In this document: piece after piece, positions 1-64,000 of the stretch | Layout of the letters: each line of letters begins with the position of its first letter | Position numbering within the stretch: the stretch's first letter is position 1 | Assembly (NCBI RefSeq): GCF_013122565.1 | Contig: NZ_CP053258.1 | Direction: 5' to 3' (one strand) | DNA: 64,000 nt | Source: Escherichia coli | Lineage (GTDB): Bacteria; Pseudomonadota; Gammaproteobacteria; Enterobacterales; Enterobacteriaceae | The notes under the pieces: generated by a model | The model's input: only the letters and a program-made list of their open reading frames with translations | What the model was told of the DNA's origin: nothing | The model's database searches: none | Made by a program: the position numbers and the translations under genes

Positions 1-3000
1 CTTTGCCGTATCTTCTGCCACGGCGGTAATGGTCACCGTCACTGGCTTCATTTCGTACCCGCCATAGGTCAGGGCGTTAAATGTGAACGTATAGACACCA
101 GGCTTGCTGGTACTAAATGTACGCGTGATTTTTCCGCTCACGAAATGGTCATTTTTCGACGGCAGGAACTGATAATCCTTCTCCGTCACCCCTTCCGGCG
201 TCTGAATGTCGACCCACATATTCCCCCCAACGGGGTTGTTTGCCGACATCAGTGTCACCTCCAGCTTCGCAGTCGATTTCCCATCCGCCACCAGAGATTG
301 CACATCAGATGATGCGGTGAGTACCGCATTTTTATCATCCGCGACGAATTTAGATTCGGCAGTTTTCGTCGATACCTGACCGTTGTTCTGACTCACTTGC
401 GCCGTGAGTGTATATGTCGCCGCAACAGTAGTGGTAGCGGTGAAAATAGCCTGCCCTTGCTCATTCGTTGTCGCAGTGCCATTCGGTTCCAGGTTTAACG
501 AAGCCGGGCTGGCAGTCAGCGTCACTTCGCTATCTTTCAACAGGTTGTTATTGGCATCAGTCACCGTAACTTTATACGTTTGTTTGGCTTTGCCGTCCGC
601 CAGCGCATAGTTGCCAATCACCTCAATACCGGAGACGGTTGCGGTAGCCTTATCGGCTACAAACGTTATAGTCTGCGTATTCGAAGGCTGGCTATTCCCT
701 GCCGATGCCGTGATCTCATACGTTCCGGCAGTCACTGAAACCACCTGCAACTCTGCTTTCCCCTCATCGTTGGCTTTCACCCAGACATTATCGCCTGTAA
801 GCGGCTTGACACCCCGGGGCAGATTAAAGGTCACCAGGCTCCCTGGAACAGGGTTACCATTTTTATCCTCAACGGTCGCCGTCAGCGTAAAGGCATCTTT
901 GCCGTTTGCCACTTTTTGAACGGCGGTGTCTACCTGCAGGTTTGCCTGACCGGTGCTGGCATCCGCGTTGAATTTCACCGTGACCGTCTTCTGAGCACCA
1001 TTCACCGAAGCGGAAATATTGTGTTCTCCCGCAACCGTTGACATAAGCTCAATGTCCACTTTCCCTGCCGCATTGGTTGTTACTGTATTCCCCGTCTTGC
1101 TGGTCACACCCTGCGGTAAAGTCAGCGTAACTTCTTGCCCCTGCAACGGGTTACCATAGCTGTCCACGACGGTCAGGGTTATCTGGTTAGCAGACTGTCC
1201 ATTAGCCAGTTGGTTATTAACCTTCACTGTCATATCACGAATATCAGCCTGAGAAGCGTCCCCTGCAACGTTCAGCACCAGTGGCTGAGCAACAGCATTT
1301 TGGCCGTTCACTCGCGGCATCACAGACAACTGACCCGCAGCCGATCCCAGCGTTAAGGTCGCCACGTAGACCCCATTACCTTTCTCTGTCCAGTTTCCTG
1401 CTGAAGGACGCTCACTCCCCGTGCTGGCGGCACCGCTAAACACTGGTGCATCTGGCTTCAGCCCGGTGACCGGGTTCCCGTACGCATCCTTCACGGTGAA
1501 GGTGAGTTCCGTCGTCGTTTTGACGGTCGGAGCCTTATTGTCCGCAACAAGCGTAGAGTTCGCTGATGACATCTCTCCGGCGATGACCGTCAACTGCGCG
1601 GCTTCGGTGGCTGCTGGCTGGCCGTTGAAGAGCGGCATGACACGAAGCTCGCCCGTCTTTCCGCCTGTAGTCAACGTAGCAACATAGGAACCGTCACCTT
1701 TTTCGGTCCAACTGGAAACGGTCGCCCCTTCAGAGGCGGTCCCCGTCAAACTTGCCGACAACGCAAGACCACTGATAGCGTTGCCATGCGCATCTTTCGC
1801 CACCAGCATCACGGTTGTGCTTTCGCCGGCTTTTACGTGATCTTCTGCGACAGAGACTTTCGACTGGTTTGAAGATAACGCATCAGCCACCACGGTTACT
1901 TTTGCCGCATTTGCTGCCGCATCCTGTCCATTTAGCTTCGGCATAACTTCTAATTCACCCGCCGTAGAGCCGAGAGTAATCTGCGCAGTCCACGTCCCAT
2001 CACCATTATTTGTCCAGCCCGATGCCGTAGAACCTACAGCAGCGGCACCCGCTAATGACGGCGCTTCCGGCGTGAGGCTGGTCACAGGGTTGTCATAGGC
2101 ATCTTTTACCGTCCAGATTGCCGTAACTGTACCCCCAACCACCGGTTTATCAGGATTCAGGGTGATGGACGAATGTGCTGCATCAAGCGGCCCGGCAACA
2201 AACTTCAGCGTTTGTTGTAATGTGCCCAGCTGATACTGCTCGCTGAAGGCACGCACAACAACATTTCCTGCGCGAGTCGAAGAAACCGTAGCGCTGTAAA
2301 CCCCTGGTTTTATTTCCGAAATGGCACCAACGGTAACACCATTAATGTCTTGCGGAACAAGTCGCAGGCGGCTGGCTTCTCCCGTCACCGGATTACCCTC
2401 GGAGTCCACCGCAGTCAACGTCAACGTATAGGCTTGCTGACCATCAGCAACCACGTCACCTGACGGCTCGTTAGCGCTCAGGGTGGAGTTTGCCACATCC
2501 ATCATCGTGGCCCGCAGTTCTGCAGTGACGGTTTTGCTCATGCCATCAACGCTAACAGTAATCGTTGCCTCACCTGACTGCGTTCCGGTAGTAAAGACAG
2601 ACTGATACACCCCTGCTTCAGTTTCGGTGAACTCACCCAGTGTTGGCTTTGCCTGTGATTTAGTGGACTTCAGGGAACGAGTCACAATATTTCCAGCCGG
2701 TTTGAAGGCTAGTTCAGTCTTGATCTGATCTTTCATGCCCGTGACTGGCTGGCCCTCGGCGTCGCGCAGAGACAGCACCAGCGGTCTTTGCTCATTACCG
2801 TTAGCAAGCATTTGAATACGGCTCTGACCGTCAAGCGTTAACGCCGTGCGATCGGCACTCATACCTGCTCCGGTAATGACCACCTCTGTCTGCACGCGTT
2901 TTGAGGCATTGCCTTTGTTATCGTAGGCAACCGCAGAAATCGCATAATAATTGTCTTTGCCTGCCTGGTAAGCCGGGAGCGTCACTTGCCACTGATTACC

Positions 3001-4233
3001 CTGCCCCGTAATTTTTCCGCCTGCGGCCAGCAAAGACGGCGCTTCCCATTGAACATTTTTCAGACCGTGAGTTGCTTTACTCACCACAAGCCCCAGGGAA
3101 ACCGTCTGCCCGCCCTTGCCTTCAATACGTTCAGGCAGAGCAATACGGATCACTTCAGATTTGCGGTACTCAAGAACGATGTTGTTATTACGCTCAACCA
3201 GGTCATAGCGGCTGCCTGCCAGCATTCGACGCTCGCGAATGCTGTCTGTATCGAGTTGTTTTTGCAGAGGTTCGCCAATCCGATAATTAACTTCCAGGCC
3301 AAAGCGAGTGTCATTCTCACCACTCTTGCCCTGCTTATGCCCGGCACTCAGGGTCAGAAGAGGCACTGGCGTATAGGTCACCTCGGCAGAAATAGCATGC
3401 GGGTCTTTCTGGCGTTTATCTTTACCAAACAGCCCGACTTCATCGCCATAATACTGTTCATACATCAGGCTTGCGCCAAGCTGCGGCCAGGCGGGTAAAT
3501 AGCCCTCAGCACGAATATCCCAGCCATTCGCCGGGCGTTCCTGATAATCCTCAACATCCGGCGATTTTTTCCAGCCAGAAGCCCGGATATAACCATTGGC
3601 GCTCAGTTTCAAATAATCACGCCAGTATTCCGCACCAACACCAATGCGGGTATGACTACGGGATAAATCATGGTCGATAAAGGTGTTCACCCCCGCCATC
3701 CAGTCATTTCCTGAAAAATGACGCCAGCCAAAACCAATATTTGACTGAGTGCGATCATCTGTACGATGTATTGCCCCCTGAGTGAACAACATATTTGTCG
3801 GCGTATCATAAATAGGATAAAGCATTTCCAGAGAAGAATCCTTCAGCGAGAAATCTTTATCGACATTGAGTTTGACGCGCGCAGTACCGTATTTCCCGAG
3901 CCACTCCTGTATTTCCTGGTTAGCTTTAGCGGTGGCCATTCCGGTAATAAAGTTACGTGTCGCATCGCTATCTGGCTGACTGCTTAAAAAATTCCCAGCA
4001 TTTGCGGCAAACGACGCGACATTTTTCTCCACATTATTATCAGCAGCTACTGTGGTATTTTCCATGCTCAACCGTGGCTGAACCGCATGCTGCGCGCGTG
4101 CCGCCATTACTGGGGTAAAGGTGACCGCGAGTGGAAAAAGAACCTGAACAGAGATATTTGCCCACGCCACACAGCGGGCCAGAACTGAATAACGAAATCG
4201 TGGTTGTTTATGACCTGTTTTATAACGCGACAT
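1..4233 (-). CDS. eaeH: Intimin/invasin-like inverse-autotransporter adhesin with tandem bacterial Ig-like (Big) domains (EaeH/FdeC-like); start ATG at 4233-4231, 3' end runs off the window (>=1411 codons in window)
   Basis: Hand translation of minus strand from ATG at 4233 (AGGAAA RBS ~10 nt upstream) gives MSRYKTGHKQPRFRYSVLARCVAWANISVQVLFPLAVTF... then a beta-barrel-like region (GFGWRHFSGNDWMAGVNTFIDHD...) and many ~100-aa repeats of the type ...TLTVVDSYGNPLQGQEVTLTLPQG.... The ORF track omits it because it has no stop in the window. Frame continuity to position 1 was not checked codon by codon. Confidence 0.8.
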   Translation of the reverse strand, partial: MSRYKTGHKQPRFRYSVLARCVAWANISVQVLFPLAVTFTPVMAARAQHAVQPRLSMENTTVAADNNVEKNVASFAANAGNFLSSQPDSDATRNFITGMATAKANQEIQEWLGKYGTARVKLNVDKDFSLKDSSLEMLYPIYDTPTNMLFTQGAIHRTDDRTQSNIGFGWRHFSGNDWMAGVNTFIDHDLSRSHTRIGVGAEYWRDYLKLSANGYIRASGWKKSPDVEDYQERPANGWDIRAEGYLPAWPQLGASLMYEQYYGDEVGLFGKDKRQKDPHAISAEVTYTPVPLLTLSAGHKQGKSGENDTRFGLEVNYRIGEPLQKQLDTDSIRERRMLAGSRYDLVERNNNIVLEYRKSEVIRIALPERIEGKGGQTVSLGLVVSKATHGLKNVQWEAPSLLAAGGKITGQGNQWQVTLPAYQAGKDNYYAISAVAYDNKGNASKRVQTEVVITGAGMSADRTALTLDGQSRIQMLANGNEQRPLVLSLRDAEGQPVTGMKDQIKTELAFKPAGNIVTRSLKSTKSQAKPTLGEFTETEAGVYQSVFTTGTQSGEATITVSVDGMSKTVTAELRATMMDVANSTLSANEPSGDVVADGQQAYTLTLTAVDSEGNPVTGEASRLRLVPQDINGVTVGAISEIKPGVYSATVSSTRAGNVVVRAFSEQYQLGTLQQTLKFVAGPLDAAHSSITLNPDKPVVGGTVTAIWTVKDAYDNPVTSLTPEAPSLAGAAAVGSTASGWTNNGDGTWTAQITLGSTAGELEVMPKLNGQDAAANAAKVTVVADALSSNQSKVSVAEDHVKAGESTTVMLVAKDAHGNAISGLALSASLTGTASEGATVSSWTEKGDGSYVATLTTGGKTGELRVMPLFNGQPAATEAAQLTVIAGEMSSANSTLVADNKAPTVKTTTELTFTVKDAYGNPVTGLKPDAPVFSGAASTGSERPSAGNWTEKGNGVYVATLTLGSAAGQLSVMPRVNGQNAVAQPLVLNVAGDASQADIRDMTVKVNNQLANGQSANQITLTVVDSYGNPLQGQEVTLTLPQGVTSKTGNTVTTNAAGKVDIELMSTVAGEHNISASVNGAQKTVTVKFNADASTGQANLQVDTAVQKVANGKDAFTLTATVEDKNGNPVPGSLVTFNLPRGVKPLTGDNVWVKANDEGKAELQVVSVTAGTYEITASAGNSQPSNTQTITFVADKATATVSGIEVIGNYALADGKAKQTYKVTVTDANNNLLKDSEVTLTASPASLNLEPNGTATTNEQGQAIFTATTTVAATYTLTAQVSQNNGQVSTKTAESKFVADDKNAVLTASSDVQSLVADGKSTAKLEVTLMSANNPVGGNMWVDIQTPEGVTEKDYQFLPSKNDHFVSGKITRTFSTSKPGVYTFTFNALTYGGYEMKPVTVTITAVAEDTAK

Positions 4234-5128
4234 TGAGATAATTTCCTGATGAACGAATTAACGAACATATGCAGACACAAATAATGGCGTCTGCTTGTCA
4301 GAAAAACCGGGAATTTCCCGGTTTCCTTTTCCGCAGAAAAGGAAATACCTTTATGTAAGAAAGTGCACCGCCACCTAATATATTCAGTGTCTGTAGCCAC
4401 TCATCAGGTGGTTGGGCGCGGGATTATATTTTTATTTATGGGTGAAAATTTAGCTTTTTGTGCAAGTCATTAAAGTATGATTGTCACACTATATTCTCCG
4501 TTTAAATACAGTGAATATATTTTTATTTAAAGTGAATAATGATGTTCTGCTTTTAGTGACCACGATTAGAATTACGCCTAAAGAGGTATATGTTCATAAT
4601 AAGCCAATATTTTTTAAGGGTATTTATTTTCTTTCATCGGGCTATAAAATCCCGAAATATCGGATTTGCACAGCACCGATCAACAGTGCTTAAGCAGGCG
4701 GGTGCTGTTTACGACCAGGATAGTTAAGATAATATCCGGGAAAAGTTGGACATCAGCCCTGTAGAACCTGAATAAGTTCGCCTGACTTTACATAATCATG
4801 AACCGCGTTTTCGGAGCCACAGGCGGTACCAAAGTAAAAGGCTGGTGATGGGTACCTTTAGCCGAATCAGGTAGAAGTCATGAAATTCCCCCCTTAATCC
4901 ACAGCGTGTTCCTGAACTAACCATTCCGGATAGACTATTGGATCAAATTCAGGCATCGAAAGGAACAGGCTGTTTCCCGTTAAGGGATTAATTATCTATT
5001 TTCCTTAATAGATAACTGATGTAATACCTCTATTCAAATTTGTGATACATGTCAAAAAATTGGTTGACCAAACTCGTTATTTATATAAGGACACTTACGA
5101 AGTGCATTTTTAAAGCGAGGAAGTACCA

Positions 5129-5230
5129 ATGAAAGAGAATAAAGTACAGCAAATCAGTCATAAACTGATCAATATCGTTGTTTTTGTTGCAATAGTAGAA
5201 TACGCCTATTTATTTCTCCATTTCTATTAA
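5129..5230 (+). CDS. Small hydrophobic 33-aa protein (MKENKVQQISHKLINIVVFVAIVEYAYLFLHFY), predicted single-TM small membrane protein
   Basis: ATG preceded by GAGGAAG 8 nt upstream; polar N-terminus followed by one hydrophobic helix; inside an AT-rich intergenic region. Resembles the class of small membrane proteins annotated in the E. coli ykg region (possibly ykgR-like, from memory only). Confidence 0.4.
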   Translation: MKENKVQQISHKLINIVVFVAIVEYAYLFLHFY

Positions 5231-5290
5231 TAACGGCAATAAACTGTTCACTTTAGTGATATTTAAAATATGCATCCTTTTTCTGCTTTT

Positions 5291-5320
5291 CAAGCTGTTC
5301 AAGCTGTTCAAGCTGTTCAG
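5291..5320. repeat. Tandem repeat, 3.3 copies of the 9-bp unit CAAGCTGTT
   Basis: caagctgtt caagctgtt caagctgtt cag read directly in the AT-rich spacer. Confidence 0.9.
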
Positions 5321-5657
5321 CGGCGTAAGAGAAAGTATTGAGTATGAATTCGACGATTTAACCATATCTGTTTGATTGGTAATCATCCGTGATTAATGCT
5401 GGTCTATTGATTACGCCAGCATTAACCGCTTAGGGATGTATTCTTCCTGTTCATATACAGCCCTCGAAAAAGAGAGCAAATAAAACTGTGTCCAATATTA
5501 CTCTACCACTCCAGACCGAAGTATCGGTAGAATTAGCAGAACGGCTGGTACAGTAGATTGGGATAGCGTCATTTGTCAGGCATTCCATTGCCATAATAAT
5601 AATTATGAATCAATAGACGTGCTTCTTGATCATGTCTTAAAAATTATACCACGAGCC

Positions 5658-5888
5658 TTATGAAGCATCATTTTTACTGACTGGTGTTAACTTTGCTATC
5701 ATATAAACTCTGTTCTTAAAAAACGCGCCCAGAATTTTATATGATTTTCCTTGTTTTTCTGCCTGTAAAGAAATTTCTTTTTCAGTGCTGTCAATGGTTG
5801 AACCGACGGCAGTAATCGTTTTGGCGACGCTACTGAAAGATAATAAAGACAGTGTCATCACAACAATTAAAGAACAGATAGTATTCAT
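5658..5888 (-). CDS. Small secreted protein, DUF1471/YhcN-like (signal peptide + ~55-aa mature domain)
   Basis: ORF track 5658..5930; internal Met gives MNTICSLIVVMTLSLLSFSSVA (signal-peptide-like) then ...AEKQGKSYKILGAFFKNRVYMIAKL, matching the pattern of YahO/YjfY-type small periplasmic stress proteins. Start chosen at the internal Met; the printed sequence and ORF track appear to disagree by 1 nt here. Confidence 0.4.
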   Translation of the reverse strand: MNTICSLIVVMTLSLLSFSSVAKTITAVGSTIDSTEKEISLQAEKQGKSYKILGAFFKNRVYMIAKLTPVSKNDAS

Positions 5889-6103
5889 GCTAATTCTCCT
5901 GACAATTGAGAGGATGAGTTTTATATACATAGATATTAAACATGAGTCATATTTACTCCAAGAGAAAATACCCCTTCTGTAATTAAACCTTCATCTCCTT
6001 CGGAATGAGTAATGCATAATATAATGCATCTTGCTATGCAAAACAGTGGATATAAATTTTCCTCCCGACCTATTTAATAAAACGTGAATGTAAAAGTTAT
6101 TCT

Positions 6104-6841
6104 TCAGTTTGCAGATGCAGTGGGTCTGATGGTAATTTCGGTTGTATCAACGCTTTCGGGCGATTCAATAATATGCCTTACAGCACGGGCAATATCCGCA
6201 GGTTGAAGTGCAACAGAACGGTAGACATCCATTGCCTTCATGGTTTCCACATGGGTAATGGTTGAAGCCAGTTCACTTTCGACAACGCCAGGATTTACGC
6301 ATGTCACACGGATTTTCGAGCTTTCCTGCCGTAAGCCATCAGAAATAGCCCTTACTGCAAATTTTGATGCGCAATAGACTGCGCCTGTGGGCACAACAGA
6401 AAGGGCACCAATAGAACCAAGATTGATTATCTGACCGGAACCCTGTGCTTCCATCACCGGAAGTACAGCGCCAATTCCCCAAAGTACACCTTTGATATTC
6501 ACGTCTATAGTGAGCTCCCATTCATCCTGTTTTCCTGCTGCAAGCGGTGAAAGCGGCATAACGCCCGCATTATTGATAAGAACATCAACTCGCCCCCAGC
6601 TATCCAGCGCTGCTTGCACGAAATCGGCCATGGACTGTCGGTTTGTGACATCCAACTCCCGCGCTTTAGCAATTCCTCCTGCGCGGCAGATTTCGGTTGC
6701 AATGGCTTCGATACGCTCAACTCTGCGTGCGCCCAGTAAAACCTTTGCACCTGTCGTTCCCAGCGCTCTGGCAATACCTTCCCCAATACCACTTGATGCG
6801 CCGGTAATTAATATGACCTTATCCATTACGTTCTCCTTCAA
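6104..6841 (-). CDS. Short-chain dehydrogenase/reductase (classical SDR)
   Basis: ITGASSGIG Rossmann motif near N-terminus, NNAG, YCASK catalytic motif; 245 aa (alternative start at MDKVILITG). Confidence 0.85.
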   Translation of the reverse strand: MKENVMDKVILITGASSGIGEGIARALGTTGAKVLLGARRVERIEAIATEICRAGGIAKARELDVTNRQSMADFVQAALDSWGRVDVLINNAGVMPLSPLAAGKQDEWELTIDVNIKGVLWGIGAVLPVMEAQGSGQIINLGSIGALSVVPTGAVYCASKFAVRAISDGLRQESSKIRVTCVNPGVVESELASTITHVETMKAMDVYRSVALQPADIARAVRHIIESPESVDTTEITIRPTASAN

Positions 6842-6924
6842 ATGTGTTCGGAGAGAGAATAGAACTTTATGATTGGTTCCAGTATCCTGCTTTCAATGTA
6901 CTCAGTGGTTAGCGGCATTAAACA

Positions 6925-7824
6925 ATGAAAATCGATCTTAATCTTTTACCCATTTTTATCGCGGTAGCAGAAGAGAGTAATTTTAGTAAAGCCGCCGCAC
7001 GACTGGGCGTTACCCGTTCAGCGGTCAGTCAGGGAATAAGACGCCTTGAAGATGCATTCGGGACAATGCTTGTAATGCGGACCACGCGCTCAGTTAATTT
7101 GACGGAAGCGGGAGAACGGCTGCATAAATCGTTGTCATTACCTTTATCCGGTATTGAGGCAACGTTCGAAGAGATGGTTTCTGACCATGTGCCACGCGGA
7201 CTTCTCAGAATCGCGGTGACGTCGATAGCAGAAGAATTTCTTTCAGGTCCGCTAATCGCTTCGTTTGCAGCTGCCAATCCAGCCGTTACGCTTGATATTG
7301 TTGTAACGGATGAGGAATTCGATATCGTGGCCGCAGGTTACGATGCTGGCGTAAGGCTCGGAGAGGTCATTGAAAAAGACATGATTGCTGTGCCCATTAC
7401 CGGCAGGCAGCGTGAAATGGTCGTTGCCTCTCCCTCCTATCTCGCAGCCAACAGCACTCCTGTTCATCCGCGTGAACTTGTGAATCATAAGTGTATCGGC
7501 TGGCGTCAGTCCCCGGAGGTTGCGCCTTATCGCTGGCCATTTGAAGAAAACGGGAGAGCTTTCGACCTTGCGATTGAACCGCAGATTACGACTAATGATC
7601 TGCGTCTGATGTTGCGGCTGGCTCTTGCCGGTGGAGGAATAACAATTGCCACTCAGGAAACTTTCAGGCCGTATATTGAAAGCGGTAAGCTTGTATCGCT
7701 GCTTGATGACTTTCTTCCACAATTTCCGGGCTTCTATCTGTATTTCCCACAGCGTCGCAATATTGCACCAAAGCTCCGCGCCCTGATTGACCACGTCAAA
7801 GAATGGCGGCAGCAATTGACTTAA
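6925..7824 (+). CDS. LysR-family transcriptional regulator, divergent from the SDR gene
   Basis: N-terminal HTH (LNLLPIFIAVAEESNFSKAAARLGVTRSAVSQGIRRLE), 299 aa, LysR substrate-binding-like C-terminus; divergent 83-bp intergenic region with the SDR gene. Confidence 0.9.
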   Translation: MKIDLNLLPIFIAVAEESNFSKAAARLGVTRSAVSQGIRRLEDAFGTMLVMRTTRSVNLTEAGERLHKSLSLPLSGIEATFEEMVSDHVPRGLLRIAVTSIAEEFLSGPLIASFAAANPAVTLDIVVTDEEFDIVAAGYDAGVRLGEVIEKDMIAVPITGRQREMVVASPSYLAANSTPVHPRELVNHKCIGWRQSPEVAPYRWPFEENGRAFDLAIEPQITTNDLRLMLRLALAGGGITIATQETFRPYIESGKLVSLLDDFLPQFPGFYLYFPQRRNIAPKLRALIDHVKEWRQQLT

Positions 7825-8389
7825 ATGTCTGCACCTGCACGGCCTGATGTCAGAACAATATTTTGATGAATTGCCTACACCAGCTAGCCGCAGCACATTC
7901 TTGCATACGACATGTCTGCGGTTTACTTTTCACGCTCAAACCTTATGGTAAAGCACAATAATGATCCCCAGGGCTATATAAATGTTTTGTAATTAGCTCT
8001 TAAGACGAACTTTTCAGACTAACTTCTTTATTCATCCATAATGAAGACTGTATTAGGAAGTTCTCTAAAAACATGAATAACCACTGTCTTACAATGAATT
8101 TAGTTTACAGAACATTCTTATTGAGAAAAAACAACACTGTACACACCCAATAATATAGAAATGTAAATTTAAGTTTATTAATCTTTTGAATTATAATCAT
8201 AACTTTCTGTTAACCATTAGAATATCAATAGATTATAATCACTGAACACACATTTTTATAATTGCTATTCCCACACTCAAAATGCGCATCCCAATATCTT
8301 ATTTGACACTTTGTTGTTTGCTACTAGAGTTAATTGGGTGCTGACAAGGCACATGTTATTTACAAATTGGAAATCAGAGGAGAAATGAT

Positions 8390-8572
8390 ATGACCGAACA
8401 TCGTGGCGGTGCAGGTAATTTCGCTGAAGATCGACAAAAAGCTTCTGACGCAGGTCGTAAAGGTGGCCAACAAAGTGGTGGTAATTTTAAAAACGATCCA
8501 CAAAGAGCATCAGAAGCAGGGAAAAAAGGTGGTCAGAATAGCCATGGCGGCGGTCGTAAATCTGACTCTTAA
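8390..8572 (+). CDS. yciG: YciG/YmdF-like KGG-repeat general stress protein
   Basis: 60 aa, repeated GG..K...A.EAG.KGGQ motifs (RKGGQQSGGNF, KKGGQNSHGGGRK); preceded by 560 bp of AT-rich non-coding DNA; RBS GGAGAA. Confidence 0.8.
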   Translation: MTEHRGGAGNFAEDRQKASDAGRKGGQQSGGNFKNDPQRASEAGKKGGQNSHGGGRKSDS

Positions 8573-8645
8573 TTTTTCATCTCCCTAAATTCGTGAATAA
8601 CTGCAGCTAACTGCGAGCCTACGGGCTCGCAGGGACAACTCTGGA

Positions 8646-9152
8646 GTGATTATGCAAATTAAATCTGTTGAAGATATCTTCATCCATTTATTATCTGACA
8701 CATATAGTGCTGAGAAACAACTAACCAAGGCACTATCTAAACTTACTCGCTCCGCATATAGTGATAAATTAACCGCTGCTTTTCAGTCACATCTTGATGA
8801 GACACATGGTCAAATTGAACGCATCGACCAGGTTGTTGATTCTGAAGATGGTATTAAACTAAAAAGAATTAAGTGCGCCGCAATGGAAGGCCTTATTGAA
8901 GAGGCGAATGAGGTAATTGAAAGCACTGACAAAAATGAAATACGTGATGCTGCGTTGATTGCAGCAGCACAAAAAGTAGAACACTATGAAATTGCCAGTT
9001 ATGGCACCCTGGTAACACTTGCTGAGCAATTAGGATTTAAAAAAGCGGCTCAACTCCTGAAAGAAACTCTGGAAGAGGAAAAAGCTACTGATGTCAAATT
9101 AACAGACCTGGCATTTAATAATGTTAATAAAAAAGCTCAGGATAACTCCTGA
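8646..9152 (+). CDS. yciF: YciF-like DUF892 ferritin-like stress protein
   Basis: 168 aa; paralogous to the next gene; operon order yciG-yciF-yciE as in the known yciGFE(-katN) stress operon. Confidence 0.8.
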   Translation: MIMQIKSVEDIFIHLLSDTYSAEKQLTKALSKLTRSAYSDKLTAAFQSHLDETHGQIERIDQVVDSEDGIKLKRIKCAAMEGLIEEANEVIESTDKNEIRDAALIAAAQKVEHYEIASYGTLVTLAEQLGFKKAAQLLKETLEEEKATDVKLTDLAFNNVNKKAQDNS

Positions 9153-9186
9153 ACTATAGACTTCACTTTTTTAGGAGAAATATATT

Positions 9187-9693
9187 ATGAATAGCATTGA
9201 ACATTATCATGACTGGCTTCGTGACGCACACGCAATGGAGAAACAAGCGGAATCAATGTTGGAGTCTATGGCCAGCAGGATAGAAAACTATCCTGAGTTA
9301 CGTTCCAGAATTGAGCAGCACATTAGCGAAACAAAGAACCAGCTTTCACAGCTTGAAAGCATACTTGATCGTAATAATATTTCTCGCTCTGTCATTAAAG
9401 ACTCTATGAGTAAAATGGCCGCGTTTGGGCAATCTATTGGTGGAATTTTTCCATCTGATGAAATTGTCAAAGGTTCGATCAGTGGCTATGTTTTTGAACA
9501 ATTTGAAATTGCGTGCTACACATCTCTTCTCGCAGCAGCCAAAAATGCGGGTGATACAGCTTCAGTACCAATTATTGAAGCAATTCTTAATGAAGAAAAA
9601 CAAATGGCTGAATGGCTTCTTAACCATATTCCAGACACCACTGAGCAGTTTATGGTCAGATCTGAAATTGATGGCGCTGAAGCAAAAAAATAA
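9187..9693 (+). CDS. yciE: YciE-like DUF892 ferritin-like stress protein
   Basis: 168 aa, MNSIEHYHDWLRDAHAMEKQAESMLESMASRIENYPEL...; tight spacing to flanking genes. Confidence 0.8.
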   Translation: MNSIEHYHDWLRDAHAMEKQAESMLESMASRIENYPELRSRIEQHISETKNQLSQLESILDRNNISRSVIKDSMSKMAAFGQSIGGIFPSDEIVKGSISGYVFEQFEIACYTSLLAAAKNAGDTASVPIIEAILNEEKQMAEWLLNHIPDTTEQFMVRSEIDGAEAKK

Positions 9694-9711
9694 TTCTTTA
9701 GAGGAGGAATT

Positions 9712-10602
9712 ATGTTTAGACACGTGAAAAAACTTCAATATACAGTACGTGTAAGTGAACCAAACCCAGGCTTAGCTAATCTACTTTTAGAACAATTCGG
9801 CGGCCCACAGGGTGAGCTTGCAGCTGCATGCCGATACTTCACTCAAGGTTTAAGTGATGAAGATGCAGGTCGAAGGGATATGCTGATGGACATAGCAACA
9901 GAAGAACTAAGCCATCTCGAAATTATTGGTTCTCTTGTTGGTATGCTCAACAAAGGTGCAAAAGGAGCACTCGCTGAAGGAACTGAGAATGAAGCGGAGC
10001 TTTACCGTTCCTTAACTCAAAATGGCAATGACAGCCATATAACTTCTCTTCTCTACGGAGGAGGCCCAGCATTAACTAATTCAGCTGGAGTACCCTGGAC
10101 TGCAGCTTATGTTGATACTATTGGCGAAGTCACAGCCGATCTTCGTTCAAATATTGCAGCTGAAGCTCGTGCAAAGATCATTTACGAGCGTCTCATTAAT
10201 GTTACTGATGATCCTGGAGTGAAAGACACTCTGGCATTTTTAATGACCAGGGAAGCAGCACATATGCTTTCTTTTGAAAAAGCATTACATTCAATTCGTA
10301 ACACTTTTCCACCAGGAAAATTACCACCGATTGAGAAGTACAAAAACGTATATTACAACATGTCAGAAGGTGAAGATGTCAGAGGTAGTTGGAACAGTGA
10401 TGAAAACTTTGATTATGTTTCCGATCCAGTTCCAGCTGTTGACGGTGGGGATGGGAAGGCCTCGATAATTCTTTCGACCAAGCAAGAAGCTATGATAAAA
10501 GCTATGGCAACAAGGTTGAAATCCCATGAAGATATCAATCCTGTCACTGGCGCTGAGCTTGCTGAAGGAGAGCCACAAACAAAGGTAAATAGTAAAAACT
10601 AA
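9712..10602 (+). CDS. Manganese (non-haem) catalase, KatN-like
   Basis: 296 aa, ferritin-like di-metal fold with EELSHLEIIG and REAAH motifs typical of Mn catalases; fourth gene of a yciGFE-katN-type arrangement (known from Salmonella). Confidence 0.8.
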   Translation: MFRHVKKLQYTVRVSEPNPGLANLLLEQFGGPQGELAAACRYFTQGLSDEDAGRRDMLMDIATEELSHLEIIGSLVGMLNKGAKGALAEGTENEAELYRSLTQNGNDSHITSLLYGGGPALTNSAGVPWTAAYVDTIGEVTADLRSNIAAEARAKIIYERLINVTDDPGVKDTLAFLMTREAAHMLSFEKALHSIRNTFPPGKLPPIEKYKNVYYNMSEGEDVRGSWNSDENFDYVSDPVPAVDGGDGKASIILSTKQEAMIKAMATRLKSHEDINPVTGAELAEGEPQTKVNSKN

Positions 10603-10692
10603 TTATCTTCTGGTATTTAGCTATCTCTCATAAATTTTAATGGCCGCAGAGATATCCTAAGCTCTAGCCACTGAAAATACATTTATATTTCG

Positions 10693-10727
10693 AAGCCCGC
10701 GATATTATAAGCGGGCTTTTATTTTAA
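10693..10727 (+). terminator. Rho-independent terminator after the Mn-catalase gene
   Basis: AAGCCCGC-gatattataa-GCGGGCTT followed by TTATTTT. Confidence 0.6.
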
Positions 10728-11050
10728 CCTTCTGGTATTACAGGCCACTCAATATCCGGTGCTACTGATGGCTCAACACGATTCAACAACATCCGATATG
10801 TCTTCCATGCGGCCATTCAACATTTCGCAGAAATGCAACTAAGAGACATTACTGAATCAAAAATTTATTCAGCAATGCAGAAAATGACGAACCGGCGTCA
10901 TGAGGAAAACTGGAAACTCAGGGCAGAAGCATGCAGAAAAAAGGGAAACCTGTTCCAGAATACACGCCAAACCCAGCGTCTGTTGCAACGAAGGCTACGC
11001 ATCTTTCATTTATAAAAGCCCTGCTAAGAGCCGCAGAGCGTGAATAGAAA

Positions 11051-11718
11051 ATGCTGGATAAGGCACCAATTATTAAAGTGCCTCAACCGAAGAATAAACG
11101 GATCCGCTGGCTGGAACCTCATGAAGCACAAAGGCTGATTGATGAATGTCCGGATCCATTAAAGTCTGTTGTTGAATTTGCACTGGCAACAGGTTTAAGA
11201 CGCTCGAACATCATCAACCTTGAATGGCAACAAATAGACATGCAGCGCCGGGTGGCCTGGATAAACCCGGAAGAGAGTAAATCAAACTGCGCGATTTGCG
11301 TTGCGCTGAATGATACTGCATGTCGAGTATTGAAAAAACAAATCGGGAATCACACCGTTGGGTATTTGTGTAAAAGGAAAGCTGTACAAAACCAGACGGA
11401 ACGAAAGCGCCAACAGTCAGGAAGATGCAGTATGACGCAAACACAGCCAGGAAAACGGCGCTGAGACGAGCTGGTATTGATGATTTCAGATTTCACGACT
11501 TGAGACACACCTGGGCAAGTTGGCTGGTTCAAGCCGGAGTCCCGTTGTCAGTGTTACAGGAAATGGGAGGCTGGGAGTCTATCGAAATGGTTCGACAATA
11601 TGCTCACCTCGCACCTAATCACCTTACCGAACACGCACGGCAAATAGACTCGATCCTAAACCCATCGGTCCCAAATTTGTCCCAGTCAAAAAATAAGGAA
11701 GGTACTAACGATGTGTAA
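11051..11718 (+). pseudogene. Tyrosine-recombinase (phage integrase) remnant: catalytic C-terminal half only, with a frameshift near 11425-11464
   Basis: Two overlapping frames (11051..11464 and 11425..11718) together give an integrase catalytic domain ([19 protein letters not shown]...; [39 protein letters not shown]); N-terminal ~200 aa absent; ends 15 bp from the tRNA 3' end in convergent orientation. Confidence 0.7.
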
Positions 11719-11732
11719 CTTATTGATTTAAA

Positions 11733-11808
11733 TGGTGCCGATAAGAGGAGTCGAACCTCCGACCTTCGCATTACGAATGCGCTGCTCTACCAACTGAGCT
11801 ATATCGGC
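11733..11808 (-). tRNA. thrW: tRNA-Thr (anticodon CGU)
   Basis: Minus-strand sequence GCCGATATAGCTCAGTTGGTAGAGCAGCGCATTCGTAATGCGAAGGTCGGAGGTTCGACTCCTCTTATCGGCACCA folds as a canonical cloverleaf with CGT anticodon and CCA end. Confidence 0.95.
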
Positions 11809-11922
11809 CCTGAAAGGACATGTTCACGAACGTGAATCACGGTGGACAAGGTTAAAACTAACCGGGCGATGCGTCAATGGCCTTGTGAATCAAATGGCTA
11901 CTTTTGCATCACCCGGTTTTAT

Positions 11923-13176
11923 TTACGCACGAATGGTGTAATCACCAATGCCGATCCACTTGTAAGTGGTCAGTGCTTCCAGCCCCATTGGGCCACGCGC
12001 GTGGAGTTTTTGTGTGCTTACCGCCACTTCCGCACCCAGACCAAACTGGCCGCCGTCGGTAAAACGCGTAGAGGCGTTAACGTAAACAGCGGACGAATCC
12101 ACTTCGTTAACAAAACGCTGGGCGTTGCGCATATCGCGGGTCAGGATCGCATCGGAGTGTTGTGTGCCGTGTTCACGAATATGGGCGATGGCATCGTCAA
12201 GATCGCTGACGATTTTGACGTTCAAATCTAATGACAGAAACTCATCGTCATACTCTTCGGCTTTAACCGCCACCACCTTCGCGGGGCCTGTCTGCAACTG
12301 CGCCAGCGCAGCAGCATCTGCGTGTAACGTCACGCCGCTTTCCGCCATTTGCTTGCTTAATGCGGGCAGGAAGCTATCGGCGATGTTTTTATTTACCAGC
12401 AACGTTTCTACCGTATTACATGTGCTCGGACGCTGAGTTTTCGCGTTGACGATCACTTTTAATGCTTCAGCGATCTCTGCACTTTCATCAACGTAAATAT
12501 GGCATACGCCTATACCACCAGTGATCACCGGGATTGTCGACTGTTCGCGGCACAGTTTATGCAAACCAGCGCCACCACGCGGGATCAGCATGTCGATGTA
12601 TTTATCCATACGCAGCATTTCACTGACCAGCGCACGGTCAGGATTATCAATCGCCTGCACGGCACCCGCCGGTAAGCCACAGGATTTCAGGGCGTCCTGA
12701 ATCACCGCCACCGTTGCCGCGTTAGTGCGACAGGTTTCTTTGCCACCACGCAGGATCACCGCATTACCGGTTTTCAGGCACAGCGAAGCGACATCAACCG
12801 TCACGTTCGGGCGCGCTTCATAAATCACGCCAATAACCCCCAGCGGTACGCGACGACGCTCAAGACGCAGGCCGCTGTCCAGTACGCCGCCATCGATTAC
12901 CTGCCCCACCGGATCGGCGAGATTGCACACCTGGCGCACATCGTCGGCAATGCCTTTCAGCCGTGCGGGCGTCAGTGCCAGACGGTCAAGCATCGCTTCG
13001 CTAAGGCCATTGGCACGCGCGTCAGCAACATCCTGGGCGTTAGCGTTGAGGATGATTTCGCTTTGTGCTTCCAGTTCATCGGCGATTTTTTCCAGCACGC
13101 GATTTTTTTCGCGGCTGGAGAGTTGCGCTAATTTATACGAGGCTTGCTTCGCGGCAATGCCCATTTGTTCCAGCAT
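11923..13176 (-). CDS. proA: Gamma-glutamyl phosphate reductase
   Basis: 417 aa full-length match to ProA by recollection ([38 protein letters not shown]...); 11-bp spacing from proB. Confidence 0.95.
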
Positions 13177-13187
13177 CAGCCTGCTCC

Positions 13188-14291
13188 TTAACGGGTAATC
13201 ATGTCATCACGGTGAACGGCAACCGGGCCGTATTCATATCCCAGTATTGCATCAATTTCTTGCGAGTGGTGTCCGGCAATACGGCGTAATGCATCGCTGT
13301 TGTAACGACTGACGCCGTGAGCGATATCGCGACCTTCGAGGTTGCAAATGCGGATGACTTCACCACGCGAGAAATTGCCAGTCACGCTTTTAATGCCTTT
13401 CGGCAACAGGGAGCTGCCGCGTTCAAGAATGGCGGCAGTTGCCCCTTCATCTACCGTGATTTCACCCGCCGGCGGCGCACCGAAAATCCAGCGTTTACGG
13501 TTTTCAAGCGGAGTCGCCTGGGCATGGAACAACGTACCGACGGAAATGCCTTCCATCACATCACCAATAACGCCCGGCTTGCTGCCCGCGGCAATAATGG
13601 TGTCGATACCCGCACGGCAAGCCACGTCTGCGGCCTGCAATTTGGTACTCATGCCGCCAGTTCCGAGGCCTGAAACGCTGTCACCGGCAATCGCGCGCAG
13701 TGCGTCATCAATGCCGTAAACATCTTTAATCAGTTCTGCCTGCGGATTGCTGCGCGGGTCAGCGGTATACAAACCTTTTTGATCGGTCAGCAGCAACAGT
13801 TTATCGGCACCCGCCAGAATCGCCGCCAGCGCAGAAAGGTTATCGTTATCGCCGACCTTAATCTCTGCCGTAGCGACAGCATCGTTCTCATTGATTACCG
13901 GAACGATATTGTTATCGAGCAACGCTCGCAGGGTGTCGCGGGCGTTCAGGAAGCGTTCACGGTCTTCCATATCAGCACGGGTCAGCAGCATCTGCCCGAC
14001 GTGAATGCCATAAATCGAAAACAGCTGTTCCCACAGTTGAATCAGTCGACTCTGCCCTACCGCCGCCAGCAGTTGTTTCGAGGCGATAGTCGCTGGCAGT
14101 TCCGGGTAACCCAGGTGCTCACGTCCGGCGGCGATCGCGCCCGACGTCACAATAACAATCCGATGCCCGGCGGCATGTAACTGCGCGCACTGGCGAACAA
14201 GTTCAACGATATGGGCACGGTTCAGGCGGCGCGATCCGCCTGTTAGCACACTGGTGCCGAGTTTTACCACCAGCGTCTGGCTGTCACTCAT
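13188..14291 (-). CDS. proB: Glutamate 5-kinase
   Basis: 367 aa starting [19 protein letters not shown]; the ORF-track start (14378) is an upstream in-frame extension. Confidence 0.95.
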
Positions 14292-14479
14292 GATTCTCTG
14301 CCATTCAATTTTAGGAAAAATGATATCAAACGAACGTTTTAGCAGGACTGTCGTCGGTTGCCAACCATCTGCGAGCAAAGCATGGCGTTTTGTTGCGCGG
14401 GATCAGCAAGCGTAGCGGCAGTTGTTTACGCTTTTATTACAGATTTAATAAATTACCACATTTTCAGAATATTATTAAT

Positions 14480-14498
14480 CTGTAATATATCTTTAACA
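14480..14498 (+). promoter_or_regulatory. Pho box (PhoB binding site) upstream of phoE
   Basis: CTGTAATATATCTTTAACA matches the CTGTCATA-type direct-repeat Pho box about 80 bp upstream of the phoE start. Confidence 0.6.
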
Positions 14499-14578
14499 AT
14501 CTCAGGTTAAAAACTTTCCTGTTTTCAACGGGACTCTCCCGCTGAATATTCGCGCGTTAATTAAAATCAGGAATGAAA

Positions 14579-15634
14579 ATGAAAAAGAGCACTCTGGCAT
14601 TAGTGGTGATGGGCATTGTGGCATCTGCATCCATACAGGCCGCAGAAATATATAACAAAGATGGTAATAAACTGGATGTCTATGGCAAAGTTAAAGCCAT
14701 GCATTATATGAGTGATAATGACAGTAAAGATGGCGACCAGAGTTATATCCGTTTTGGTTTTAAAGGTGAAACACAAATTAACGATCAACTGACTGGTTAT
14801 GGTAGGTGGGAAGCAGAGTTTGCCGGTAATAAAGCGGAGAGTGATACTGCACAGCAAAAAACACGTCTCGCTTTTGCCGGATTGAAATATAAAGATTTGG
14901 GTTCTTTCGATTATGGTCGTAACCTGGGCGCGTTGTATGACGTGGAAGCCTGGACCGATATGTTCCCGGAATTTGGTGGCGACTCCTCCGCACAGACCGA
15001 CAACTTTATGACCAAACGCGCCAGCGGTCTGGCGACGTATCGGAACACCGACTTCTTCGGCGTTATCGATGGCCTGAACTTAACCCTGCAATATCAAGGG
15101 AAAAACGAAAACCGCGACGTTAAAAAGCAAAACGGCGATGGCTTCGGCACGTCATTGACATATGACTTTGGCGGCAGCGATTTCGCCATTAGTGGGGCCT
15201 ATACCAACTCAGATCGCACCAACGAGCAGAACCTGCAAAGCCGTGGCACAGGCAAGCGTGCAGAAGCATGGGCAACAGGTCTGAAATACGATGCCAATAA
15301 TATTTATCTGGCAACTTTCTATTCTGAAACACGCAAAATGACGCCAATAACTGGCGGCTTTGCCAATAAGACACAGAACTTTGAAGCGGTCGCTCAATAC
15401 CAGTTTGACTTTGGTCTGCGTCCATCGCTGGGTTATGTCTTATCGAAAGGGAAAGATATTGAAGGTATCGGTGATGAAGATCTGGTCAATTATATCGATG
15501 TTGGTGCTACGTATTATTTCAACAAAAATATGTCAGCCTTTGTTGATTATAAAATCAACCAACTGGATAGCGATAACAAATTGAATATTAATAATGATGA
15601 TATTGTCGCGGTTGGCATGACCTATCAGTTTTAA
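14579..15634 (+). CDS. phoE: Phosphate-starvation-inducible outer membrane porin PhoE
   Basis: 351 aa with signal peptide [21 protein letters not shown] and porin C-terminal ...VGMTYQF. Confidence 0.95.
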
Positions 15635-15642
15635 TGGATATT

Positions 15643-15663
15643 GCCGGATGTGATGCATCCGGC
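15643..15663. terminator. Hairpin between convergent phoE and crl (likely bidirectional terminator)
   Basis: GCCGGATG-tgatg-CATCCGGC inverted repeat immediately after the phoE stop. Confidence 0.45.
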
Positions 15664-15672
15664 ACATTTCAC

Positions 15673-16131
<459 letters not shown>

Positions 16132-17376
16132 TTAACACAAACGTTTTTCGATCCAGTCGGTGATTTCCTGAAGACCTTTGTCAAAATTCCGATACACCGG
16201 GTTAAATGGGATCTCTAATAATTTACCGTCAGCAGATGATGAGGTGATTAAGCGTGAGTCCTCTTCCGGGCTGAACGGATCGTTCTTCCAGTAGCCTGAT
16301 AACATTGGCGTTGGGCAGCGACGTCCCAGCAATCCTTGCACTTTTAATGAATAGCGATTCAGCTCCACGCGCAACGCTTCGTCGGAAGCATCATGCATCC
16401 CCAAACGACTCGCCAGAACGTCAAGATACATTTCCGGCACCTGTTGCTGGCACTTAAAATCACTCAACAGGGTATGAACTACCGGACCAAGACAGGCAAC
16501 CGCTTTCAGACGCGGCGATTCAAGGTATGCCAGACGCACTGCAACGTTAGCGCCGAAACGGAAACCAAAGGCCGCGACGCGAGTGTGATCCACCCACGGT
16601 ACGTTAGGCAGCGCCTTTAAGACGTGCTGATGCAACAGGCTGGAGTCCTGGGTGAGCTTCCATTTTGAAGAAAAGCCCACCGACGGCATATCAATAGTCA
16701 GCATCGCAATGCCGCGCGGCGCAAAATAACGTTCATACAGGCTGTAATAGTCCGTCTGCATCGCATCCAGACCACCACACATTAATACTGTCGGGAACGG
16801 GCCATCGCCTTTCGGCATATGCAAAAAGCCGGTGATGGGCGCACCGCCGGGTACGGTAAACTCCATCTGCCGCATCGTGCCCGGCAGACGCTGAGCGGCC
16901 TCTTCATAGGCGCGGTTTGACAAAGCCTGCGCTTGCTCAGCCAGGTCATCTCCTTTCAGATGAGGATAGGCGGCAATGTTGTACAACGTAGCCGCATGAA
17001 GCCAGTGTCGACCACTGAGTTGCGGATCTTCTTCCGCACAGGCTTTTTGTTGCCACACCATCGCCTGGGTGGCCCACTCATAAATCCAGTTGCCGCCGCG
17101 GTAGCCAATCACCGTATCGTATAAATCATCGTCGGTACGTTCGGCATCGCTCATCACAATACGGGCCTGGACGTCGAGGATTTCACGTGGGTCAATGCCG
17201 CGCCAGATCCACATCAGACGGTTAATCATGCGATACCAGTGAGGGATGGTTTTACCATCAAGGGCCGACTGCACAGGCGGTTGTGCGCCGTGATTAAAGC
17301 GGCGGACTAGCGTCGAGGTTTCAGGATGTTTAAAGCGGGGTTTGAACAGGGTTTCGCTCAGGTTTGCCTGTGTCAT
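16132..17376 (-). CDS. frsA: Esterase FrsA (alpha/beta hydrolase)
   Basis: 414 aa, [30 protein letters not shown].... Confidence 0.95.
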
Positions 17377-17467
17377 GGATGCAGCCTCCAGAATACTTAC
17401 TGGAAACTATTGTAACCTGCCTGAAGTTAAAAAGAACAACGCCCGGCAGTGCCAGGCGTTGAAAAGA

Positions 17468-17926
17468 TTAGCGACCGGAGATTGGCGGGACGAATACGAC
17501 GCCCATATCCCACGGCTGTTCGATCCAGGTATCTTGTGGGATATCAACAACATAATCATCAACCAGCGGACGACCAGCCGGTTTTGCGAAGATGGTGACA
17601 AAGTGCGCTTTTGGATACATTTCGCGGATTGCCACTGCAGTACCACCGGTATCCACCAGGTCATCAATTACGATGAAGCCTTCGCCATCGCCTTCTGCGC
17701 GTTTCAGCACTTTAAGCTCGCGCTGGTTGTCGTGATCGTAGCTGGAAATACAAACGGTATCGACATGACGAATACCCAGTTCACGCGCCAGTAACGCACC
17801 CGGTACCAGACCGCCACGGCTTACGGCAATAATGCCTTTCCATTGTTCAGAAGGCATCAGTCGGCTTGCGAGTTTACGTGCATGGATCTGCAACATGTCC
17901 CAGGTGACGATGTATTTTTCGCTCAT
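17468..17926 (-). CDS. gpt: Xanthine-guanine phosphoribosyltransferase
   Basis: 152 aa, [39 protein letters not shown].... Confidence 0.95.
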
Positions 17927-18186
17927 GTGAAGTGTCCCAGCCTGTTTATCTACGGCTTAAAAAGTGTTCGAGGGGAAAATAGGTTGCGCGAGATTATAGA
18001 GATCTGGCGCACTAAAAACCAGTATTTCACATGAGTCCGCGTCTTTTTACGCACTGCCTCTCCCTGACGCGGGATAAAGTGGTATTCTCAAACATATCTC
18101 GCAAGCCTGTCTTGTGTTGACAACATTTTCTGCTAACCCTGTGACCTGCAATACTGTTTTGCGGGTGATCGACAAGGAGACTTAAC

Positions 18187-19644
18187 GTGTCTGAACTGTC
18201 TCAATTATCTCCACAGCCGCTGTGGGATATTTTTGCCAAAATCTGTTCTATTCCTCACCCGTCCTATCATGAAGAGCAACTCGCTGAATACATTGTTGGT
18301 TGGGCAAAAGAGAAAGGTTTCCATGTCGAACGCGATCAGGTAGGTAATATCCTGATTCGTAAACCTGCTACCGCAGGTATGGAAAATCGTAAACCGGTCG
18401 TCTTACAGGCCCACCTCGATATGGTGCCGCAGAAAAATAACGACACCGTGCATGACTTCACGAAAGATCCTATCCAGCCTTATATTGATGGCGAATGGGT
18501 TAAAGCGCGCGGCACCACGCTGGGTGCAGATAACGGCATTGGTATGGCGTCTGCGCTGGCGGTTCTGGCTGACGAAAACGTGGTTCACGGCCCGCTGGAA
18601 GTGCTGCTGACCATGACCGAAGAAGCCGGTATGGACGGTGCGTTCGGCTTACAGAGCAACTGGTTGCAGGCTGATATTCTGATTAACACCGACTCCGAAG
18701 AAGAAGGTGAAATCTACATGGGTTGTGCGGGGGGTATCGACTTCACCTCCAACCTGCATTTAGATCGTGAAGCGGTTCCAGCTGGTTTTGAAACCTTCAA
18801 GTTAACCTTAAAAGGTCTGAAAGGCGGTCACTCCGGCGGTGAAATCCACGTTGGCCTGGGTAATGCCAACAAACTGCTGGTGCGCTTCCTGGCGGGTCAT
18901 GCAGAAGAACTGGACCTGCGTCTTATTGATTTCAACGGCGGCACACTGCGTAACGCCATCCCGCGTGAAGCCTTTGCGACCATTGCTGTCGCAGCTGATA
19001 AAGTCGACGCCCTGAAATCTCTGGTGAATACTTATCAGGAGATCCTGAAAAACGAGCTGGCAGAGAAAGAGAAAAATCTGGCCTTGTTGCTGGACTCTGT
19101 AGCGAACGATAAAGCTGCCCTGATTGCGAAATCTCGCGATACCTTTATTCGTCTGCTGAACGCCACCCCGAACGGTGTGATCCGCAATTCCGACGTGGCA
19201 AAAGGTGTGGTCGAAACCTCCCTGAACGTCGGTGTTGTAACCATGACCGACAACAACGTAGAAATTCACTGTCTGATCCGTTCTCTGATCGACAGCGGTA
19301 AAGACTACGTGGTGAGCATGCTTGATTCGCTGGGTAAACTGGCTGGCGCGAAAACCGAAGCGAAAGGCGCATATCCTGGCTGGCAGCCGGACGCTAATTC
19401 TCCGGTGATGCATCTGGTACGTGAAACCTATCAGCGCCTGTTCAACAAGACGCCGAACATCCAGATTATCCACGCGGGCCTGGAATGTGGTCTGTTCAAA
19501 AAACCGTATCCGGAAATGGACATGGTTTCTATCGGGCCAACAATCACCGGTCCACACTCTCCGGATGAGCAAGTTCACATCGAAAGCGTAGGTCACTACT
19601 GGACACTGCTGACTGAACTGCTGAAAGAAATTCCGGCGAAGTAA
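18187..19644 (+). CDS. pepD: Cytosol non-specific dipeptidase (aminoacyl-histidine dipeptidase), GTG start
   Basis: 485 aa, MSELSQLSPQPLWDIFAKICSIPHPSYHEEQLAEY...; M20 peptidase motifs. Confidence 0.95.
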   Translation: MSELSQLSPQPLWDIFAKICSIPHPSYHEEQLAEYIVGWAKEKGFHVERDQVGNILIRKPATAGMENRKPVVLQAHLDMVPQKNNDTVHDFTKDPIQPYIDGEWVKARGTTLGADNGIGMASALAVLADENVVHGPLEVLLTMTEEAGMDGAFGLQSNWLQADILINTDSEEEGEIYMGCAGGIDFTSNLHLDREAVPAGFETFKLTLKGLKGGHSGGEIHVGLGNANKLLVRFLAGHAEELDLRLIDFNGGTLRNAIPREAFATIAVAADKVDALKSLVNTYQEILKNELAEKEKNLALLLDSVANDKAALIAKSRDTFIRLLNATPNGVIRNSDVAKGVVETSLNVGVVTMTDNNVEIHCLIRSLIDSGKDYVVSMLDSLGKLAGAKTEAKGAYPGWQPDANSPVMHLVRETYQRLFNKTPNIQIIHAGLECGLFKKPYPEMDMVSIGPTITGPHSPDEQVHIESVGHYWTLLTELLKEIPAK

Positions 19645-19700
19645 TTATTTGATTTGCTGCCGGATGGCGTTCAATCACCTTCCGGCAGTTTCATCCTTCA

Positions 19701-20315
19701 TTATCCTTCGATAAAAGCCATCCCTGTAAATGTCCGTCGCGGGTTGCCACGTTCAATCTGGTGATGGAACATTCGCCGCTGCGATTTCAGCACCGCGCTA
19801 TTCTCCTGTTGCTGTTGTTCCAGCTTCCAGGCAATCAGCAATCGCGCCAGCCGTTTGTTAGCATGCTGGCTGCGCTCTGACTGAACCTTCACGCTAATAC
19901 CGGATGCCAGATGCGTGGCACGTACCGCCGAGTCGGTTTTATTGACATGTTGACCGCCCGGCCCCGACGAACGCAGCGTCTCATACCGGATCGCATCGGA
20001 TTGCCCCTGCTCATCAGCGGTAAAACGCCCAATGCCCAGAAACCAGTTTTTACGCCCGTGATGTGGGCGATACGGGCTCGGGCAAATCCACTGAATAGTG
20101 CCACACCAGCTTTCGCTTAACGCCCATGCGTTGTCGCCATCCAGAGAAATCAGCGCCGAACGCAGCGTGTCAGAGTAGCGGCCTGTTTCTGTTTCCAGCA
20201 CCGTTACCGCGACGTCTTGTCGGGCAGTTTCTTTAATTAGCCTGTCCAGCGCCTTTTTCACTGCGAGACAACATTCTTCCGGCCCCTGCGCTGAGGAGAG
20301 TTGTAGCAAGATCAT
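19701..20315 (-). CDS. prfH: Peptide chain release factor homologue PrfH (apparently full length, ~204 aa)
   Basis: Starts [19 protein letters not shown]...; contains GGQ motif ([17 protein letters not shown]); ATG overlaps the stop of the upstream RtcB-like gene (ATGA). ORF-track start at 20399 is an upstream extension. Confidence 0.85.
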
Positions 20316-21463
20316 CCTTTTTTCCCTCCACTGTTTTTGAGCGTTAGCACCGGACGCAGTCGCGCGACAGGAATAATTAACCCAGCCTGCACCAGACATT
20401 GCACCACGCTTTCAGCCGATTTATAAGCTTGTGGCGCTTCTTCAAAGATGAGTTGTTTATCGCGACAAATTACCCGGCTGCCAAGTTCAGTACGCGAGAG
20501 TTGCGTCACCGTGTATTTCGCTGCCAGACGCCCTTTACAATCGGTGCGCCCCCATTTACGCCCAGCCCCATGCGCCAGCGAATGCAATGTTTCCTCACTC
20601 CTGACGGGCTGAACCAGCCAGGAGTAATCACCGCGTGAACCGGGAATAACCACCAGACCACAGTCATCAGGCGTGGCACCTTTACGATGTAAGACCCCTT
20701 GTTGATCACCGATTCGACACGCGCTAACAAAGTTATGCGCCACATCCAGAACCGGACTTCCGGTGGCCTTAACCTGTTGCATTATGCGCAAAGCGATCAG
20801 CTGGCGATTAATACGCGCAAACGCCAGCGCATCGTCATGTTCCGCAATATAACGTAGCGCGTCGTCACTGCCTTCAGGCAAACCATGATGCGAAAACGAG
20901 GCAATATGCCGCTGTAAAATAGACTGCCCTAAACCACGCGAGCCGCTATGAACCAACAGTTGCAGATGCTGCGCATCCAGACCTGCCAGTGCAAACAGTT
21001 CAGCGTTGATGATTTGATCAACTTGTTGCAGTTCAGCGAAATGATTGCCGCCACCGATAGAGCCAAGCGAGCTGCGCCACGGATGCTGTGCAAATGCTGA
21101 CGGCAGGTTTTCCTCCAGCCAGCTTTCTTCAGCAACGTCATCCAAAGCTGATAATCGCTTTTCAAACTTATCGGCGTTGTATTTGCGAGCGAGAATATCT
21201 GTTTGCCATAGCGCCATGCCGCAGCCGATATCATTGCCGACCAGTGCCGGGTAAAAACGACCAACTGAGAAGAACGCTGCGCCAATCGGGTAGCCGCGTC
21301 CGGGATGTAAATCTGGCATCCCCACTACGCGCTGCATGTTGGGTAAATTTGCCGTGGTGTGTAATTGTTGGATCGCTAAACTCTCGATCCACAGGTCATC
21401 AGATGCGATGGTAAATACCGCATCGGATAAGGGACGAATATATTTGCCCATGTACCATTCCAT
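20312..21463 (-). CDS. RtcB-family RNA ligase paralogue (RtcB2-like), partner of PrfH
   Basis: 383 aa with RtcB hallmarks ([36 protein letters not shown]...HRKGA); translationally coupled to prfH. Confidence 0.85.
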
Positions 21464-21768
21464 TTATACTCGTCATACTTCAAGTTGCATGTACTGCGAC
21501 TGCGTTCGTTCACCCCAGTCACTTACTTTAGTAAGCTCCTGGCGATTCACTCGCTTGTCACCTTCCTGCAACTCGAATTATTTAGAGTATATAAATATTA
21601 AAAATCAGGAAATGGCAGACGAATCCAGGGCAAGAAAAAAGAATTAATCCTGGAAAGGTCTGCAAAGAGTCATTGATAAAGGATTTGTCATGATTTACCT
21701 CCTTGCAGTTTGTGGAATCAGAAAACGCGCACATACTAGGCGGGCGTTATTTTCATTGCAAGCTGGAT

Positions 21769-22221
21769 TTAATGTTGCGGTTTATATCGCATATAAAAAT
21801 TAGTAAACCACGCACCCCGGCATTCAACGCGCTGCTGCTTAACTGTCTGAAAACCATAACGTTCAAAAAAGGGTTTTGCGGTTATGCTGGCGTCCACCGT
21901 AAGTTCGGATTCAGACTTAATCCAAGGTTTTAACAAAGCACTGGCAACCCCACGGCGGGTGTATTCAGGGTCAACAAATAACATATCGATATAATGTTCA
22001 ATGCGGGAAATAAAACCAACCGGTTGTGCATTAATGACTGCAACCCGCACTTGTGATTTCGCGAGTTTCTCCTTCCAGCGAGATTCGTCAATCTGCGCCC
22101 AGACTGCAATTTGTTGTGGTGAATAATGCTCACTGGCTGTCATCGTAACCGCTCTAATGAAAATAGCGCATAGTTGCTGAAAATCGCCAGGCTGATAGTT
22201 TCTTATTTGTATGTTATTCAT
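21769..22221 (-). CDS. yafP: GNAT-family acetyltransferase YafP
   Basis: 150 aa, [25 protein letters not shown]...; start overlaps dinB stop by 4 nt. Confidence 0.9.
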
Positions 22222-23273
22222 AATCCCAGCACCAGTTGTCTTTCCATTTGAGGGTCAAGCAACGTCACATGCAGCCCCACCAGTCGCACACCGCGCCCGC
22301 CGCGGCGTTCATCCCAGGTTTTACGCGCGGTGGCGATTAGATCAGCTTTATTCAGCCGCGGCCAGACGTGCTCCTGGGTGGTTTGCTGAAAATCGTCGAA
22401 CTTTAATTTCACCCCCTGGCGAGCAATCAGTAAATCAGGTTTTACCTTTGCCAGACGGCGTTCAAGTTCCGGATACAGCCGCTCGATAATCGCTTCACAT
22501 TCAGACCAGTGATGAATATCTTCCGCCATCGTGCGTTCCACGCCGACGGATTTTCGCAACCGTTCGCTGTTAACATCGCGTTCGTCAATCCCCTGACTAC
22601 GCTCCCACAAAATGCGGCCAAATTTGCCAAAACGTTTAAGCAACGTCACCAGATCACACTTTTGTACATCACCGCAGGTCCGCAGCCCCATCGCTTCCAG
22701 TTTTGCCGCCGAGACTTTGCCGACGCCGGGGATTTTTGCCAGTGGTAAGGTTTGTAAAAATGCCGGAACTTCTGCCGGCGTAATCACAAACTGGCCGTTG
22801 GGTTTATTCATGTCGGAGGCGATTTTGGCGAGAAACTTTACTGGTGCCACGCCCGCAGACGCCGTCAGTTGCAGCTCGCTGAAAATCGTCTGGCGGATTT
22901 CCTGGGCGATGAGGGTCGCAGAACCGTGGCAATGGACGCTATCGGTGACATCGAGATAAGCCTCATCCAGTGACAACGGTTCAATACGCGAGGTGTAACG
23001 CGAGAAGATTTCACGGATATGATTTGAGGCTTCTTTGTAGGCGTCAAAGCGCCCCGGAAGCAAGGTGAGATGTGGGCATAATTTGAGCGCCATCCCAGTA
23101 GGCATAGCGCTACGTACGCCAAATTTACGCGCGGGATAATTGGCGGTGCTGATCACCCCCCGACGTTCGCGGCTGCCGCCAATAGCAATAGGGATATCGC
23201 GCAGGGCGGGATTGTCGCGCATCTCCACTGCGGCGAAAAAGCAGTCCATATCCACATGAATGATTTTACGCAT
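22218..23273 (-). CDS. dinB: DNA polymerase IV (Y-family translesion polymerase)
   Basis: 351 aa, [34 protein letters not shown].... Confidence 0.95.
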
Positions 23274-23289
23274 TGCTCACCTCTCAATA

Positions 23290-23305
23290 CTGGTAAAGTA
23301 TACAG
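23290..23305. promoter_or_regulatory. LexA (SOS) box in the dinB promoter
   Basis: CTGGTAAAGTATACAG (CTG-N10-CAG) about 17 bp upstream of the dinB start. Confidence 0.75.
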
Positions 23306-23343
23306 TGATTTCAGGGTTTGAGAAATGCGTAAAGATTCAGCAT

Positions 23344-23979
23344 TTAACGCGTTCGCTGCGAAAGCACCTGCTGCTTATCCAGCTTTTGCACCAGTGGCTG
23401 CACCACTTTATCCCCATGCTGACCAAAGTATTGATACAGCGTATCGGACGCACTTTTGGTCAGCACCATAATCTCAATACGCCGATTGCCCGCACTTTGC
23501 GGATTTTTCGCGTCCAGCAGCATCTGGTCCGCCATTGCGCTTACCTGCATCACTTTATCTTCCGGCATTCCTGCCTCTTCCAACACCCGACGAGCCGAAA
23601 GCGCGCGGTCACCCGAAAGGTTCCAGTTGTTGTAGATATTGTTTTTGTAAGCCATCGCATCGGTATGCCCGGTAATAATAATTTTGTTATCGAGCGAGTC
23701 GAACACTGGCGCGAGCTCCACCAGCAAAGTTTTAAAGAACGGCATAATCTGCGCGCTGCCGCGTTCGAACATATTGCGGTTCTGGTCGTCTTTAATCAGC
23801 ACGCGTAATCCCTGCGGGACAATCTCCATCTCCAGATTCGCTTCCATATGCGCATCACGGGCAATGGTGTTGATACTGGTTGCCAGCTCGCCAAGCTCGG
23901 TGGCGGATTTCTTCTTCAGCAGCGCCGTATTCTCGTTGACGTCGCGCGCTTTTTTCTCCGTCTCTTCCGGCACCGCCAC
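23344..23979 (-). pseudogene. lafU: lafU' remnant: MotB-like flagellar motor protein with OmpA-like C-terminal domain, 5'-truncated (Flag-2 deletion scar); upstream boundary approximate
   Basis: C-terminal OmpA/MotB peptidoglycan-binding domain (ITGHTDAMAYKNNIYNNWNLSGDRALSARRVLEEAGM...NRRIEIMVL); N-terminal part of the 296-aa ORF lacks a MotB-like TM segment. Confidence 0.65.
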
Positions 23980-24073
23980 GGTGGCAGGTTTTGGCGGATG
24001 AGACGGGCTGATTTTATTTAACGGCGACAACCCGCCACCATTGAAAATCGACTGCCCGTGCAGCGCGGCGATA

Positions 24074-25813
24074 ATGCTTTCACGCTCGGATTTACTGACG
24101 CTGTTGACAATCAACTTTATTGTCGTCACCAAAGGGGCCGAGCGTATTTCCGAGGTTTCCGCCCGCTTTACCCTGGACGCGATGCCCGGCAAACAGATGG
24201 CGATTGACGCCGACCTTAACGCCGGGTTGATCAACCAGGCGCAGGCGCAAACCCGGCGTAAAGATGTTGCCAGCGAGGCCGATTTCTACGGCGCGATGGA
24301 CGGGGCATCGAAGTTTGTGCGCGGGGACGCCATCGCCGGGATGATGATTCTGGCGATCAACCTGATCGGCGGCGTCTGTATCGGCATCTTCAAATACAAC
24401 CTGAGCGCCGACGCTGCCTTCCAGCAGTATGTGCTGATGACCATCGGCGACGGCCTGGTGGCGCAGATCCCTTCCCTGCTGCTCTCCACCGCGGCCGCGA
24501 TTATCGTCACCCGCGTCAGCGATAACGGCGATATCGCCCATGACGTGCGCCACCAGCTGCTGGCAAGCCCGTCGGTGCTCTACACCGCCACCGGGATCAT
24601 GTTCGTGCTGGCGGTGGTGCCGGGGATGCCGCATCTGCCGTTTTTGCTGTTCAGCGCCCTGCTTGGCTTTACCAGCTGGCGGATGAGCAAACGCCCGCAG
24701 GCGGCGGAGGCGGAAGAGAAAAGCCTCGAAACGCTGACCCGCACTATCACCGAAACCAGCGAGCAACAGGTCAGTTGGGAAACCATTCCACTGATCGAGC
24801 CCATCAGCTTAAGCCTTGGCTACAAGCTGGTGGCGCTGGTGGACAAAGCACAGGGTAACCCGCTCACCCAACGTATTCGCGGCGTGCGGCAGGTGATTTC
24901 TGACGGCAACGGCGTGCTGCTGCCGGAGATCCGCATTCGGGAAAACTTCCGCCTTAAGCCGAGCCAGTACGCCATTTTCATCAACGGCATTAAGGCTGAT
25001 GAAGCAGATATTCCGGCGGATAAACTGATGGCCCTGCCCTCCAGCGAAACCTACGGCGAGATTGACGGCGTGCTGGGGAACGACCCGGCGTACGGGATGC
25101 CGGTGACCTGGATCCAGCCCGCGCAGAAAGCGAAGGCGCTGAATATGGGGTATCAGGTAATCGACAGCGCCAGCGTGATTGCCACCCATGTGAACAAGAT
25201 TGTGCGCAGCTATATTCCTGATTTATTTAATTATGATGACATCACGCAGTTGCATAACCGTTTGTCGTCGATGGCACCGCGCCTGGCGGAGGATTTAAGC
25301 GCGGCGCTCAATTACAGCCAGTTGCTGAAAGTGTACCGGGCGCTGCTGACCGAAGGCGTTTCCCTGCGCGATATTGTCACCATCGCCACCGTGCTGGTCG
25401 CCAGTAGCACAGTGACCAAAGATCATATTCTGCTGGCGGCCGATGTGCGCCTGGCGCTGCGGCGCAGCATTACCCATTCGTTCGTTCGCAAGCAGGAGCT
25501 GGCGGTGTATACGCTGAATAATGAGCTGGAAAATCTGCTGACCAACGTGGTGAATCAGGCGCAACAGGGCGGCAAAGTGATGCTCGACAGCGTGCCGGTG
25601 GACCCGAATATGCTCAACCAGTTCCAGAGTACGATGCCGCAGGTAAAAGAGCAGATGAAAGCGGCGGGGAAAGACCCGGTGCTGCTGGTGCCGCCGCAGT
25701 TGCGCCCTTTGCTGGCGCGCTACGCAAGGTTGTTTGCGCCGGGGCTGCATGTGCTGTCGTATAACGAAGTGCCGGATGAGCTTGAGTTGAAGATTATGGG
25801 GGCGTTGAGTTGA
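24074..25813 (+). pseudogene. lfhA: lfhA' remnant: FlhA-like flagellar export protein lacking about 120 N-terminal residues (Flag-2 deletion scar)
   Basis: Homology to FlhA begins mid-protein (IVVTKGAERISEVSARFTLDAMPGKQMAIDADLNAGLI...); divergently oriented and overlapping the lafU' ORF. Confidence 0.7.
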
Positions 25814-25849
25814 TGGCTTTTAAGAAACGCAATACGATGACATCAATTT

Positions 25850-26248
25850 ATGACGTCAGGGATTGATAAGATGATGAAAACGCGTTCATTAATATCTCAA
25901 GCATCGAACATTATCACAATTAAAGGTCAACCAGCCGCAGTGACATTTGAAGCCGATATCAACGCATTTCGCGGCAAGTTCCTCAATGTAAACGGTTATT
26001 GTGACTTTGTAGCCACAAGTATTGAGGCATTATATCGTGAAGGCGAAAGCGCGCTGGATGAGTGGATGGCGGATTGTGAAGAGGACGGTATTGCCCCTTT
26101 TCGTGAAGAAGAAGAGCAAAAACGCCTGACGCTTCGTGTTCCTCATCACATTGATTCGCGGCTGACCATCGTCGCCAGACAACATTCCATTTCAAAAAAC
26201 CAGCTCATTATTGATGTCTTAGAACGTGAGTTTTCAGCCCAGATGTAA
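25850..26248 (+). CDS. HicB-like antitoxin-type protein with C-terminal ribbon-helix-helix DNA-binding domain (orphan; no hicA seen)
   Basis: 132 aa; N-terminal HicB-like segment (AAVTFEADINAFRGKFLNVNGYCDFVATSIEALYREGESALDEWMADCEEDGIAPF), C-terminal RHH-like KRLTLRVPHHIDSRLTIVARQHSISKNQLIIDVLEREF. Confidence 0.45.
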   Translation: MTSGIDKMMKTRSLISQASNIITIKGQPAAVTFEADINAFRGKFLNVNGYCDFVATSIEALYREGESALDEWMADCEEDGIAPFREEEEQKRLTLRVPHHIDSRLTIVARQHSISKNQLIIDVLEREFSAQM

Positions 26249-26250
26249 AC

Positions 26251-26282
26251 AGGTCGGATGCCGCGTGGCATCCGACCTTTTG
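26251..26282. terminator. Rho-independent terminator / REP-like hairpin between the HicB-like gene and yafL
   Basis: AGGTCGGATGCC-gcgt-GGCATCCGACCT followed by TTTT. Confidence 0.6.
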
Positions 26283-26304
26283 CCAGTTCGTCAATATTAC
26301 CCAT

Positions 26305-27054
26305 TTACAAAATCGTCTCTTCCGTCAAAATCCGCCGCGCGCCTAAAAAATGATCCTGCCAGAAAGGTTCAGCTAATCGGCTTATCCGAATGGTTTCGCC
26401 GGTACGTGGTGACTCGATAAACTGACCGTCTCCCAGATACACCCCCATATGATCGGCTATCTCGCGGCTGTGAATATGGAAAAACAGCAAATCTCCCCGG
26501 CGCAGGTCGTTATTCGCCACAATCGTTGCCCGACGGTAGTGATACATCTCATTAGCCGTGCGCGGGAGTTTCGCCTCGAGGATCTTGTTGTAGGCATAAA
26601 AAACCAACCCGCTACAGTCGAAGCCTTGATCGGGCCGTGTGCCGCCCCAGACGTAAGGCTTGCCAAGCTGCTGCTCCAGGCGGTGGATCGCCACTTCGGT
26701 GATGTTATGCAGGTGATCGCTGCTTAAAAAGTGGTTGTTTTCCGCCAGCGCCTGCCAGCGTCTGTCACTCGCCTTGAGCGGTGCAGGAAACCATTCTGGA
26801 TGCTGTTTTATCTGCTCCCGGTTGTGCTGGCGCAGCGCCCTTCTGCTTTCGGCATTGCCTTCCACAATATAGCTGGCCTGTTTTTTCAGATGGGTTTGGT
26901 ACTGTTTTAATAACCGCGCACGGTTTTGCATCCGCTGGCGGGCGGCGTAGCTGAAAGAGATGTGTGATGTGGTGGCGCTGGCAAATGAAGAAAACGGCAA
27001 GCAAAGCAACAGTAATCCCGACAACACAAAGGATGGAATCGACGGCAAGGACAT
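26305..27054 (-). CDS. yafL: NlpC/P60-family peptidoglycan endopeptidase lipoprotein YafL
   Basis: 249 aa from MSLPSIPSFVLSGLLLLCLPF...; NlpC/P60 motifs (GFDCSGLVFYAY, H...GVYLGDGQFIESP). Confidence 0.9.
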   Translation of the reverse strand: MSLPSIPSFVLSGLLLLCLPFSSFASATTSHISFSYAARQRMQNRARLLKQYQTHLKKQASYIVEGNAESRRALRQHNREQIKQHPEWFPAPLKASDRRWQALAENNHFLSSDHLHNITEVAIHRLEQQLGKPYVWGGTRPDQGFDCSGLVFYAYNKILEAKLPRTANEMYHYRRATIVANNDLRRGDLLFFHIHSREIADHMGVYLGDGQFIESPRTGETIRISRLAEPFWQDHFLGARRILTEETIL

Positions 27055-27231
27055 ACTCAATAATGGCTGGTCATGCTTTAATGTTGCAGTGTATCCCGGA
27101 TCGTTTCTGAACAAACTTAATAAACCATTATTATAAAATTAACAGATATATTTCAGTGGATTATGTAAATACATCAGTTTATTAAATTGCTCATGAATTG
27201 CCGCTGTTGCTCAATTGAGCTACAATTCAAG

Positions 27232-27247
27232 CTGAATATATATACAG
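27232..27247. promoter_or_regulatory. LexA (SOS) box upstream of dinJ-yafQ
   Basis: CTGAATATATATACAG, a near-consensus CTG-N10-CAG box about 17 bp upstream of the dinJ ATG. Confidence 0.8.
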
Positions 27248-27263
27248 CACAGGAGATACCCCA

Positions 27264-27524
27264 ATGGCTGCTAACGCATTTGTTCGCGCCCGAATCGATG
27301 AGGATTTGAAGAATCAGGCGGCGGACGTACTGGCCGGGATGGGGCTGACCATCTCTGACCTGGTTCGCATAACCCTCACAAAGGTCGCGCGTGAAAAGGC
27401 ATTGCCGTTTGATTTACGCGAGCCTAATCAATTAACTATTCAATCAATCAAAAACAGCGAAGCTGGCGTTGGTGTTCATAAGGCCAAAGACGCCGATGAT
27501 TTATTTGATAAATTAGGAATTTAA
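27264..27524 (+). CDS. dinJ: Antitoxin DinJ (RHH family)
   Basis: 86 aa, MAANAFVRARIDEDLKNQAADVLAGMGLTISDLVRITL.... Confidence 0.95.
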   Translation: MAANAFVRARIDEDLKNQAADVLAGMGLTISDLVRITLTKVAREKALPFDLREPNQLTIQSIKNSEAGVGVHKAKDADDLFDKLGI

Positions 27525-27526
27525 AT

Positions 27527-27805
27527 ATGATTCAAAGGGATATTGAATACTCGGGACAATTTTCAAAGGATGTAAAACTTGCACAAAAGCGTCATAAGGA
27601 TATGAATAAATTGAAATATCTTATGACGCTTCTTATCAATAATACTTTACCGCTTCCAGCTGTTTATAAAGACCACCCGCTGCAAGGTTCATGGAAAGGT
27701 TATCGCGATGCTCATGTCGAACCGGACTGGATCCTGATTTACAAACTTACCGATAAACTTTTACGATTTGAGAGAACTGGAACTCACGCGGCGCTCTTTG
27801 GGTAA
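27527..27805 (+). CDS. yafQ: Toxin YafQ (RelE-family ribosome-dependent mRNA interferase)
   Basis: 92 aa, MIQRDIEYSGQFSKDVKLAQKRHKDMNKLKYLM...; 2-nt spacing after dinJ. Confidence 0.95.
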   Translation: MIQRDIEYSGQFSKDVKLAQKRHKDMNKLKYLMTLLINNTLPLPAVYKDHPLQGSWKGYRDAHVEPDWILIYKLTDKLLRFERTGTHAALFG

Positions 27806-27960
27806 AGCCCGCTTCCGATGAAATTTGTAAACCCTGCGCCGACAGGCTTGCGTAAAACTCTTTTGGTGATAATGTGAGCCTTCCAAATCCAGACTATTCC
27901 GATTTGGGATCTATTTTGCCGTCCTGGCGTGTGTAACCGTTTTATCAAGGAATAAGCAGT

Positions 27961-28701
27961 ATGCGTAAAATCGCATTAATTCTTGCGATGTTGTTGATCC
28001 CGTGCGTTTCGTTTGCCGGTTTGCTGGGCAGCAGTAGCTCGACCACGCCAGTGAGCAAAGAGTATAAGCAGCAGTTGATGGGATCCCCTGTCTACATCCA
28101 GATCTTCAAGGAAGAACGTACGCTCGATCTCTACGTCAAAATGGGCGAGCAATATCAACTGCTCGACAGCTATAAAATCTGTAAATATTCCGGCGGCTTA
28201 GGGCCAAAACAGCGTCAGGGCGATTTCAAAAGCCCGGAAGGGTTTTATAGCGTCCAGCGTAATCAGTTAAAACCAGACAGCCGTTACTACAAAGCGATTA
28301 ATATTGGTTTCCCCAATGCCTATGACCGTGCGCATGGTTATGAAGGGAAATACCTGATGATCCACGGCGATTGTGTTTCCATCGGCTGCTACGCGATGAC
28401 CAATCAGGGTATTGATGAGATCTTCCAGTTCGTTACTGGTGCGCTGGTGTTTGGTCAGTCAAGTGTGCAGGTGAGTATTTACCCGTTCCGCATGACCGAC
28501 GCCAACATGCAGCGCCATAAATATTCCAACTTTAAGGACTTCTGGGAGCAACTGAAGCCGGGTTATGACTACTTTGAGCAAACCCGTAAGCCACCGACCG
28601 TTTCTGTGGTCAATGGTCGTTACGTGGTCAGCAAGCCGTTAAGCCACGAAGTTGTGCAGCCACAACTGGCATCAAACTACACGCTCCCCGAGGCAAAATA
28701 A
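27961..28701 (+). CDS. yafK: L,D-transpeptidase-like periplasmic protein YafK
   Basis: 246 aa with signal peptide; YkuD-like domain ([21 protein letters not shown]). Confidence 0.9.
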
Positions 28702-29439
28702 GCGCCATTCGCCTGGCATAATCTTTTGCCAGGTTTCATTGCCCGTCAGCGGCTGTGTCGCAATCACCGTGACCACATCATTCGGTGTGGTCTGCGAGCT
28801 GAAGTCGATTTCCACATCCTGATCCAGCAACGTTGCCACGCCAAACGGTGCGCGGCGGGTGATCCAGTGCAGATTGGTCGAGCAATACGCCATTACATAG
28901 CGCCCATCCGAAAGCAGCATGTTGAAAACGCCCTTCTGCCGCAGTTCGTCCGCCAGTGAAGCGATATATTTAAACACTGCTGCCATGTTGCCCGGCGTGC
29001 GCGGGTAACGCTGCGTTAATTTATGCAGCAGCCAGCAGAAGGCTTTTTCGCTGTCGGTTTCACCGACCGGGCGGAAGTTGCCGGTTTCCAGTGATTTGTA
29101 GCCCGTCAGTTGTCCGTTATGGGCATAAGTCCAGTTACGCCCCCATAACTCGCGGGTAAATGGGTGAGTATTTTCCAGCGCCACCTCGCCCCGATTAGCC
29201 TGGCGAATATGAGCCACCACCGAACAGGATTTTATCGGGTAGTCCTGGACAAGTTTGGCGATGGGGGAATTAAAGCTGGGTTGTGGATCTTTAAATGTGC
29301 GACAGCCTTTACCTTCGTAAAAGGTAATGCCCCAGCCATCTTTATGTGGCCCGGTTCCACCACCACGCTGTACAAGTCCGGTGAAACTAAAGCAGATATC
29401 GGTAGGGACGTTGGCGCTCATCCCGAGCAATTCGCACAT
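28672..29439 (-). CDS. yafJ: Class II glutamine amidotransferase-like protein YafJ
   Basis: 255 aa starting [19 protein letters not shown] (N-terminal Cys nucleophile); 3' ends of yafK and yafJ overlap convergently by 30 nt. Confidence 0.9.
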
Positions 29440-29501
29440 GGGTAACCTCCACAACAGCGGGAGCGCATGGCCCCCGGCGAAGATTGATTTAAGAATTTTC
29501 A

Positions 29502-29637
29502 GGTCGGATGCGGCGTGAACGCATTATTCGGCCTTCGGTTCGCGTACAGATTTGTAGGCATGATAAGACGCGTCAGCGTCGCATCAGGCATCAGCGCACA
29601 AATGCTGGATGCGGCGTAAACGCCTTATCCGGCCTAC
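29502..29637. repeat. REP/BIME cluster (repetitive extragenic palindromes) between yafJ and gmhA
   Basis: Three REP-like units: GGTCGGATGCGGCGTGAACGC..., inverted CGTCAGCGTCGCATCAGGCA, and GCTGGATGCGGCGTAAACGCCTTATCCGGCCTAC. Confidence 0.8.
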
Positions 29638-29644
29638 GCCAGAC

Positions 29645-30223
29645 TTACTTAACCATCTCTTTTTCAATTAACTGGATCAGGATATGGATCACTTTAATGT
29701 GGATCTCCTGAATGCGGTCGGCATAACCAAAGTGCGGAACGCGAATTTCGATATCCGCCGTGCCAGCCATTTTGCCGCCGTCTTTACCGGTCAGGGTGAT
29801 CACTTTCATCCCCTTCTCACGCGCCGCTGCGATCGCTTTGATCACGTTTGCAGAGTTACCGGAAGTGGAGATCCCCAGCAGTACATCGCCTTCGCGACCT
29901 ACCGCTTCAACGTAACGGGAGAAAATATCATTGAAACCGAAATCATTACCGACGCAGGAAATATGACTAACGTCAGAAATAGCAATCGCCGGGTAGCCCG
30001 GACGGTTTTCACGGTAGCGACCGGTCAACTCTTCGGCAAAGTGCATGGCGTCGCAATGGGAGCCGCCGTTGCCGCAGGAAAGCACTTTACCACCGGCTTT
30101 AAAGCTGTCTGCTAACAGGACCGCCGCGCGCTGAATGGCGTGAATATTGGCGTCATCTTTTAAAAAGTTAGCCAGCGTTTCCGCCGCTTCGTTCAGTTCG
30201 TTACGAATAAGATCCTGGTACAT
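29645..30223 (-). CDS. gmhA: Phosphoheptose (sedoheptulose-7-phosphate) isomerase
   Basis: 192 aa from [21 protein letters not shown]...; SIS domain. ORF-track start is an upstream extension. Confidence 0.95.
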
Positions 30224-30462
30224 GAGGATATCCTTCAGCATAAATGTAATAGACAAAATGCAGTGTACCGGATACCGCCAAAAGCGAGAAGTACGGGCAG
30301 GTGCTATGACCAGGACTTTTTGACCTGAAGTGCGGATAAAAACAGCAACAATGTGAGCTTTGTTGTAATTATATTGTAAACACATTGCTAAATGTTTTTA
30401 CATCCACTACAACCATATCATCACAAGTGGTCAGACCTCCTACAAGTAAGGGGCTTTTCGTT

Positions 30463-32907
30463 ATGATGATTTTGAGTATTCTCGCTACGGTTGTCCTGCT
30501 CGGCGCGTTGTTCTATCACCGCGTGAGCTTATTTATCAGCAGTCTGATTTTGCTCGCCTGGACAGCCGCCCTCGGCGTTGCTGGTCTGTGGTCGGCGTGG
30601 GTACTGGTGCCTCTGGCCATTATCCTCGTGCCATTTAACTTTGCGCCTATGCGTAAGTCGATGATTTCCGCGCCGGTATTTCGCGGTTTCCGTAAGGTGA
30701 TGCCGCCGATGTCGCGCACTGAGAAAGAAGCGATTGATGCGGGCACCACCTGGTGGGAGGGCGACTTGTTCCAGGGCAAGCCGGACTGGAAAAAGCTGCA
30801 TAACTATCCGCAGCCGCGCCTGACGGCTGAAGAGCAAGCGTTTCTCGACGGCCCGGTAGAAGAAGCCTGCCGGATGGCGAATGATTTCCAGATCACCCAT
30901 GAACTGGCGGATCTGCCGCCAGAGTTGTGGGCGTACCTTAAAGAGCATCGCTTCTTCGCGATGATCATCAAAAAAGAGTACGGCGGACTGGAGTTCTCGG
31001 CTTATGCCCAGTCTCGTGTGCTGCAAAAACTCTCCGGCGTGAGCGGGATCCTGGCGATTACCGTCGGCGTGCCGAACTCATTAGGCCCGGGCGAGCTACT
31101 GCAACATTACGGCACTGATGAGCAGAAAAATCACTATCTGCCGCGTCTGGCGCGTGGTCAGGAGATCCCTTGCTTTGCACTGACCAGCCCGGAAGCGGGT
31201 TCCGATGCGGGCGCGATTCCGGACAACGGGATTGTCTGCATGGGTGAATGGCAGGGCCAGCAGGTGCTGGGGATGCGTCTGACCTGGAACAAACGCTACA
31301 TTACGCTGGCACCGATTGCGACTGTGCTTGGGCTGGCGTTTAAACTCTCCGACCCGGAAAAATTGCTGGGTGGTGCAGAAGATTTAGGTATTACCTGTGC
31401 GCTGATCCCGACCACCACGCCGGGCGTGGAAATTGGTCGTCGCCACTTCCCGCTGAATGTGCCGTTCCAGAACGGACCGACGCGCGGTAAAGATGTCTTC
31501 GTACCGATCGACTACATTATCGGCGGGCCGAAAATGGCCGGGCAAGGCTGGCGGATGCTGGTGGAGTGCCTCTCGGTGGGCCGCGGCATCACCCTGCCTT
31601 CCAACTCAACCGGCGGCGTGAAATCGGTAGCGCTGGCAACCGGCGCGTATGCGCACATTCGCCGTCAGTTCAAAATCTCTATTGGTAAGATGGAAGGGAT
31701 TGAAGAACCGCTGGCGCGTATTGCCGGTAATGCCTATGTGATGGATGCTGCGGCGTCGCTGATTACCTACGGCATTATGCTCGGCGAAAAACCTGCCGTG
31801 CTGTCGGCTATCGTTAAGTATCACTGTACCCACCGCGGGCAGCAGTCGATTATTGATGCGATGGATATCACTGGTGGTAAAGGCATTATGCTCGGGCAAA
31901 GCAACTTCCTGGCCCGTGCTTACCAGGGCGCACCGATTGCCATCACCGTTGAAGGGGCTAACATTCTGACCCGCAGCATGATGATCTTCGGCCAGGGGGC
32001 GATTCGTTGCCATCCGTACGTGCTGGAAGAGATGGAAGCGGCGAAGAACAATGACGTCAACGCGTTCGATAAACTGTTGTTCAAACATATCGGTCACGTC
32101 GGTAGCAACAAAGTTCGCAGCTTCTGGCTGGGCCTGACGCGCGGTTTAACCAGCAGCACGCCAACCGGCGATGCCACTAAACGCTACTATCAGCACCTGA
32201 ACCGCCTGAGCGCCAACCTCGCCCTGCTTTCTGATGTCTCGATGGCAGTGCTGGGCGGCAGCCTGAAACGTCGTGAGCGTATCTCGGCACGTCTGGGTGA
32301 TATTTTAAGCCAGCTTTACCTCGCCTCTGCCGTTCTGAAGCGTTATGACGACGAAGGCCGTAATGAAGCCGATCTGCCGCTGGTGCACTGGGGCGTACAG
32401 GATGCGCTGTATCAGGCAGAACAGGCGATGGACGATTTACTGCAAAACTTCCCGAACCGCGTGGTTGCCGGGCTGCTGAATGTGGTGATCTTCCCGACCG
32501 GACGTCATTATCTGGCACCGTCTGACAAGCTGGATCATAAAGTGGCGAAGATTTTACAAGTGCCGAATGCCACCCGTTCACGTATTGGTCGCGGTCAGTA
32601 CCTGACGCCAAGCGAGCATAACCCGGTTGGTTTACTGGAAGAGGCGCTGGTGGATGTAATTGCCGCCGACCCAATTCATCAGCGGATCTGTAAAGAGCTG
32701 GGTAAAAACCTGCCGTTTACCCGTCTGGATGAACTGGCGCACAACGCGCTGGCGAAGGGGCTGATTGATAAAGATGAAGCCGCTATTCTGGTGAAAGCTG
32801 AAGAAAGCCGTCTGCGCAGTATTAACGTTGATGACTTTGATCCGGAAGAGCTGGCGACGAAGCCGGTAAAGTTGCCGGAGAAAGTGCGGAAAGTTGAAGC
32901 CGCGTAA
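30463..32907 (+). CDS. fadE: Acyl-CoA dehydrogenase FadE
   Basis: 814 aa from [24 protein letters not shown]...; N-terminal membrane segment and ACAD domains. Confidence 0.95.
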
Positions 32908-32913
32908 TTGAAT

Positions 32914-32940
32914 AACGGAGCCGAAAGGCTCCGTTTCTTT
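32914..32940. terminator. Bidirectional Rho-independent terminator between fadE and ivy
   Basis: AACGGAGCC-gaaa-GGCTCCGTT followed by TCTTT. Confidence 0.65.
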
Positions 32941-32949
32941 ATCGGCTAA

Positions 32950-33423
32950 TTATTTAAAATTAAAGCCATCCGGATGGTTTTCCAGGCTGCCGGTCAACGC
33001 CGCGAACAGCACCGTTTTACCATCAATCGAAAGCGCATCGTTCACATTCAACCAGGTGAGTTTCTCTTGCGACGTTTTCTCATCAATAGTCGAGAACAGC
33101 CCCGTCATCTGATTAGATTTCTCGGACCACATCACAGCGATACGTTGCGAGCCACAGTCATGCGGTTTGCACGCGCTCATCACCTGATACGTCTCATCTC
33201 CCAACGTTACGGTTTGTGCGGGAGTATAAGTACCGCCTTTCATCACCCAGGCAGGCAGCTTATGCCCTTGCACCATCTGATTAAACGCAGCTTTGGTGGT
33301 TTCGCCCTTTGCAAGGCTGCTAATGGTTAAATCATCCTGCGCCATTGCACTGGTGGCGATGACCAGAGCGGCGACTGTCGTTATTGCCTTAAACATCATT
33401 CCTCCCGGGCTTATCCTGCCCAT
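32950..33423 (-). CDS. ivy: Periplasmic inhibitor of vertebrate C-type lysozyme
   Basis: 157 aa with signal peptide; SACKPHDCGSQRIAV... Ivy loop motif region. Confidence 0.9.
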   Translation of the reverse strand: MGRISPGGMMFKAITTVAALVIATSAMAQDDLTISSLAKGETTKAAFNQMVQGHKLPAWVMKGGTYTPAQTVTLGDETYQVMSACKPHDCGSQRIAVMWSEKSNQMTGLFSTIDEKTSQEKLTWLNVNDALSIDGKTVLFAALTGSLENHPDGFNFK

Positions 33424-33576
33424 GTTATTAACCTCCTAAAGCCTGGCGATAACACGATAATTTGCAAATCAGATATTTCCAATATCAGCATTTGTTATCA
33501 ATTTATTCTGCGCTAAGGCAACTGCCTGATAAGGTGTTAAAGTTATAAAACCCTTCGCATAAAGGAGTTGTACACC

Positions 33577-34347
33577 GTGCCTGGTTTGAAGATTACGCTT
33601 TTGCAGCAACCACTGGTGTGGATGGATGGTCCTGCCAACCTGCGCCATTTTGATCGTCAACTGGAAGGTATTACCGGGCGCGATGTGATCGTTCTACCGG
33701 AGATGTTTACCAGCGGCTTTGCCATGGAAGCGGCAGCTTCGTCGCTAGCACAAGATGACGTAGTGAACTGGATGACAGCTAAGGCGCAGCAGTGCAATGC
33801 GCTGATTGCAGGCAGTGTTGCATTACAAACGGAGTCTGGTTCGGTTAACCGCTTTTTGCTGGTTGAGCCGGGCGGCACGGTACATTTTTATGATAAGCGT
33901 CATCTGTTCCGCATGGCAGATGAGCATCTACATTATAAAGCGGGCAATGCGCGAGTGATTGTGGAATGGCGCGGCTGGCGTATTTTGCCGTTGGTGTGCT
34001 ACGACTTACGTTTTCCGGTGTGGTCGCGCAATCTCAACGATTATGACCTCGCCATCTACGTTGCCAACTGGCCTGCTCCGCGCTCTCTGCACTGGCAGGC
34101 CTTGCTGACAGCCCGCGCGATTGAGAATCAGGCGTATGTGGCGGGATGCAATCGCGTCGGCAGCGATGGCAACGGCTGCCATTATCGCGGTGACAGCCGG
34201 GTGATTAACCCGCAGGGCGAGATTATCGCTACTGCCGACGCGCATCAGGCAACACGCATTGATGCGGAGCTGTCGATGGTGGCATTGCGGGAATATAGAG
34301 AAAAGTTTCCGGCATGGCGGGATGCGGATGAGTTTAGGTTGTGGTGA
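33577..34347 (+). CDS. yafV: Carbon-nitrogen hydrolase (omega-amidase, nitrilase superfamily) YafV, GTG start
   Basis: 256 aa; E-K-C catalytic triad context (LPEMF..., HYDKRHLF, VCYDLRFP); AAGGAG RBS 9 nt upstream of GTG. Confidence 0.9.
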   Translation: MPGLKITLLQQPLVWMDGPANLRHFDRQLEGITGRDVIVLPEMFTSGFAMEAAASSLAQDDVVNWMTAKAQQCNALIAGSVALQTESGSVNRFLLVEPGGTVHFYDKRHLFRMADEHLHYKAGNARVIVEWRGWRILPLVCYDLRFPVWSRNLNDYDLAIYVANWPAPRSLHWQALLTARAIENQAYVAGCNRVGSDGNGCHYRGDSRVINPQGEIIATADAHQATRIDAELSMVALREYREKFPAWRDADEFRLW

Positions 34348-34449
34348 GTGGGTGTTGTGTTTAAGGCCGGGGAAGACTACGAAAGCCCCTAACTTAAACA
34401 CAATATTACGCCAGAAGTCACCATTTCCAAAACACAGCGCCGCTGTACC

Positions 34450-34683
34450 GTGGGTTATCTGCCCAACCGCAGCGACACGCCGGTGATCAAAATCAGCGCC
34501 AAATGGCTGAGAGAAGCGGGATTTGCGATCGGCACGGGCGTTACCGTGAGGATCTCGGAAGGCTGCCTGATCCTGCTTGCGGATAACAACGAAGTACAGG
34601 AACTGCGCAGGGAACTTTATCAGGTTAAACAGTCAGTTAAGGGGATGCGTGACGGGATGTTTAGTGTGCTGAACGAGAGTTAA
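34450..34683 (+). CDS. SymE-like (AbrB/SpoVT-fold) toxin-family protein, short form (77 aa, GTG start); possibly an N-terminally shortened remnant
   Basis: PVIKISAKWLREAGFAIGTGVTVRISEGCLILLADN resembles the core of K-12 SymE ([34 protein letters not shown], from memory); followed by an imperfect hairpin at 34690-34725. Confidence 0.5.
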   Translation: MGYLPNRSDTPVIKISAKWLREAGFAIGTGVTVRISEGCLILLADNNEVQELRRELYQVKQSVKGMRDGMFSVLNES

Positions 34684-34729
34684 ATAATAAAAAGCCGGGA
34701 AGATTTTATTTCCTACCCGGCTTTTAACA

Positions 34730-35179
34730 TTAATGCTTCAAGGGGAATGACTTCATCAGTAATTCTTCTAAAGAAGAATATAAAAATTCCATTTCATAAG
34801 AGTCATGCAGAAAAACAAATATCTTACCATCTGTATTCATAAGAATAGGGTTTCCGCAGCCATCATCTGAAATAGCATAAAATGAATTCAATATATTTTT
34901 ATCAAGATCTTTATATATTTCCCTAAACTTCAGAGTAAGATCAACTACAGAAGCCTTTCCTACTAAGGAACCATTTTTAAAGGCATGTATAGCTATGCCA
35001 CCAAAGGCCCCACCAAATTTCTTAATAAACTCAATATATTGTATATTGAATTTAATATTTAATATTTTTTCAGCCTGAATGATCTCCTCATCAGAAGCTG
35101 GTATACCATATAGGACCATATCTTGGTCAGATGTTATCTCATCTCTGACTCTTGCTAGCAATTCTTCATTCATACGCAA
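34730..35179 (-). CDS. Predicted immunity protein for orphan toxin 4 (SMI1/KNR4, SUKH-like)
   Basis: 149 aa, AT-rich, directly downstream of an rhs C-terminal toxin module; IQYIEFIKKFGGAFGG motif typical of SUKH immunity proteins. Confidence 0.6.
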   Translation of the reverse strand: MRMNEELLARVRDEITSDQDMVLYGIPASDEEIIQAEKILNIKFNIQYIEFIKKFGGAFGGIAIHAFKNGSLVGKASVVDLTLKFREIYKDLDKNILNSFYAISDDGCGNPILMNTDGKIFVFLHDSYEMEFLYSSLEELLMKSFPLKH

Positions 35180-36297
35180 CCGCCCCCTCTATTGCTTAAA
35201 ACTTTTTCAGCTTGTGATTTCCAGAATTCTTTTTTCCACAGGTTAAATTCTTGACGATTATTTATACCTGAACCTTTTTTATTTCCATTTGGGTGCTGAC
35301 CAGCGTTATTTGTACTTGAACCATGATGTTTATCTGGCATAGCAGTAATTGGCCCTTGTGATTGCTGCCTGTCATGGTGCAATACTATTACATTCCCTTG
35401 CCTATCGCTCGGAGATAAACCAAATGGATGAGGAGCATCATCACTGTTCATAAAAATAATTCTATTAAGCTCGGAATCACTTAAGTGACTTAAATCCGTG
35501 TAACCTGATACATCTAAAGTTAATCCTCTGCTATCAGTAAAAGTAACAGTTAAACCCAGAGGATCGATCCAACTTATTGGATTAGGCGCATATTGGTATA
35601 AGTTTATCCCACCCGCCAGCCCTATCGGGTCCTGACTGATAAACCTCCCGCACTCCGGCGCATAATACCTGAACAGATTGTAATGCAGTCCCGTCTCTTC
35701 ATCATAATACTGCCCCGGCAGCCGCAGCGGTTGCTCAAAGTACGCCCCGCTGTTGCTGATGTCGCCCCGGTTTTCACCAAATCCCGCCTGATAGCCCGCC
35801 CACACCAGCGTCCCGTCCGCCGCGGTCACCTCCTGTACCGTGCCCGTCAGGTCCGTGTGGTAATACCAGATTTTTTGACTCTCTCCGCGCCCGGTGATGG
35901 CGGCCACCGGCGTGTACGGCTGTTCCGCGTCGTACAGGTATGTCCGCTTTCCCTGCCACGTTGTCTCCTGCAACAGCCGGAACCCTTCCCACACAAACGT
36001 TGTCCGGCTTCGTTCTCCCCGGTCGGTATGGAGATTGCTGGTCGCCTTGCTGATGCGCCTGCCCAGCGCATCATACTGATACCGCGTCTCGCTGTTGCTG
36101 CTGATGACCCGCGTTAACTGACCCTGCGCGTTCCACTCCAGCTGTTGGTCCCTGCGCTCTGTCAGTTCGCCCCATTCGTTATAGCGGTAACGGTCACGCC
36201 CGTAGCCCGGCAGGCGGTTATCCGGCACCGCTCCCTGATGCTCATCCGTCAGCAGGTTGCCCGCTTTGTCGTAATAATAATGGTCATGGTCGTACAT
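35170..36297 (-). CDS. Orphan rhs C-terminal toxin module 4: 5'-truncated Rhs core (to DPLGL) plus LHH/HNH-like nuclease-type tip
   Basis: Rhs core homology from about 36345 down to the DPxGL motif, then a divergent ~125-aa tip containing VIVLHHDRQ...KHHG...N...H (HNH/LHH-like). Confidence 0.65.
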   Translation of the reverse strand: MYDHDHYYYDKAGNLLTDEHQGAVPDNRLPGYGRDRYRYNEWGELTERRDQQLEWNAQGQLTRVISSNSETRYQYDALGRRISKATSNLHTDRGERSRTTFVWEGFRLLQETTWQGKRTYLYDAEQPYTPVAAITGRGESQKIWYYHTDLTGTVQEVTAADGTLVWAGYQAGFGENRGDISNSGAYFEQPLRLPGQYYDEETGLHYNLFRYYAPECGRFISQDPIGLAGGINLYQYAPNPISWIDPLGLTVTFTDSRGLTLDVSGYTDLSHLSDSELNRIIFMNSDDAPHPFGLSPSDRQGNVIVLHHDRQQSQGPITAMPDKHHGSSTNNAGQHPNGNKKGSGINNRQEFNLWKKEFWKSQAEKVLSNRGGGCV

Positions 36298-36376
36298 CTG
36301 CCCCGTGCGACTGGTCAGCCAGCCGCTGCGATCATACGCAAAATGCCCCCATCCGCATGCAAGCAGTATTTATCCT

Positions 36377-36682
36377 TTAGGAAAAGAGATTTATAGCTTT
36401 CTCTTGAAGTTCTATACCTATATCCTCAAGTTTGATCAGCTCGTCCTTACTGTACATTCCCTCCCGAAAAGAAAACATTCCATATACATCCATTAGTGCC
36501 AATCCTAAAACTTTTGGAACCATAATTTCATCAGCATATATTTCCGCCAAAAAATCCAGCGCCTTATATAATTCTTCAATTTCATTATCAAAAAAATCTT
36601 TCTTGAGTCTTAATCTAACAGGTATTGAATCATCTCCTAATAATTTATCGACCACTATTTTCAATGCAATCTCTTTATCCAT
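36377..36682 (-). CDS. Predicted immunity protein for orphan toxin 3
   Basis: 101 aa, AT-rich, immediately downstream of orphan module 3. Confidence 0.55.
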   Translation of the reverse strand: MDKEIALKIVVDKLLGDDSIPVRLRLKKDFFDNEIEELYKALDFLAEIYADEIMVPKVLGLALMDVYGMFSFREGMYSKDELIKLEDIGIELQEKAINLFS

Positions 36683-36698
36683 ATATCATTTCCTGTCT

Positions 36699-38315
36699 TT
36701 AACAAGATCTAATAGCATTTGATGGGACATGGCCTTCCACAAGTACTTCTCCAGAACTAACTGCATAGTTACGGGCTGGTCCTTTTAATCCAGCATCCGT
36801 TGCTTTCTCTACCGTGGATAAGTCAATAATATTCCGATTACCTTTAACATCAGGAATAACATCGTCAGTATCAAATGTAACTGTAGTTTGGCCTGGTTCA
36901 CGGTATCGTACTGCTACATATTCATTTACGGTAGTTGAAATGAATTGTGAGCCTTTAAACGAATCATTACTACCATTTCTAACATGACCAGCAGCGCTCA
37001 TTCCTCGCCCCGGGTTCTTTGCAGATAGCCCCTCACTAATAGATTCATCCGCACGAATATTTCGAAATACCTTGATTAAGCCAAGAGGATCAATCCAGCT
37101 AATCGGATTCGGCGCATACCTGTAAAGATTCAGACCGCCACGGATCGAAATCGGATCCTGACTGATAAACCTCCCGCACTCCGGCGCATAATACCTGAAC
37201 AGATTGTAATGCAGCCCCGTCTCTTCATCATAATACTGCCCCGGCAGCCGCAGTGGTTGCTCAAAGTACGCCCCGCTGTTGCTGATGTCGCCCCGGTTTT
37301 CGCCAAATCCCGCCTGGTAGCCCGCCCACACCAGCGTCCCGTCCGGCGCGGTCACCTCCTGTACCGTGCCCGTCAGGTCCGTGTGGTAATACCAGATTTT
37401 TTGACTCTCTCCGCGCCCCGTGATGGCTGCCACCGGCGTGTACGGCTGTTCCGCGTCGTACAGGTATGTCCGCTTCCCCTGCCACGTTGTCTCCTGTAAC
37501 AGCCGGAACCCTTCCCACACAAACGTCGTCTGCCGCTGTTCCCTCTGGTCCGTATGGCGGCCATATGTCGCCTTGCTGATGCGCCTGCCCAGCGCATCAT
37601 ACTGATACCGCGTCTCGCTGTTGCTGCTGATGACCCGCGTTAACTGGCCCTGCGCGTTCCACTCCAGTTGCTGGTCCCTGCGCTCTGTCAGTTCGCCCCA
37701 TTCGTTATAGCGGTAGCGGTCACGCCCGTAGCCCGGCAGGCGGTTATCCGGCACCGCTCCCTGATGCTCATCCGTCAGCAGATTGCCCGCTTTGTCGTAA
37801 TAATAATGGTCATGGTCGTACATCTGACCCGTGCGACTGGTCAGCCAGCCGCTGCGGTCATAGCTGAACACCAGGCAACCGCGCAGTTTGTCATTGATGC
37901 CGCCGACTTCACCGTCTGCGTTCCAGATATAATCCCGCGCTGTCACGCTGTCTTTCTGCGCCGGGGGGTTACCGGCCTGCTGCGGATTCTGGCTGCCGCC
38001 TGGCAGGCTGCGCTGCCAGCTTAACCGGTTATCGGCGTTGTAGCCGCTGAACGTCGCCAGTTTCCCCTGGGTGCGCATCACCTGACGGTGCAGGCTGTCA
38101 CGCTCATATTCACTGACCGTGATACCGTCCAGTGCCGTCTGGAGCAGATGCCCGCTGCCGTAGTAAAGATGGCTGAGATGCTGCCCGTCCGGCAGGGTAA
38201 TGCCGGTGGGATTGCCCAGCGCGTCACGCTGATATTTTATGCTGCCGTGCACGCTGTGCTCTGCCGTCAGCCAGCCGCTGCGGTCATACGCAAAACGCAC
38301 CGTGTCCGCCTGCAA
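36699..38315 (-). CDS. Orphan rhs C-terminal toxin module 3: 5'-truncated Rhs core plus unique ~125-aa tip (possible ADP-ribosyltransferase-like R/STT motifs)
   Basis: Starts inside the rhs core ([17 protein letters not shown]...), ends DPLGL + IKVFRNIRADESISEGL...GSQFISTTVNEY.... Confidence 0.65.
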   Translation of the reverse strand: MQADTVRFAYDRSGWLTAEHSVHGSIKYQRDALGNPTGITLPDGQHLSHLYYGSGHLLQTALDGITVSEYERDSLHRQVMRTQGKLATFSGYNADNRLSWQRSLPGGSQNPQQAGNPPAQKDSVTARDYIWNADGEVGGINDKLRGCLVFSYDRSGWLTSRTGQMYDHDHYYYDKAGNLLTDEHQGAVPDNRLPGYGRDRYRYNEWGELTERRDQQLEWNAQGQLTRVISSNSETRYQYDALGRRISKATYGRHTDQREQRQTTFVWEGFRLLQETTWQGKRTYLYDAEQPYTPVAAITGRGESQKIWYYHTDLTGTVQEVTAPDGTLVWAGYQAGFGENRGDISNSGAYFEQPLRLPGQYYDEETGLHYNLFRYYAPECGRFISQDPISIRGGLNLYRYAPNPISWIDPLGLIKVFRNIRADESISEGLSAKNPGRGMSAAGHVRNGSNDSFKGSQFISTTVNEYVAVRYREPGQTTVTFDTDDVIPDVKGNRNIIDLSTVEKATDAGLKGPARNYAVSSGEVLVEGHVPSNAIRSC

Positions 38316-38488
38316 CTAGCTGTTCAGATGGTGAATTTAACTACACCTTCTGGTTATCACCGTATTCAAGTGCCGCGATGCAACTACTGGGAAACTACAC
38401 TCATTCTCTTATTATTTTTAGAAATTTTCATCTATTAAATAATACACATGACCGATATTATTTAACCCTGCTGGGTATAACTGAAAAA

Positions 38489-39340
38489 TTATTTATTTTT
38501 AATTAAATTCATTAAATCCCAAACATTGCTATCATAATGATTGAAACCTTGAATCACAAGATAAGACAATGCTTTCATATCCAACAAAAATCTGATTTTC
38601 CCGTCTATAATTTTTGTATTTTCCGTTATAAACAATCGTTCCAATTTAACAAGATTACTTATTTTAGCTACGCTTGGAATATCACCCATTTTTGAAAAAG
38701 ATATTTTTTTAATTGAAGGTAATTTACTTACATCTTCAATGATTGACACTGCCATTTTTTTGCATAAAGATAAAGACACTTCTTCTATATTTTTCAAACC
38801 ATCTAAAAAAGTCGTGTCCGAAGCCTTAGATAATCCAGATAACTTGATGCTCCTTAAAGTCTTGATAGATGATAAATTAGGGATTGTTTGAATATTGCTA
38901 TTTTTTATCTCTAATGATTGCAAGAATGATCTCCCCGCAACATGCTCTTTTTTTTCTTTAAAATCTATCAATGTTATTTTTTCCAGAGTTCTGTGATTAA
39001 ACAAATTATCAATTCCATTTCGACCTATTAATACAGCCTCTTTTAAAAATGGGAAATATGATAAATCAAGTCTCATTTTATCATCATTCAAAAGATGGAT
39101 GAGTTGTATTTTTTTCAACGAATACAGTTGTGATATATCCTTTATTTTATTGCCTGTGATATATATTTCATTAATGAAATTAATTTCATCAAGAAATGAT
39201 AAATCAGTTATAAGCGGTGACAAAACCAACCCGTTAACTTTCTTTTCCTTCATCGTGTCAACAATATGACTTGTATCGTCATGCTTTTCATACACAAGGA
39301 CACGACTTCCCCGTACACCATAATTTTCCACTAGTCTCAT
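38489..39340 (-). CDS. Leucine-rich-repeat protein (283 aa), positioned as the immunity gene of orphan toxin 2
   Basis: AT-rich; repeated L..L..L.L..N.I LRR-like units (LSFLDEINFINEIYITGNKIKDISQLYSLKKIQLIHLLND..., IQTIPNLSSIKTLRSIKLSGL); 20 bp downstream of orphan module 2. Confidence 0.55.
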   Translation of the reverse strand: MRLVENYGVRGSRVLVYEKHDDTSHIVDTMKEKKVNGLVLSPLITDLSFLDEINFINEIYITGNKIKDISQLYSLKKIQLIHLLNDDKMRLDLSYFPFLKEAVLIGRNGIDNLFNHRTLEKITLIDFKEKKEHVAGRSFLQSLEIKNSNIQTIPNLSSIKTLRSIKLSGLSKASDTTFLDGLKNIEEVSLSLCKKMAVSIIEDVSKLPSIKKISFSKMGDIPSVAKISNLVKLERLFITENTKIIDGKIRFLLDMKALSYLVIQGFNHYDSNVWDLMNLIKNK

Positions 39341-39359
39341 ATATTTCCCCTTAAATAAA

Positions 39360-40820
39360 TCAACACTCCCCCTTCACTCTAAAATCTTGATCTGAAACAT
39401 TTCCTGTATTTGGTGGTCGTTTTTCATTACTGGTTACTCCTCTTCCTCCATTTTTAGCTATTTTCATTGCCTCTAAATTATTTAGCCATTGTTTACTAAT
39501 TCCAGCATATTTATCAAAATTCAACGAATCCAACATTGCCTGAGTTAACTTTCCACTTCGGGCATGTTGCAACATTCTCTGATATAGATTTTTTGTTTGA
39601 CCTGCATACATTTTACCCGCACCTTCATCAAAAAACTCATAAATTGCTTGCCCTTTATATTTTGCAGTAACATCTCTTATTTGTTCTAAAAAATCACTAG
39701 CGAGTCTTACTAATCCCCAAGGATCAATCCACCTCAGCGGATTCGGCGCATACCTGTAAAGATTCAGCCCACCCCGGATCGAAATCGGGTCCTGGCTTAT
39801 GAACCTTCCGCACTCCGGCGCATAATACCTGAACAGATTGTAATGCAGCCCCGTCTCTTCATCATAATACTGCCCCGGCAGCCGCAGCGGTTGCTCAAAG
39901 TACGCCCCGCTGTTGCTGATGTCGCCCCGATTTTCTCCAAATCCCGCCTGGTAGCCCGCCCACACCAGCCTCCCGTCCGGCGCGGTCACCTCCTGTACCG
40001 TGCCCGTCAGGTCCGTGTGGTAATACCAGATTTTTTGACTCTCTCCGCGCCCGGTGATGGCCGCCACTGGCGTGTACGGCTGTTCCGCGTCGTACAGGTA
40101 TGTCCGCTTTCCCTGCCACGTTGTCTCCTGCAACAGCCGGAACCCTTCCCACACAAACGTCGTCCGCCGCTGTTCCCTCTGGACCGTATGGCGGCCATAT
40201 GTCGCCTTGCTGATGCGCCTGCCCAGCGCATCATACTGATACCGCGTCTCGCTGTTGCTGCTGATGACCCGCGTTAACTGGCCCTGCGCGTTCCACTCCA
40301 GTTGCTGGTCCCTGCGCTCTGTCAGTTCGCCCCATTCGTTATAGCGGTAACGGTCACGCCCGTAGCCCGGCAGGCGGTTATCCATCACCGCGCTCTGATA
40401 CTCGTCCGTCAGCAGATTGCCCGCTTTGTCGTAATAATAATGGTCATGGTCGTACATCTGCCCCGTGCGGCTGGTCAGCCAGCCGCTGCGGTCATACGCA
40501 AAGCGCACCGTGTCCGCCTGCATGTGGTGCAGCCGTTCCCCTTCTTTCGTCGGGGTGAGCGTCACTTCCGTTATCTGGTCAAGACGGTTGTAGCTGAAGG
40601 TCCGTGTACTGTGCTGCGTGTCACTGCGCAACAGGCGGCCCAGCGCATCACGCTCCTGCCGCTCATTACGCCCCCCGCCTTCTGTACCCTGCGTCTGGAT
40701 GATGACCGGATACCCGCCCGCATTCAGCGCCAAATGGCTGAGAGAAGCGGGATTTGAGATCGGCACGGGCGTTACCGTGAAGATCTCGGAGGGATGTCTG
40801 ATCCTGCTTGCGGATAACAA
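39360..40820 (-). CDS. Orphan rhs C-terminal toxin module 2: 5'-truncated Rhs core with an internal deletion, plus GIY-YIG nuclease-like tip
   Basis: Core homology starts at ...[14 protein letters not shown] (40727); lacks ~130 codons between the two YDRSGWLT repeats; after DPWGL the tip reads AIYEFFDEGAGKMYAGQTKNLYQRMLQH (GIY...YIG...R...H pattern). Confidence 0.65.
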   Translation of the reverse strand: MLSASRIRHPSEIFTVTPVPISNPASLSHLALNAGGYPVIIQTQGTEGGGRNERQERDALGRLLRSDTQHSTRTFSYNRLDQITEVTLTPTKEGERLHHMQADTVRFAYDRSGWLTSRTGQMYDHDHYYYDKAGNLLTDEYQSAVMDNRLPGYGRDRYRYNEWGELTERRDQQLEWNAQGQLTRVISSNSETRYQYDALGRRISKATYGRHTVQREQRRTTFVWEGFRLLQETTWQGKRTYLYDAEQPYTPVAAITGRGESQKIWYYHTDLTGTVQEVTAPDGRLVWAGYQAGFGENRGDISNSGAYFEQPLRLPGQYYDEETGLHYNLFRYYAPECGRFISQDPISIRGGLNLYRYAPNPLRWIDPWGLVRLASDFLEQIRDVTAKYKGQAIYEFFDEGAGKMYAGQTKNLYQRMLQHARSGKLTQAMLDSLNFDKYAGISKQWLNNLEAMKIAKNGGRGVTSNEKRPPNTGNVSDQDFRVKGEC

Positions 40821-40914
40821 CGAAGTACAGGAACTGCGCAGGGAGCTTTATCAGGTTAAACAGGCAGTTAAGGGGATGCGGGACGGGATGTTTAGTGTGC
40901 TGAACGAAAGTTAA
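40728..40914 (+). pseudogene. SymE-like gene, 5'-truncated copy (3' ~190 bp plus hairpin duplicated from 34497-34725)
   Basis: ...SAKWLREAGFEIGTGVTVKISEGCLILLADNNEVQELRRELYQVKQAVKGMRDGMFSVLNES nearly identical to the 34450 copy; upstream part of the track ORF is antisense rhs sequence; perfect hairpin at 40923-40955. Confidence 0.55.
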
Positions 40915-40975
40915 ATAATAAAAAAGCCGGGAAGGTAAATAAGCTTCCCGGCTTTCCACAACAATTTTAACTTAA

Positions 40976-41464
40976 TTAATCATAAGCATCGCCGTAATTT
41001 TCATATTTCCAATAAATATATTTACCACCTGAGCTATATAATTTATGCAATAATTCTGTAAAAGTCATTGCAATAATTGGACAACTACCTACAACGCCAT
41101 GTATCTCATAATTGCTATCATAACAGCGTCCATTTCTTTCTGTAGAAAAATCAATGGATAAATAATCATTATTATCGGTCCTGCAAATTAAGTACCATGA
41201 AGATGATATATCATCCTCACATGGCTCACCAACTATAAATTTATTTGCCTGTAATATTTCATTATTTTTCAAAATAGTGAAGGAGATTTCCTGCTCTTCA
41301 GAGCAAAACAATTTTATTCCATTACATATTTTGTAAAAACGAACAACATCATCAGGATATTTTAAATAATCAGATGGTAATAAAGGCAAATTACCATCTG
41401 GTGGAATAACTTCACATCTGTTATCATTTTTTATCAAGTCAAGTAATTCATCAATGCCATTCAT
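40976..41464 (-). CDS. Predicted immunity protein for orphan toxin 1
   Basis: 162 aa, AT-rich, immediately downstream of orphan module 1. Confidence 0.55.
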   Translation of the reverse strand: MNGIDELLDLIKNDNRCEVIPPDGNLPLLPSDYLKYPDDVVRFYKICNGIKLFCSEEQEISFTILKNNEILQANKFIVGEPCEDDISSSWYLICRTDNNDYLSIDFSTERNGRCYDSNYEIHGVVGSCPIIAMTFTELLHKLYSSGGKYIYWKYENYGDAYD

Positions 41465-41473
41465 ATTACCACC

Positions 41474-43312
41474 TTAAAAAATAACAGTATCAAACTTCCC
41501 AGAGTATATAAACTGGTTCAATGCCCGGTAATATGCTTCCCTACTGGCAACAGGAACATTTGCGGCATCAAACATTCGTTCAGTAAGATCTTTCATTTCT
41601 CTGCTACTTACTGTTGTCCAATCCACTTTCCCACCAACTCTTCTTCCGGTTTTCTGCTCTAACCAATCTCTATATACTTTTTTTGTTGCAGCATGATTAG
41701 CCTCGGATAATGCAATTGTTGGTGACTTTGAAGGATATTTCCCTCCATAAGATGGCACATTCTTAGACATCCAAATATCAAGCACACCATGATGGTTTTC
41801 TAAAGAGGAATTAATTGGTCGATAAGGAACAACATCAAACTCTTTAACTTCACCGCACTTAAGTCCAAGGGGATCTATCCACCCCAGCGGATTCGGCGCA
41901 TAAGCATACTGGTTCAGCCCACCCGCCAGCCCTATCGGGTCCTGGCTTACGAACCGCCCGCACTCCGGCGCATAATACCTGAACAGATTATAGTGCAGCC
42001 CCGTCTCTTCATCATAATACTGCCCCGGCAGCCGCAGCGGCTGTTCAAAGTACGCCCCGCTGTTGCTGATATCGCCCCGGTTTTCGCCAAATCCCGCCTG
42101 GTAGCCCGCCCACACCAGCGTCCCGTCCGCCGCGGTCACCTCCTGTACCGTGCCCGTCAGGTCCGTGTGGTAATACCAGATTTTTTGACTCTCTCCGCGC
42201 CCCGTGATGGCGGCCACCGGCGTGTACGGCTGTTCCGCGTCGTACAGGTATGTCCGCTTTCCCTGCCACGTTGTCTCCTGCAACAGCCGGAACCCTTCCC
42301 ACACAAACGTTGTCCGGCTTCGTTCTCCCCGGTCCGTATGGCGGCCATATGTCGCCTTGCTGATGCGCCTGCCCAGCGCATCATACTGATACCGCGTCTC
42401 GCTGTTGCTGCTGATGACCCGCGTTAACTGGCCCTGCGCGTTCCACTCCAGCTGCTGGTCCCTGCGCTCTGTCAGTTCGCCCCATTCGTTATAGCGGTAG
42501 CGGTCACGCCCGTAGCCCGGCAGGCGGTTATCCATCACCGCTCCCTGATATTCATCCGTCAGCAGGTTGCCCGCTTTATCGTAATAATAATGGTCATGGT
42601 CATACATCTGCCCCGTGCGGCTGGTCAGCCAGCCGCTGCGGTCATAGCTGAACACCAGGCAACCGCGCAGTTTGTCATTGATGCCGCCGACTTCACCGTC
42701 TGCGTTCCAGATATAGTCCCGCGCTGTCACGCTGTCGCTGTGTGACGGGGGTGTGGCTGTCTGCTGTGGGTTCTGGCTGCCGCCTGGCAGGCTGCGCTGC
42801 CAGCTTAACCGGTTGTCGGCGTTGTAGCCGCTGAACGTCGCCAGTTTCCCCTGGGTGCGCATCACCTGACGGTGCAGACTGTCACGCTCATATTCACTGA
42901 CCGTGATACCGTCCAGTGCCGTCTGGAGCAGATGTCCGCTGCCGTAGTAAAGATGGCTGAGGTGCTGCCCGTTCGGTAACGTGATGTCGGTGGGATTGCC
43001 CAGCGCGTCACGCTGATATTTTATGCTGCCGTGCACGCTGTGCTCTGCCGTCAGCCACCCGCTGCGGTCATACGCAAAGCGCACCGTGTCCGCCTGCATG
43101 TGGTGCAGCCGTTCCCCTTCTTTCGTCGGGGTGAGCGTCACTTCCGTTATCTGGTCAAGACGGTTGTAGCTGAAGGTCCGTGTACTGTGCTGCGTGTCAC
43201 TGCGCAACAGGCGGCCCAGCGCATCACGCTCCTGTCGCTCATTACGCACCCCGCCTTCTGTACCCTGCGTCTGGATGATGACCGGATACCCGCCCGCATT
43301 CAGCACAAACAT
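41474..43312 (-). CDS. Orphan rhs C-terminal toxin module 1: 5'-truncated Rhs core (~1.6 kb retained, homology up to ~43468) plus unique ~130-aa tip
   Basis: Core identical in register to the main rhs from ...[12 protein letters not shown] to DPLGL; tip KCGEVKEFDVVPYRPINSSLENHHGVLDIWMSK... (possible xHH nuclease-like motif, weak). Confidence 0.65.
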   Translation of the reverse strand: MFVLNAGGYPVIIQTQGTEGGVRNERQERDALGRLLRSDTQHSTRTFSYNRLDQITEVTLTPTKEGERLHHMQADTVRFAYDRSGWLTAEHSVHGSIKYQRDALGNPTDITLPNGQHLSHLYYGSGHLLQTALDGITVSEYERDSLHRQVMRTQGKLATFSGYNADNRLSWQRSLPGGSQNPQQTATPPSHSDSVTARDYIWNADGEVGGINDKLRGCLVFSYDRSGWLTSRTGQMYDHDHYYYDKAGNLLTDEYQGAVMDNRLPGYGRDRYRYNEWGELTERRDQQLEWNAQGQLTRVISSNSETRYQYDALGRRISKATYGRHTDRGERSRTTFVWEGFRLLQETTWQGKRTYLYDAEQPYTPVAAITGRGESQKIWYYHTDLTGTVQEVTAADGTLVWAGYQAGFGENRGDISNSGAYFEQPLRLPGQYYDEETGLHYNLFRYYAPECGRFVSQDPIGLAGGLNQYAYAPNPLGWIDPLGLKCGEVKEFDVVPYRPINSSLENHHGVLDIWMSKNVPSYGGKYPSKSPTIALSEANHAATKKVYRDWLEQKTGRRVGGKVDWTTVSSREMKDLTERMFDAANVPVASREAYYRALNQFIYSGKFDTVIF

Positions 43313-43517
43313 CCGTATCAGACCGTCCGGGCGCTGTTCTCCCGTCAGCCGTCCGTCCGCATCGTGACTGAACCGGTAAAGCGCTCCGTTGCCGTTGCTC
43401 AGACTGGCAATCCATCCCTCCGCGGTATAATGCCAGCGCGTCTCCCGTTTCTCTTCATCCGTGTGGCACGCCAGTTAACATACGTCTACTGACAAAACCA
43501 TTAGTCCAAACAAAATC

Positions 43518-48474
<4,957 letters not shown>

Positions 48475-48497
48475 AGAAAAATTCCTTTTATATTTTT

Positions 48498-50711
48498 TTA
48501 TTCAGAAACGTCCGGGGTAGGTAACGGGGCAATATCATCCGCAGTCATGGCTGTGCCGCCATCCGGATTCATATCAATGCCACTGCCAATGAGTTGCATA
48601 ACATCGCTGGTGTGCAGTAAAAGTTGTTTTCCGCAAAACTCAATCGAGCCATCCTTGTGTAATACAAGCGCTGCATTGCCGCAACGAAGGGTAAATTGAT
48701 CGCCAACATCCAGACGATATGTCGTTCCGACATTGATGGTTTGAGCCAGTTTGACGGAAAGACCATCATTTTTTGTGATGGTGGCATTACGGTCTTCTCC
48801 CACGCTGATGGTTTCATTTTTGACAATGGTTTTTATGCGATCGACCATGACCGTGTGGGTTTCATTGTTTTTTACCGTGGTATTGAGGTCTTTTTCCGCA
48901 TGGAACTTCACCTCTTCTGCCCCCGTTTTATCGTCAAAGCGCAGCATGTTTCCGTTGGTCGGCCCGCCATACAGCGAGTGGCTGAATATCCCGCTCTGCG
49001 AGGCCATACCCGGCAGTCCCCACGGCGGCATGGTGTCCTGGTTATAGGTGCGCCCTACAATGATCGGTAAATCCGGGTCGCCGTTTTTGAAATCCACCAG
49101 CACTTCCTGACCGATGCGCGGGATCTGGATCATGCCGAATCCTTTCCCTGCCCACGGATAGCTGACGCGGATCCAGCAGGAGCTGTTTTCGTCATTATTA
49201 CCGTAACGATCCCAGCCAAACTGCACCTTCACCCGTCCATATTTGTCCGTCCAGATTTCCTGCCCCGCCGGGCCGGTGACGATGGCGCTCTGCGGGCCTT
49301 TGGTGTGGGGTTTGCTCAGGGTTCGCTGTGGGCGGTAAACTTCGCTGGTTGGGTGCAGTTCAAACGTGGTGACATAGGTAAAATGCTGATCCTGGCCGCT
49401 GTGCTGCGCATTGTCCCGTAAAAACAGCGTGGTCTGTACCAGCAGGTATTCCTGATTAATTTCTGCCGTCGGGTGATTCATCAATGTAAAGGTGTACCCG
49501 GTCATGAGGGTACGGATATGACCGGCCCCATGTGCCCGGCTGCCTGGGCTACGCTGCGCTTCCATACGAATACGCGTCAACATCTCGCCTTCGCCCGTAG
49601 TGAAGTAATCACCAGGCCATTCGTAATGCTCGTATTCAGCATGACCGGTATCACGCGGACTGGCCACGGTACTTTTAAGCAGCGAACGAGGCTTCATAAA
49701 ATCAAAATCGTCCATCACCCACTTTCCAGTACGCAGCCTCTCACTGGCCGTAATGGTGTGAATAAATTCCTTATCCAGTTTCAGCCCTTCCTGGTGCCAC
49801 TCCACCAGTGGCGAGTCAGGGCACGCTTTATGACCATTGATGGCATCCGCCAGCACCAGCGTGTGGCTGTTCTCGCTGTGCTCAAACCACCAGTAAATTC
49901 CCCACTCCTGCATCAGGCGCTGGATGAAATCAAAATCCGTTTCACCGTACTGTACCTGCCAGGCACGAGGTGGATAATTTTCCACCAGCCGTTTTTCCAC
50001 CGGAAAGGAATATTCATCCAGTACTTCATCGAGAATATCCACCACGGTTTTATTCTGGAACGCTTTGTAGTCGCTGGTGTGGGTCAGCAGTTTCAGCCAC
50101 GGTTCAATGCGTAATTCATACGTTACCGAGCGGCCCTCATGGCCCACCACCCGCGCCGCTGTCACCAGCCCGCTGATATGCCGTTTGCCGCCGCCGTCCA
50201 GTTCGATATTGACGCACAGATCTTTGCCCACCATGGGCTGAAGCGGCAGGTTAGCAGCGGGGGAAACGTACCCCAGGTTCAGGGCGTCCGGCGTTTTAAG
50301 CTGTACTGTGTAGGAAAACAGATTCCCAAGCCCTTCCGAACCATTCATGCCTGCAAACAAAAGCATCTGCGGCGGCACCGCACTACCACTTACTGTGACG
50401 TTATGCGCCCCCGGACCACCTGCAGCAAGCGACGCCGCCGCATCCTGAACTGCACCAGCCATATCCGATATCCCTGCTGCGGCGGCTGCGGCTTGCGCAG
50501 CAGCTACTGCGGCTTTAACCAGACCTGACGGTTCCGGCAACGCACCAAACAGGTCCGCCGCTGCCTGTTCTACCATCTGCTCGGCTGCATCAGCTACATC
50601 GGTTGCGGCTGAACCAGGGCTTATACCACCACTTTCGCCAGCTATTGGTGGTGTGGTGATGACGGGTCCACCGTTTCCAACTGGTTTATTACCCGTAGAT
50701 ACAAAACTCAT
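48498..50711 (-). CDS. vgrG: T6SS spike protein VgrG (737 aa as the longest ORF, includes a ~100-aa Ala/Gly-rich N-terminal extension; true start uncertain)
   Basis: gp27/gp5-like VgrG body ([25 protein letters not shown]..., C-terminal ...[19 protein letters not shown]...); N-terminal [22 protein letters not shown]...[10 protein letters not shown] segment precedes the conserved start of the VgrG fold. Confidence 0.85.
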
Positions 50712-50735
50712 GATATTTGCTCCTTTAATACCGGA

Positions 50736-51122
50736 TTAAAATCTAGCCCCTGGTGGCCAAAAAATATAAGTAATAACTCTCCATTGCCCGTCTTTATAAT
50801 GAAACCAACATGTCAGATTCAAATCCCCCTGCAAATTCCAGAACATTTCCTTAATAGGAACATCTTGAAATTCAGGATCTGTTATGCGATAAGTTTGATT
50901 CAAGCCGATATAATACTCACCAACAAATTTATATCGTGGCCTCACGAACTCATGAGCAGGCGGCCCATATTTTTTCATAAAAAAGATGTCATTACTTCCA
51001 TCATGTATATCATTTTCTTCATAATATTTGGTGGATTGAGCAACTGCAGAAGGCTTGAAAACATTCACTGTAGTTATGTAAGTTATTGAAAGAAAAATCA
51101 CTATAATGCAGAAAAATTTCAT
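50736..51122 (-). CDS. Predicted periplasmic immunity protein 1 (signal peptide; paralogue of 52819..53181)
   Basis: 128 aa, MKFFCIIVIFLSITYITTVNVF... signal peptide; shares ...EFQDVPIKEMFWN..DLNLTCW.HYK.GQW.VI...WPPG..F with the paralogue; 4-nt overlap with upstream effector gene. Confidence 0.6.
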   Translation of the reverse strand: MKFFCIIVIFLSITYITTVNVFKPSAVAQSTKYYEENDIHDGSNDIFFMKKYGPPAHEFVRPRYKFVGEYYIGLNQTYRITDPEFQDVPIKEMFWNLQGDLNLTCWFHYKDGQWRVITYIFWPPGARF

Positions 51123-51820
51123 TTGGTTACATTCAATAAAGTAAATTTAGTTTCAGGCATTATGACATTCAACGTTATAGTTGCGTTTTTAAGGTATCGT
51201 TCCCGAAGCTCCATTCCCACATTCATCAACCCACTAATATCTCCAACATACGGAGACGAAGAATCATAATCATCATCTAAGTAACCAAGTACATGTCCGG
51301 CTTCATGAGGTATATTTACTTGCAACGTATTGTTACAGTTAATACATTTCGCTACTTTTTCCAGGTCCGCTGAATCAACATGAACCGTACTGTTTTTAAA
51401 ATCAACATATGTTCTTAAATCAGCACCAGGCAAAACCTTTGTTGCAATAACCAACCAGTCTTCATTCTGAGATGCAGAAATTATTCTTACATCAAAAGGC
51501 AAAGCTTTACCCTGAAATTTTTTAGCGAACTCAGATTCACCGGAAACAGAATAAGTTATTTTCCCATTCCATGCCTGCTGAACAGATAAATATATCGCTC
51601 GCATAAAAATAGCTTTTTCCCATATAGTCCAGTCATCTGTAACGGTATTATCCTTATACCACTCATACTTCCATCTTATCACAGCCGTAATCGAACCAGT
51701 ATTTTGATTTAATAAATACGTCCTCCTACCATCCTTATGTATAATGATATCGCCATCAATATTTGTTTTTTCATAGTATTCGGCCAGCAAACTATTCTCA
51801 TCATATTTAAGCTTGGTCAT
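51119..51820 (-). CDS. Candidate T6SS effector 1: HExxH zinc-metallopeptidase-like protein (233 aa)
   Basis: HEAGHVLGY motif plus conserved block LMNVGMELRERYL shared with the 268-aa paralogue; AT-rich; no signal peptide; followed by a signal-peptide protein. Confidence 0.6.
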   Translation of the reverse strand: MTKLKYDENSLLAEYYEKTNIDGDIIIHKDGRRTYLLNQNTGSITAVIRWKYEWYKDNTVTDDWTIWEKAIFMRAIYLSVQQAWNGKITYSVSGESEFAKKFQGKALPFDVRIISASQNEDWLVIATKVLPGADLRTYVDFKNSTVHVDSADLEKVAKCINCNNTLQVNIPHEAGHVLGYLDDDYDSSSPYVGDISGLMNVGMELRERYLKNATITLNVIMPETKFTLLNVTK

Positions 51821-52032
51821 TTTACTCTCATTAAATAATAATTATTTGTATCGAAAATATTATTTTATATATTACGAGTATTGCCCCTTCAGCCGCAGCG
51901 CATCCACATACCGTCCTTCACTGCAGGGCAAGATTACGAAAGCCCGCCCCCCGCAAGGACTGACGCGAGGTAGTTTCTGTCCATGGCTGCTTTTCTCATC
52001 TTACGTCTTAACCCTGCCTTGGTTTCGCCGTA

Positions 52033-52794
52033 CTACACCTGCCAGGCGCGGGGGGGATAATTTTCCACCAGCCGTTTTTCCACCGGAAAGGAATATTCAT
52101 CCAGTACTTCATCGAGAATATCCACCACGGTTTTATTCTGGAATGCTTTGTAGTCGCTGGTATGGGTCAGCAGCTTCAGCCATGGCTCAATGCGTAATTC
52201 ATACGTTACCGAACGGCCCTCATGGCCGACCACCCTCGCCGCCGTCACCAGCCCGCTGATATACCGTTTTCCGCCACCGTCCAGTTCAATGTTGACGCAC
52301 AGGTCTTTGCCCACCATGGGCTGAAGCGGCAGGTTAGCAGCGGGGGAAACGTACCCCAGGTTCAGGGCGTCCGGCGTTTTAAGCTGTACTGTGTAGGAAA
52401 ACAGATTCCCAAGCCCTTCCGAACCATTCATGCCTGCAAACAAAAGCAGCTGCGGCGGCACCGCACTACCACTTACTGTGACGTTATGCGCCCCCGGTCC
52501 ACCGGCAGCAATCGACGCCGCCGCATCCTGAACTGCACCAGCCATATCCGATATCCCTGCTGCGGCGGCTGCGGCTTGCGCAGCAGCTACTGCGGCTTTA
52601 ACCAGACCTGACGGTTCCGGCAACGCACCAAACAGGTCCGCCGCTGCCTGTTCTACCATCTGCTCGGCTGCATCAGCGACATCGGTTGCGGCTGAACCAG
52701 GGCTTATACCACCACTTTCGCCAGCTATTGGTGGTGTGGTGATGACGGGTCCACCGTTTCCAACTGGTTTATTACCCGTAGATACAAAACTCAT
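52033..52794 (-). pseudogene. vgrG: vgrG 5' fragment (N-terminal ~255 codons duplicated; body replaced)
   Basis: Near-identical to the first ~780 bp of vgrG at 49935-50711, including the Ala-rich N-terminal segment; homology breaks near 52017-52036. Confidence 0.75.
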
Positions 52795-52818
52795 GATATT
52801 TGCTCCTTTAATACCGGA

Positions 52819-53181
52819 TTAAAATTTGGATCCTGGCGGCCAATAAACTCGGGATATAACTATCCATTTACCATTTTTATAATGAAGCCAACATGTTAAA
52901 TTTAGATCTTTATTAACATTCCAAAACATCTCCTTAATAGGAACATCTTTAAATTCAGGATTATTTGAAGGGTAAGTCCGTTCTATGCCACCATAATAAA
53001 TACCTACAAAATCATGCCTTGGGTTTATAAAATAATGTTCAGGAGAACCATATTTTCTCACTAGTGAATCTTCATCATCCCCCCACTGAACATCTTTGTT
53101 ATGCATCTCACTGGCAAAAATATCTAGAGTTACAAGCAATATCAATAACGTAAAAAATAGAGCGATTTTCTTCTGGATCAT
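52819..53181 (-). CDS. Predicted periplasmic immunity protein 2 (signal peptide; paralogue of 50736..51122)
   Basis: 120 aa, MIQKKIALFFTLLILLVTLDIFA signal peptide; conserved C-terminal block with paralogue. Confidence 0.6.
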   Translation of the reverse strand: MIQKKIALFFTLLILLVTLDIFASEMHNKDVQWGDDEDSLVRKYGSPEHYFINPRHDFVGIYYGGIERTYPSNNPEFKDVPIKEMFWNVNKDLNLTCWLHYKNGKWIVISRVYWPPGSKF

Positions 53182-53984
53182 TTTATTACACTCGCAACAG
53201 AAAACGTAGTTAAGGGATATACTAAATTCAAGTCAATACAGACACCTTCCAGGTAGCGTTCCCGAAGTTCCATCCCAACATTCATTAACGCGGCAGTATC
53301 TATTTTATATTTAGACACAGGCTTACCAAACTTATCAAGTTCATATTCATCCTCCAGATAACGAATCATATGTCCAATTTCATGAACTATATTTACCTGA
53401 TAAAAACCACATATTGACTGATTCTCTGGAGCACATTTTTCTGATAACGAAGTATCTTTAAAATAAAAATGAGCAAACCGATTTTTCCAGTTAACATAAG
53501 GCCTGCCATCATCATTACCAGGAACGGTTCTTAATACGTCTACATTCCAGTGTTCTTTTTGATGGACCGGAATCATATTTATGCTGAAAGGCAATCTTTT
53601 ACTCTTGAATTTCTCAGCAAAATCAGAGTCCCCTGAGACAGATAAAAATATCTTATCATTCCATCCATAACAGATTGCAGAAAATGATTCATATATAAAA
53701 CTAACTTCATCCAGGTATGTCCAGTTATCTCCTACATTGTTCTGATTCACCCAGTTAAATTTCCATCTCATTAATAATGCAATGTCGCCTGTATCACTAT
53801 TCAGGATATATTCGCCATGTTCTGTATTCATCCTGAGACACTTCCCATCTTCTACGGTGTCAGGGCAAAACTTATGCATGAGTTTAATAAAGAATTCATG
53901 CGATAGATTTATTTTACTCTCTCCAACAACACCATCTACATGTGTTGTGAGCGAACCAGATTTATTCCCTGAAGAAGAACTCAT
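53178..53984 (-). CDS. Candidate T6SS effector 2: HExxH zinc-metallopeptidase-like protein (268 aa)
   Basis: HEIGHMIRY motif and LMNVGMELRERYL block; first ~10 codons and the 25 bp upstream resemble the vgrG 5' end (MSSSSGNKSGS vs [11 protein letters not shown]). Confidence 0.6.
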   Translation of the reverse strand: MSSSSGNKSGSLTTHVDGVVGESKINLSHEFFIKLMHKFCPDTVEDGKCLRMNTEHGEYILNSDTGDIALLMRWKFNWVNQNNVGDNWTYLDEVSFIYESFSAICYGWNDKIFLSVSGDSDFAEKFKSKRLPFSINMIPVHQKEHWNVDVLRTVPGNDDGRPYVNWKNRFAHFYFKDTSLSEKCAPENQSICGFYQVNIVHEIGHMIRYLEDEYELDKFGKPVSKYKIDTAALMNVGMELRERYLEGVCIDLNLVYPLTTFSVASVIK

Positions 53985-54311
53985 GCTATTGACTCCTTTA
54001 ATACTGGGGTAGAGATTTAGCCCACGACAGTCGTATTCCTGTTTTTTACATCCAATAAAATAGAATATTAATAAATTAGGATAATATTTTTACTTTACTC
54101 ACTCTACTTTCAATCTGAGTTCTCCGTACAATCGGGTTCTGACATTGAACCTTCCGACTGAAATACACCACTCCCCCCTCTATCCAGTCGCAACGCATCC
54201 ACATACCGCCCCCTTGCTGTTCTGCTGCCAGAACCATCCATGCCCCTGCTGCGCCTGCGTTAACATTTTTGCTAGCCAGCACGGTCACGGCAGGCAATTC
54301 CATGACATGTA

Positions 54312-54773
54312 CTACTCATCCGTACAACCCAGCCCCCGGCGCTGAACCACTTCACTGGCAAACGTTGCTCCGGTTTTTTTCATTATTCCCTGCTGGATTT
54401 TTTGTAACTCCGGGTATACAACCCGCTCACATTCATTTATTTCCCATATGTCACCCGTCTTAGGACTAACCGAAAACAACCCTAAATAGTCTGTTGCTCC
54501 AGCAGTCGGCGTATCATAGCCAAGACTAAAATCATAATATCCGGGATGAGGCGCATTGCCCTGACCATCCTGTAAATCTCCATCAATAAAAATCCCTTCC
54601 AGCGATAAATTATACTTTTGGTGCCTGAGTACAATAATAAGCAGTTTTTCCGCCTGTGCTTTCGTCATCCCTTCGCGGTTTATATCTGATAAATTAAATT
54701 CAGACGTATTCCCCTGAACGTAGCAAACCGCAGAGGCAAGAAGAAAAAAAACAAATATTATTTTACGGGGCAC
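54312..54773 (-). CDS. Predicted periplasmic immunity protein for the glucosaminidase-like effector (signal peptide)
   Basis: 153 aa, MPRKIIFVFFLLASAVCYVQG signal peptide; overlaps the upstream effector stop. Confidence 0.55.
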   Translation of the reverse strand: MPRKIIFVFFLLASAVCYVQGNTSEFNLSDINREGMTKAQAEKLLIIVLRHQKYNLSLEGIFIDGDLQDGQGNAPHPGYYDFSLGYDTPTAGATDYLGLFSVSPKTGDIWEINECERVVYPELQKIQQGIMKKTGATFASEVVQRRGLGCTDE

Positions 54774-55228
54774 GCCATTCTCCTTCCGACCATAATAATA
54801 ATGTCAGCAGTTTTTTTGGCATAATTATCTGTTCCGCCTGTGCTACTATCTCCAGAATTAAATCCGGCCTTTACCAGAGCATCACAGAAAGCCAAAGCAT
54901 CCTTTATGTCTCTGGCTGCATTACCATATTTTATTGCAAAAGATCGTGCACAGATTGAAAAAGACGGAAAAGTAGCCACCCGGGTTTTCTTGTTACCGTG
55001 CGGACGGATTTCGCCTGACTGAAATGATGCAGGGGCATGCAGGGAGAAATAGTTGTTATATTCCCTGGCAATACGGCCTGTACCATACTGGCTCTCCGCC
55101 GCGGCAAGCCCCAGAATATTTTCCACAGGAACATTAAGTTGTTTAGCGATTAATTCACATTCTTTCAGATGCTGCTGAACAAACCTTACTGCATTAACAT
55201 CATTACAGGCTTTGTCATAAGACCCCAT
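54758..55228 (-). CDS. Candidate T6SS glycoside-hydrolase effector (GH73 / FlgJ-type glucosaminidase-like, Tge-like)
   Basis: 156 aa; ILGLAAAESQYGTGRIAREYNNYFSLHA matches the GH73 catalytic-Glu region pattern (A..ES.wG.......NN.FG); no signal peptide; followed by a signal-peptide protein. Confidence 0.55.
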   Translation of the reverse strand: MGSYDKACNDVNAVRFVQQHLKECELIAKQLNVPVENILGLAAAESQYGTGRIAREYNNYFSLHAPASFQSGEIRPHGNKKTRVATFPSFSICARSFAIKYGNAARDIKDALAFCDALVKAGFNSGDSSTGGTDNYAKKTADIIIMVGRRMACPVK

Positions 55229-55255
55229 GATCCACTACTCCTTATCTGATTATTT

Positions 55256-56029
55256 TTAATGCTGCCGGATATCCAGCCGCAACGCATCCACATACCGCCC
55301 CTCGCTGTTCTGCTGCCAGAACCAGCCCTGCCCCTGCTGCGCCTGCGTCAGCATTTTGTCCGGCCAGCCCGGCCACGGCAGGTGGCGCACACCGGGCAGT
55401 TCCACTACCGGCACGTCCGGCAGGCCGGTGAGTTCCCGGCTACGCTGCGGTACACGTCGTAAGCCGCGTAGCCACTGCGCCCAGCGCGGCCCCGGTCGCC
55501 ACATCGCCCAGAGCTGGTCTGTCTGCTCCGCCAGTCGACCGCAGCGTTCTGTCTGTGGTGAGACATGAGCTGCCGTCAACTGCGCCAGCCAGTACAGCCA
55601 GCCCTTTGTGTCATCCAGGCTCTCTTCCAGCCATTCCCGCCCGGCACGCTGGTAAATCACCAGTGGCCACGACCTGCCCGTACTGTCACGTGAGGCGGTC
55701 AGCACCCCGGTCAGCCACTCATCGCGCCCGCCAATGGGGAGAAATCCCGGCGATAATACAAAGCTCCACGGTAGCGGATGGTGTTCCGGCACCTCCGTTT
55801 TCTCGCGCGGTGACAGGTGCATCCAACCGTCATTTACTCCGGTTTTCGCAGCATCCGTTCCTTCCGGCAGAACAATATGCCGCCCCTGTCCCAGCCACGT
55901 CTGCTGGTTCAGCCACGCCTGCCACACCTGCCCATCGTTCGCGCTCACCCGCCAGCGCACGTAGTCCCGCTGATCCGGCAGTCTGCCGAACATCGCCGGA
56001 ACCGATACCACCGCAGCCCGGCGCATCAC
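55256..56029 (-). CDS. tagF: T6SS-associated protein TagF-like (DUF2094)
   Basis: 257 aa directly downstream of and overlapping tssM; 3'-end sequence recurs as ~30-100 bp remnants at 54196-54300 and 51888-51912. Confidence 0.6.
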   Translation of the reverse strand: MMRRAAVVSVPAMFGRLPDQRDYVRWRVSANDGQVWQAWLNQQTWLGQGRHIVLPEGTDAAKTGVNDGWMHLSPREKTEVPEHHPLPWSFVLSPGFLPIGGRDEWLTGVLTASRDSTGRSWPLVIYQRAGREWLEESLDDTKGWLYWLAQLTAAHVSPQTERCGRLAEQTDQLWAMWRPGPRWAQWLRGLRRVPQRSRELTGLPDVPVVELPGVRHLPWPGWPDKMLTQAQQGQGWFWQQNSEGRYVDALRLDIRQH

Positions 56030-59000
56030 AGCGCTCGCTCCGGGCAGGCGAAGCGTTGCAGTAGCCCACGGTTCACCGGGTCAAAATCCCGTCCTGCGGT
56101 GATTTCCAGCACCACCCGCCGCCCGTCAAAGCTATATTCAACCTGCTGTGTTCCCCGTACCGCCGTCTCCTGCGCGTTACCCGCATCCAGCAGGTGAAAC
56201 AGCGCCCACGGTCCGTTAGTCAGCAGCGTCGAGGTGTCCTGGCGGATGCGCGGGCTGGCGGTGATTTCCGCCATTGAGCCGTTGCGCGGCCCCGGCCAGT
56301 TCACTTTCAGCGGTCTGACCGGGCCGTGAGCGTAACGCAGCACCTGACCGTCGATATCAATCACCAGTTCAGTGATTGCAGGGTCCATATCCACGACGCG
56401 GACCTGCATCGCCCAGGAAAACTTTTTCCCGCCTTCACCGTTAAAAAAAACGCTGCGGATCTGTTTCGCCTCCTGAAACGGCGTCAGGTCCGGCCCCTGT
56501 AAGGTCATGTTGCCTTCGGTCGGTTTGTAGCGCCACGGGTTGCTGGCGGTGTCCGCCAGCGGGGCCAGTTGCTTCGTCCAGAACGCATCCAGCACACCGC
56601 CGCTGGCAAAGATATGGTTAAAATCGTCCGCGCTGACCTCCTGCGGGCTGTCGGTAAAGGGGTAGCGCCCGTCAATAGCATCACGGCACTCATCGCCAAT
56701 CACCGCTTCCATCTGCGCGTTCAGCACTTCACCGGTGCCGGCGTTGATTTTGCGCGTTCCCTGCTGCGTGAGATCCAGCAAAATATTTTTCAGCGGTGCG
56801 GGCAGTTTTGCCGCCTCCAGTTGCAGTTTATCCGCCGCCGAAATACGGCCAGGTAATGTGCTCGCTGCCAGCGCGCTGTCGGCGATGGTGAGCTGGGTGT
56901 AATATTCATTGAGCATTGTCAGCAGCGAATTTAACTGCGGCGCGCCACCAGTCTGCCCGCTGTCTGTCCGCCCGGAAACCACTTCCCGCAAGGCGGCGAA
57001 ACGGTCATCCACCAGTGATTTCTCCAGCCGCTCTTCCGGGTGGATGTCCTGTAACAGCTTTGCCGTCTGCCCCGCTTTTCCCACATTGCCGGAGAGCCGG
57101 TCCTGCGCACGCTGGGCCATCTGCTTTTGTCTGGCCTGCGCATCCAGCGGCGGCACCAGCGTGGTCTGCTCCACCACCGCTTTACTCAGGCGCATCAGCG
57201 GGGAATCCGGCGAGGCCAGGGTACGCAGCACCTGAAGGTCATACGCCAGCCCGGGACTGCCGTCTTCCCCGGCACTGTTGATGCTGTGAATACTTGCCAG
57301 AAAATCCTGCCAGCGGCGGGCATATTCAGCCAGGTACAGGCGGCGTACCTCACGGGTAACCGGGAGTTCCTGCCCCGGCAACTGGCTCATCACAATATCC
57401 GTTGTTTTTTTTTGCGCGTTTTCCCGGCCCATCACCCAGGCATCGTCCGCTGATGCGGCTGCGACAAACTCCGACAGCCGTTTGTCGAACAGTTCCCGGT
57501 AGCCTTCGCGAGTGAAGATGCCGGGCACGCCCCTATCCAGCGGCGCGCCATCCGTGCGGACAAAAACCGTTCCCGCATCCGCGCCCACAGCGCGAACCAG
57601 CGAAAACTCCTGCGGTGCTTCGCTCTCCATGGAAGCCAGGGCTCGAGTGTAGATACGCTCGGTGCTGGTATGGCCGTCAAGGAAGGCTCGCGCCTGGCGG
57701 ATCAGCCCCTCATCTTTTTCCCAGGGCGAATGCACCACGCGGCTGCCGTCAAACAGGGCATCGATATGCTCCAGCACGGCGGCGCGACCGCCGAACTCCG
57801 CCACGCTGTCGCGGTTGTCCAGGTCGTTCAGCACCCAGGCGTGGATCTCCGCCGCGTTGTATTTATCCTCGTGGTCCTTATCGAGGTTCAGCAACAGATA
57901 AACATGCAGGGCGTCATAGGCGGCTTTGCTGTCCTGACGCGCAATCGCATCCGAAAGCACGTATTCCATGCGTTTCACCAGCGGTGGCAGCAGTAACTGG
58001 TCCAGCAGGCGGTCATACAGGGATGCGACGCTCTCCATCACCGGCGGAACGCTGTAAAGACCATAACGCCAGGCCAGCGGCGGCGAGTCCGGGTCCAGTC
58101 CCGGCCAGGCAGAGAGCGCCCGTGCCTGGTTCAGCAGGGCCGGAACAGGCTGCATAGCAGGTTTTCCGGTATAGGCTTTGACATCACCATCCAGTTGGGT
58201 CGTCCGGCTGGCGATTTCATTCAGATAACCGCTGTTACCCTGCTGGCTGCCCTGCATTCCCTGCCACAACCAGAAAGCCAGCGCCAGTACCAGCAGATGC
58301 CCGCCAGTGCGCAGCAGGCGGTAACGCCAGGCCCACTGAAGGTTCGGCTCCACCAGGTGCGCTTCGCGGAAGATAAACTGCGTCAGTAGATCGTGCAGGA
58401 AATAGCTGCGGTTGCCGTCCGGCAGGGTATGGGATGGGGAATCAGCCTTCCCTTTGATAGCACGGACAAAACGCTGCCAGATGCCCGTCTTGTCAGCCAC
58501 GGCGTCTGCCTGCGCCTGCGCGGCGCTGGTAAAAAATACGCCGCGCAGGGTGTTGTTAAGCTGGGTGGCGTCAAATTTTGAATCGAGGAAAATCTGCTCA
58601 ATGGCTTCCAGCAGCGGCGCACCCAGCGCGGCAAATTCACGCGGGAAGCGATAGAGCCGCTGGCGGCTTTTAAGGTCGTACTCTTCCTGCAACCGGGTAT
58701 CCAGCCCCTGATCCAGCCGCAGGGTCAGGTTTGCCAGTTCCTGGCTACAGAGCGCATGCAGCGACTGCGGATCGCTGGCGTGACGCCTGCGGCTGTATGG
58801 CAGAGTAAAGCCCCAGACCTGGGCGCGCAGGTGGCTGGTCAGCCCGTGGAAATACTCCGTAAAGCCCGGCAGCAGATCCATCTTGGTGACAACCAGATAG
58901 ACCGGAAAACGAATACCCAGCGTCTCCCGCAGTTCCGCCAGCCGCGCACGCAGGGCCGCACAGGCAGCCAGCCGTTCCGCCGGGGACTGCGCAGTCAGAT

Positions 59001-59892
59001 CCGCCACGTTCAGCGTCAGGATCACGCCGTTGAGCGGTGCGCCGGGGCGGTGTTTACGCAGCAGTCCCAGAAACCCGTGCCACTCCCCGGCGTTGCGCTG
59101 GGTCGCGCTGATTTCGCCACCGTCATCGTGACGGGCATAGCGCCCGGCGGTGTCAATAAGCACTGCTTCGTTGGTAAACCACCAGTCGCAATGCAGCGTT
59201 CCGCCGCCCGGCACGGTGAGGATATGCGCGGTTTGCTCCATCTGCTCCGCCAGCGGAAACTGCAATCCGGTGTTGAGCAGTGCTGTGGTTTTACCGTCGC
59301 CGGGGCTACCGATAACCATGAACCAAGGCAGTTCGTACAGAAAACGTTTTCCTTCCAGTACGTTACGCCAGCCCGGCAGGTCTACGCGCAGCTGTTTCAG
59401 TTGCCGAATAGCGCGAGTGACAATATGGCTGACGGTGCGTAAGTCGGCTTTAATTTCCCCGGCCACCGGTACGTCTTCCCCGCGCGGATGCAGGAAACGG
59501 CGCAGCAGTTGTTCGTCCAGACGCAGCGCCCGCCACAGCCGGTACAGGCCATACAGCGCATAAGACAGAAGGATCAGGCCGATAAGCGTCAGACGCAGCC
59601 ACAGCGGCGCAAATGGATGAACATCACCGAAAGCCAGCAACGGTGAGACAAAGCCGATAACCAGGCACAGAACCGTAACGCCAATGATGCTCATAGACCA
59701 GTTAACCAGCCACAGTGCGAGGAACATCAGTAACAGAACGATGGTGACTAACCGACTTCCCACGGACGCGAGTGGATGCAGGGTGTCAAACGCGACCAGC
59801 GGCCCAATAAACCAGACCAGCAACGCCAGCATTACCAGGCCAACAATGGCCAGCGCGCGGCGGGAAAACAGCATACTGAGAAATTTTTGCAT
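56026..59892 (-). CDS. tssM: T6SS membrane core protein TssM (IcmF-like)
   Basis: 1288 aa; N-terminal TM helices, Walker A GSPGDGKTT, large periplasmic C-terminal region; GC-rich. Confidence 0.9.
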   Translation of the reverse strand: MQKFLSMLFSRRALAIVGLVMLALLVWFIGPLVAFDTLHPLASVGSRLVTIVLLLMFLALWLVNWSMSIIGVTVLCLVIGFVSPLLAFGDVHPFAPLWLRLTLIGLILLSYALYGLYRLWRALRLDEQLLRRFLHPRGEDVPVAGEIKADLRTVSHIVTRAIRQLKQLRVDLPGWRNVLEGKRFLYELPWFMVIGSPGDGKTTALLNTGLQFPLAEQMEQTAHILTVPGGGTLHCDWWFTNEAVLIDTAGRYARHDDGGEISATQRNAGEWHGFLGLLRKHRPGAPLNGVILTLNVADLTAQSPAERLAACAALRARLAELRETLGIRFPVYLVVTKMDLLPGFTEYFHGLTSHLRAQVWGFTLPYSRRRHASDPQSLHALCSQELANLTLRLDQGLDTRLQEEYDLKSRQRLYRFPREFAALGAPLLEAIEQIFLDSKFDATQLNNTLRGVFFTSAAQAQADAVADKTGIWQRFVRAIKGKADSPSHTLPDGNRSYFLHDLLTQFIFREAHLVEPNLQWAWRYRLLRTGGHLLVLALAFWLWQGMQGSQQGNSGYLNEIASRTTQLDGDVKAYTGKPAMQPVPALLNQARALSAWPGLDPDSPPLAWRYGLYSVPPVMESVASLYDRLLDQLLLPPLVKRMEYVLSDAIARQDSKAAYDALHVYLLLNLDKDHEDKYNAAEIHAWVLNDLDNRDSVAEFGGRAAVLEHIDALFDGSRVVHSPWEKDEGLIRQARAFLDGHTSTERIYTRALASMESEAPQEFSLVRAVGADAGTVFVRTDGAPLDRGVPGIFTREGYRELFDKRLSEFVAAASADDAWVMGRENAQKKTTDIVMSQLPGQELPVTREVRRLYLAEYARRWQDFLASIHSINSAGEDGSPGLAYDLQVLRTLASPDSPLMRLSKAVVEQTTLVPPLDAQARQKQMAQRAQDRLSGNVGKAGQTAKLLQDIHPEERLEKSLVDDRFAALREVVSGRTDSGQTGGAPQLNSLLTMLNEYYTQLTIADSALAASTLPGRISAADKLQLEAAKLPAPLKNILLDLTQQGTRKINAGTGEVLNAQMEAVIGDECRDAIDGRYPFTDSPQEVSADDFNHIFASGGVLDAFWTKQLAPLADTASNPWRYKPTEGNMTLQGPDLTPFQEAKQIRSVFFNGEGGKKFSWAMQVRVVDMDPAITELVIDIDGQVLRYAHGPVRPLKVNWPGPRNGSMAEITASPRIRQDTSTLLTNGPWALFHLLDAGNAQETAVRGTQQVEYSFDGRRVVLEITAGRDFDPVNRGLLQRFACPERAL

Positions 59893-60179
59893 TATTGTTC
59901 AGAACTCCATGCGATAATCAGTAATAGCAAAATGCCGCAAGCTGAAAAAATCCTTCCAGTACGGGCTACTGAAAGAAAATAAAGAGCAATCTGAACAATT
60001 ATCAAAATAAAATAAATCAACATTTTGATTATTTCTCTGTTCCCATTTCCCTGAGGCAACGTTGTCATTGAAGGATCCATATCCTGCATCCATTGATACT
60101 CATTCCCGGAAAAAAGCATGATGATGATCAGACCCATAATGAATAACAACCATCCTGATATCTGAATTATTCTTCTCAC
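59892..60179 (-). CDS. Small polytopic membrane protein (95 aa), candidate immunity/accessory protein
   Basis: Two to three hydrophobic helices (WLLFIMGLIIIMLF, IYFILIIVQIALYFL, ACGILLLLIIAW); AT-rich; stop overlaps the tssM start. Confidence 0.5.
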   Translation of the reverse strand: MRRIIQISGWLLFIMGLIIIMLFSGNEYQWMQDMDPSMTTLPQGNGNREIIKMLIYFILIIVQIALYFLSVARTGRIFSACGILLLLIIAWSSEQ

Positions 60180-60187
60180 GAAGACTC

Positions 60188-60871
60188 CTAATGGGCGATG
60201 AGTAAATTAGAGAAATGCAACCAGTTGTTGACAATAAAATTGCCATAGCTGGTATCTTCCTTTATTTTCTCCAGAGTAAGCGACATACCCCGGTTATAAC
60301 GGGCACCAATAATTCTTATCTGCTCTTTCGTCAGGTGTGGTAAGGAGGACTGAAATTCATCTCTTTCAGCTAATTTATAAATATGTCTGGCCACAAGTTG
60401 AATATTAAAAATATCATGCTGGAGGCAATTTGCCAGTTCACGCAATTGAGAGGTATCCATTTTTGACTCATCAAGCCCAAGCGTTCTGGCTGCGGTTCGC
60501 AATTGCATACTCACTGCACCAAAAGATGTTTTTTCTGGTCTCGAAGTTATTGTGATATGTTCATCAATCCACTCAGGCCCACTCCAGTCAATAGTCCGAG
60601 CATCAAATGCCAGCATATCTACAATACTGGGATCCCCCCCGACTTCTATCCAACACACACCTGCCAGTAAAGGTGCTGGCAAATTATATGTATTGGCAGC
60701 CGACGTTATCAGAAGATGGTTATGTTTTACCCAGCCATCTTTGAAATAACGCCCAAACGGTACACCACCGCCCCATTTTTTTGGCGCTAATTTCCAGAAA
60801 AGAAATTCGGTCACGCCCCATACCGGTGAATGATTCGATGCATTGCAGTCCAGATTATTCATTTTTCTCAC
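60188..60871 (-). CDS. Unknown 227-aa protein inserted between tssL and tssM (candidate effector or peptidoglycan-remodelling accessory protein)
   Basis: AT-rich (~40% GC) in a GC-rich operon; contains LLAGVCWIEVGG and FGAVSMQLRTA, loosely reminiscent of lytic transglycosylase / Cys-hydrolase motifs; no confident family assignment. Confidence 0.5.
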   Translation of the reverse strand: MRKMNNLDCNASNHSPVWGVTEFLFWKLAPKKWGGGVPFGRYFKDGWVKHNHLLITSAANTYNLPAPLLAGVCWIEVGGDPSIVDMLAFDARTIDWSGPEWIDEHITITSRPEKTSFGAVSMQLRTAARTLGLDESKMDTSQLRELANCLQHDIFNIQLVARHIYKLAERDEFQSSLPHLTKEQIRIIGARYNRGMSLTLEKIKEDTSYGNFIVNNWLHFSNLLIAH

Positions 60872-62184
60872 TCCACCACCAGAATTTCCACCCGACGGTT
60901 CTGCGCCCGTCCGGTTTTAGTGCTGTTATCGGCCACCGGTACGGTATCTCCTTTCCCGACGACCCGAATCCGGCTGACCGGAACACCACCGGACGTCAGC
61001 AGTGAAGCCACTTCCGTCGCCCGTTTTTCCGACAACACCTGGTTGGAGGGGAATTCAGCGGAGTGGATCGGCTGACTGTCGGTGTGTCCGGTCACCGTCA
61101 CCGCGCCGCCCACACGCGCAATCTCTCGCGCGGCCTTATCAATCACCGGGCTTAGCGCATCATTCACGGTTTTCTGCCCTGGTATAAACATCGTATCGCC
61201 ACGAAAGATTACACGGCTGTGATGGTCATCTTCCTCCACCGTCAGCAGGCCACGGGCGATTTCGTTCGCCAGCAGGATTTTCAGCCGCAGTTTATGCACT
61301 GGAACGGGTGGCGGCGGTAGATTTTTACCAATGGCGTCGATACGCTGTTGTACGGTTTCGGTAGCGAGGTTCATCCGGTGGCTGTAAAGGCCAAACAGCG
61401 TCAGCATCACCAGCAGAGCGATTCCGGCGCTCAGCCAGACCGGCACCCGGCGCATCCGCCGCATTCGCCCACTGACGGCACCGGCAAAACCCGGCGAGAG
61501 CATCGGCGTGATTGGATCGCGACGCTGGACCAGTTGAGTCAGCAGTTGCTGACGGATATCGTCCAGTTGCTTACGCCCGTCAGGCCGTACACTGTAGCGG
61601 CCTTCAAAACCCAGCCCCAGAATGTGGTAGATGATCTCCAGTACATCGTTGTGCTCCTGGAAGCTTGCGGCCAGACGCCCAATTATCTGAAACAGCTTGA
61701 TGCCGCCTTCACTTTCGCCATGAAAAGTGACCAGCAGGCTTTTTCCAGCCCAGACACCGCGCCGTCCCCAGGTGGTGTTGTTGGCGGCTTCGTCCAGCGA
61801 AGTGCATAGGCAATAACGCACAGCCAGCACATGTTCGCGGCGAAGGTTTGCTTGATCGCATAACGTCTGATATCGACGAACTTCACGCTCCAGTAGGGCG
61901 CGATAATGTTCGACAAAACCAGGGGATAGTTCACGGGGCATTTGCGCCAGCGCGCATAACAGAGGGCTGGCCGCCGCCAGGAGAGGATTCACAGCACCAG
62001 TGATCTCAGCCAAACGGAGCTTCAAATCTGGCCCGTCTTCAACCACCACCTTTATATCTTCCCTGCGAAGGCTGTCCTGGATGAGCGTATCGTAACCTTC
62101 ATTATCAGGCGACCTTGTTCCCTTCATTGAAGTCTGTAATGGCAGAGTATTCACCGCAGGTTGCGTCAGAATATCGTCGGTCAT
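60868..62184 (-). CDS. tssL: T6SS membrane protein TssL (DotU-like) with C-terminal OmpA-like peptidoglycan-binding extension
   Basis: 438 aa; DotU-like N-terminal domain, TM helix (VWLSAGIALLVMLTLFGL), C-terminal OmpA-like domain (VTVTGHTDSQPIHSAEFPSNQVLSEKRATEVASLL...NRRVEILVVE). Confidence 0.85.
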   Translation of the reverse strand: MTDDILTQPAVNTLPLQTSMKGTRSPDNEGYDTLIQDSLRREDIKVVVEDGPDLKLRLAEITGAVNPLLAAASPLLCALAQMPRELSPGFVEHYRALLEREVRRYQTLCDQANLRREHVLAVRYCLCTSLDEAANNTTWGRRGVWAGKSLLVTFHGESEGGIKLFQIIGRLAASFQEHNDVLEIIYHILGLGFEGRYSVRPDGRKQLDDIRQQLLTQLVQRRDPITPMLSPGFAGAVSGRMRRMRRVPVWLSAGIALLVMLTLFGLYSHRMNLATETVQQRIDAIGKNLPPPPVPVHKLRLKILLANEIARGLLTVEEDDHHSRVIFRGDTMFIPGQKTVNDALSPVIDKAAREIARVGGAVTVTGHTDSQPIHSAEFPSNQVLSEKRATEVASLLTSGGVPVSRIRVVGKGDTVPVADNSTKTGRAQNRRVEILVVE

Positions 62185-63524
62185 TTATCGCGAACTCCCC
62201 ACAGCTCCAGCTCCAGGCCTGGAAACTCTCCGGCGGTATGCATTGCCATACCGCCATAGCGGGCGATATGTTCCCACAACACGCCGTCGCGGCGGATGTC
62301 GTAATAGATGTAACCGGACTGAAACGGGATCTGACGCGGTGGCACTGGCAGCACCTGTAGAACAAGACCAGGAAGGTGCGAGCGAATTAGTTCCGGCAGG
62401 CGTTCTGACGGCCCTATTTTGGTCTGAGCCGAAAAATGTTGTAGTAAGGTGTCGGCGGACATCTGTGCCTTCACCGCCAATACTAACGAGCTGAAATCTG
62501 ACAGTTCGGTAGGTTCAACCACCGCATTGAGAATACCGTAAATTCCCTCTTCCAGAGGGATTCGCTGCGCCCCACGTATTAGCACAGCATTCAGCAGATA
62601 CTGAACCTCGTCCACTACCGATTTCAGCCCGGCATAGGGCGTCAAATGCTTATATTCTTTATATTCTTCCGGACGGCGTGTTTGCGGGCGCACGTAGGTA
62701 GAGAGTTCTCCGGCAAGTGCGCAGAGGTTACGATACAGCACCTCAGGCGACAGCGGTGTTTTCGACATATGGATCAGTAAGGGGCCGAAACGATTAAGAA
62801 CTTGCAGAAGCAGGTAATCAGACACTTCCGCCGCTTCATGACCGTGTTTGTCGCTCCCCGTCAATCGTTCCGCCAGTGAATTTGCACGCATTTTTATCAG
62901 ATCGTTAATCCACGATAGCCAGGTACATATCAGCGTACTGGCCTGGTAGTTCGCCACTGGCGGGATCAACTCTTTGTCTATATCGACCCGACCATCGGGA
63001 TGCAGCGCCGTGATGCGTGTCAGCGGCAGGCCGATCCACGCGTCTGTCACCGCCTTTTCCGGTAATAGTCGCAAGCGTAGGTGGCTAAGTTGCAGCAGTT
63101 GCGCGCCGCGCCCTAGCGAATTGGCATCACGGATTTCATTTTCATGCACCGAAAAGCGTGCCAGTGATTCAGGGTTATTGTCGAAGCTTGTTTCTTCACT
63201 GTTCGGCGTACGTATTGGCACAGCCAGATAAATCAACTGGTTAAGATGTTCTGGAAGGATGGTCAGAGGCGGCGGGAGTGGTGTGTGACCCGGCGCATTA
63301 AAAGGAGTACCGTCAGCAAATACTCCGGAAGCCTTTGTAAGTACCAGTTTTCCGATGTTCAGCGCCTCACTACCAATTCCATACTCATTGAACCCCCAGA
63401 AAAAAGGTGAAAGAGGCAAACTGCGATAATGAATGACATGTTCCAGATAGCGTTCCTGCTGCTGAAACATCTGTGGCAGCAAAAATTGTCCTTCACTCCA
63501 GACCACCCGGTTATTCCAACTCAT
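62181..63524 (-). CDS. tssK: T6SS baseplate protein TssK
   Basis: 447 aa, MSWNNRVVWSEGQFLLPQMFQQQERY... typical TssK N-terminus. Confidence 0.9.
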   Translation of the reverse strand: MSWNNRVVWSEGQFLLPQMFQQQERYLEHVIHYRSLPLSPFFWGFNEYGIGSEALNIGKLVLTKASGVFADGTPFNAPGHTPLPPPLTILPEHLNQLIYLAVPIRTPNSEETSFDNNPESLARFSVHENEIRDANSLGRGAQLLQLSHLRLRLLPEKAVTDAWIGLPLTRITALHPDGRVDIDKELIPPVANYQASTLICTWLSWINDLIKMRANSLAERLTGSDKHGHEAAEVSDYLLLQVLNRFGPLLIHMSKTPLSPEVLYRNLCALAGELSTYVRPQTRRPEEYKEYKHLTPYAGLKSVVDEVQYLLNAVLIRGAQRIPLEEGIYGILNAVVEPTELSDFSSLVLAVKAQMSADTLLQHFSAQTKIGPSERLPELIRSHLPGLVLQVLPVPPRQIPFQSGYIYYDIRRDGVLWEHIARYGGMAMHTAGEFPGLELELWGVRDK

Positions 63525-63527
63525 AAT

Positions 63528-64000
63528 TTACTCATCCCGTTCTTTAATCACTATGGCGCTTTGCTCTATGCCAGCATCCAGTTCGACTTTTTTCTTCGGC
63601 ATAAAGCGGCTGTACCAACTTTTTTCCGGTGGCTCAGGAATTTTATATGTAGCCCGCCAGACCGATTTTCCCAGATTGCGGTATCCGGCGAGGATCCCCA
63701 GCGTGGTGGTTTCCTTATTGAGGGCGCGGCGCAATTTTTTCTCCTCGCCCGGACGCAGGATAAAGCTGTCGCGGTGGAGTAAATCATCAGCAAGAACAGC
63801 CTTGTCATTGTCCTGAAGGGACCACCAGTCCGCCGCCGTGAAAGCTGCATCATTTTTCAGTTCATAAACGCGTATCTCTATGGGCGCGGCTTTTTTCTGA
63901 TTGTCAGGATTCACCTTATCGGAAGCCTTAATCACCAGATCGAGTCTTTGTGACATCAGGTCCGGCACGTCGTCGCTGTCAATGCTGCACCCGGAAAGCA
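63528..64000 (-). CDS. tssJ: T6SS outer-membrane lipoprotein TssJ (5' end off-window)
   Basis: Minus-strand frame continues past the window end through a lipobox (...LSGCSIDSDDVPDLMSQ...); the track ORF start MPDLMSQ is internal. Confidence 0.75.
   Translation of the reverse strand, partial: LSGCSIDSDDVPDLMSQRLDLVIKASDKVNPDNQKKAAPIEIRVYELKNDAAFTAADWWSLQDNDKAVLADDLLHRDSFILRPGEEKKLRRALNKETTTLGILAGYRNLGKSVWRATYKIPEPPEKSWYSRFMPKKKVELDAGIEQSAIVIKERDE

Follow-up and report, generated by a model that had tools for sequence, protein, structure and literature searches.

An intact chromosomal RtcB2-PrfH ribosome rescue-and-repair operon in Escherichia coli, with a candidate promoter and a proposed leader-based switch of its own

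How does a cell whose ribosomes are broken make the proteins that repair ribosomes? The question is opened by a short leader upstream of rtcB2 and prfH, two adjoining genes on the minus strand of the window (the whole 64,000-nucleotide stretch of E. coli DNA analysed here). We read this locus, with a probability of about 0.88, as an intact chromosomal RtcB2-PrfH ribosome rescue-and-repair operon with coupled translation, a promoter of its own and leader-based regulation. The pair itself is already known and ordinary; as a published system carried by about half of the sequenced E. coli genomes it adds nothing new, and the interest of the locus lies upstream of it. The genes and their junction are as follows.

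20312..21451, minus strand: rtcB2, RNA 3'-phosphate/5'-OH ligase of the PrfH-coupled RtcB2 clade, 379 aa
19701..20315, minus strand: prfH, peptide chain release factor H, 204 aa plus stop, GGQ at 120-122
20312..20315, minus strand: ATGA stop/start overlap, translational coupling

The first-pass annotation had described a full-length RtcB-family ligase of 383 aa, which is the longest frame in the list of open reading frames (20312..21463, minus strand). The frame is uninterrupted and its product passes the models of its clade. The length needs revision, since translation most probably begins at the second ATG (21451, MGKY...), which gives 379 aa. This start is preferred because the alignment to NCBIfam NF007153 begins at residue 5 of the 383-aa frame, because the identical RefSeq protein WP_171459782.1 has 379 aa, because the catalytic histidine becomes His294 only under the 379-aa numbering (Tian et al. 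2022), and because Citrobacter, Phytobacter and Intestinirhabdus, where the sequence is CAGGAATGGTATATG, have no counterpart of the upstream in-frame ATG. The longest frame of prfH extends to 20399, and its conserved start is MILLQL. RtcB2 is encoded directly upstream of prfH in one operon: the genes meet at GGAGGGAAAAAAGGATGATC, where the prfH ATG (20315-20313) overlaps the rtcB2 TGA (20314-20312) by four bases, and an internal GGAGG stands 9 nt upstream of that ATG. Gene coordinates place the same 4-nt overlap in Citrobacter, Salmonella, Klebsiella, Kosakonia and Intestinirhabdus. The coupled ATGA junction proposed earlier is therefore confirmed, and a check of rtcB2 and prfH for frameshifts and premature stops found none in either reading frame. 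Judged from the sequence, RtcB2 and PrfH would be made from a single mRNA by ATGA-coupled translation, from the operon's own promoter and behind a leader ORF of 15 codons.

Both products keep all the catalytic and contact residues that have been published, and both exceed the equivalog cut-offs of NCBIfam. RtcB2 scores 638.4 bits against NCBIfam NF007153, an equivalog model with a cut-off of 407, and 623.7 bits against TIGR03073 (cut-off 271.8), the model of the PrfH-coupled clade. Its metal ligands Asp74, Cys77, His137 (with Asn136), His168 and His239 are kept, as is the GMP-accepting nucleophile His294, and the motifs GNDIGCG, GGGNHF, VHSGSRG, VAHNF and HGAGRK align with those of the Thermus thermophilus and Pyrococcus horikoshii RtcB enzymes. 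Across 83 distant representatives of the family these metal-binding and nucleophile motifs are near-invariant. RtcB1, which is encoded in rtcBA under sigma-54/RtcR control, shares the fold and the chemistry (PF01139, a His-GMP intermediate, the Mn2+ ligands), but it is only about 28% identical, has another partner (RtcA) and another regulation, and repairs tRNA rather than E3-cut 30S subunits, while RtcB2 does the reverse; the window protein scores as a member of the TIGR03073 clade and not as RtcB1.

The second gene had been annotated as a PrfH of about 204 aa with a GGQ motif, and this is what was found: 204 aa, the GGQ at G120-G121-Q122 with the catalytic Gln122 kept, and a match to TIGR03072 of 326.5 bits (cut-off 166.65) that covers residues 2-201. 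The comparison with the characterised system was equally clear. PrfH is identical at 199 of 204 residues (97.5%) to chain 8 of PDB 7SA4, the 2.55-Å complex of a damaged ribosome with PrfH (Tian et al. PNAS 2022), and the five substitutions (K20R, T29A, A30T, G104E and V175A) all fall outside the contact residues. The contacts described for 7SA4, which make up the pocket that receives the 3'-terminal phosphate left on A1493 by cleavage and reach h18, S12, H69 and h34, are identical here (A9-P12, R52, S53, R83, H85, H86, R88, K89, N90, R181, H184 and R189). PrfH has the GGQ peptidyl-tRNA hydrolase domain in common with RF1/RF2 and ArfB but falls far below their cut-offs; its match to RF2 is confined to domains 2-4, domain 1 and the motifs that read stop codons being absent, and the protein reads damaged rRNA where the class-I release factors read mRNA. 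With the system studied in strain ATCC 25922 the window shares the species, the chromosomal locus, the gene order, the ATGA overlap and, as compared through 7SA4 and cluster members, every published catalytic and ribosome-contact residue; it differs in the five PrfH substitutions, in a mosaic patch of RtcB2 and in a full ERIC repeat in the leader.

The function of such a pair, which the earlier annotation gave as the rescue and repair of ribosomes with ribotoxin-damaged 16S rRNA, has been established for the E. coli orthologues (Tian et al. PNAS 2022; Maviza et al. IJMS 2022 and RNA Biol 2026; PMC9304027, PMC9223846, PMC13166195), mostly in ATCC 25922. Colicin E3 or CdiA-CT(ECL) cleaves 16S rRNA between A1493 and G1494. 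EcPrfH occupies the A site of cut ribosomes only; there it recognises the phosphate that cleavage has left on A1493, the new 3' end, and its GGQ hydrolyses the peptidyl-tRNA so that the 70S can be disassembled. The 16S rRNA in the 30S is then rejoined by RtcB2, which is a GTP/Mn-dependent ligase of 3'-phosphate and 5'-OH ends and uses a histidine as its nucleophile. The ligase repairs the 30S subunit and not tRNA, and rescue in vivo depends on Q122 and His294 (PMC9304027). Knock-outs in ATCC 25922 gain sensitivity to colicin E3, and a K-12 derivative with a truncated operon is colicin E3 sensitive (PMC9223846). We infer that the pair protects the present strain against colicin E3 as well. The pair counters bacterial ribotoxins and is no listed phage-defence system; PADLOC-DB 2.0 returned no family at E <= 0.01 for RtcB2 or PrfH.

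In K-12 both genes had been described as pseudogene fragments, and MG1655 does annotate ykfJ (b0235) and prfH (b0236) as pseudogenes. Alignment against the K-12 locus located the part that MG1655 is missing.

20225..21244: deleted stretch, 1,020 bp missing in K-12 and in strain C

The deletion takes out RtcB2 residues 70-379 and PrfH residues 1-30 and is flanked by TGYCGGG microhomologies; the K-12 junction GACGTCTTGCCGGGTAAAAACG lies between TTGTCGGG and GTGCCGGG of the window, with a 7-nt overlap. At least 80% of the rtcB2-prfH locus is kept in 2,709 of 5,426 complete E. coli genomes, about half. The order dinB-(yafP)-rtcB2-prfH-pepD is shared with five other enterobacterial genera, and since the pair stands between dinB and pepD in all of them, E. 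coli strains without it have lost it. This gene order makes the position between dinB and pepD the ancestral one for the pair in Enterobacteriaceae, and its absence within E. coli is a matter of deletion, not of gain elsewhere. The earlier description of a defence-relevant accessory system thus holds insofar as about half of E. coli lack the pair, but not in the sense of an acquired locus.

Upstream of rtcB2 lie a candidate promoter and a leader with a short ORF.

21733..21761, minus strand: sigma-70-like promoter, TTGCAA-17 nt-TAGTAT, consensus match from a relaxed scan
21644..21704, minus strand: leader (Shine-Dalgarno sequence and ORF), upstream of rtcB2 on the same strand

The candidate promoter sits directly 3' of the yafP stop codon and is followed by a GC-rich discriminator. 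A default promoter scan of the minus strand returned nothing, and the element was seen only by the relaxed scan and by comparison across genera, where TTGCRM-17-TAnTAT can be seen ahead of the leader in Citrobacter, Klebsiella, Salmonella, Intestinirhabdus, Providencia and Pseudomonas. The stretch AACGCCCGCC...GCGCGTT after yafP was considered as a yafP terminator and dropped, both because its fold is no better than that of shuffles (z = -0.17) and because it falls on the promoter's conserved spacer and -10 element. The leader begins with a strong Shine-Dalgarno sequence, AAGGAGGT at 21704-21697, followed after 5 nt by the ATG of an ORF of 15 codons, MTNPLSMTLCRPFQD and a stop (21691-21644). 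Each of the 87 other rtcB2 loci inspected yielded a comparable ORF; they are those of 7 hand-checked genera and of 80 species spanning the gamma- and betaproteobacteria. In the 80-species sample it has 12-22 codons and a good Shine-Dalgarno sequence and stands 108-394 nt upstream of rtcB2; it is the sole candidate at 79 of the 80 loci, and its N-terminal half varies freely without loss of frame. K-12 keeps both the candidate promoter and the leader, whose ORF is at MG1655 253239-253286. Rfam holds no family that covers the element, and the literature surveyed on E. coli RtcB2-PrfH does not discuss the leader gene, an RNA switch or how the operon is switched on.

The RNA from the leader ORF to the first codons of rtcB2 contains three segments that can pair in alternative ways.

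21663-21649, minus strand: switch segment 1, GCAGACCTTTCCAGG, inside the leader ORF
21608..21633, minus strand: switch segment 2, TTGCCCTGGATTCGTCTGCCATTTCC, alternative partner of segments 1 and 3
21444..21461, minus strand: switch segment 3, GGAATGGTACATGGGCAA, the rtcB2 initiation region (Shine-Dalgarno sequence, start codon, codons 2-3)

Segment 2 can pair with the leader ORF, forming helix P1, or with the rtcB2 ribosomal binding site and first codons, forming helices P2 and P3. P1 and P3 cross and are therefore mutually exclusive in a nested fold. RNAalifold on the MAFFT alignment recovered P1 only; P2 and P3 were assessed by swapping partners between species and by counting pairs in fixed columns. 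By these counts 95% of the cells are paired in P1 and 80.5% in P2, with changes on both sides. Partner-swap permutations reached the native energy in 0 of 10,000 cases for P2 and in 1 of 10,000 for P3. Shuffle tests overstate significance here, as the sequences are related and hence not independent. All three helices carry compensatory changes: the block GGAWTGGTAYATGGGCAA in segment 3 is conserved from genus to genus, and where it does change, segment 2 changes to compensate; codon 2 of RtcB2 goes from GGC to AGC together with a change of its partner from TTGCCC to TTGCTC. When the leader stop region is blocked in folding, the structure shifts to pairing with the rtcB2 start site. A terminator scan of the minus strand between 21452 and 21644 found no intrinsic terminator, and the U-rich tract there lies in the P2 loop and not after a stem.

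A switch built on these helices would work as follows. Healthy ribosomes reading the leader would leave segment 1 single-stranded, so that P2 and P3 mask the rtcB2 start and the operon is OFF. Ribosomes stalled at or near the leader start, whether E3-cleaved or otherwise impaired, would let P1 form and thereby free the rtcB2 start, turning the operon ON. In vitro, E3-cleaved ribosomes do pile up at start codons. The model takes its direction of switching by analogy from Pseudomonas genetics and would accordingly be the same here. Under the model, sequence changes in CCATTTCC or in TTGCCC would leave the operon ON, and expression of rtcB2-prfH in E. coli is predicted to be stress-inducible. In K-12, 4-azaleucine is reported to induce ykfJ (Morita 2006, cited through PMC3516279). 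That the leader and its three helices form a built-in sensor of damaged ribosomes, through which the remaining healthy ribosomes would make the repair enzymes when these are needed, stands in our estimation at even odds.

The closest known counterpart is the P. aeruginosa locus PA5471.1-armZ(PA5471)-PA5470 (Morita et al. 2006, 2009, as reviewed in PMC3516279 and PMC12057347), in which a short leader ORF is likewise followed by a gene of the RtcB2 family and by prfH. Both leaders have a strong Shine-Dalgarno sequence and, inside the ORF, a TTTGCAGG box complementary to a downstream GGCCTGCC; in E. coli a segment of the leader ORF pairs downstream as an alternative to the structure proposed to block rtcB2. 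On this comparison of sequence and layout the rtcB2 leader ORF is a homologue of PA5471.1. These reviews describe PA5471.1 as a ribosome-stalling sensor that responds to many ribosome inhibitors, and the Pseudomonas field regards the leader of armZ as something specific to the control of MexXY. ArmZ also acts as the anti-repressor of MexZ, for which E. coli has no counterpart, MexZ/MexXY being specific to Pseudomonas. The Pseudomonas model invokes transcription termination in a spacer of about 250 nt, whereas the E. coli spacer, about 70 nt without the ERIC, has no recognisable intrinsic terminator and looks like a case of start-site sequestration. Because that terminator is lacking, the E. 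coli mechanism may differ in kind from transcription attenuation and be translational. The two bodies of work scarcely refer to one another: our literature search found no paper that names ArmZ or PA5471.1 together with RtcB2.

This kinship raises the possibility that the main job of the operon is a general response to translation stress, as in P. aeruginosa, with the repair of colicin E3 damage as one use among others. The responsiveness of the homologous leader to many inhibitors and the induction of ykfJ by 4-azaleucine would fit such a role, as would the report that PA5470 (PrfH) counters stalling by the macrolide azithromycin, and one subfamily of PrfH does rescue intact stalled ribosomes (PMC12829566). 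The E. coli protein behaves differently: EcPrfH releases no peptide from intact ribosomes and is absent from their A site, its activity being restricted to cut ribosomes (PMC9304027). The dual-activity subfamily, PrfH-CT, depends on a basic C-terminal tail that brings its members to 225-250 aa in total. Its representative from Capnocytophaga gingivalis (CgPrfH, 231 aa; PDB 9MOR/9MQ4) is homologous to the window protein in the rRNA-recognition and GGQ domains (E = 1e-38), and its extra tail lets it rescue intact non-stop ribosomes as well, whereas the window PrfH aligns end to end with EcPrfH and stops, without such a tail, at residue 204 (...GMAFIEG). Nor does the pair protect against the tRNA-cutting colicins E5 and D (PMC9223846), and the MexZ/MexXY arm belongs to Pseudomonas. 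We consider a general stress response unlikely as the main job and retain rescue and repair of cut ribosomes as the function of the operon.

Two features particular to this strain bear on whether an operon that is intact on paper might be weak or silent here, leaving the strain as sensitive as K-12: a W253V change that would impair RtcB2, or an ERIC that would stabilise the structure masking the rtcB2 start. The first is the RtcB2 allele, a rare one recorded in one genome and three UniRef entries; it is 94-97% identical to the sampled members of the E. coli RtcB2 cluster. A rare mosaic patch includes W253V, N264C and I268V, the first of these two residues ahead of the invariant HRKGA motif. 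Of 121 close homologues (at least 59% identity), 120 carry Trp at position 253. Here the residue is Val, all three bases of its codon being changed, and it falls in a micro-patch of 18 codons (251-268); neither of the two E. coli alleles used for comparison has the changes of this patch. Among 2,713 E. coli genomes, the best identity to the 271 nt around it (20560-20830) is 94.1%. The position is tolerant at greater distance, however: 83 distant homologues have W, F or Y in 68 cases and L, V or C in 10 (Val in 2), and in canonical RtcB enzymes the matching site is Leu or Ile. The divergence also looks like purifying selection and not decay, since codons 236-310 carry 14 synonymous against 9 non-synonymous codon changes relative to strain 1105. 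Codons 279-290 match the allele class of SMS-3-5, and for codons 251-268 the sequences compared offer no source. Import of the patch from another genus was rejected, Val253 occurring in 0 of 121 homologues. An aromatic residue at 253 is not a published defining feature of RtcB2, and it is the sole conserved position at which the allele departs.

The second feature is a repeat within the switch.

21469..21592, minus strand: full-length ERIC (IRU) repeat, in the loop between the anti-Shine-Dalgarno segment and the rtcB2 Shine-Dalgarno sequence

The ERIC (124 nt, core AAGTAAGTGACTGGGGTGA at 21528-21510) gives a full-length though sub-threshold match to Rfam V_AS5 (E=1e-6) and folds as a long hairpin (z = -6.3) inside the P2 loop. 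At the rtcB2 leader it is absent from SMS-3-5, one of several strains with an intact locus that lack it, from L013 and from APEC O1 (phylogroup B2), and half-length in strain C. With the ERIC in place, the minimum-free-energy fold keeps the anti-Shine-Dalgarno:Shine-Dalgarno helix both in the free state and with a ribosome stalled at the leader AUG; as P2 can then coexist with P1 in the predicted fold, induction in this strain may be blunted. The same ERIC, however, stands at the rtcB2 leader in 1,651 of 5,426 genomes, K-12 and O157:H7 included, and K-12 is the strain in which ykfJ is nevertheless reported to be inducible. A weak or silent module is, on balance, a distinctly unlikely reading, and we continue to regard the operon as probably functional.

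Least probable of all, and in our judgement very unlikely, is that the upstream ORF and helices do not regulate rtcB2 and are a chance ORF, a conserved promoter or untranslated region, or an element of mRNA stability only: short ORFs with a Shine-Dalgarno sequence are common in random intergenic DNA, the plain alignment yielded P1 alone and the shuffle significance is inflated by relatedness, but such an ORF is present at 80 of 80 species loci with its frame intact, all three helices carry compensatory changes that extend to RtcB2 codon 2, and experiments in P. aeruginosa show the homologous element to be regulatory.

If the leader is indeed a sensor of damaged ribosomes, the antibiotic-sensing PA5471.1/ArmZ circuit would be a derived use of an ancestral RtcB2-PrfH sensor, one that spans the gamma- and betaproteobacteria and survives as a relic in K-12; the comparison across genera suggests a single, shared and ancient leader-based switch. 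Our literature search found no paper stating such an origin for the circuit. In practical terms, rtcB2-prfH could serve as a strain marker of likely tolerance to ribotoxins of the colicin E3 and CdiA-CT(ECL) type.

At the other end of the operon, prfH converges with pepD on a further structured element.

19656..19689: inverted repeat CTGCCGGA...TCCGGCAG, between convergent pepD and prfH

A simple terminator scan did not call this repeat; it folds on both strands (z = -4.4 and -5.4) and is likely a two-way terminator hairpin.

On re-translation of the minus strand, neither gene of the pair has a frameshift or an internal stop: an uninterrupted 383-aa ORF lies at 20312..21463, the PrfH frame at 19701..20315 runs for 204 codons and a stop, and at their junction (...GGAGGGAAAAAAGGATGATC...) the TGA of rtcB2 and the ATG of prfH share an ATGA. 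The overlap and the approximately 204-aa PrfH with a GGQ motif described in the first-pass annotation are therefore confirmed, PrfH scoring 326 bits against TIGR03072 (cut-off 167) and falling far under the RF1, RF2 and ArfB cut-offs in the same profile search. The full-length RtcB-family ligase described there also stands as to frame and family, with 638 bits against NF007153 (cut-off 407) and 624 bits against TIGR03073, the 'release-factor-H-coupled RtcB' model, but its length of 383 aa probably does not. Four lines of evidence favor a start at the second ATG (21451; MGKY..., 379 aa): the alignment to the NCBIfam model begins at residue 5 of the longer ORF, the identical RefSeq protein is 379 aa, the catalytic histidine receives its literature number, His294, only in the 379-aa version, and other genera keep GGAWTGGTAYATGGGCAA but not the in-frame ATG upstream. 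RtcB2 retains the RtcB motifs for metal binding and for the nucleophile, and these positions are near-invariant across 83 distant representatives; a PDB sequence search returned no solved structure for the RtcB2 clade, its top matches being canonical RtcBs. PrfH is identical at 199 of 204 positions to chain 8 of 7SA4, the structure of PrfH on a ribosome cut in the decoding center. None of its five substitutions (K20R, T29A, A30T, G104E and V175A) falls at a residue listed by Tian et al., and the A1493-phosphate pocket, the h18/S12 patch, the C1914 pocket, the C1054 stack and the GGQ are unchanged. RefSeq and GenBank already list both exact proteins, from a single E. coli contig.

The function of the pair has been published for E. 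coli orthologues. PrfH acts in peptide release only when the ribosome has been cut between A1493 and G1494, and it is not found on intact ribosomes, RtcB2 re-ligates 16S rRNA in 30S subunits and not cut tRNAs, RtcB1 doing the reverse, and Q122 and His294 are required for rescue in vivo (PMC9304027). Knock-outs of the pair in ATCC 25922 are sensitive to colicin E3, a K-12 derivative whose operon is truncated is likewise sensitive unless supplied with the cloned genes, and RtcB2-PrfH gives no protection from the tRNA-cutting colicins E5 and D (PMC9223846). RtcB2 by itself can repair 30S and 70S, and repair of translating ribosomes is faster with PrfH (PMC13166195). The earlier interpretation as a rescue and repair module for ribotoxin-damaged 16S rRNA is thus supported, and the intact pair is real, correctly interpreted and already known. 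PADLOC contains no model of the pair, which counters bacterial toxins and is not among the catalogued phage-defence systems.

The gene order is frsA-gpt-pepD, converging on prfH-rtcB2-yafP-dinB-lafU and an lfhA remnant. In MG1655 (K-12), ykfJ and prfH are annotated as pseudogenes, as the first-pass annotation states, and the stretch missing there (window 20225-21244, against MG1655 253679-253685) is exactly 1,020 bp, in agreement with the deletion of roughly 1 kb given by Baranov et al. 2006. The junction falls in a 7-nt microhomology, the deleted stretch being bounded by imperfect 8-nt direct repeats (TTGTCGGG / GTGCCGGG), which we read as the signature of deletion by slippage or illegitimate recombination. 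At least 80% of the locus is present in 2,709 of 5,426 complete E. coli genomes, the remainder being deletion classes. Strain PS10-3, whose flanks are nearest to those of the window (99.1% identity), carries the K-12 junction and a second deletion of ~170 bp within prfH (window 19984-20153), which indicates stepwise decay. Citrobacter, Salmonella, Intestinirhabdus, Klebsiella and Kosakonia all carry the pair in this dinB-pepD interval, likewise overlapping by 4 nt, so it is ancestral at this locus. Of the label 'defence-relevant accessory system', the relevance to toxins holds and the accessory status holds only in part, the accessory look in E. coli being due only to loss in some lineages.

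The allele in the window is unusual. No complete E. coli genome exceeds 95.9% identity to the locus, against up to 99.1% for the flanks, and the differences are concentrated at 20600-20800. Across 2,713 E. coli genomes, the 271 nt at 20560-20830 (rtcB2 codons ~208-297) reach a maximum of 94.1% identity and mostly 80-90%. Within this patch, codons 279-290 are common to the allele class of strain SMS-3-5, while codons 251-268 differ from the two alleles used for comparison, those of E. coli strains 1105 and SMS-3-5, with changes that include W253V (three base changes), N264C and I268V. Between codons 236 and 310, 14 codons differ from strain 1105 synonymously and 9 non-synonymously, an excess that argues for a selected, imported allele and not decay. 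No source for the codon 251-268 micro-patch was found among 121 homologues, and the divergent stretch has the look of a short tract of gene conversion whose donor allele has not been sampled. Residue 253 lies two residues ahead of the invariant HRKGA motif and is Trp in 120 of the 121 homologues (at least 59% identity); among distant relatives it is W, F or Y in 68 of 83 and L, V or C in 10, and canonical RtcBs have Leu or Ile at the equivalent position. With its W253V, the allele is the main sequence-level ground for caution about activity in the window strain.

The 305-nt spacer between yafP and rtcB2, which lies outside the coordinates of the first-pass annotation, contains the following features.

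Features of the spacer ahead of rtcB2 (window coordinates)
21761-21733, minus strand: candidate promoter TTGCAA-17-TAGTAT, consensus-like and recurring in other genera
21704-21697, minus strand: strong Shine-Dalgarno (SD) AAGGAGGT, from sequence
21691-21644, minus strand: 15-codon leader ORF MTNPLSMTLCRPFQD and stop, from sequence and cross-genus counterparts
21633-21608, minus strand: segment 2, TTGCCCTGGATTCGTCTGCCATTTCC, from sequence
21592-21469, minus-strand spacer: full-length ERIC repeat, from repeat match and fold
21461-21444, minus strand: rtcB2 start region GGAATGGTACATGGGCAA, from sequence

A short ORF with a strong SD also precedes rtcB2 in Citrobacter, Salmonella, Intestinirhabdus, Klebsiella, Kosakonia, Providencia and Pseudomonas. 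When 80 further species loci were retrieved with the RtcB2 protein as sole query, all 80 had a candidate SD-preceded ORF of 12-22 codons, 108-394 nt upstream (a single candidate in 79, two in one), so that a comparable leader stands ahead of rtcB2 in 87 of 87 other loci examined. The N-terminal half of the peptide is free to vary, and the nucleotide box TTTGCAGRC is retained in two reading frames, encoding Leu-Cys-Arg or, in other clades, Phe-Ala-Gly, which points to a constraint on the RNA rather than the peptide. The K-12 leader is intact (MG1655 253239-253286). In strain 1105, leader codon 14 (window 21652-21650) is changed from CAG to TAG, cutting the peptide to 13 residues.

Covariation in a 37-sequence alignment is seen for three helices, P1, P2 and P3, with statistics that are indicative and not exact because the sequences are related. 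In P1, predicted by RNAalifold, the TTTGCAGRC box pairs with a downstream GRCCTGC, with GC/AU and CG/UA exchanges. Directly after it, CCATTTC pairs with the rtcB2 Shine-Dalgarno GGAATGG to form P2, with compensatory examples such as CCAATTC/GGATTGG, CCAATAC/GTATTGG and CCGTTCCAA/TTGGAAAGG. By fixed-column counts, 95% of cells are paired in P1 and 80.5% in P2, against 12-39% in slid registers, and 23 cells are changed on both sides, against 7.0 +/- 2.2 in shuffles. P2 partners pair at -9.27 kcal/mol with their own partner and at -7.84 +/- 0.30 kcal/mol with those of other species, the native energy being reached in 0 of 10,000 permutations. In P3, TTGCCC pairs with GGGCAA, which spans the final base of the start codon plus the five that follow (native pairing reached in 1 of 10,000 permutations); where rtcB2 codon 2 changes from GGC to AGC, as it does in Hafnia and Serratia silvae, the partner becomes TTGCTC or TTGCTA. 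Because P1 encloses the 5′ strand of P3, the two cross and are incompatible in a nested fold, and when the leader stop region is blocked in silico to mimic a terminating ribosome, P1 is lost and the fold moves to the start-site pairing. Strain C has GTTTGC in place of GTCTGC in segment 2, a weaker P1.

Under the mechanism that we propose, ribosomes passing through the efficiently translated leader would hold P1 open, so that P2 and P3 mask the rtcB2 start (OFF), and a ribosome stalled at or near the leader start would allow P1 to form and expose it (ON). Start codons are where E3-cleaved ribosomes reportedly accumulate, and the leader would for that reason be a damage sensor. A related circuit is known from P. 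aeruginosa, where PA5471 (ArmZ) is an RtcB-like protein, PA5470 is prfH, and the 13-codon leader PA5471.1 ties the expression of both to stalling of ribosomes; when the leader carries a premature stop or a deletion, expression is constitutive. Morita and colleagues, as related in PMC3516279, described K-12 ykfJ as a truncated homologue of PA5471, with a release-factor gene linked to it, that 4-azaleucine can induce. The Pseudomonas loci sampled have leaders such as MQALITLCRSRLA, with the same boxes as the E. coli leader, and on this likeness the two are most likely homologous. Transcription attenuation has been proposed for PA5471.1, whereas our scan of the E. coli spacer found no recognizable intrinsic terminator and control there looks translational. 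We give a probability of about 0.5 to the leader being an ancestral damaged-ribosome sensor common to the E. coli operon and the Pseudomonas ArmZ circuit. The leader element has no Rfam family, term searches of two E. coli RtcB2-PrfH papers found neither a leader nor Pseudomonas and nothing about the promoter or regulation of the operon itself, the literature searched gave no co-mention of ArmZ or PA5471.1 with RtcB2, and a 2025 review termed the leader mechanism unique to MexXY.

Placed in the P2 loop, with the anti-SD on one side and the rtcB2 SD on the other, the 124-nt ERIC repeat forms a fold of its own (z = -6.3), which explains its being tolerated there. It is full-length at the locus in 1,651 of 5,426 genomes, K-12 and O157:H7 among them, half-length in strain C, and absent in SMS-3-5 and in L013, the GTDB E. 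coli representative. In the MFE fold with ERIC, P2 persists beside P1, and the repeat could dampen induction of the operon. The repeat also aligns over its full length, though below threshold, with Rfam V_AS5 (Vibrio RNA AS5), suggesting an ERIC-like nature for that family.

Where pepD and prfH converge, the gap at 19656-19689 contains an inverted repeat with perfect 8-bp arms (CTGCCGGA / TCCGGCAG); missed by a simple terminator scan, it folds well on either strand (z = -4.4 and -5.4) and is a probable two-way terminator. The yafN-yafO toxin-antitoxin pair, found between dinB and yafP in K-12, 1105 and SMS-3-5, is missing from the window, where the dinB stop and yafP start overlap directly (22218-22224), as in PS10-3 and Klebsiella spallanzanii. 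A Flag-2 lateral flagella remnant at 23344-25813 consists of lafU plus an lfhA/flhA-like ORF truncated at its N terminus, the same as in K-12; with the intact pair, this marks a strain that has the Flag-2 deletion but not that of rtcB2-prfH. The first 16,000 nt (1-16000; fdeC, a site-specific integrase, proA, proB and phoE) are covered to at least 80% in only 2 of 5,426 genomes, at 96.4% identity, and so represent an uncommon arrangement or a divergent lineage. From ~25000 to 64000 lie fadE, yafV and yafJ, followed by RHS-repeat genes and by a type VI secretion cluster (tssK, tssL, tssM, vgrG) that has Rhs toxins; 25000-45000 is not covered to 80% in one piece by any complete E. coli genome. 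These Rhs and type VI weapons of interbacterial competition lie within ~25-40 kb of an operon that repairs toxin damage.

Follow-up and report, generated by a model that had tools for sequence, protein, structure and literature searches.

In the RefSeq annotation of Escherichia coli K-12 MG1655 the operon reads dinB-yafN-yafO-yafP, whereas in the stretch of E. coli DNA analysed here (64,000 nucleotides of contig NZ_CP053258.1, hereafter the window) dinB runs directly into yafP. This raises the question whether the yafN-yafO toxin-antitoxin (TA) pair is truly missing here, how exactly the two operon forms differ, and whether the short form was kept or has arisen by loss. A sequence-only reading of the locus had named both genes, noted a 4-nt overlap of the dinB stop with the yafP start, reported yafN-yafO as absent and offered "ancestral state or precise loss" as the explanation, with an alignment to the K-12 dinB-yafP region as one check. 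Our main reading, which we hold at a probability of about 0.9, is that dinB-yafP in the window is an SOS-regulated two-gene allele of the CFT073/UTI89 type, lacking yafNO as one side of a 759-bp presence/absence polymorphism whose direction is not readable from the sequence.

The dinB-yafP operon and its surroundings

The following features of the locus are referred to throughout.

21769..22221, minus strand: yafP, GNAT N-acetyltransferase (ORF, K-12 identity, Pfam)
22218..23273, minus strand: dinB, DNA polymerase IV (ORF, K-12 identity, Pfam)
22218..22221, minus strand: ATGA stop/start overlap, read from the sequence and the same as published for CFT073 and ECOR strains
22218..22224, minus strand: ATTATGA in single copy, the "empty site" of the 759-bp indel (alignment with K-12)
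23290..23305, minus strand: LexA box core CTGTATACTTTACCAG (sequence match)
23297..23324, minus strand: sigma-70-like promoter, TTCTCA, 16-nt spacer, TATACT (consensus scan only)

Both genes are intact in the ORF listing of the window, dinB (22218-23273, minus strand) with 351 aa and yafP (21769-22221, minus strand) with 150 aa, and the other ORFs listed in the interval are short, out-of-frame or antisense overlaps of these two. Compared with K-12, DinB shows 99.4% protein identity and YafP 96.0% over its 150 aa, with nucleotide identities of 98.7% and 97.4%, respectively. DinB is full length and carries the Pfam domains IMS (PF00817, E=6e-51), IMS_HHH (PF11798), IMS_HHH_1 (PF21999) and IMS_C (PF11799), and with the IMS catalytic domain, the HhH thumb and the little finger (IMS_C) it would classify as a Y-family DNA polymerase IV. 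YafP matched the GNAT domain (Acetyltransf_10, _7 and _1; PF13673, E=3.9e-19), and its predicted function is that of a GNAT N-acetyltransferase orthologous to K-12 YafP. The raw minus-strand sequence across the junction is ...GGATTATGAATAAC..., and around the junction the minus strand reads ...CTGGGATTATGAATAAC...; the TGA stop of dinB lies at 22220-22218 and the ATG of yafP at 22221-22219, so that both share the ATGA at 22218-22221 (minus strand). The earlier identification of the two genes agrees with the ORFs, the K-12 identities and the Pfam domains, and the overlap it described is present in the raw sequence as this ATGA.

The gene order in the window is the K-12 order read in reverse, dinB-yafP being flanked on one side by pepD and the rtcB-prfH pair, which is intact, and on the other by what remains of the second flagellar cluster (lafU/lfhA). 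In the rtcB-prfH pair, at 19701-21463, a 383-aa ORF encodes the rtcB-family RNA ligase, and prfH carries an RF-1 domain; K-12 lacks 1,020 bp of rtcB-prfH (window 20225-21244), which leaves it with the ykfJ and prfH pseudogenes. The yafP-rtcB intergenic region at 21465-21600 contains an ERIC/IRU-type repeat, including the ERIC2 primer sequence at 21507-21528 (minus strand) with one mismatch, and the first approximately 40 bases of the studied interval match several places per genome as well as one plasmid. In E. coli strains, the aligned part of this spacer begins at query base 1, 104 or 136, indicating that the element is variably present. On the other side, at 23344-25813, a truncated lafU (OmpA/MotB-like) abuts a truncated lfhA (FlhA-like), the scar left by deletion of the Flag-2 cluster, which K-12 shares with 96.9% identity over 3.6 kb, and in E. 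marmotae (contig L007) intact motA/motB-like genes and a sigma-factor gene adjoin dinB. Between lfhA' and yafL, where K-12 has rayT, a 132-aa ORF (25850-26248) carries a HicB-family antitoxin domain (Pfam E=3.4e-10), with no obvious HicA partner next to it among ORFs of at least 30 aa, and a type VI secretion and Rhs cluster extends over 40000-64000.

Compared with 5,426 complete E. coli genomes, the best identities were 98.5% over the 1.8 kb of the locus, 96.6-96.9% over 1-25000 and 91-94% over 40000-64000, the window alleles thus differing by at least 1.5% over the 1.8-kb region from every genome in this collection. As no close genome was found among the 5,426, the window appears to stem from a lineage unrepresented in the collection.

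Promoter region and translation of yafP

Upstream of dinB, the LexA-box form CTGTATACTTTACCAG (CTG-N10-CAG) occurs at 23290-23305 (minus strand), with one exact match in the window and 0 expected in shuffles, and it overlaps a -10-like TATACT hexamer. We take this site to be the dinB SOS operator, as in the K-12 dinB promoter. The putative sigma-70 promoter upstream of dinB, agreeing at 9 of 12 positions, comes from a consensus scan, which by itself is no evidence of function. With a LexA box overlapping this promoter, dinB-yafP would fit the SOS (LexA) regulon.

ATGA overlaps in bacterial operons usually behave as sites of termination-reinitiation. As the ATG of yafP is embedded in the stop of dinB, YafP would most likely be made in this way: a single LexA-controlled promoter 5' of dinB would give rise to a bicistronic dinB-yafP mRNA, and ribosomes terminating dinB at the ATGA would restart on the spot for yafP, a restart that a weak GGTG read 8 nt upstream of the yafP ATG could assist. 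Such coupling would tie YafP output to DinB translation, with no YafP produced without DinB, and an elongating ribosome would not need to shift frame, since yafP starts at an ATG of its own. Gutierrez et al. (2011, PMC3105422) read the overlap as requiring frameshifting and saw no Shine-Dalgarno sequence; they further showed that mitomycin C and stationary phase induce a YafP-YFP fusion in the two-gene strain CFT073 and that the two-gene operon is transcribed from the dinB promoter with YafP made under SOS induction, and they found YafP to be harmful to cells lacking Pol IV. The coupling of YafP to DinB proposed here fits this last finding, as well as the published idea that Pol IV offsets a YafP-dependent cytotoxicity.

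The 759-bp indel and its frequency in E. coli

When K-12 is aligned with the window, the flanks are identical and the window shows a single clean gap of 759 bp, located exactly at yafN and yafO. The K-12 YafN and YafO proteins had no tblastn match at E<=1e-3 in the entire 64-kb window, and at E<=50 the best matches in the same 64 kb reached only E=0.29 and 0.13. Likewise, no YafO-family toxin gene (PF13957) preceded by a Phd/YefM-type antitoxin gene is found in the window, neither protein being detectable there, and re-translation of the dinB-yafP interval gave no yafN- or yafO-like ORF. The absence of the pair between dinB and yafP, as claimed in the sequence-only reading, is thereby borne out by the very alignment it had proposed.

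In K-12 the heptamer ATTATGA occurs twice, at the dinB stop (4948-4954 of the K-12 locus, L001) and at the yafP start (5707-5713), 759 bp apart, and in the window it occurs once; the indel thus consists of a self-contained 752-bp yafNO cassette plus one copy of the 7-bp direct repeat. Between these two copies, a short region resembling an operator, with TGTATA-type repeats in tandem, precedes yafN and then yafO in K-12. According to Christensen-Dalsgaard et al., yafNO has its own promoter, autoregulated by YafN, while SOS induction comes from the dinB promoter. No terminal inverted repeats or transposon-like ends were found at both ends of the K-12 yafNO segment, the pairs found being short and mostly imperfect, and apart from the 7-bp direct repeat, its only conspicuous elements are short tandem repeats resembling an operator, which precede yafN. 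Excision or insertion through ATTATGA leaves no scar, and the junction is silent on direction, since an insertion that duplicates 7 bp and a deletion between 7-bp repeats would produce identical sequence pairs. Nor does base composition distinguish the two directions: the G+C content is 41.8% for the indel segment and 54% for dinB, and yafP is also low with 43%.

In the set of 5,426 complete E. coli genomes, the K-12 yafNO segment was matched in 2,847 (52.5%), and the direct dinB-yafP junction in 2,569 (47.3%). The junction was counted with a 121-bp probe spanning it, of which at least 80% had to match at a single place, and several 98-100% identical single-piece matches were among those listed for the probe. 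The sum of both groups, 5,416 of 5,426, shows that the two classes are essentially mutually exclusive. These frequencies can be set beside those of Gutierrez et al. (2011, NAR 39:4192, PMC3105422), who reported that 40% of sequenced strains and 50% of ECOR strains carry dinB and yafP alone, described the genes of two-gene strains as "always fused" with a 4-nt overlap, ATGA, and used CFT073 as model strain. Fraikin et al. (2020, PMC7167474) likewise described dinB-yafP as an undisturbed bicistron in strains without yafNO, treating yafNO as an insertion. The two-gene junction is thus a real and ordinary polymorphism, already published and first described in 2011.

Two further readings bear on the absence itself. 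That yafNO was not lost but moved elsewhere in this genome, outside the window, is very unlikely in our view. Pairs with about 69% YafO identity do sit at several unrelated loci in Klebsiella and other genera, which means that this kind of cassette is mobile, and K-12-type yafNO copies occupy eight plasmid places in the E. coli genome set; a separate plasmid collection also contains 100%-identical yafNO on laboratory E. coli K-12 plasmids, which we take to be F-prime episomes. However, yafNO is found at a median of one and at most two places per carrier genome among the 5,426, and with this median and class counts summing to just under the total, a second copy elsewhere is improbable. The remaining suggestion, that the junction is an assembly collapse or that dinB and yafP are pseudogenes, has nothing in its favour and is refuted: both genes retain full-length frames that encode all domains and match the K-12 proteins at 96-99% identity, and the identical junction occurs in 2,569 independently finished genomes.

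Among named systems, the two-gene operon of E. coli CFT073 and UTI89 has the same genes, ATGA overlap and junction sequence as the window, the same LexA-box promoter upstream of dinB and the same neighbours, pepD and the lafU remnant, and no difference of substance was seen. The K-12 four-gene operon (McKenzie et al. 2003; NC_000913.3 b0231-b0234) shares orthologous dinB and yafP, the promoter region, the LexA box and the flanking genes, but differs by the extra 759 bp comprising the yafNO promoter/operator, yafN, yafO and the second ATTATGA; its yafP starts 9 nt after the yafO stop, whereas yafP of the window overlaps dinB instead. A comparable polymorphism is relA-mazEF-mazG versus relA-mazG (Fraikin et al. 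2020, PMC7167474), in which a type II TA pair also lies between two cistrons and relA-mazG is an undisturbed bicistron in strains without mazEF, as is dinB-yafP without yafNO, although the genes and the toxin family are different from those of yafNO.

Direction of the change and standing of the two-gene form

The outgroups of E. coli carry both operon forms. A tight two-gene junction is found in E. marmotae and in Escherichia sp. MOD1-EC7003, both with the ATGA overlap, in Citrobacter amalonaticus (dinB TAA, 5 nt, yafP ATG) and in Kluyvera ascorbata (dinB TAA, 2 nt, yafP ATG), and an Escherichia-like contig (L038) has the junction GGGTTATAAATAATATGCAACTAAGA, which lines up position by position with GGGATTATGAATAACATACAAATAAGA, the two-gene junction of E. 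coli. In C. amalonaticus CP014015.2 (L008 3501-3512) the yafP start is called at 3501 on an ATA in the dinB stop region, with the first ATG 9 nt downstream, and the annotated 4-nt overlap of this species is probably a start-codon miscall. The four-gene form is present in E. whittamii, in the divergent "E. coli" lineage SCPM-O-B-8794 and, according to Gutierrez et al. (2011, PMC3105422), in E. fergusonii; our scan with a YafP peptide pattern, covering one genome per species, returned five loci, with E. fergusonii and E. albertii not among them. Pseudocitrobacter (L030-L032) also carries dinB-yafN-yafO-yafP, with the same left junction as K-12, the cassette beginning directly after the dinB stop (TGA followed by TGTATAC), and with nucleotide identities to K-12 of 80.3% for dinB, 78.6% for yafN and 76.9% for yafO. 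Strain FGI 57 has an identical YafP, and the Pseudocitrobacter operon (L030 2097-4358) adjoins nqr genes. In a contig of another genus (L037), dinB is followed by yafN-yafO and then pepD, without yafP.

Two candidates were set aside during this comparison. The view that the operon of the family's deep ancestor had two genes was withdrawn when the four-gene operon of Pseudocitrobacter was found. A 79% YafO "homologue" in the Logan contig from SRR27475577 (L036) shows a pervasive G-to-A change of E. coli dinB-yafNO-yafP with no translation corresponding to the query, and probably represents chemically converted or damaged reads rather than a real homologue.

Within E. coli, the evidence points to repeated switching between the two states. 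Neighbour-joining trees of dinB, yafP and the junction (±300 bp), built from 16 E. coli alleles and outgroups as simple distance trees of a recombining locus, interleave two- and four-gene states. Strain 23753 (two-gene) equals UPEC-455U (four-gene) over dinB 694-1056 and yafP 1-216, yafP is identical in GPEC1210 (two-gene) and A33 (four-gene), and single YafP or DinB protein accessions are shared between two- and four-gene strains. No SNP near the junction, as a sign of a single origin, is fixed between the two- and four-gene alleles of our sample; the only SNP restricted to yafN-bearing alleles, dinB T990, is not fixed among them. Differences between four-gene strains are distributed unevenly, with 51 in dinB, 2 in the cassette and 8 in yafP for TCM3e1 versus A33, and 11, 15 and 2, respectively, for UPEC-455U versus A33, a pattern by which the yafNO cassette re-assorts against its flanks, as judged from these allele sequences. 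In the window, dinB is sister to K-12 dinB (98.7% identity), yafP is nearest to a two-gene strain, and the alleles at dinB-yafP sit inside ordinary E. coli diversity.

Besides these two states we observed a third, dinB-yafN-yafP, in which yafO was removed by a 379-bp deletion at TTAT microhomology (L002 3625-4000, E1V33; L025 1363-1738, GF43). The same deletion is present in two very different backgrounds; what remains is an antitoxin gene without its partner and a yafO stub of 10 codons, the stop of which overlaps the ATG of yafP. In E. coli SCPM-O-B-8794 (L003 3593-3991), yafO has a premature stop at codon 119 with yafN intact, i.e., a toxin decaying within a four-gene operon.

Divergence at silent sites provides a different view on the age of the cassette. 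We compared a small sample of eight to nine four-gene alleles at four-fold degenerate sites using Fisher tests, the pairwise tests not being independent of each other. For E. whittamii versus E. coli strains, four-fold divergence was 0.03-0.06 in yafNO and 0.19-0.25 in dinB+yafP (Fisher p down to 2e-6), and for K-12 versus strain A33 it was 0.044 and 0.197 (p 5e-4), so that within Escherichia the flanks have diverged 4-5 times as much at silent sites as yafNO. Versus Pseudocitrobacter, in turn, yafN and yafO reach 0.61-0.63 and dinB 0.49, a comparison showing that the cassette is not intrinsically slow to evolve. The low divergence of yafNO within Escherichia is not expected under vertical inheritance since the ancestor of the genus.

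These data bear on two opposed accounts of direction. In the published model the four-gene operon is ancestral and yafNO was lost by precise deletion in this lineage, through recombination or slippage between the ATTATGA (ATGA) repeats, which we consider a strong contender that nevertheless falls short of even odds. It draws on the at least three independent losses that Gutierrez et al. (2011, PMC3105422) inferred from the ECOR tree and the four-gene E. fergusonii, and on the Pseudocitrobacter operon with its K-12-like left junction. In addition, two-gene alleles in our sample fall among four-gene ones of almost the same flanking sequence, e.g., 23753 and UPEC-455U, and deletions do occur at the locus, as in E. 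coli GF43 and Escherichia sp. E1V33. Against it stand the tight two-gene junctions of E. marmotae, C. amalonaticus and Kluyvera and the reduced silent-site divergence of yafNO within Escherichia; moreover, the joint loss of toxin and antitoxin is expected to be counter-selected owing to TA addiction. The opposite account, that the four-gene-ancestral history with at least three deletions is backwards for most E. coli lineages and that yafNO is a selfish TA cassette recently spread by homologous recombination into an empty dinB/yafP site, we put forward tentatively, as a possibility that is rather less than probable. A cassette that coalesces 4-5 times more recently than its flanks, is common to E. 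coli and E. whittamii and re-assorts against its surroundings looks like the result of a recent selfish spread. If this account were true, the window allele would represent the not-yet-invaded state, and the approximately 50:50 polymorphism would capture one moment of an invasion still under way, counterbalanced by rare scarless excision. What is mildly new here is the young coalescence of yafNO within Escherichia set against the conserved position of the cassette in Pseudocitrobacter, which questions the published deletion account without overturning it.

Taken together, the locus is a long-lived presence/absence polymorphism shuffled by recombination, with scarless excision via the 7-bp repeat as a plausible additional route. 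The two operon forms are about equally frequent in E. coli (about 50:50), and we propose that recombination, such excision, or both carry them from one background to another. For the window lineage itself, chances are a little better than even that it has kept the primitive uninterrupted junction or re-acquired it by recombination, and a secondary precise loss of yafNO has a slightly less than even chance. With a scarless repeat, mixed outgroups and repeated switching, the evidence leaves the matter where the earlier wording, "ancestral state or precise loss", had placed it.

Considering that structure, frequency and both evolutionary readings of the two-gene operon are already in the literature, its occurrence in the window carries little weight as a discovery. 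Nevertheless, it illustrates that K-12 is not representative of E. coli at the dinB operon and that the absence of yafNO should not be counted as an anomaly. In two-gene strains, YafP synthesis would be tied directly to the translation of DinB. Beyond this, the yafNO locus may be of small population-genetic interest and could serve as a tractable case for the spread and loss of a chromosomal TA cassette.

What the first reader, a model, noticed from the sequence alone, without database searches (positions are those of the whole stretch)
23290..27247. Two near-consensus LexA boxes frame the dinB to dinJ interval
CTGGTAAAGTATACAG upstream of dinB and CTGAATATATATACAG upstream of dinJ-yafQ place both a translesion polymerase operon and a RelE-type toxin-antitoxin under predicted SOS control; I found no comparable box upstream of the SymE-like ORF at 34450.
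Basis: partly seen in the sequence, partly recalled or inferred. Interest (0 to 1): 0.25.

Follow-up and report, generated by a model that had tools for sequence, protein, structure and literature searches.

The report
Known LexA operators of dinB and dinJ
The two sequences are real and are the already well-studied binding sites for the DNA-damage repressor LexA in front of the E. coli genes dinB and dinJ, so this is ordinary, textbook biology.

Summary
They are the two best LexA-type sites in the 64-kb window. With a heterology-index (HI) matrix built from 17 published K-12 boxes, dinJ scores 6.3 and dinB 8.6. The next best site scores 10.4 and lies inside the gpt coding sequence.

The locus is the E. 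coli dinB...dinJ region, inverted relative to K-12. dinB-yafP runs leftwards from 23273 and dinJ-yafQ runs rightwards from 27264. The boxes therefore sit at the inner ends of two outward-facing operons. Nothing between them (lafU', lfhA', a HicB-like ORF, yafL) is predicted to be SOS-controlled.

Both boxes align base for base with the K-12 dinB (dinP) and dinJ operators. Each differs from K-12 at one position, and each change moves the site towards the consensus. Both variants also occur in other E. coli genomes.

The dinB box contains the predicted -10 hexamer. The dinJ box lies just downstream of the predicted -10, next to the DinJ palindrome.

SOS control of dinB is established. For dinJ-yafQ, LexA binding is reported, but DNA-damage induction was not seen in K-12, and a lexA deletion gives only 2-3-fold derepression. 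The "near-consensus" label fits dinJ (15/16) but not dinB (11/16). The SymE-family ORF does lack a LexA box.

Verdict: already known, low interest.

The parts
23288..23307 (-). dinB (dinP) LexA box, 20-mer CACTGTATACTTTACCAGTA (core CTGTATACTTTACCAG at 23290-23305)
   Evidence: Exact match. HI 8.6, rank 2 in the window. The core is identical to K-12, and the last flank base is A where K-12 has G. It ends 14 nt before the dinB ATG.
23297..23324 (-). Predicted dinB sigma-70 promoter: -35 TTCTCA, 16-nt spacer, -10 TATACT. The -10 lies inside the LexA box.
   Evidence: Consensus scan: 2 promoter-like sites found in that stretch (this is one of them) against 0.1 expected. This is a prediction only.
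22218..23273 (-). dinB, DNA polymerase IV (351 aa)
   Evidence: NCBIfam NF002677 at 546.7 bits. Pfam IMS, IMS_C and IMS_HHH. Annotated as dinB in matching genomes.
21769..22221 (-). yafP, GNAT acetyltransferase. Its start overlaps the dinB stop. No yafN-yafO lies between them.
   Evidence: NF007338 at 322.7 bits. Same arrangement in strain WG5. The contiguous junction is present in 2569 of 5414 E. coli genomes.
27230..27249 (+). dinJ LexA box, 20-mer AGCTGAATATATATACAGCA (core CTGAATATATATACAG at 27232-27247)
   Evidence: Exact match. HI 6.3-6.4, rank 1 in the window. 15 of 16 to the core consensus. It differs from K-12 (AGCTGAATAAATATACAGCA) by one A-to-T change in the spacer. It ends 14 nt before the dinJ ATG.
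27198..27226 (+). Predicted dinJ sigma-70 promoter: -35 TTGCCG, 17-nt spacer, -10 TACAAT
   Evidence: Consensus scan. This is a prediction only.
27205..27224 (+). Inverted repeat TGTTGCTCAA/TTGAGCTACA (perfect core GCTCAATTGAGC) between the -35 and -10. It is the presumed DinJ autorepression operator.
   Evidence: Inverted repeat I2. K-12 has GCTCATTTGAGC. A palindrome overlapping the promoter elements is the reported DinJ binding site (PMC6529426).
27264..27524 (+). dinJ, RelB/DinJ-family antitoxin (86 aa)
   Evidence: Pfam RelB at 116.4 bits and TIGR02384 at 83.6 bits.
27527..27805 (+). yafQ, RelE-superfamily mRNA interferase toxin (92 aa)
   Evidence: Pfam YafQ_toxin at 110.6 bits and TIGR00053 at 120.9 bits.
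23344..27114 (.). The interval between the boxes: lafU remnant (23344-24234, -), N-terminally truncated lfhA/FlhA (24041-25813, +), HicB-family ORF (25850-26248, +) and yafL NlpC/P60 peptidase (26305-27114, -). None has a LexA-like site.
   Evidence: No site with HI below 13 falls inside this interval.

Best explanation
These are the orthologues of two long-known E. coli LexA (SOS) operators. They sit in front of two operons that point away from each other.

At dinB, a LexA dimer bound to CACTGTATACTTTACCAGTA covers the predicted -10 hexamer TATACT and blocks RNA polymerase. After DNA damage, RecA-stimulated self-cleavage of LexA frees the promoter, and dinB-yafP (here without yafN-yafO) is transcribed.

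At dinJ, the box AGCTGAATATATATACAGCA lies 4 nt downstream of the predicted -10 and across the likely transcription start. It adjoins the palindrome where the DinJ antitoxin represses its own operon. LexA is therefore a second and weaker layer of repression on top of DinJ autorepression. Damage-induced expression of dinJ-yafQ is expected to be small.

Shown here: the sequences, their rank in the window, their orthology to the K-12 sites, their geometry and the gene identities. Taken from K-12 literature: LexA binding and the regulatory outcome.
For: - **Presence:** exact matches at the stated coordinates.
- **Rank:** top two HI scores in the window, well separated from the background and from the null.
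- **Orthology:** base-for-base alignment with the K-12 dinB and dinJ upstream regions. The dinB box sequence is listed among UV-induced SOS boxes in PMC3009722 Table 4.
- **Geometry:** the -10 lies inside the dinB box, and the dinJ box lies just after the -10 beside an inverted repeat. Both boxes end 14 nt before the ATG. Salmonella dinP and dinJ boxes sit at about the same distances, 15 and 14 bp (PMC8072944).
- **Gene identities:**
- **dinB literature:** the dinB operon is LexA-regulated and induced by mitomycin C and ciprofloxacin (PMC2814082; PMC11002266).
- **dinJ literature:** LexA binds the dinJ promoter (PMC4996492), and dinJ-lacZ rises 2-3-fold in a lexA deletion (PMC6015884).
Against: - LexA is not encoded in the window, and binding in this strain is inferred.
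- For dinJ-yafQ, several sources state that SOS induction was not observed in K-12 (PMC1891008; PMC4996492).
- dinJ is not named in the text of the UV tiling-array study.
- The Salmonella dinJ induction (7.8-fold, PMC8072944) may come from RtcR/sigma-54 read-through rather than from LexA (PMC9879122).
- The promoter hexamers are consensus predictions, not mapped transcription starts.
Confidence: 0.9

Rival explanations
1. One reading: the dinJ box makes dinJ-yafQ a truly DNA-damage-inducible toxin-antitoxin operon in this strain. The window allele (core 15/16 to consensus, HI 6.3 against 7.1 for K-12) would bind LexA more tightly than the K-12 allele does.
For: The window box is one step closer to consensus than K-12. 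LexA binds the K-12 site, and a lexA deletion gives 2-3-fold derepression. PMC2814082 counts dinJ-yafQ among SOS-induced mRNA interferases.
Against: Induction by DNA damage was not seen in K-12. The adjacent DinJ palindrome is also improved in this allele, to a perfect GCTCAATTGAGC, so autorepression would still mask LexA release. A difference of 0.7 HI units is small.
Confidence: 0.3
2. The dinJ box is a conserved sequence with little or no role through LexA. It could be a relic operator, or a site used mainly by another protein. DnaA has been proposed to act at an overlapping box.
For: SOS induction is not detected in K-12. PMC6015884 reports independent repression of dinJ by DnaA, with a DnaA box overlapping the LexA box.
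Against: The CTG/CAG invariants and a fully A/T spacer are kept in both E. coli alleles and in Escherichia sp. MOD1-EC7003. The site is the best LexA-type match in 64 kb. LexA binding and lexA-dependent repression are reported.
Confidence: 0.1
3. The two matches are chance palindromes in AT-rich intergenic DNA.
For: The bare CTG-N10-CAG frame is common: 23 in the window against 13.3 expected. A site with HI at or below 9 appears in 9% of random 64-kb sequences.
Against: There are two such sites. Each lies 14 nt upstream of a gene whose K-12 orthologue has a documented LexA box of the same sequence. No other site in the window scores below 10.4.
Confidence: 0.01

Closest known systems
E. coli K-12 dinB (dinP) LexA operator, CACTGTATACTTTACCAGTG
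   Same: Identical 16-nt core, the same position 14 nt before the dinB ATG, and the same flanking lafU'-dinB intergenic sequence (2 differences in 241 bp).
   Different: The last base of the 20-mer is A instead of G, which matches the consensus TACTG(TA)5CAGTA. This allele is also found in E. coli RM10410. The downstream operon is dinB-yafP, not dinB-yafN-yafO-yafP.
E. coli K-12 dinJ-yafQ operator region (LexA box AGCTGAATAAATATACAGCA plus DinJ palindrome)
   Same: Same genes, same order, same promoter layout and same distance to the ATG. 19 of 20 box positions are identical.
   Different: The spacer reads ATATAT where K-12 has AAATAT, which is closer to consensus. The DinJ palindrome is perfect (GCTCAATTGAGC, against GCTCATTTGAGC in K-12). 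This haplotype is the minority one in E. coli, seen for example in strains D8 and 2013C-4991. By identity band, about 85 records carry it and about 2934 carry the K-12-like form.
Salmonella Typhimurium dinP and dinJ SOS boxes (PMC8072944)
   Same: The boxes lie 15 and 14 bp from the ATG, with HI 6.8 and 8.3. Both genes are up-regulated by nalidixic acid.
   Different: Salmonella dinJ-yafQ sits downstream of the rsr-rtcBA RNA-repair operon and can be transcribed from its sigma-54 promoter (PMC9879122). The genomic context is therefore different.
symE-symR (K-12), an SOS-induced type I toxin
   Same: The window ORF 34450-34683 is a SymE-family protein (Pfam PF08845, 44.7 bits against a cut-off of 29).
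   Different: It has no LexA box (best HI 17.4, against 8.0 for K-12 symE). It scores below the NCBIfam SymE equivalog cut-off (41 against 132 bits). It lies at the edge of an Rhs/T6SS island rather than in the hsd-mcr region.

Membership tests
E. coli-type LexA (SOS) box, TACTG(TA)5CAGTA | Invariant CTG and CAG triplets separated by 10 nt | tested here: met
   Both sites keep CTG-N10-CAG with no mismatch.
E. coli-type LexA (SOS) box, TACTG(TA)5CAGTA | A/T-rich spacer and a heterology index in the range of functional boxes. An HI below about 15 is the cut-off quoted in PMC11002266. | tested here: met
   dinJ scores HI 6.3 with a 10/10 A/T spacer. dinB scores HI 8.6 with an 8/10 A/T spacer. The matrix came from 17 published boxes with dinB held out, and those training sites score 0.3-9.4. 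These values come from my own matrix and are not the published HI values.
E. coli-type LexA (SOS) box, TACTG(TA)5CAGTA | Overlaps or adjoins the core promoter or transcription start of the regulated gene | tested here: met
   The dinB box contains the predicted -10 TATACT. The dinJ box starts 4 nt after the predicted -10 TACAAT. The promoters are predicted, not mapped.
E. coli-type LexA (SOS) box, TACTG(TA)5CAGTA | Binds LexA | not testable with these tools
   Inferred from orthology to K-12 sites. LexA binding at the dinJ promoter is reported in PMC4996492 (citing Ruangprasert 2014). dinB is a standard SOS gene (PMC3009722, PMC2814082).
SOS regulon membership (LexA-dependent, DNA-damage-inducible transcription) | The transcript rises after DNA damage in a LexA-dependent way | not testable with these tools
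   For K-12 dinB the literature says yes. For K-12 dinJ-yafQ, induction was not observed, and a lexA deletion gives only 2-3-fold derepression.
[quoted passage not shown] | A RelB/DinJ antitoxin gene immediately upstream of a YafQ/RelE-fold toxin gene in one operon | tested here: met
   DinJ matches Pfam RelB at 116 bits. YafQ matches Pfam YafQ_toxin at 111 bits and TIGR00053 at 121 bits, above its cut-off of 87. The two genes are 2 nt apart.
[quoted passage not shown] | A palindromic autorepression operator overlapping the promoter | tested here: met
   A 10+10 nt inverted repeat at 27205-27224 lies between the predicted -35 and -10. A binding site of this kind is described in PMC6529426.
dinB-yafN-yafO-yafP operon (K-12 form) | The yafN-yafO toxin-antitoxin pair lies between dinB and yafP | tested here: not met
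   The dinB stop overlaps the yafP start at 22218-22221. The same form occurs in WG5 and in 2569 of 5414 genomes.
SymE type I toxin under LexA control | A LexA box at the symE promoter | tested here: not met
   The best HI within 450 bp upstream of 34450 is 17.4. The K-12 symE control gives 8.0.

The most novel reading that the evidence does not exclude
This lineage carries a minority dinJ operator haplotype. Its LexA box is one step closer to consensus, and its DinJ palindrome is perfect. If the stronger LexA site makes LexA repression limiting rather than DinJ autorepression, dinJ-yafQ could be measurably SOS-inducible in strains with this allele even though it is not in K-12. That would be natural allelic variation in whether a RelE-type toxin belongs to the SOS regulon.
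Probability: 0.15. Interest if true: 0.3.

Novelty: already known. Interest (0 to 1): 0.07.

Why it matters
It matters little beyond correct annotation. The result confirms that a simple HI scan recovers the two expected SOS operators in this window and nothing else.

It also records strain-level facts that affect how K-12 knowledge transfers:
- The dinB operon here lacks yafN-yafO.
- dinJ-yafQ is present in only about 55% of complete E. coli genomes.
- Both boxes are minor alleles slightly closer to consensus.

The one open biological point is whether LexA binding at dinJ has any physiological consequence. That is an old question, and this sequence does not make it more tractable.

Tried and rejected
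1. **Bare CTG-N10-CAG search.** Too unspecific: 23 hits against 13 expected. Replaced by the HI matrix.
2. **First HI scan.** I cut the 25-mers one base out of register. Redone in the correct register, with the same ranking.
3. **Strict consensus search.** The 20-mer consensus with up to 3 mismatches finds nothing. The 16-mer consensus with up to 3 mismatches finds only dinJ. The dinB box is not 'near-consensus' by mismatch count.
4. **Scan of 100,044 species-representative genomes for AGCTGAATAWATATACAGCA.** Only one relevant hit, Escherichia sp. MOD1-EC7003, which carries the K-12 allele, plus three unrelated MAG hits. It did not identify the source of the window and gave no cross-genus conservation data.
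5. **Primary papers.** Ruangprasert 2014, Wade 2005 and Armalyte 2012 are not held. Their results are cited only through papers that quote them.
6. **Third-best site, 17740-17759 (HI 10.4).** Rejected: it lies inside the gpt CDS and has CGG in place of CAG. The gpt position was worked out from the and coordinates.
7. **Conservation as evidence of selection.** The five-sequence alignment has one variable column in the 20-nt box and roughly 10% variable columns in the rest of the upstream region. That is too few sequences and differences to be significant, so it is not used as evidence.
8. **Salmonella dinJ induction as support for LexA control.** Set aside because of the sigma-54/RtcR read-through route.
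Full report
**Observation.** CTGGTAAAGTATACAG is at 23290-23305 and CTGAATATATATACAG is at 27232-27247. Both keep the CTG-N10-CAG frame. That frame alone is weak evidence, because the window has 23 such 16-mers against 13.3 expected.

**Locus.** A megablast of 21500-29000 against 5,426 complete E. coli genomes hits essentially all of them. The annotation of strain WG5 and of K-12 MG1655 shows that the window carries the dinB...dinJ region, inverted relative to K-12. The genes are:

| Coordinates | Strand | Gene |
|---|---|---|
| 21769-22221 | - | yafP |
| 22218-23273 | - | dinB |
| 23344-24234 | - | lafU remnant |
| 24041-25813 | + | N-terminally truncated lfhA/FlhA |
| 25850-26248 | + | HicB-family ORF (K-12 has rayT here) |
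| 26305-27114 | - | yafL |
| 27264-27524 | + | dinJ |
| 27527-27805 | + | yafQ |
| 27961-28701 | + | dpaA/yafK |

Profile searches confirm the key identities. DinB matches NF002677 at 547 bits. YafP matches NF007338 at 323 bits. DinJ matches Pfam RelB at 116 bits. YafQ matches Pfam YafQ_toxin at 111 bits.

The two operons point away from each other. The boxes sit at their inner ends, and the 3.9 kb 'framed' by them is not itself downstream of either box.

I took 17 published K-12 SOS boxes from Table 4 of PMC3009722 and left dinB out. From them I built a Berg-von Hippel heterology-index (HI) matrix and scored every 20-mer on both strands (one search was one base out of register). Results:
- The matrix consensus is TACTGTATATATATACAGTA.
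- The training sites score 0.3-9.4.
- The dinJ site (27230-27249, AGCTGAATATATATACAGCA) scores 6.3-6.4 and ranks first.
- The dinB site (23288-23307 minus strand, CACTGTATACTTTACCAGTA) scores 8.6 and ranks second.
- The next site (17740-17759, HI 10.4) has CGG in place of CAG and lies inside the gpt coding sequence.
- Everything else scores 11.5 or higher.
- In 200 first-order Markov sequences of 64 kb, the best HI averaged 11.4 (sd 1.7), and 9% had any site at or below 9.

By plain mismatch count, dinJ matches 15 of 16 core positions. It is the only match in the window with 3 or fewer mismatches. dinB matches 11 of 16. 'Near-consensus' is therefore accurate for dinJ only.

**Orthology.** Alignments with K-12 and other strains show that both boxes are the K-12 operators.
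- **dinB.** The 16-nt core is identical to K-12. The last base of the 20-mer is A instead of G, which lowers HI from 11.8 to 8.6 in my matrix. The same allele is in E. coli RM10410. The 241-bp dinB promoter region is present in 5,415 of 5,426 genomes.
- **dinJ.** The box differs from K-12 by one spacer base (ATATAT against AAATAT), with HI 6.3 against 7.1. This allele is linked to a perfect GCTCAATTGAGC palindrome, where K-12 has GCTCATTTGAGC. The haplotype is found in E. coli D8 and 2013C-4991.
- **Distribution of dinJ.** The dinJ promoter region is found in only 3,012 of 5,426 genomes. Of the matching records, 85 fall in the 95-99% identity band (window-like) and 2,934 in the 90-95% band (K-12-like).

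**Anatomy.** Consensus scans place a dinB promoter with -35 TTCTCA, a 16-nt spacer and -10 TATACT, and the -10 lies inside the LexA box. They place a dinJ promoter with -35 TTGCCG, a 17-nt spacer and -10 TACAAT. The LexA box starts 4 nt after that -10, and a 10+10-nt inverted repeat (27205-27224) lies between the hexamers. Both boxes end 14 nt before the start codon. Salmonella dinP and dinJ show about the same spacing, 15 and 14 bp (PMC8072944). The promoters are predictions.

**Mechanism.** At dinB, LexA occludes the -10. RecA-stimulated LexA cleavage derepresses dinB-yafP. Induction of dinB by UV, mitomycin C and ciprofloxacin is documented (PMC3009722, PMC2814082, PMC11002266).

At dinJ, the situation is known to be more equivocal:
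- The box was predicted in 1994 (cited in PMC1891008).
- LexA binds the promoter (Ruangprasert 2014, as cited in PMC4996492).
- dinJ-lacZ rises 2-3-fold in a lexA deletion (PMC6015884).
- dinJ is not named in the text of the UV tiling-array study.

DinJ, or the DinJ-YafQ complex, represses the operon at the palindrome (PMC6529426). I therefore read LexA as a secondary repressor layered on DinJ autorepression. The Salmonella dinJ induction (7.8-fold) is not clean support, because there dinJ-yafQ can be read through from the sigma-54/RtcR-dependent RNA-repair operon (PMC9879122).

**The SymE remark.** ORF 34450-34683 is a SymE-family protein (Pfam PF08845, 44.7 bits against a cut-off of 29). It falls below the NCBIfam SymE equivalog cut-off, and RefSeq annotates its counterparts as 'SymE family type I addiction module toxin'. 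The best LexA-like score within 450 bp upstream is 17.4. The same matrix finds the K-12 symE box at HI 8.0.

**Differences from K-12 worth recording.**
- The dinB operon here is dinB-yafP. The dinB stop overlaps the yafP start, and there is no yafN-yafO pair.
- This contiguous junction occurs in 2,569 of 5,414 genomes, so it is a common polymorphism.
- The SOS-induced YafNO module described for K-12 (PMC2814082) is therefore absent. dinJ-yafQ is the only type II toxin-antitoxin pair in the window with a LexA box.

**Novelty and score.** Both boxes, their genes and their regulation are already described. The only new details are single-base allelic variants that also occur in other sequenced E. 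coli. The finding is correct but ordinary. The residual novel reading is that the stronger dinJ allele confers real SOS inducibility. It is possible but unsupported (probability about 0.15).

Noticed in passing
window 21769-23273: The dinB stop overlaps the yafP start, and yafN-yafO is absent. The contiguous dinB-yafP junction is present in 2,569 of 5,414 complete E. coli genomes. The rest carry an insertion there, as K-12 does.
   Followed up: yes
window 27120-27330: The dinJ promoter region is present in only 3,012 of 5,426 complete E. coli genomes. There are two haplotypes. The window-type (T-variant LexA box plus perfect GCTCAATTGAGC palindrome) is the minority form, at about 85 records against about 2,934 by identity band.
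   Followed up: partly
window 25850-26248 (+): A HicB-family antitoxin-like ORF (Pfam HicB, 40 bits) sits where K-12 has rayT. No HicA-like partner ORF is visible next to it.
   Followed up: partly
window 19701-21463 (-): An RtcB-family ligase gene (383 aa, NF007153 at 638 bits) and a PrfH-like RF-1-domain gene (232-aa ORF) appear intact. In K-12 the corresponding ykfJ/prfH are pseudogenes.
   Followed up: partly
window 23344-25813: The lafU and N-terminally truncated lfhA (FlhA-like) fragments are the remnant ends of the lateral-flagella (Flag-2) cluster. E. coli D8 carries an intact fliP-fliQ-fliR-flhB-flhA block at this position instead.
   Followed up: partly
window 34450-34683 (+): A SymE-family ORF lies at the edge of the Rhs island next to yafV. 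Its only canonical start is GTG. By eye, the in-frame upstream extension back to a stop at 34390 continues SymE-like sequence but contains no ATG, GTG or TTG. It has no LexA box.
   Followed up: partly
window 35170-63524: An Rhs/type VI secretion island. It contains orphan Rhs C-terminal toxin ORFs (LHH nuclease, Tox-SHH), a full prePAAR-PAAR-Rhs protein with a deaminase C-terminus (43871-48010), VgrG (48498-50711) and IcmF/TssM (56026-59892). A truncated second VgrG copy (52033-52794) lies within a 300-nt direct repeat at 93% identity.
   Followed up: partly
window 17740-17759: The third-best LexA-like 20-mer is AGCTGGAAATACAAACGGTA (HI 10.4). It lies inside the gpt coding sequence and has CGG in place of CAG, so it is judged a chance match.
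   Followed up: yes
whole window: Core genes (dpaA to ivy, 27900-33400) are at best 98.4% identical to any of 5,426 complete E. coli genomes. The source is an Escherichia lineage not represented in that set. It was not identified further.
   Followed up: partly
window 11733-11808 (-): tRNA-Thr(CGT), i.e. thrW, lies next to the 417-aa ORF at 11923-13176, which I take to be proA. The sequence to its left (1-11700) is therefore the thrW-associated island position. It was not examined.
   Followed up: no

Follow-up and report, generated by a model that had tools for sequence, protein, structure and literature searches.

Divergent lafU' and lfhA' fragments in an Escherichia coli genome as a probable scar of Flag-2 gene cluster loss

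Introduction

A 64,000-nucleotide stretch of the Escherichia coli contig NZ_CP053258.1 (assembly GCF_013122565.1; hereafter the window) contains two long ORFs that point away from each other and resemble MotB- and FlhA-type proteins. This raises the question of whether they are genes in their own right or the debris of a larger flagellar locus, and of how their junction arose and spread. Because its structure was reportedly published by Ren et al. in 2005, the K-12-type Flag-2 deletion scar is already known, and it is an ordinary textbook genomic scar, although its junction turns up surprisingly widely.

Several papers describe a deletion of Flag-2 between lfhA and lafU, citing Ren et al. 2005 (PMC6993521, PMC3032704, PMC11420993), and identify K-12 fhiA and mbhA as the terminal remnants of Flag-2 (PMC3032704). 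Flag-2 was missing from 76 of 100 E. coli strains, all 76 of which carried the truncated genes, and the same paper, which cites Ren et al. 2005, mentions that the deletion has direct repeats at its ends (PMC6993521). E. albertii lacking Flag-2 has the same 2.5-kb structure (PMC11420993), an ST131 H22 strain was described with remnants of ~1700 bp and 769 bp (PMC5369007), and truncated and intact Flag-2 loci co-occur within species (PMC11420993, PMC6993521).

Domain content of the two ORFs

The two ORFs diverge with overlapping 5' ends, one at 23344–24234 on the minus strand (296 aa) and the other at 24041–25813 on the plus strand (590 aa). Comparison with their full-length homologs confirmed that both are beheaded and lie head to head.

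The sole Pfam match of the 296-aa ORF is OmpA (PF00691, residues 155–248, E=8e-15), the C-terminal OmpA-like peptidoglycan-binding domain of a MotB-type protein. Positions 23344–24111 (minus strand) align without gaps to the intact lafU of E. coli EC1515 (locus L001, 8090–8857), and correspond to codons 53–307 (255 aa plus stop) of lafU (mbhA), the native lateral-flagellar MotB homolog. The fragment, LafU', thus lacks residues 1–52 of 307. Intact LafU reads ...VAFADFTLAMMALFMTLW|IVNS..., and the deletion takes all residues before IVNS, including the transmembrane helix FADFTLAMMALFMTLW. The MotB_plug domain (PF13677) matches intact LafU proteins and not scar proteins: the intact 307-aa form contains MotB_plug and OmpA, the 261-aa scar form only OmpA. 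The N-terminal hallmarks of MotB, namely the single TM helix, its conserved Asp and the plug, are therefore absent from lafU'. The gene-caller start is a GTG at 24129 (261 aa) in lfhA antisense sequence, giving the neo-N-terminus VTTIKL.

The 590-aa ORF matches positions 99 to 656 of the 657-position FHIPEP profile (E=4e-189). Positions 24113–25813 align without gaps to EC1515 lfhA (L001 46176–47876; annotated there as flhA), which encodes 697 aa in its intact form. The 3' remnant of this native lateral-flagellar FlhA, lfhA' (fhiA), occupies 24110–25813 on the plus strand (codons 131–697, 567 aa plus stop), and LfhA' lacks residues 1–130 of 697. A preliminary description of the locus, made from the sequence alone, had recognized the N-terminal truncation of the FlhA homolog correctly but put its size at ~120 residues. 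With the established topology of FlhA, which we take to apply to LfhA, the fragment has lost TM1–TM3 and most of TM4, and keeps the FHIPEP loop, the later TM helices and the cytoplasmic domain; the complete eight-TM N-terminal membrane domain of the FlhA export-gate protein is not present. The gene-caller start is an ATG at 24074 (579 aa) in lafU antisense sequence, with the neo-N-terminus MLSRSDLLTLLT.

The overlapping upstream extensions noted earlier are real, as each ORF continues into the antisense of the other gene, and the gene-caller ORFs overlap head to head by 56 bp (24074–24129). Full-length FlhA or MotB reading frames could not be recovered, as the window does not contain the missing 5' parts.

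Comparison with an intact Flag-2 locus

The EC1515 locus (L001), which carries ~37 kb of flagellar genes between lafU (307 aa) and lfhA (697 aa), served as the intact Flag-2 reference. By blastn, 21566–24115 of the window matched L001 6312–8861 (the dinB–lafU side), and 24101–25824 matched L001 46164–47888 (the lfhA side), both without gaps. These matches share 15 bp of the window, whereas in EC1515 37.3 kb separates them. The deletion is clean, measuring ~37.3 kb; all Flag-2 genes between lafU' and lfhA' are gone, and the fragments abut.

In a three-way alignment of the window with both L001 breakpoints, the breakpoints both read ATC at 24110–24112, a 3-bp microhomology that marks the deletion junction. 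It falls inside the interval of roughly 24040–24120 in which the junction had first been placed. The ATC lies within imperfect 15-bp direct repeats, CTGTTGACAATCCAC on the lafU side and CTGATGATCATCAAC on the lfhA side (11/15 matches), and the window carries a hybrid copy, CTGTTGACAATCAAC, at 24101–24115. Alignment to an intact locus, which the preliminary description had proposed as a check, thus yielded both the 37.3-kb deletion and a short repeat at the junction. The junction was identical in 13 genome alleles and in 23 metagenome loci, the latter on contigs retrieved with a codon-degenerate junction pattern, a less selected sample than finished genomes.

Other loci with intact Flag-2 (EAEC 042 type; EC1515, CREC-591, E11, E18, GN04171 and FAM21845) occupy the same chromosomal site as the window locus, and the 3' parts of their lafU and lfhA are 94–97.6% identical to it. 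What they have and the window lacks is ~37 kb with ~40 flagellar genes, together with the first 153 nt of lafU and the first 390 nt of lfhA.

The divergent remnants had been attributed at the outset to loss of Flag-2 between lfhA and lafU, and domain content, gapless mapping to L001, existing annotations and the literature agree with this. We conclude that the window locus is very probably the canonical scar of loss of the Flag-2 (lateral flagella-like) gene cluster. That the pair instead represents two unrelated truncated paralogs, an assembly artefact, or an ancestral state that later received the cluster is refuted by the L001 mapping and the junction alignment. The window fragments are exactly complementary to the 5' parts of intact loci and together with them restore full-length genes, and thousands of independently finished genomes show the identical junction; we consider these alternatives extremely improbable.

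Genomic context and relatives of the window allele

The scar lies in the E. coli dinB–yafL neighborhood. To its left are dinB (22218–23273, minus strand), the conserved left neighbor of the Flag-2 locus, then yafP and an rtcB–prfH pair; to its right are hicB, yafL (NlpC/P60; 26305–27114, minus strand), the conserved neighbor on that side, dinJ–yafQ and yafK.

The K-12 locus resembles that of the window in that lfhA (fhiA) and lafU (mbhA) are gene fragments in head-to-head orientation with dinB and yafL as neighbors, and its junction sequence, ...GCTGTTGACAATCAACTTTAT..., is identical. The K-12 scar allele is only ~96% identical to that of the window, and the neighboring genes differ: the window has a lone hicB and not rayT, dinB–yafP without yafNO, and an intact rtcB–prfH pair. 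Across 5,426 complete E. coli genomes, the closest scar alleles were 96.1–96.9% identical to the window, with none above 96.9%, and the best identity of the flanking 11 kb of core genes (proBA–pepD) was 98.2–98.4%. These low values indicate that the window lineage is poorly represented among finished E. coli genomes.

Several features of the surroundings were observed in passing. The lone hicB antitoxin gene (25850–26248, 132 aa) lies between lfhA' and yafL, where other strains have either hicA–hicB (~300 bp more) or rayT; because of the former, the hicA toxin gene appears to have been deleted in the window. yafP directly follows dinB with a 4-bp overlap (21769–23273), without the yafN–yafO toxin–antitoxin pair that is present in K-12 and strain 7/2; dinB neighborhoods with and without this pair are both found in E. 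coli, among scar and intact strains. The exact DinB protein of the window is not specific to one state of the locus, as it occurs in 462 blocks and neighbors scar as well as intact loci. Positions 19701–21463 encode an intact rtcB-family RNA ligase (383 aa) and prfH (232 aa, RF-1 domain), a pair reduced in K-12-like strains to the deleted remnants ykfJ/prfH. Further away, 35170–63524 contains a type VI secretion cluster with VgrG, TssM/IcmF, a DotU–OmpA protein and a prePAAR–PAAR–Rhs protein with a deaminase-like C-terminus. Four orphan Rhs C-terminal cassettes follow downstream in this cluster, two of which match nuclease toxin families (Tox-SHH, LHH). An ARAGORN search found no tRNA-Asp between yafV and the type VI island.

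Distribution of the junction

The scar is common in E. coli. A one-piece match covering at least 80% of the region was found in 4,072 of the 5,426 complete genomes, including MG1655 and BL21 derivatives, and only 6 of the 5,426 lack both remnants. Thousands of E. coli genomes annotate the pair as 'LafU' and 'FlhA, incomplete, missing N-terminus'.

A scan of species-representative genomes revealed the identical junction in the E. albertii type strain, Citrobacter sp. MGH106 and Kluyvera ascorbata ATCC 33433. The scar-specific neo-N-terminus TTIKL|IVNSVSK marks truncated LafU proteins in C. gillenii, C. amalonaticus and other Citrobacter and, within Kluyvera, in K. ascorbata and one further member. 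Two of these species, K. ascorbata and C. amalonaticus, additionally have full-length LafU and thus contain both forms. While the truncated loci of E. albertii, Citrobacter and Kluyvera share the window junction to the nucleotide, their flanks have only 78–91% nucleotide identity with saturated dS, an ordinary between-genus divergence. In the Kluyvera scars, Kluyvera-specific bases stand 6 bp from the junction on both sides, those on the lafU side being identical to Kluyvera intact alleles; a recent import of the junction from a different genus is therefore excluded. We also looked for, and rejected, a footprint of patch import across genera: the junction window was among the most conserved in Citrobacter (93%, z ~2.3) and was not so in Kluyvera. 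In the E. albertii type strain NBRC 107761 (L020, 1–2800), phage-like genes, including a tape-measure-like 575-aa ORF, and not dinB flank lafU'.

Scar and intact alleles in E. coli populations

Within E. coli, scar alleles do not separate from intact ones in haplotype space; the two are interspersed, and some haplotypes are common to both. Scar status violated the four-gamete condition with 147 of 353 biallelic sites, one of which lies 9 bp from the junction. Of four intact haplotypes, three have scar twins that are 100% identical over 2,470 nt. 'Virtual scars' were made by fusing both flanks of an intact allele: those of two intact loci (L001 and L015) matched real scars in other genomes at 2470/2470 positions, and that of L016 had a match of 99.2%. 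Over ~9 kb of flank, 0–3 SNPs separate the scar strain Iso00225 from two intact strains. K-12 lfhA' equals the intact lfhA of FAM21845 over 1701/1701 nt, and the lafU' side differs by 24 clustered SNPs. Differences between near-twins consist of 14–211-bp patches of alleles known from other haplotypes; this is short-patch recombination.

The ~130 bp around the junction hardly vary within E. coli. The case for a hitch-hiking valley of diversity there was not convincing, as only ~80 bp were low (pi 0.005–0.017 versus 0.045) and an equally low bin occurred elsewhere. No step in divergence between flank and cluster interior was seen at the breakpoints in the E18 clone, where the region is mosaic throughout. 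Synonymous diversity at the lfhA/lafU flanks (L001–L038) is very high for E. coli and built of short mosaic patches, a sign that recombination around the Flag-2 site may be unusually intense or ancient.

Origin and spread of the junction

In intact strains, the Flag-2 genes lie between dinB and yafL in outward-reading operons ending in lafU and lfhA. The window has lost everything between lafU codon 52 and lfhA codon 131, and the 3' fragments meet at a common ATC. Illegitimate recombination at the imperfect short repeat probably created the junction, which may then have passed between lineages by homologous and short-patch recombination while its flanks were continually exchanged with intact alleles. 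We consider a single origin followed by spread through recombination the probable account, and favor it over a recurrent, sequence-directed deletion, which we regard as considerably less likely.

The twins count against this account: ordinary homologous transfer of a 37-kb indel should bring along SNPs of the donor flank, yet the twins are 100% identical. Transfers around the junction could nevertheless be traceless, because the ~130-bp invariant zone matches the size of the observed patches, and exchange with local intact alleles would homogenize the flanks. Exact scar/intact twins on three distinct haplotypes, the identity of K-12 lfhA' to an intact lfhA, and the 0–3 SNPs between scar and intact strains of one clone are also what would be expected if a hot-spot or site-specific deletion remade the junction on many E. 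coli haplotypes and in E. albertii, Citrobacter and Kluyvera. Each scar would then be young, and its youth would explain ORFs that look selected. The presence of one junction in three genera with Kluyvera-specific bases so close on both sides, the co-occurrence of scar and intact forms within several species, and the conservation in E. coli and Citrobacter of the ATC and of a palindrome on the lfhA side, GATGATCATC, fit the same account.

However, neither a recombinase nor a recognizable recombination site was found, and the junction ranks well below the best available microhomology. In one intact allele, lafU and lfhA have 771 exact 6-mers, 17 9-mers and one 11-mer in common, along with 479 pairs of 15-mers that match at 11 or more of the 15 positions. 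Generic microhomology was rejected as the cause of recurrence, since hundreds of equal or better repeats exist and generic slippage therefore cannot explain the precision of the junction. A pattern for the junction of an excised circle gave 0 matches in metagenome contigs, which is weak evidence against excision, and the short-patch recombination seen at the locus provides a templated alternative. We thus consider deletion directed anew by the sequence in each lineage unlikely, though far from negligible. Similarly tentative, and slightly more doubtful, is the broader proposal that the junction, far from being a single accident passed on by descent, is regenerated by precise sequence-directed excision of the 37 kb; a weaker form has very short-patch recombination copy it out of scar DNA into intact genomes. 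If true, such regeneration or templated copying would act in at least three genera and on many E. coli haplotypes, and would explain the SNP-free scar/intact twins and why most remnants have not decayed.

A separate observation concerns one metagenome contig, X347_Brown_Bear__coassemble_1154 (L053), which contains lfhA with its full 5' part and upstream lfhB, collinear with the intact locus. In the ~100 nt either side of the pattern match at 12446–12477 (minus strand), the native TCATCCTGATGATC is replaced by the lafU-antisense sequence CTGACGCTGTTGACA, with one additional nucleotide and a frameshift; the scar's 15-nt lafU-derived patch thus lies within lfhA, bounded by TTTA and ATC. The gene is an intact/scar hybrid, which could be either an intermediate of templated deletion or a library chimera. 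If it is real, scar DNA invades intact alleles, and a 22-bp perfect repeat with the lafU site would arise. No hybrid lfhA of this type was found in the 5,426 finished genomes.

Decay and constraint of the remnants

Both fragments are now without promoters and start codons of their own and without the N-terminal membrane segments. LafU' and LfhA' are unable to act as stator and export gate and are therefore pseudogene remnants; that they are dispensable and decaying is our best reading.

To this reading the state of the sequences in finished genomes and other assembled contigs is opposed. In a sample of 13 scar alleles and 5–7 intact alleles from different lineages, the sequences of both remnants were gapless and free of internal stops throughout, which is not how a pseudogene long under neutrality would look. 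dN/dS between scar alleles was 0.032 for lfhA and 0.028 for lafU, much like the values between intact alleles (0.022 and 0.035, respectively), at a dS of ~0.2 for lfhA and 0.12–0.16 for lafU. Against Citrobacter and Kluyvera scars, the window had saturated dS (1.2–2.2) with dN of only 0.05 for lfhA' and 0.10–0.12 for lafU', which excludes neutral drift since a single ancient event.

Such values could mean that the remnants are domesticated genes under purifying selection; for example, truncated LfhA, which still has TM5–8 and the chaperone-binding cytoplasmic domain, might modulate flagellar export. The ORFs also remain open in Citrobacter and Kluyvera at ~80% nucleotide identity, very few genomes have lost both remnants, in-frame neo-starts exist, and fhiA mRNA was detected in O157:H7 by qRT-PCR (PMC6863780). 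The less selected metagenome sample, however, contained damaged alleles: 4 of the 18 evaluable lfhA' alleles had different frameshifting deletions and 2 had in-frame deletions, and dinB was intact on the contigs carrying damaged lfhA'. Independent frameshifts in ~20% of metagenome alleles, with a 62-nt duplication in one E. coli assembly (L026) and a frameshifted lfhA' in the E. albertii type strain, argue against domestication. So do the lfhA' start ATG, which is not conserved in Citrobacter or Kluyvera, the closure of the frame upstream of lfhA' in Citrobacter, and the lack in LafU' of a signal sequence or TM helix for reaching the periplasm. A scan for sigma-70 promoters and terminators gave nothing above shuffled expectation.

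Among scars with intact ORFs, private variants were 23N:61S and shared variants 13N:163S (p=3e-5). This excess indicates relaxed constraint, yet is far from the ~3:1 neutral expectation. In an O157-like scar clade the within-clade N/S test yielded only 0–1 SNP, the clade being too uniform. Variation that was inherited from intact alleles, or exchanged with them, accounts just as well for the low dN/dS, because scar and intact haplotypes are interspersed, and we judge domestication very unlikely. On our preferred reading of the remnants as pseudogenes, most of their variation was acquired within functional genes or by exchange with them, and continued exchange of the flanks with intact alleles probably keeps most remnants resembling selected ORFs.

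Significance

For annotation, both ORFs are fragments of the pseudogenes lafU and lfhA, and not a MotB-family protein and FlhA. The window genome is Flag-2-negative, a trait used for sublineage typing, e.g. of ST131. That a single junction is found in three genera and on numerous haplotypes, and that most of the remnants still look selected, may merit separate study. The population pattern leaves the content of the window unaffected, and bears on the spread or recurrence of large deletions in Enterobacteriaceae.

Follow-up and report, generated by a model that had tools for sequence, protein, structure and literature searches.

Two SymE-family sequences, probably decayed remnants, beside the toxin modules of an Escherichia coli rhs array

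The 64-kb window analysed here, that is, the whole stretch of Escherichia coli DNA under study, contains two SymE-like sequences, copy 1 and copy 2, on the strand opposite an rhs array. Both are probably decayed remnants of the SymE family, neither a working toxin gene nor a regulator of the array. We propose that the window retains only the symE ends of two module blocks. Illegitimate recombination at the 5-bp microhomology TCAGC would have fused copy 2 to an internal point of an rhs core, residue ~769, which gave orphan module 2 its 5' end. The copies mark a real recombination scar, in a SymE-Rhs pairing that is itself already known in several enterobacteria.

Results

The array and the two copies

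The ORF list and the self-comparison of the window place the main rhs gene of the T6SS-1 array at 43871..48010 on the minus strand, with VgrG and a DcrB-like gene upstream; it is the reference for the core homologies of the orphans. By orphan rhs module we mean a 5'-truncated rhs core that runs to the conserved DPxGL motif and is followed first by a variable C-terminal domain and then by a small ORF. Module 2 (39360..40728, minus strand) has this structure: blastn and tblastn find core residues 769-856 and 988-1258, with an in-frame internal core deletion of 426 bp, then a C-terminal toxin domain. Its identity with main rhs is 90-99% over 44257-45043 and 45447-45701; unique sequence and ORF 38489-39340 come next. 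Two other modules on the minus strand border the SymE-like copies. The putative immunity gene of module 1 (40976..41464) lies directly after the toxin end of that module and is followed by copy 2 and a hairpin; the terminal module 4 (34730..36361), made of an rhs core stub, a C-terminal toxin domain and the immunity ORF 34730-35179, is convergent to copy 1.

Copy 1 occupies 34393..34683 on the plus strand, adjoining yafV, and corresponds to codons 2-97 of intact 97-aa homologues; its frame is open from 34393, and the 96-aa translation has no internal stops. Annotation pipelines call it as 34450-34683, 77 aa with a GTG start; this is the SymE-like ORF that the initial annotation had pointed out, and it is indeed present on the plus strand. 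RefSeq lists it as a gene. Copy 2 (40724..40914, plus strand) is a 3' fragment that holds residues 36-97 and the stop: the first 35 codons are gone, and tblastn aligns query residues 35-96.

The self-comparison aligns 34493-34734 with 40724-40965, ungapped, with 89% matches. The repeat proper covers 34493-34725 and recurs at 40724-40955: the claim that some 230 bp of the 3' end are duplicated, hairpin included, survives re-alignment, with the second occurrence starting at 40724, not 40728. The coding part (34493-34683) is 95% identical: 9 of 191 positions differ, six differences being synonymous and three non-synonymous, for a dS of 0.16 and a dN/dS of 0.13, an estimate made from nine differences only. 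The similarity of the copies is well above chance, with blastn E-values of 1e-71 or better against relatives.

A strong bidirectional terminator hairpin follows each copy. The first (34690..34725), between copy 1 and the convergent immunity ORF of module 4, has predicted RNA folds of -16.9 kcal/mol on the plus strand (z -4.6) and -19.3 kcal/mol on the minus strand (z -5.1), with a U-run after the stem on the latter. The second (GCCGGGAAG-loop-CTTCCCGGC, 40923..40955), between copy 2 and the immunity ORF of module 1, folds at -21.4 kcal/mol (plus, z -6.1) and -21.1 kcal/mol (minus, z -4.7); its motif has a single occurrence in the window, where 0 are expected. The stems are conserved between the two copies and the loops differ.

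The copies had also been described as antisense to the rhs array. They do lie on the opposite strand, but they converge on the toxin and immunity ORFs without overlapping them. Overlaps at copy 2 come only from ORFs that span the joint: the plus-strand ORF 40618-40914, which begins in antisense rhs sequence and crosses the joint, and the minus-strand ORF of orphan 2 (39360-40820), whose open frame reaches a TTG at 40820 and extends 97 nt into antisense symE.

On membership of the SymE family, the comparisons with Pfam, NCBIfam and K-12 SymE agree with the initial annotation for both sequences. The frame of copy 1 matches Pfam SymE_toxin PF08845 with E=1.3e-14 over model positions 1-52 of 54, and copy 2 retains about the last 60% of that domain stretch. 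Against NCBIfam SymE NF010128, copy 1 scores 47.8 bits (E=1e-12) and copy 2 scores 34.7 bits (E=1e-8); copy 1 and K-12 SymE are 44% identical over 68 residues. Orthology of either copy to K-12 SymE was rejected, both scores being below the curated equivalog cutoff of 132 bits: judged by sequence, the copies are paralogues of it. K-12 SymE/SymR (yjiW) consists of an SOS-induced SymE protein and a cis-antisense RNA; the current RefSeq name of the protein is nucleoid-associated protein. The AbrB/MazE-like swapped-hairpin fold of the family has been assigned in the literature by profile methods only (PMC1891008). A sequence search found no solved structure among the relatives, and the AlphaFold2 monomer model of the intact 97-aa homologue has a pLDDT of 47.

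Intact symE units in other genomes

The intact gene is the last of a repeated unit: a XerC-like tyrosine recombinase, a DnaG-type primase, an RstR-like HTH repressor, and SymE. The cargo of the unit, convergent to symE, is a short pre-toxin stub, a C-terminal toxin domain and an immunity gene, of Rhs or CDI type, with a bidirectional terminator hairpin between cargo and symE. E. coli D6 has tandem 6.6-kb units, whose 5.9-kb backbones are 98.9% identical and whose cargo is unrelated; Budvicia (L050) has tandem recombinase-primase-HTH-SymE units with CdiI-linked cargo. Both carry a unit of the PhRepA kind. The window does not: recombinase, primase and HTH genes are absent from its 64 kb, and tblastn with the D6 proteins returns the two symE pieces only. 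Because these three genes have left no trace in the window, the descent of its copies from such a unit can only be inferred.

Other rhs loci do have SymE-like flanks, as a search among 50 Enterobacterales loci established: an Rhs C-terminal end lies convergent within 1.7 kb of symE in 22 of them, and 13 have at least two symE copies. Many of the array-embedded copies carry stops, frameshifts or 5' truncations. Arrays that have no backbone keep a non-coding linker of ~180 nt, seemingly more conserved than symE, and the hairpin GCCGGRAAGAT-loop-ATCTTYCCGGC is conserved across genera in Rhs-linked copies only. The short orphan stubs of six genera all begin at the same nucleotide, GAYCCGATAGGGCT, a sequence that encodes DPIGL, and three 21-bp stubs of Budvicia are 76% alike (16/21 positions).

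It is possible, though we hold it tentatively, that the unit is a dedicated vehicle delivering toxin-immunity cassettes into rhs and cdiA genes in an integron-like manner, and that SymE remnants are its footprints. The site of recombination would be the edge of the conserved pre-toxin motif; the resident gene would receive the new toxin domain as a fusion, and its former domain and immunity gene would end up downstream as an orphan. If true, polymorphic toxins would have an acquisition system comparable to integrons. Several observations hint at it: the start nucleotide shared by the stubs; the 16/21 agreement in Budvicia, which would require an exchange in the first 5 nt or at the stub edge and which RecA-type recombination explains poorly; the near-identical D6 backbones with unrelated cargo; the restriction of the conserved hairpin to Rhs-linked copies; and the retention of the linker.

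Copy 1 and the absence of a start signal

In four intact copies of E. coli D6, the start signal is GAGG-N9-ATG. Aligned with them, copy 1 has an 18-nt gap that removes GAGG...ATG, and the yafV-linked symE copies of E105 and HCP5S3 have the same gap. Over its 3' part, copy 1 agrees at 189/191 positions with a D6 allele that is intact and element-borne, with 2 non-synonymous and 0 synonymous changes, and at 179-181/191 with its positional counterparts. The translation of copy 2 is identical to an intact D6 allele over 62 aa; its nucleotides are ~94% identical to the allele that copy 1 matches. Neither copy combines a ribosome-binding site, a start codon and a complete domain. Since its frame is open, copy 1 might conceivably be translated from the GTG at 34450 or from a non-canonical start.

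The surroundings were scanned for control elements. No sigma-70-like promoter was found on either strand in 34200-34800 or 40500-41100, no LexA box (CTGT-N8-ACAG, one mismatch allowed) near 34300-34460 or 40600-40730, and no match to SymR in an Rfam scan at E<=1. The SOS association of K-12 symE, initially extended to the window copies, does not carry over to them, since a LexA box is lacking. Nor does either copy form a SymE/SymR type I toxin-antitoxin pair: the scan gives no SymR match, copy 1 has an altered 5' end and copy 2 has none.

The minus strand at 34420..34730, antisense to copy 1, shows homology to the Shigella sRNA Ssr1 over ~45% of that RNA, at its 3' end. Rfam RF02627, a 654-nt model with a gathering score of 820 bits, matches it with 276.9 bits (E=7e-80) at model positions ~380-654; a second, weaker match lies at 40674-41138 on the same strand (159.8 bits, E=2e-44). 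Both scores fall short of this threshold, since the matches are partial and take in only the 3' ~275 positions of the model; neither stretch is a full Ssr1. Matches to isrA (RF01385), also on the rhs strand, are weak: they score 26 and 38 bits, where the gathering score is 51. Both RNA families are distinct from SymR. In Shigella flexneri, Ssr1 has been detected experimentally as an RNA that maps between the Rhs gene SF0268 and a hypothetical gene, SF0269 (PMC4782007). In Salmonella, the expression of IsrA is inverse to that of STM0294.1n, the gene it overlaps (PMC2330248). Since both copies have sequence homologous to part of Ssr1 on their opposite strand, antisense transcription across such symE remnants is plausible in a related locus; with the antisense RNAs Ssr1 and IsrA reported at homologous loci, the remnants may conceivably have a role at the RNA level.

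One could then view copy 1 as a working SymE-type toxin or nucleoid-binding gene, checked by a cis-antisense RNA in the manner of a type I toxin-antitoxin system, and stabilising the end of the rhs island. The open frame, the largely kept Pfam domain and the RefSeq annotation are consistent with this, as are the Ssr1 homology of the opposite strand, the inverse expression seen in Salmonella, and the sRNA control that Kawano et al. proposed for SymE genes without a neighbouring repressor (PMC1891008). However, the Shine-Dalgarno sequence and the ATG are deleted, a start at GTG-21 would fall inside the first predicted beta-strand, and the scans returned no promoter-like site, LexA box or symR match, with Ssr1 and isrA below their gathering scores. 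The only changes with respect to the intact D6 allele in the 3' part are non-synonymous, and the equivalent of copy 2 in strain PapRG-06-5 already contains a stop codon. A working copy 1 is thus unlikely.

The TCAGC joint

The homology of orphan module 2 to main rhs reaches 40728 (= main rhs 45701), and the symE homology of copy 2 starts at 40724: the TCAGC at 40724..40728 is common to both. These limits, together with an alignment of the junction that took in main rhs, orphan 1, copy 1 and the E105 and PapRG joints, uphold the initial annotation in its reading of copy 2 as fused to an rhs core fragment at TCAGC. The overlap is flanked by imperfect matches (A.TCAGC.C.AA).

Among 5,426 complete E. 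coli genomes, three (PE164, E105 and PapRG-06-5) have the same joint, again at the yafV locus, with 98-100% coverage of a 140-nt probe. Its presence in at least three other strains means that it was inherited or transferred, and not formed in this genome. The modules that flank it there differ from those of the window, and E105 does not have the 426-bp core deletion of orphan 2. The window block 34493-36336 is 97.8% identical to a block of PapRG-06-5 that is annotated as an HNH/EndoVII nuclease and an SMI1/KNR4 protein, and that lies next to a truncated symE. Independent deletion-type scars exist: in APEC 102026 symE is joined to rhs at another of its positions, and in an Erwinia MAG a primase fragment abuts a truncated symE. 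No pre-joint state was found in the E. coli collection, and module 1, the neighbour of copy 2, is absent from all 5,426 genomes.

Of the two options first proposed for the copies, a recombination scar and antisense regulation of the toxin modules, the scar is the better one, given the identical joint in three other genomes with other toxin modules beside it. Antisense regulation finds neither promoter, LexA box nor SymR; copy 1 has lost its Shine-Dalgarno sequence and ATG, copy 2 its 5' end, and a hairpin stands between each copy and the immunity gene.

The joint might also be the trace of an in-place tandem duplication, in which a single unequal exchange, mediated by microhomology and involving residue ~769 of the rhs core and codon 35 of symE, duplicated a block made of core, toxin domain, immunity gene, hairpin and symE 3' end, the toxin domains being later replaced homologously. 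The topology is as predicted, with the downstream breakpoint joined to the upstream one, and the core repeats of the array, 88-99% identical, promote unequal exchange. Against this, the nine coding differences bear a signature of purifying selection, the hairpin loops differ, the D6 allele that copy 1 matches at 189/191 positions is more distant from copy 2, and the modules on the two sides of the joint have nothing in common beyond the core; later gene conversion could nevertheless mask a duplication. We regard this scenario as improbable. The dS and dN/dS values make it probable that the copies arrived separately, with distinct module blocks, and were not duplicated recently in place; they would descend from two different functional alleles. 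The event that formed the joint could be a deletion, or a homology-facilitated illegitimate recombination of incoming DNA; it cannot be reconstructed, because the orphan cores of the window are long (0.8-1.6 kb), unlike the 84-nt stubs of the recombinase-primase-HTH-SymE units.

That the remnants act in cis on the array, by antisense transcription into immunity or orphan genes or through a promoter in antisense symE driving an orphan module, is very improbable: the orphan 2 frame does start inside copy 2, the upstream hairpin should stop read-through from the main operon, so that orphans 2-4 need their own promoter, and the Ssr1/isrA homology is on the rhs strand, but both strands are devoid of sigma-70-like promoters in the intervals scanned, the hairpin blocks sense transcription from symE, copy 2 has no 5' region at all, and the isrA matches are weak.

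Discussion

Under the preferred reading, that of decayed remnants, deletions of the element backbone or of a potentially toxic gene could enter symE from its 5' side. They would stop at the hairpin, beyond which the neighbouring immunity gene would be lost, hence the persistence of 3' fragments. The remnants probably serve now only as DNA: the hairpin may insulate the modules transcriptionally, and flanking homology for swaps of toxin-immunity modules may come from the conserved 3' end of symE together with the rhs core.

Comparison with known systems

Orphan rhs toxin-immunity modules and C-terminal displacement are reportedly treated by Jackson et al. 2009, Poole et al. 2011 and Koskiniemi et al. 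2014; in the window, too, a full-length rhs is followed by 5'-truncated core fragments, each carrying its own toxin domain and immunity gene. To our knowledge, these accounts give SymE sequences no place in the module architecture. K-12 SymE belongs to the same Pfam family, PF08845, and is a small protein with a conserved GxWL.EAGF...V.V....G.(I/L) core; unlike K-12 symE, the window copies have no LexA box, SymR match or restriction-system neighbours, and they either lack a start signal or are truncated. Ssr1 also maps beside an Rhs-family gene, but its 5' part, and hence its reported start site, is absent from the window, and its position antisense to a SymE-like frame goes unmentioned in the paper that describes it (PMC4782007).

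The association of SymE with RHS and haemagglutinin genes was described by Kawano, Aravind and Storz in 2007, sometimes with two copies and with a linked Cro/cI-type HTH and primase-helicase (PMC1891008). Their neighbourhoods comprise cHTH-SymE operons, Prim-Hel, haemagglutinin and RHS genes and an optional second SymE, and their Fig. 7A already draws the intact repeated unit (PMC1891008); E. coli D6, Budvicia and the 22/50 enterobacterial loci confirm the association. They treat the genes as toxin-antitoxin modules on mobile islands, and their account is without truncated copies, convergent placement after immunity genes, or rhs-core joints (PMC1891008). PhRepA of Photorhabdus luminescens (Zamora-Lagos et al. 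2018) has a core of primase, integrase, Cro/C1 HTH and SymE-like genes, occurs in tandem copies, and includes a variable 'adhesion' part that holds truncated remnants of toxins (PMC6267812). Its link is to haemagglutinin-type (CdiA-like) proteins, whereas in the window the SymE end alone is present, is linked to Rhs, and lacks the primase, integrase and HTH genes; the units of E. coli D6 and Budvicia share with PhRepA both the gene set and the tandem habit.

The locus and its rhs array

The window is assigned to E. coli on the basis of its fadE-ivy segment, which is 98.3% identical to many genomes of the species, and the region discussed here closes the T6SS-1 island on its yafV side. There, yafV (33568-34347, plus strand) borders the array, and the full-length main rhs gene (43871-48010) lies on the minus strand after a VgrG gene and then a DcrB-like gene. 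Downstream of it are four orphan modules, whose core fragments begin at residues 714, 769, 836 and 988 of the main Rhs protein; each carries a toxin domain, with a small ORF after it. Scanned against NCBIfam, the toxin domains and immunity ORFs gave nothing useful except weak matches: to leucine-rich repeats for the ORF after orphan 2 (38489-39340, minus strand), at 283 amino acids unusually long for an immunity gene, and to a GIY-YIG-type endonuclease (E=3e-4) for the toxin domain of orphan 2 (39360-39749, minus strand).

Orphans 3 and 4 start at one main-rhs coordinate, 45495 (window 36361 and 38314), which suggests a single truncation event or the duplication of one unit. Orphans 2 and 4 have in common an in-frame deletion of 426 bp (142 codons) in the rhs core, flanked by 23-bp direct repeats (window sites 40474-40496 and 36314-36336; main rhs 45021-45043 and 45447-45469); the main rhs and orphans 1 and 3 have both repeats intact. 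A second, partial copy of vgrG, comprising its first 268 residues at 95% identity (51991-52794, minus strand), lies upstream of the complete gene (48498-50711).

Two copies of symE and a joint

The initial annotation described a SymE-like ORF at 34450-34683, a duplicate of its 3' part including the hairpin, and a fusion of that duplicate to an rhs fragment, all of which hold. The ORF is in the ORF list, its frame is open back to 34393, and it matches SymE by profile (Pfam PF08845, E=1.3e-14; NCBIfam SymE, E=1e-12). This first copy is 44% identical to K-12 SymE across 68 residues, and since its NCBIfam score, 47.8 bits, is far under the equivalog cutoff of 132 bits, we regard it as a paralogue, not SymE proper. 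On re-alignment, segment 34493-34725 recurs at 40724-40955: the two copies differ at 9 of 191 coding positions, and the stems of the hairpin are conserved between them, its loops not. The second copy is fused to the rhs core of orphan 2 at a TCAGC microhomology. Homology between orphan 2 and the main rhs ends at 40728 (main rhs 45701), and symE homology starts at 40724: the joint is thus a 5-bp overlap.

Neither copy appears functional. Intact relatives, such as the four copies of E. coli D6, have 97-109 amino acids, start with MAEHDITPEV and are preceded by a GAGG Shine-Dalgarno sequence. In the first copy, an 18-nt gap takes out exactly the Shine-Dalgarno sequence and the ATG, as it does in the copies linked to yafV in strains E105 and HCP5S3, and the 77-residue ORF annotated by the pipeline uses an internal GTG start (codon 21) that has no ribosome-binding site. 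The second copy starts within codon 35. A sigma-70 scan found no promoter-like site at either copy, no LexA box lies near them, and neither matches SymR in an Rfam scan. Directly after the yafV stop is an 11-bp inverted repeat, TTGTGTTTAAG...CTTAAACACAA (34353-34405; -24 kcal/mol, z -3.5), whose right arm forms the first codons of the start-less frame, where the Shine-Dalgarno sequence and ATG are missing.

After each copy comes a strong hairpin, well folded on either strand (z -4.6 to -6.1) and with a U-run after the stem on the rhs strand: it is a bidirectional terminator, separating symE from the convergent immunity ORF. The hairpins were assessed by folding because their loops exceed the 8-nt limit of the promoter/terminator tool, which missed both as terminators. 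An AlphaFold2 model of an intact homologue had a pLDDT of 47, too low for fold comparison, and a sequence search of the PDB found no relative. Public E. coli annotations already call such remnants "SymE family" genes. K-12 symE (2000-2412 of its comparison locus) is now a "nucleoid-associated protein SymE" in RefSeq, not an endoribonuclease, so the "toxin" label of the family is in flux.

Antisense regulation of the toxin modules by the symE copies, one of two readings initially offered for their orientation, is unsupported: the copies are on the opposite strand but do not overlap the modules, and sense transcription of symE would end before reaching them since the bidirectional terminator lies between symE and the immunity ORF. 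The rhs strand opposite the first copy aligns with the 3' ~275 positions of the Rfam family Ssr1 (E=7e-80), and that opposite the second copy does so more weakly; because the match is partial, both alignments stay under the gathering score. Ssr1 is an RNA of Shigella flexneri known from northern blot and 5' RACE; it maps between a gene of the Rhs family and a hypothetical gene, and its authors make no remark on a SymE-like frame on the opposite strand (PMC4782007). Matches to isrA are weak (26 and 38 bits); Salmonella IsrA overlaps the gene STM0294.1n, and the two are inversely expressed (PMC2330248). These likenesses are leads for RNA-level activity at such remnants, and do not count as evidence for regulation of the array by the copies in the window.

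The joint in other strains and its origin

The other initial reading, a recombination scar, was right, and the scar is common to further E. coli strains. Of 5,426 complete E. coli genomes, three (PE164, E105, PapRG-06-5) match a 140-nt probe spanning the joint, always at the same yafV locus; the modules around the joint vary from strain to strain. In E105 the core after the joint is uninterrupted, in contrast to the 426-bp deletion in orphan 2 of the window; in PapRG the window's terminal module (34493-36336, 97.8% identical) is directly beside the truncated symE. With the locus constant and the modules variable, the joint is a scar that was inherited or transferred, with exchange of toxin-immunity modules around it. 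APEC 102026 and similar genomes have a second joint, apparently widespread among APEC genomes, at another symE position (equivalent to window 34457): a 5'-truncated symE meets a different rhs core family (5984/5985 of its locus), with a full gene for a 109-residue SymE 5 kb away in the same array. Since this joint is independent, truncation of symE against rhs sequence is recurrent.

Between the two copies there are six synonymous and three conservative non-synonymous changes (dS 0.16, dN/dS 0.13). In its 62 encoded residues the second copy does not differ from an intact D6 allele, and the 3' part of the first is identical at 189 of 191 positions to another intact D6 allele, and at 179-181 of 191 to its positional counterparts. 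These comparisons fit better with two functional alleles having been brought in with separate blocks than with a recent duplication in place, although later gene conversion may have masked one.

The joint might have formed by a deletion from codon 35 of symE into a downstream rhs core, or with incoming DNA, by homology-facilitated illegitimate recombination. The 64-kb window holds no remnant of recombinase, primase or HTH genes, and the adjoining toxin-immunity module of orphan 1 (40976-41860) has no match in the 5,426 genomes; the pre-joint state, that module followed by an intact symE, was not found there. Deletions coming in from the side of these backbone genes would have removed the 5' end of symE and would stop at the hairpin, since going further loses the immunity gene, which is under selection; this limit may explain why 3' ends of symE persist.

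Both copies are ordinary: pseudogene remnants with an inherited illegitimate-recombination joint, not to be counted, like other symE remnants of this sort, as functional toxin-antitoxin systems. Their value is as markers. They show that blocks of an rhs array were put together out of pieces that had been acquired separately, and that modules end in a conserved terminator hairpin and a symE 3' end.

SymE and Rhs across Enterobacterales

For each species, a single genome was scanned with a SymE-like profile and then searched by tblastn with Rhs. The C-terminal end of an Rhs gene is found on the opposite strand, at most 1.7 kb from the symE stop, in 22 of 50 Enterobacterales loci, a span with space for one immunity gene; 13 of the 50 have at least two symE copies. 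At several loci rhs stubs stand between successive symE copies, of which Providencia stuartii has four and Kosakonia three, and many array-embedded copies have stops, frameshifts or lost 5' ends. In an Erwinia MAG, an internal primase fragment adjoins a truncated symE: this is a deletion scar with the backbone still visible.

The short stubs of D6 and of five other genera all start at one nucleotide, GAYCCGATAGGGCT (encoding DPIGL). Conservation of the hairpin GCCGGRAAGAT-loop-ATCTTYCCGGC between genera is confined to Rhs-linked copies; the hairpin may be a recombinase site, though its conservation with compensatory changes fits a terminator equally well. In backbone-less rhs arrays of four genera, a non-coding linker of ~180 nt without ATG replaces symE codons 1-11, contains TTCATACGCTACCGCCACACCCTGATAAA, extends to the next rhs stub and looks more conserved than symE itself. 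It lies just upstream of symE in comparison loci L008 (880-1040), L009 (9870-10000 and 11090-11250), L018, L022, L047 and L055. This conserved "type-B" linker has no blastn homology to the D6 backbone, and the idea that it is a backbone end was dropped.

Intact units and known systems

In E. coli D6 the SymE-like genes are the last of a 6.6-kb unit: a XerC-like recombinase (NF002331, 533 bits), a 910-residue protein whose N-terminal part is a DnaG-type primase, an RstR-like HTH protein and SymE. The cargo, convergent to symE, consists of an 84-nt stub of the rhs core, then a toxin domain, then an immunity gene. Two such units stand in tandem between the rhsC array and ybgA (L005 1-14070, L007 1-10200; L006 is a second rhs locus), their 5.9-kb backbones 98.9% identical and their cargoes unrelated, with stub and hairpin bounding the variable part. 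A divergent 109-residue SymE allele lies at the ybgA edge of the locus.

The recombinase-primase-HTH-SymE unit is also tandem in Budvicia diplopodorum (locus L050), where the adjoining downstream module has a CdiI immunity gene. A 21-bp pre-toxin stub, encoding AAKG[TA]TA, is present at every boundary of the 6,456-bp unit (2948-2968, 9404-9424, 15860-15880). The stubs are only 76% alike, and the middle site combines the element's flank with an upstream-type stub, so the exchange falls in the first 5 nt or else at the stub's edge.

Through the copies in the window, the rhs arrays of E. coli are tied to a unit that occurs with CDI toxins as well. There are hints, short of proof, in the stub boundary, in the Budvicia sites and in the units with exchanged cargo that this unit is a vehicle loading toxin cassettes onto rhs and cdiA genes; if so, it would give a mechanistic explanation of how polymorphic toxin loci diversify and orphan arrays grow.

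The association of SymE with Rhs has been in the literature since 2007, and symE in CDI or Rhs clusters is mentioned in passing for Proteus, Erwinia and Pantoea. The vehicle idea is less explored. In the literature searched, no paper was found that explicitly describes orphan toxin cassettes being carried by primase-recombinase units. The unit is not a Gamma-Mobile-Trio island, which has two recombinases and a StbA-like protein, without primase or SymE. Its setting was drawn in 2007 by Kawano, Aravind and Storz as a neighbourhood with cHTH-SymE, Prim-Hel, haemagglutinin and RHS genes and an optional second SymE (PMC1891008), and the "PhRepA" repeat of Photorhabdus (PMC6267812) is the same unit as in D6 and Budvicia.
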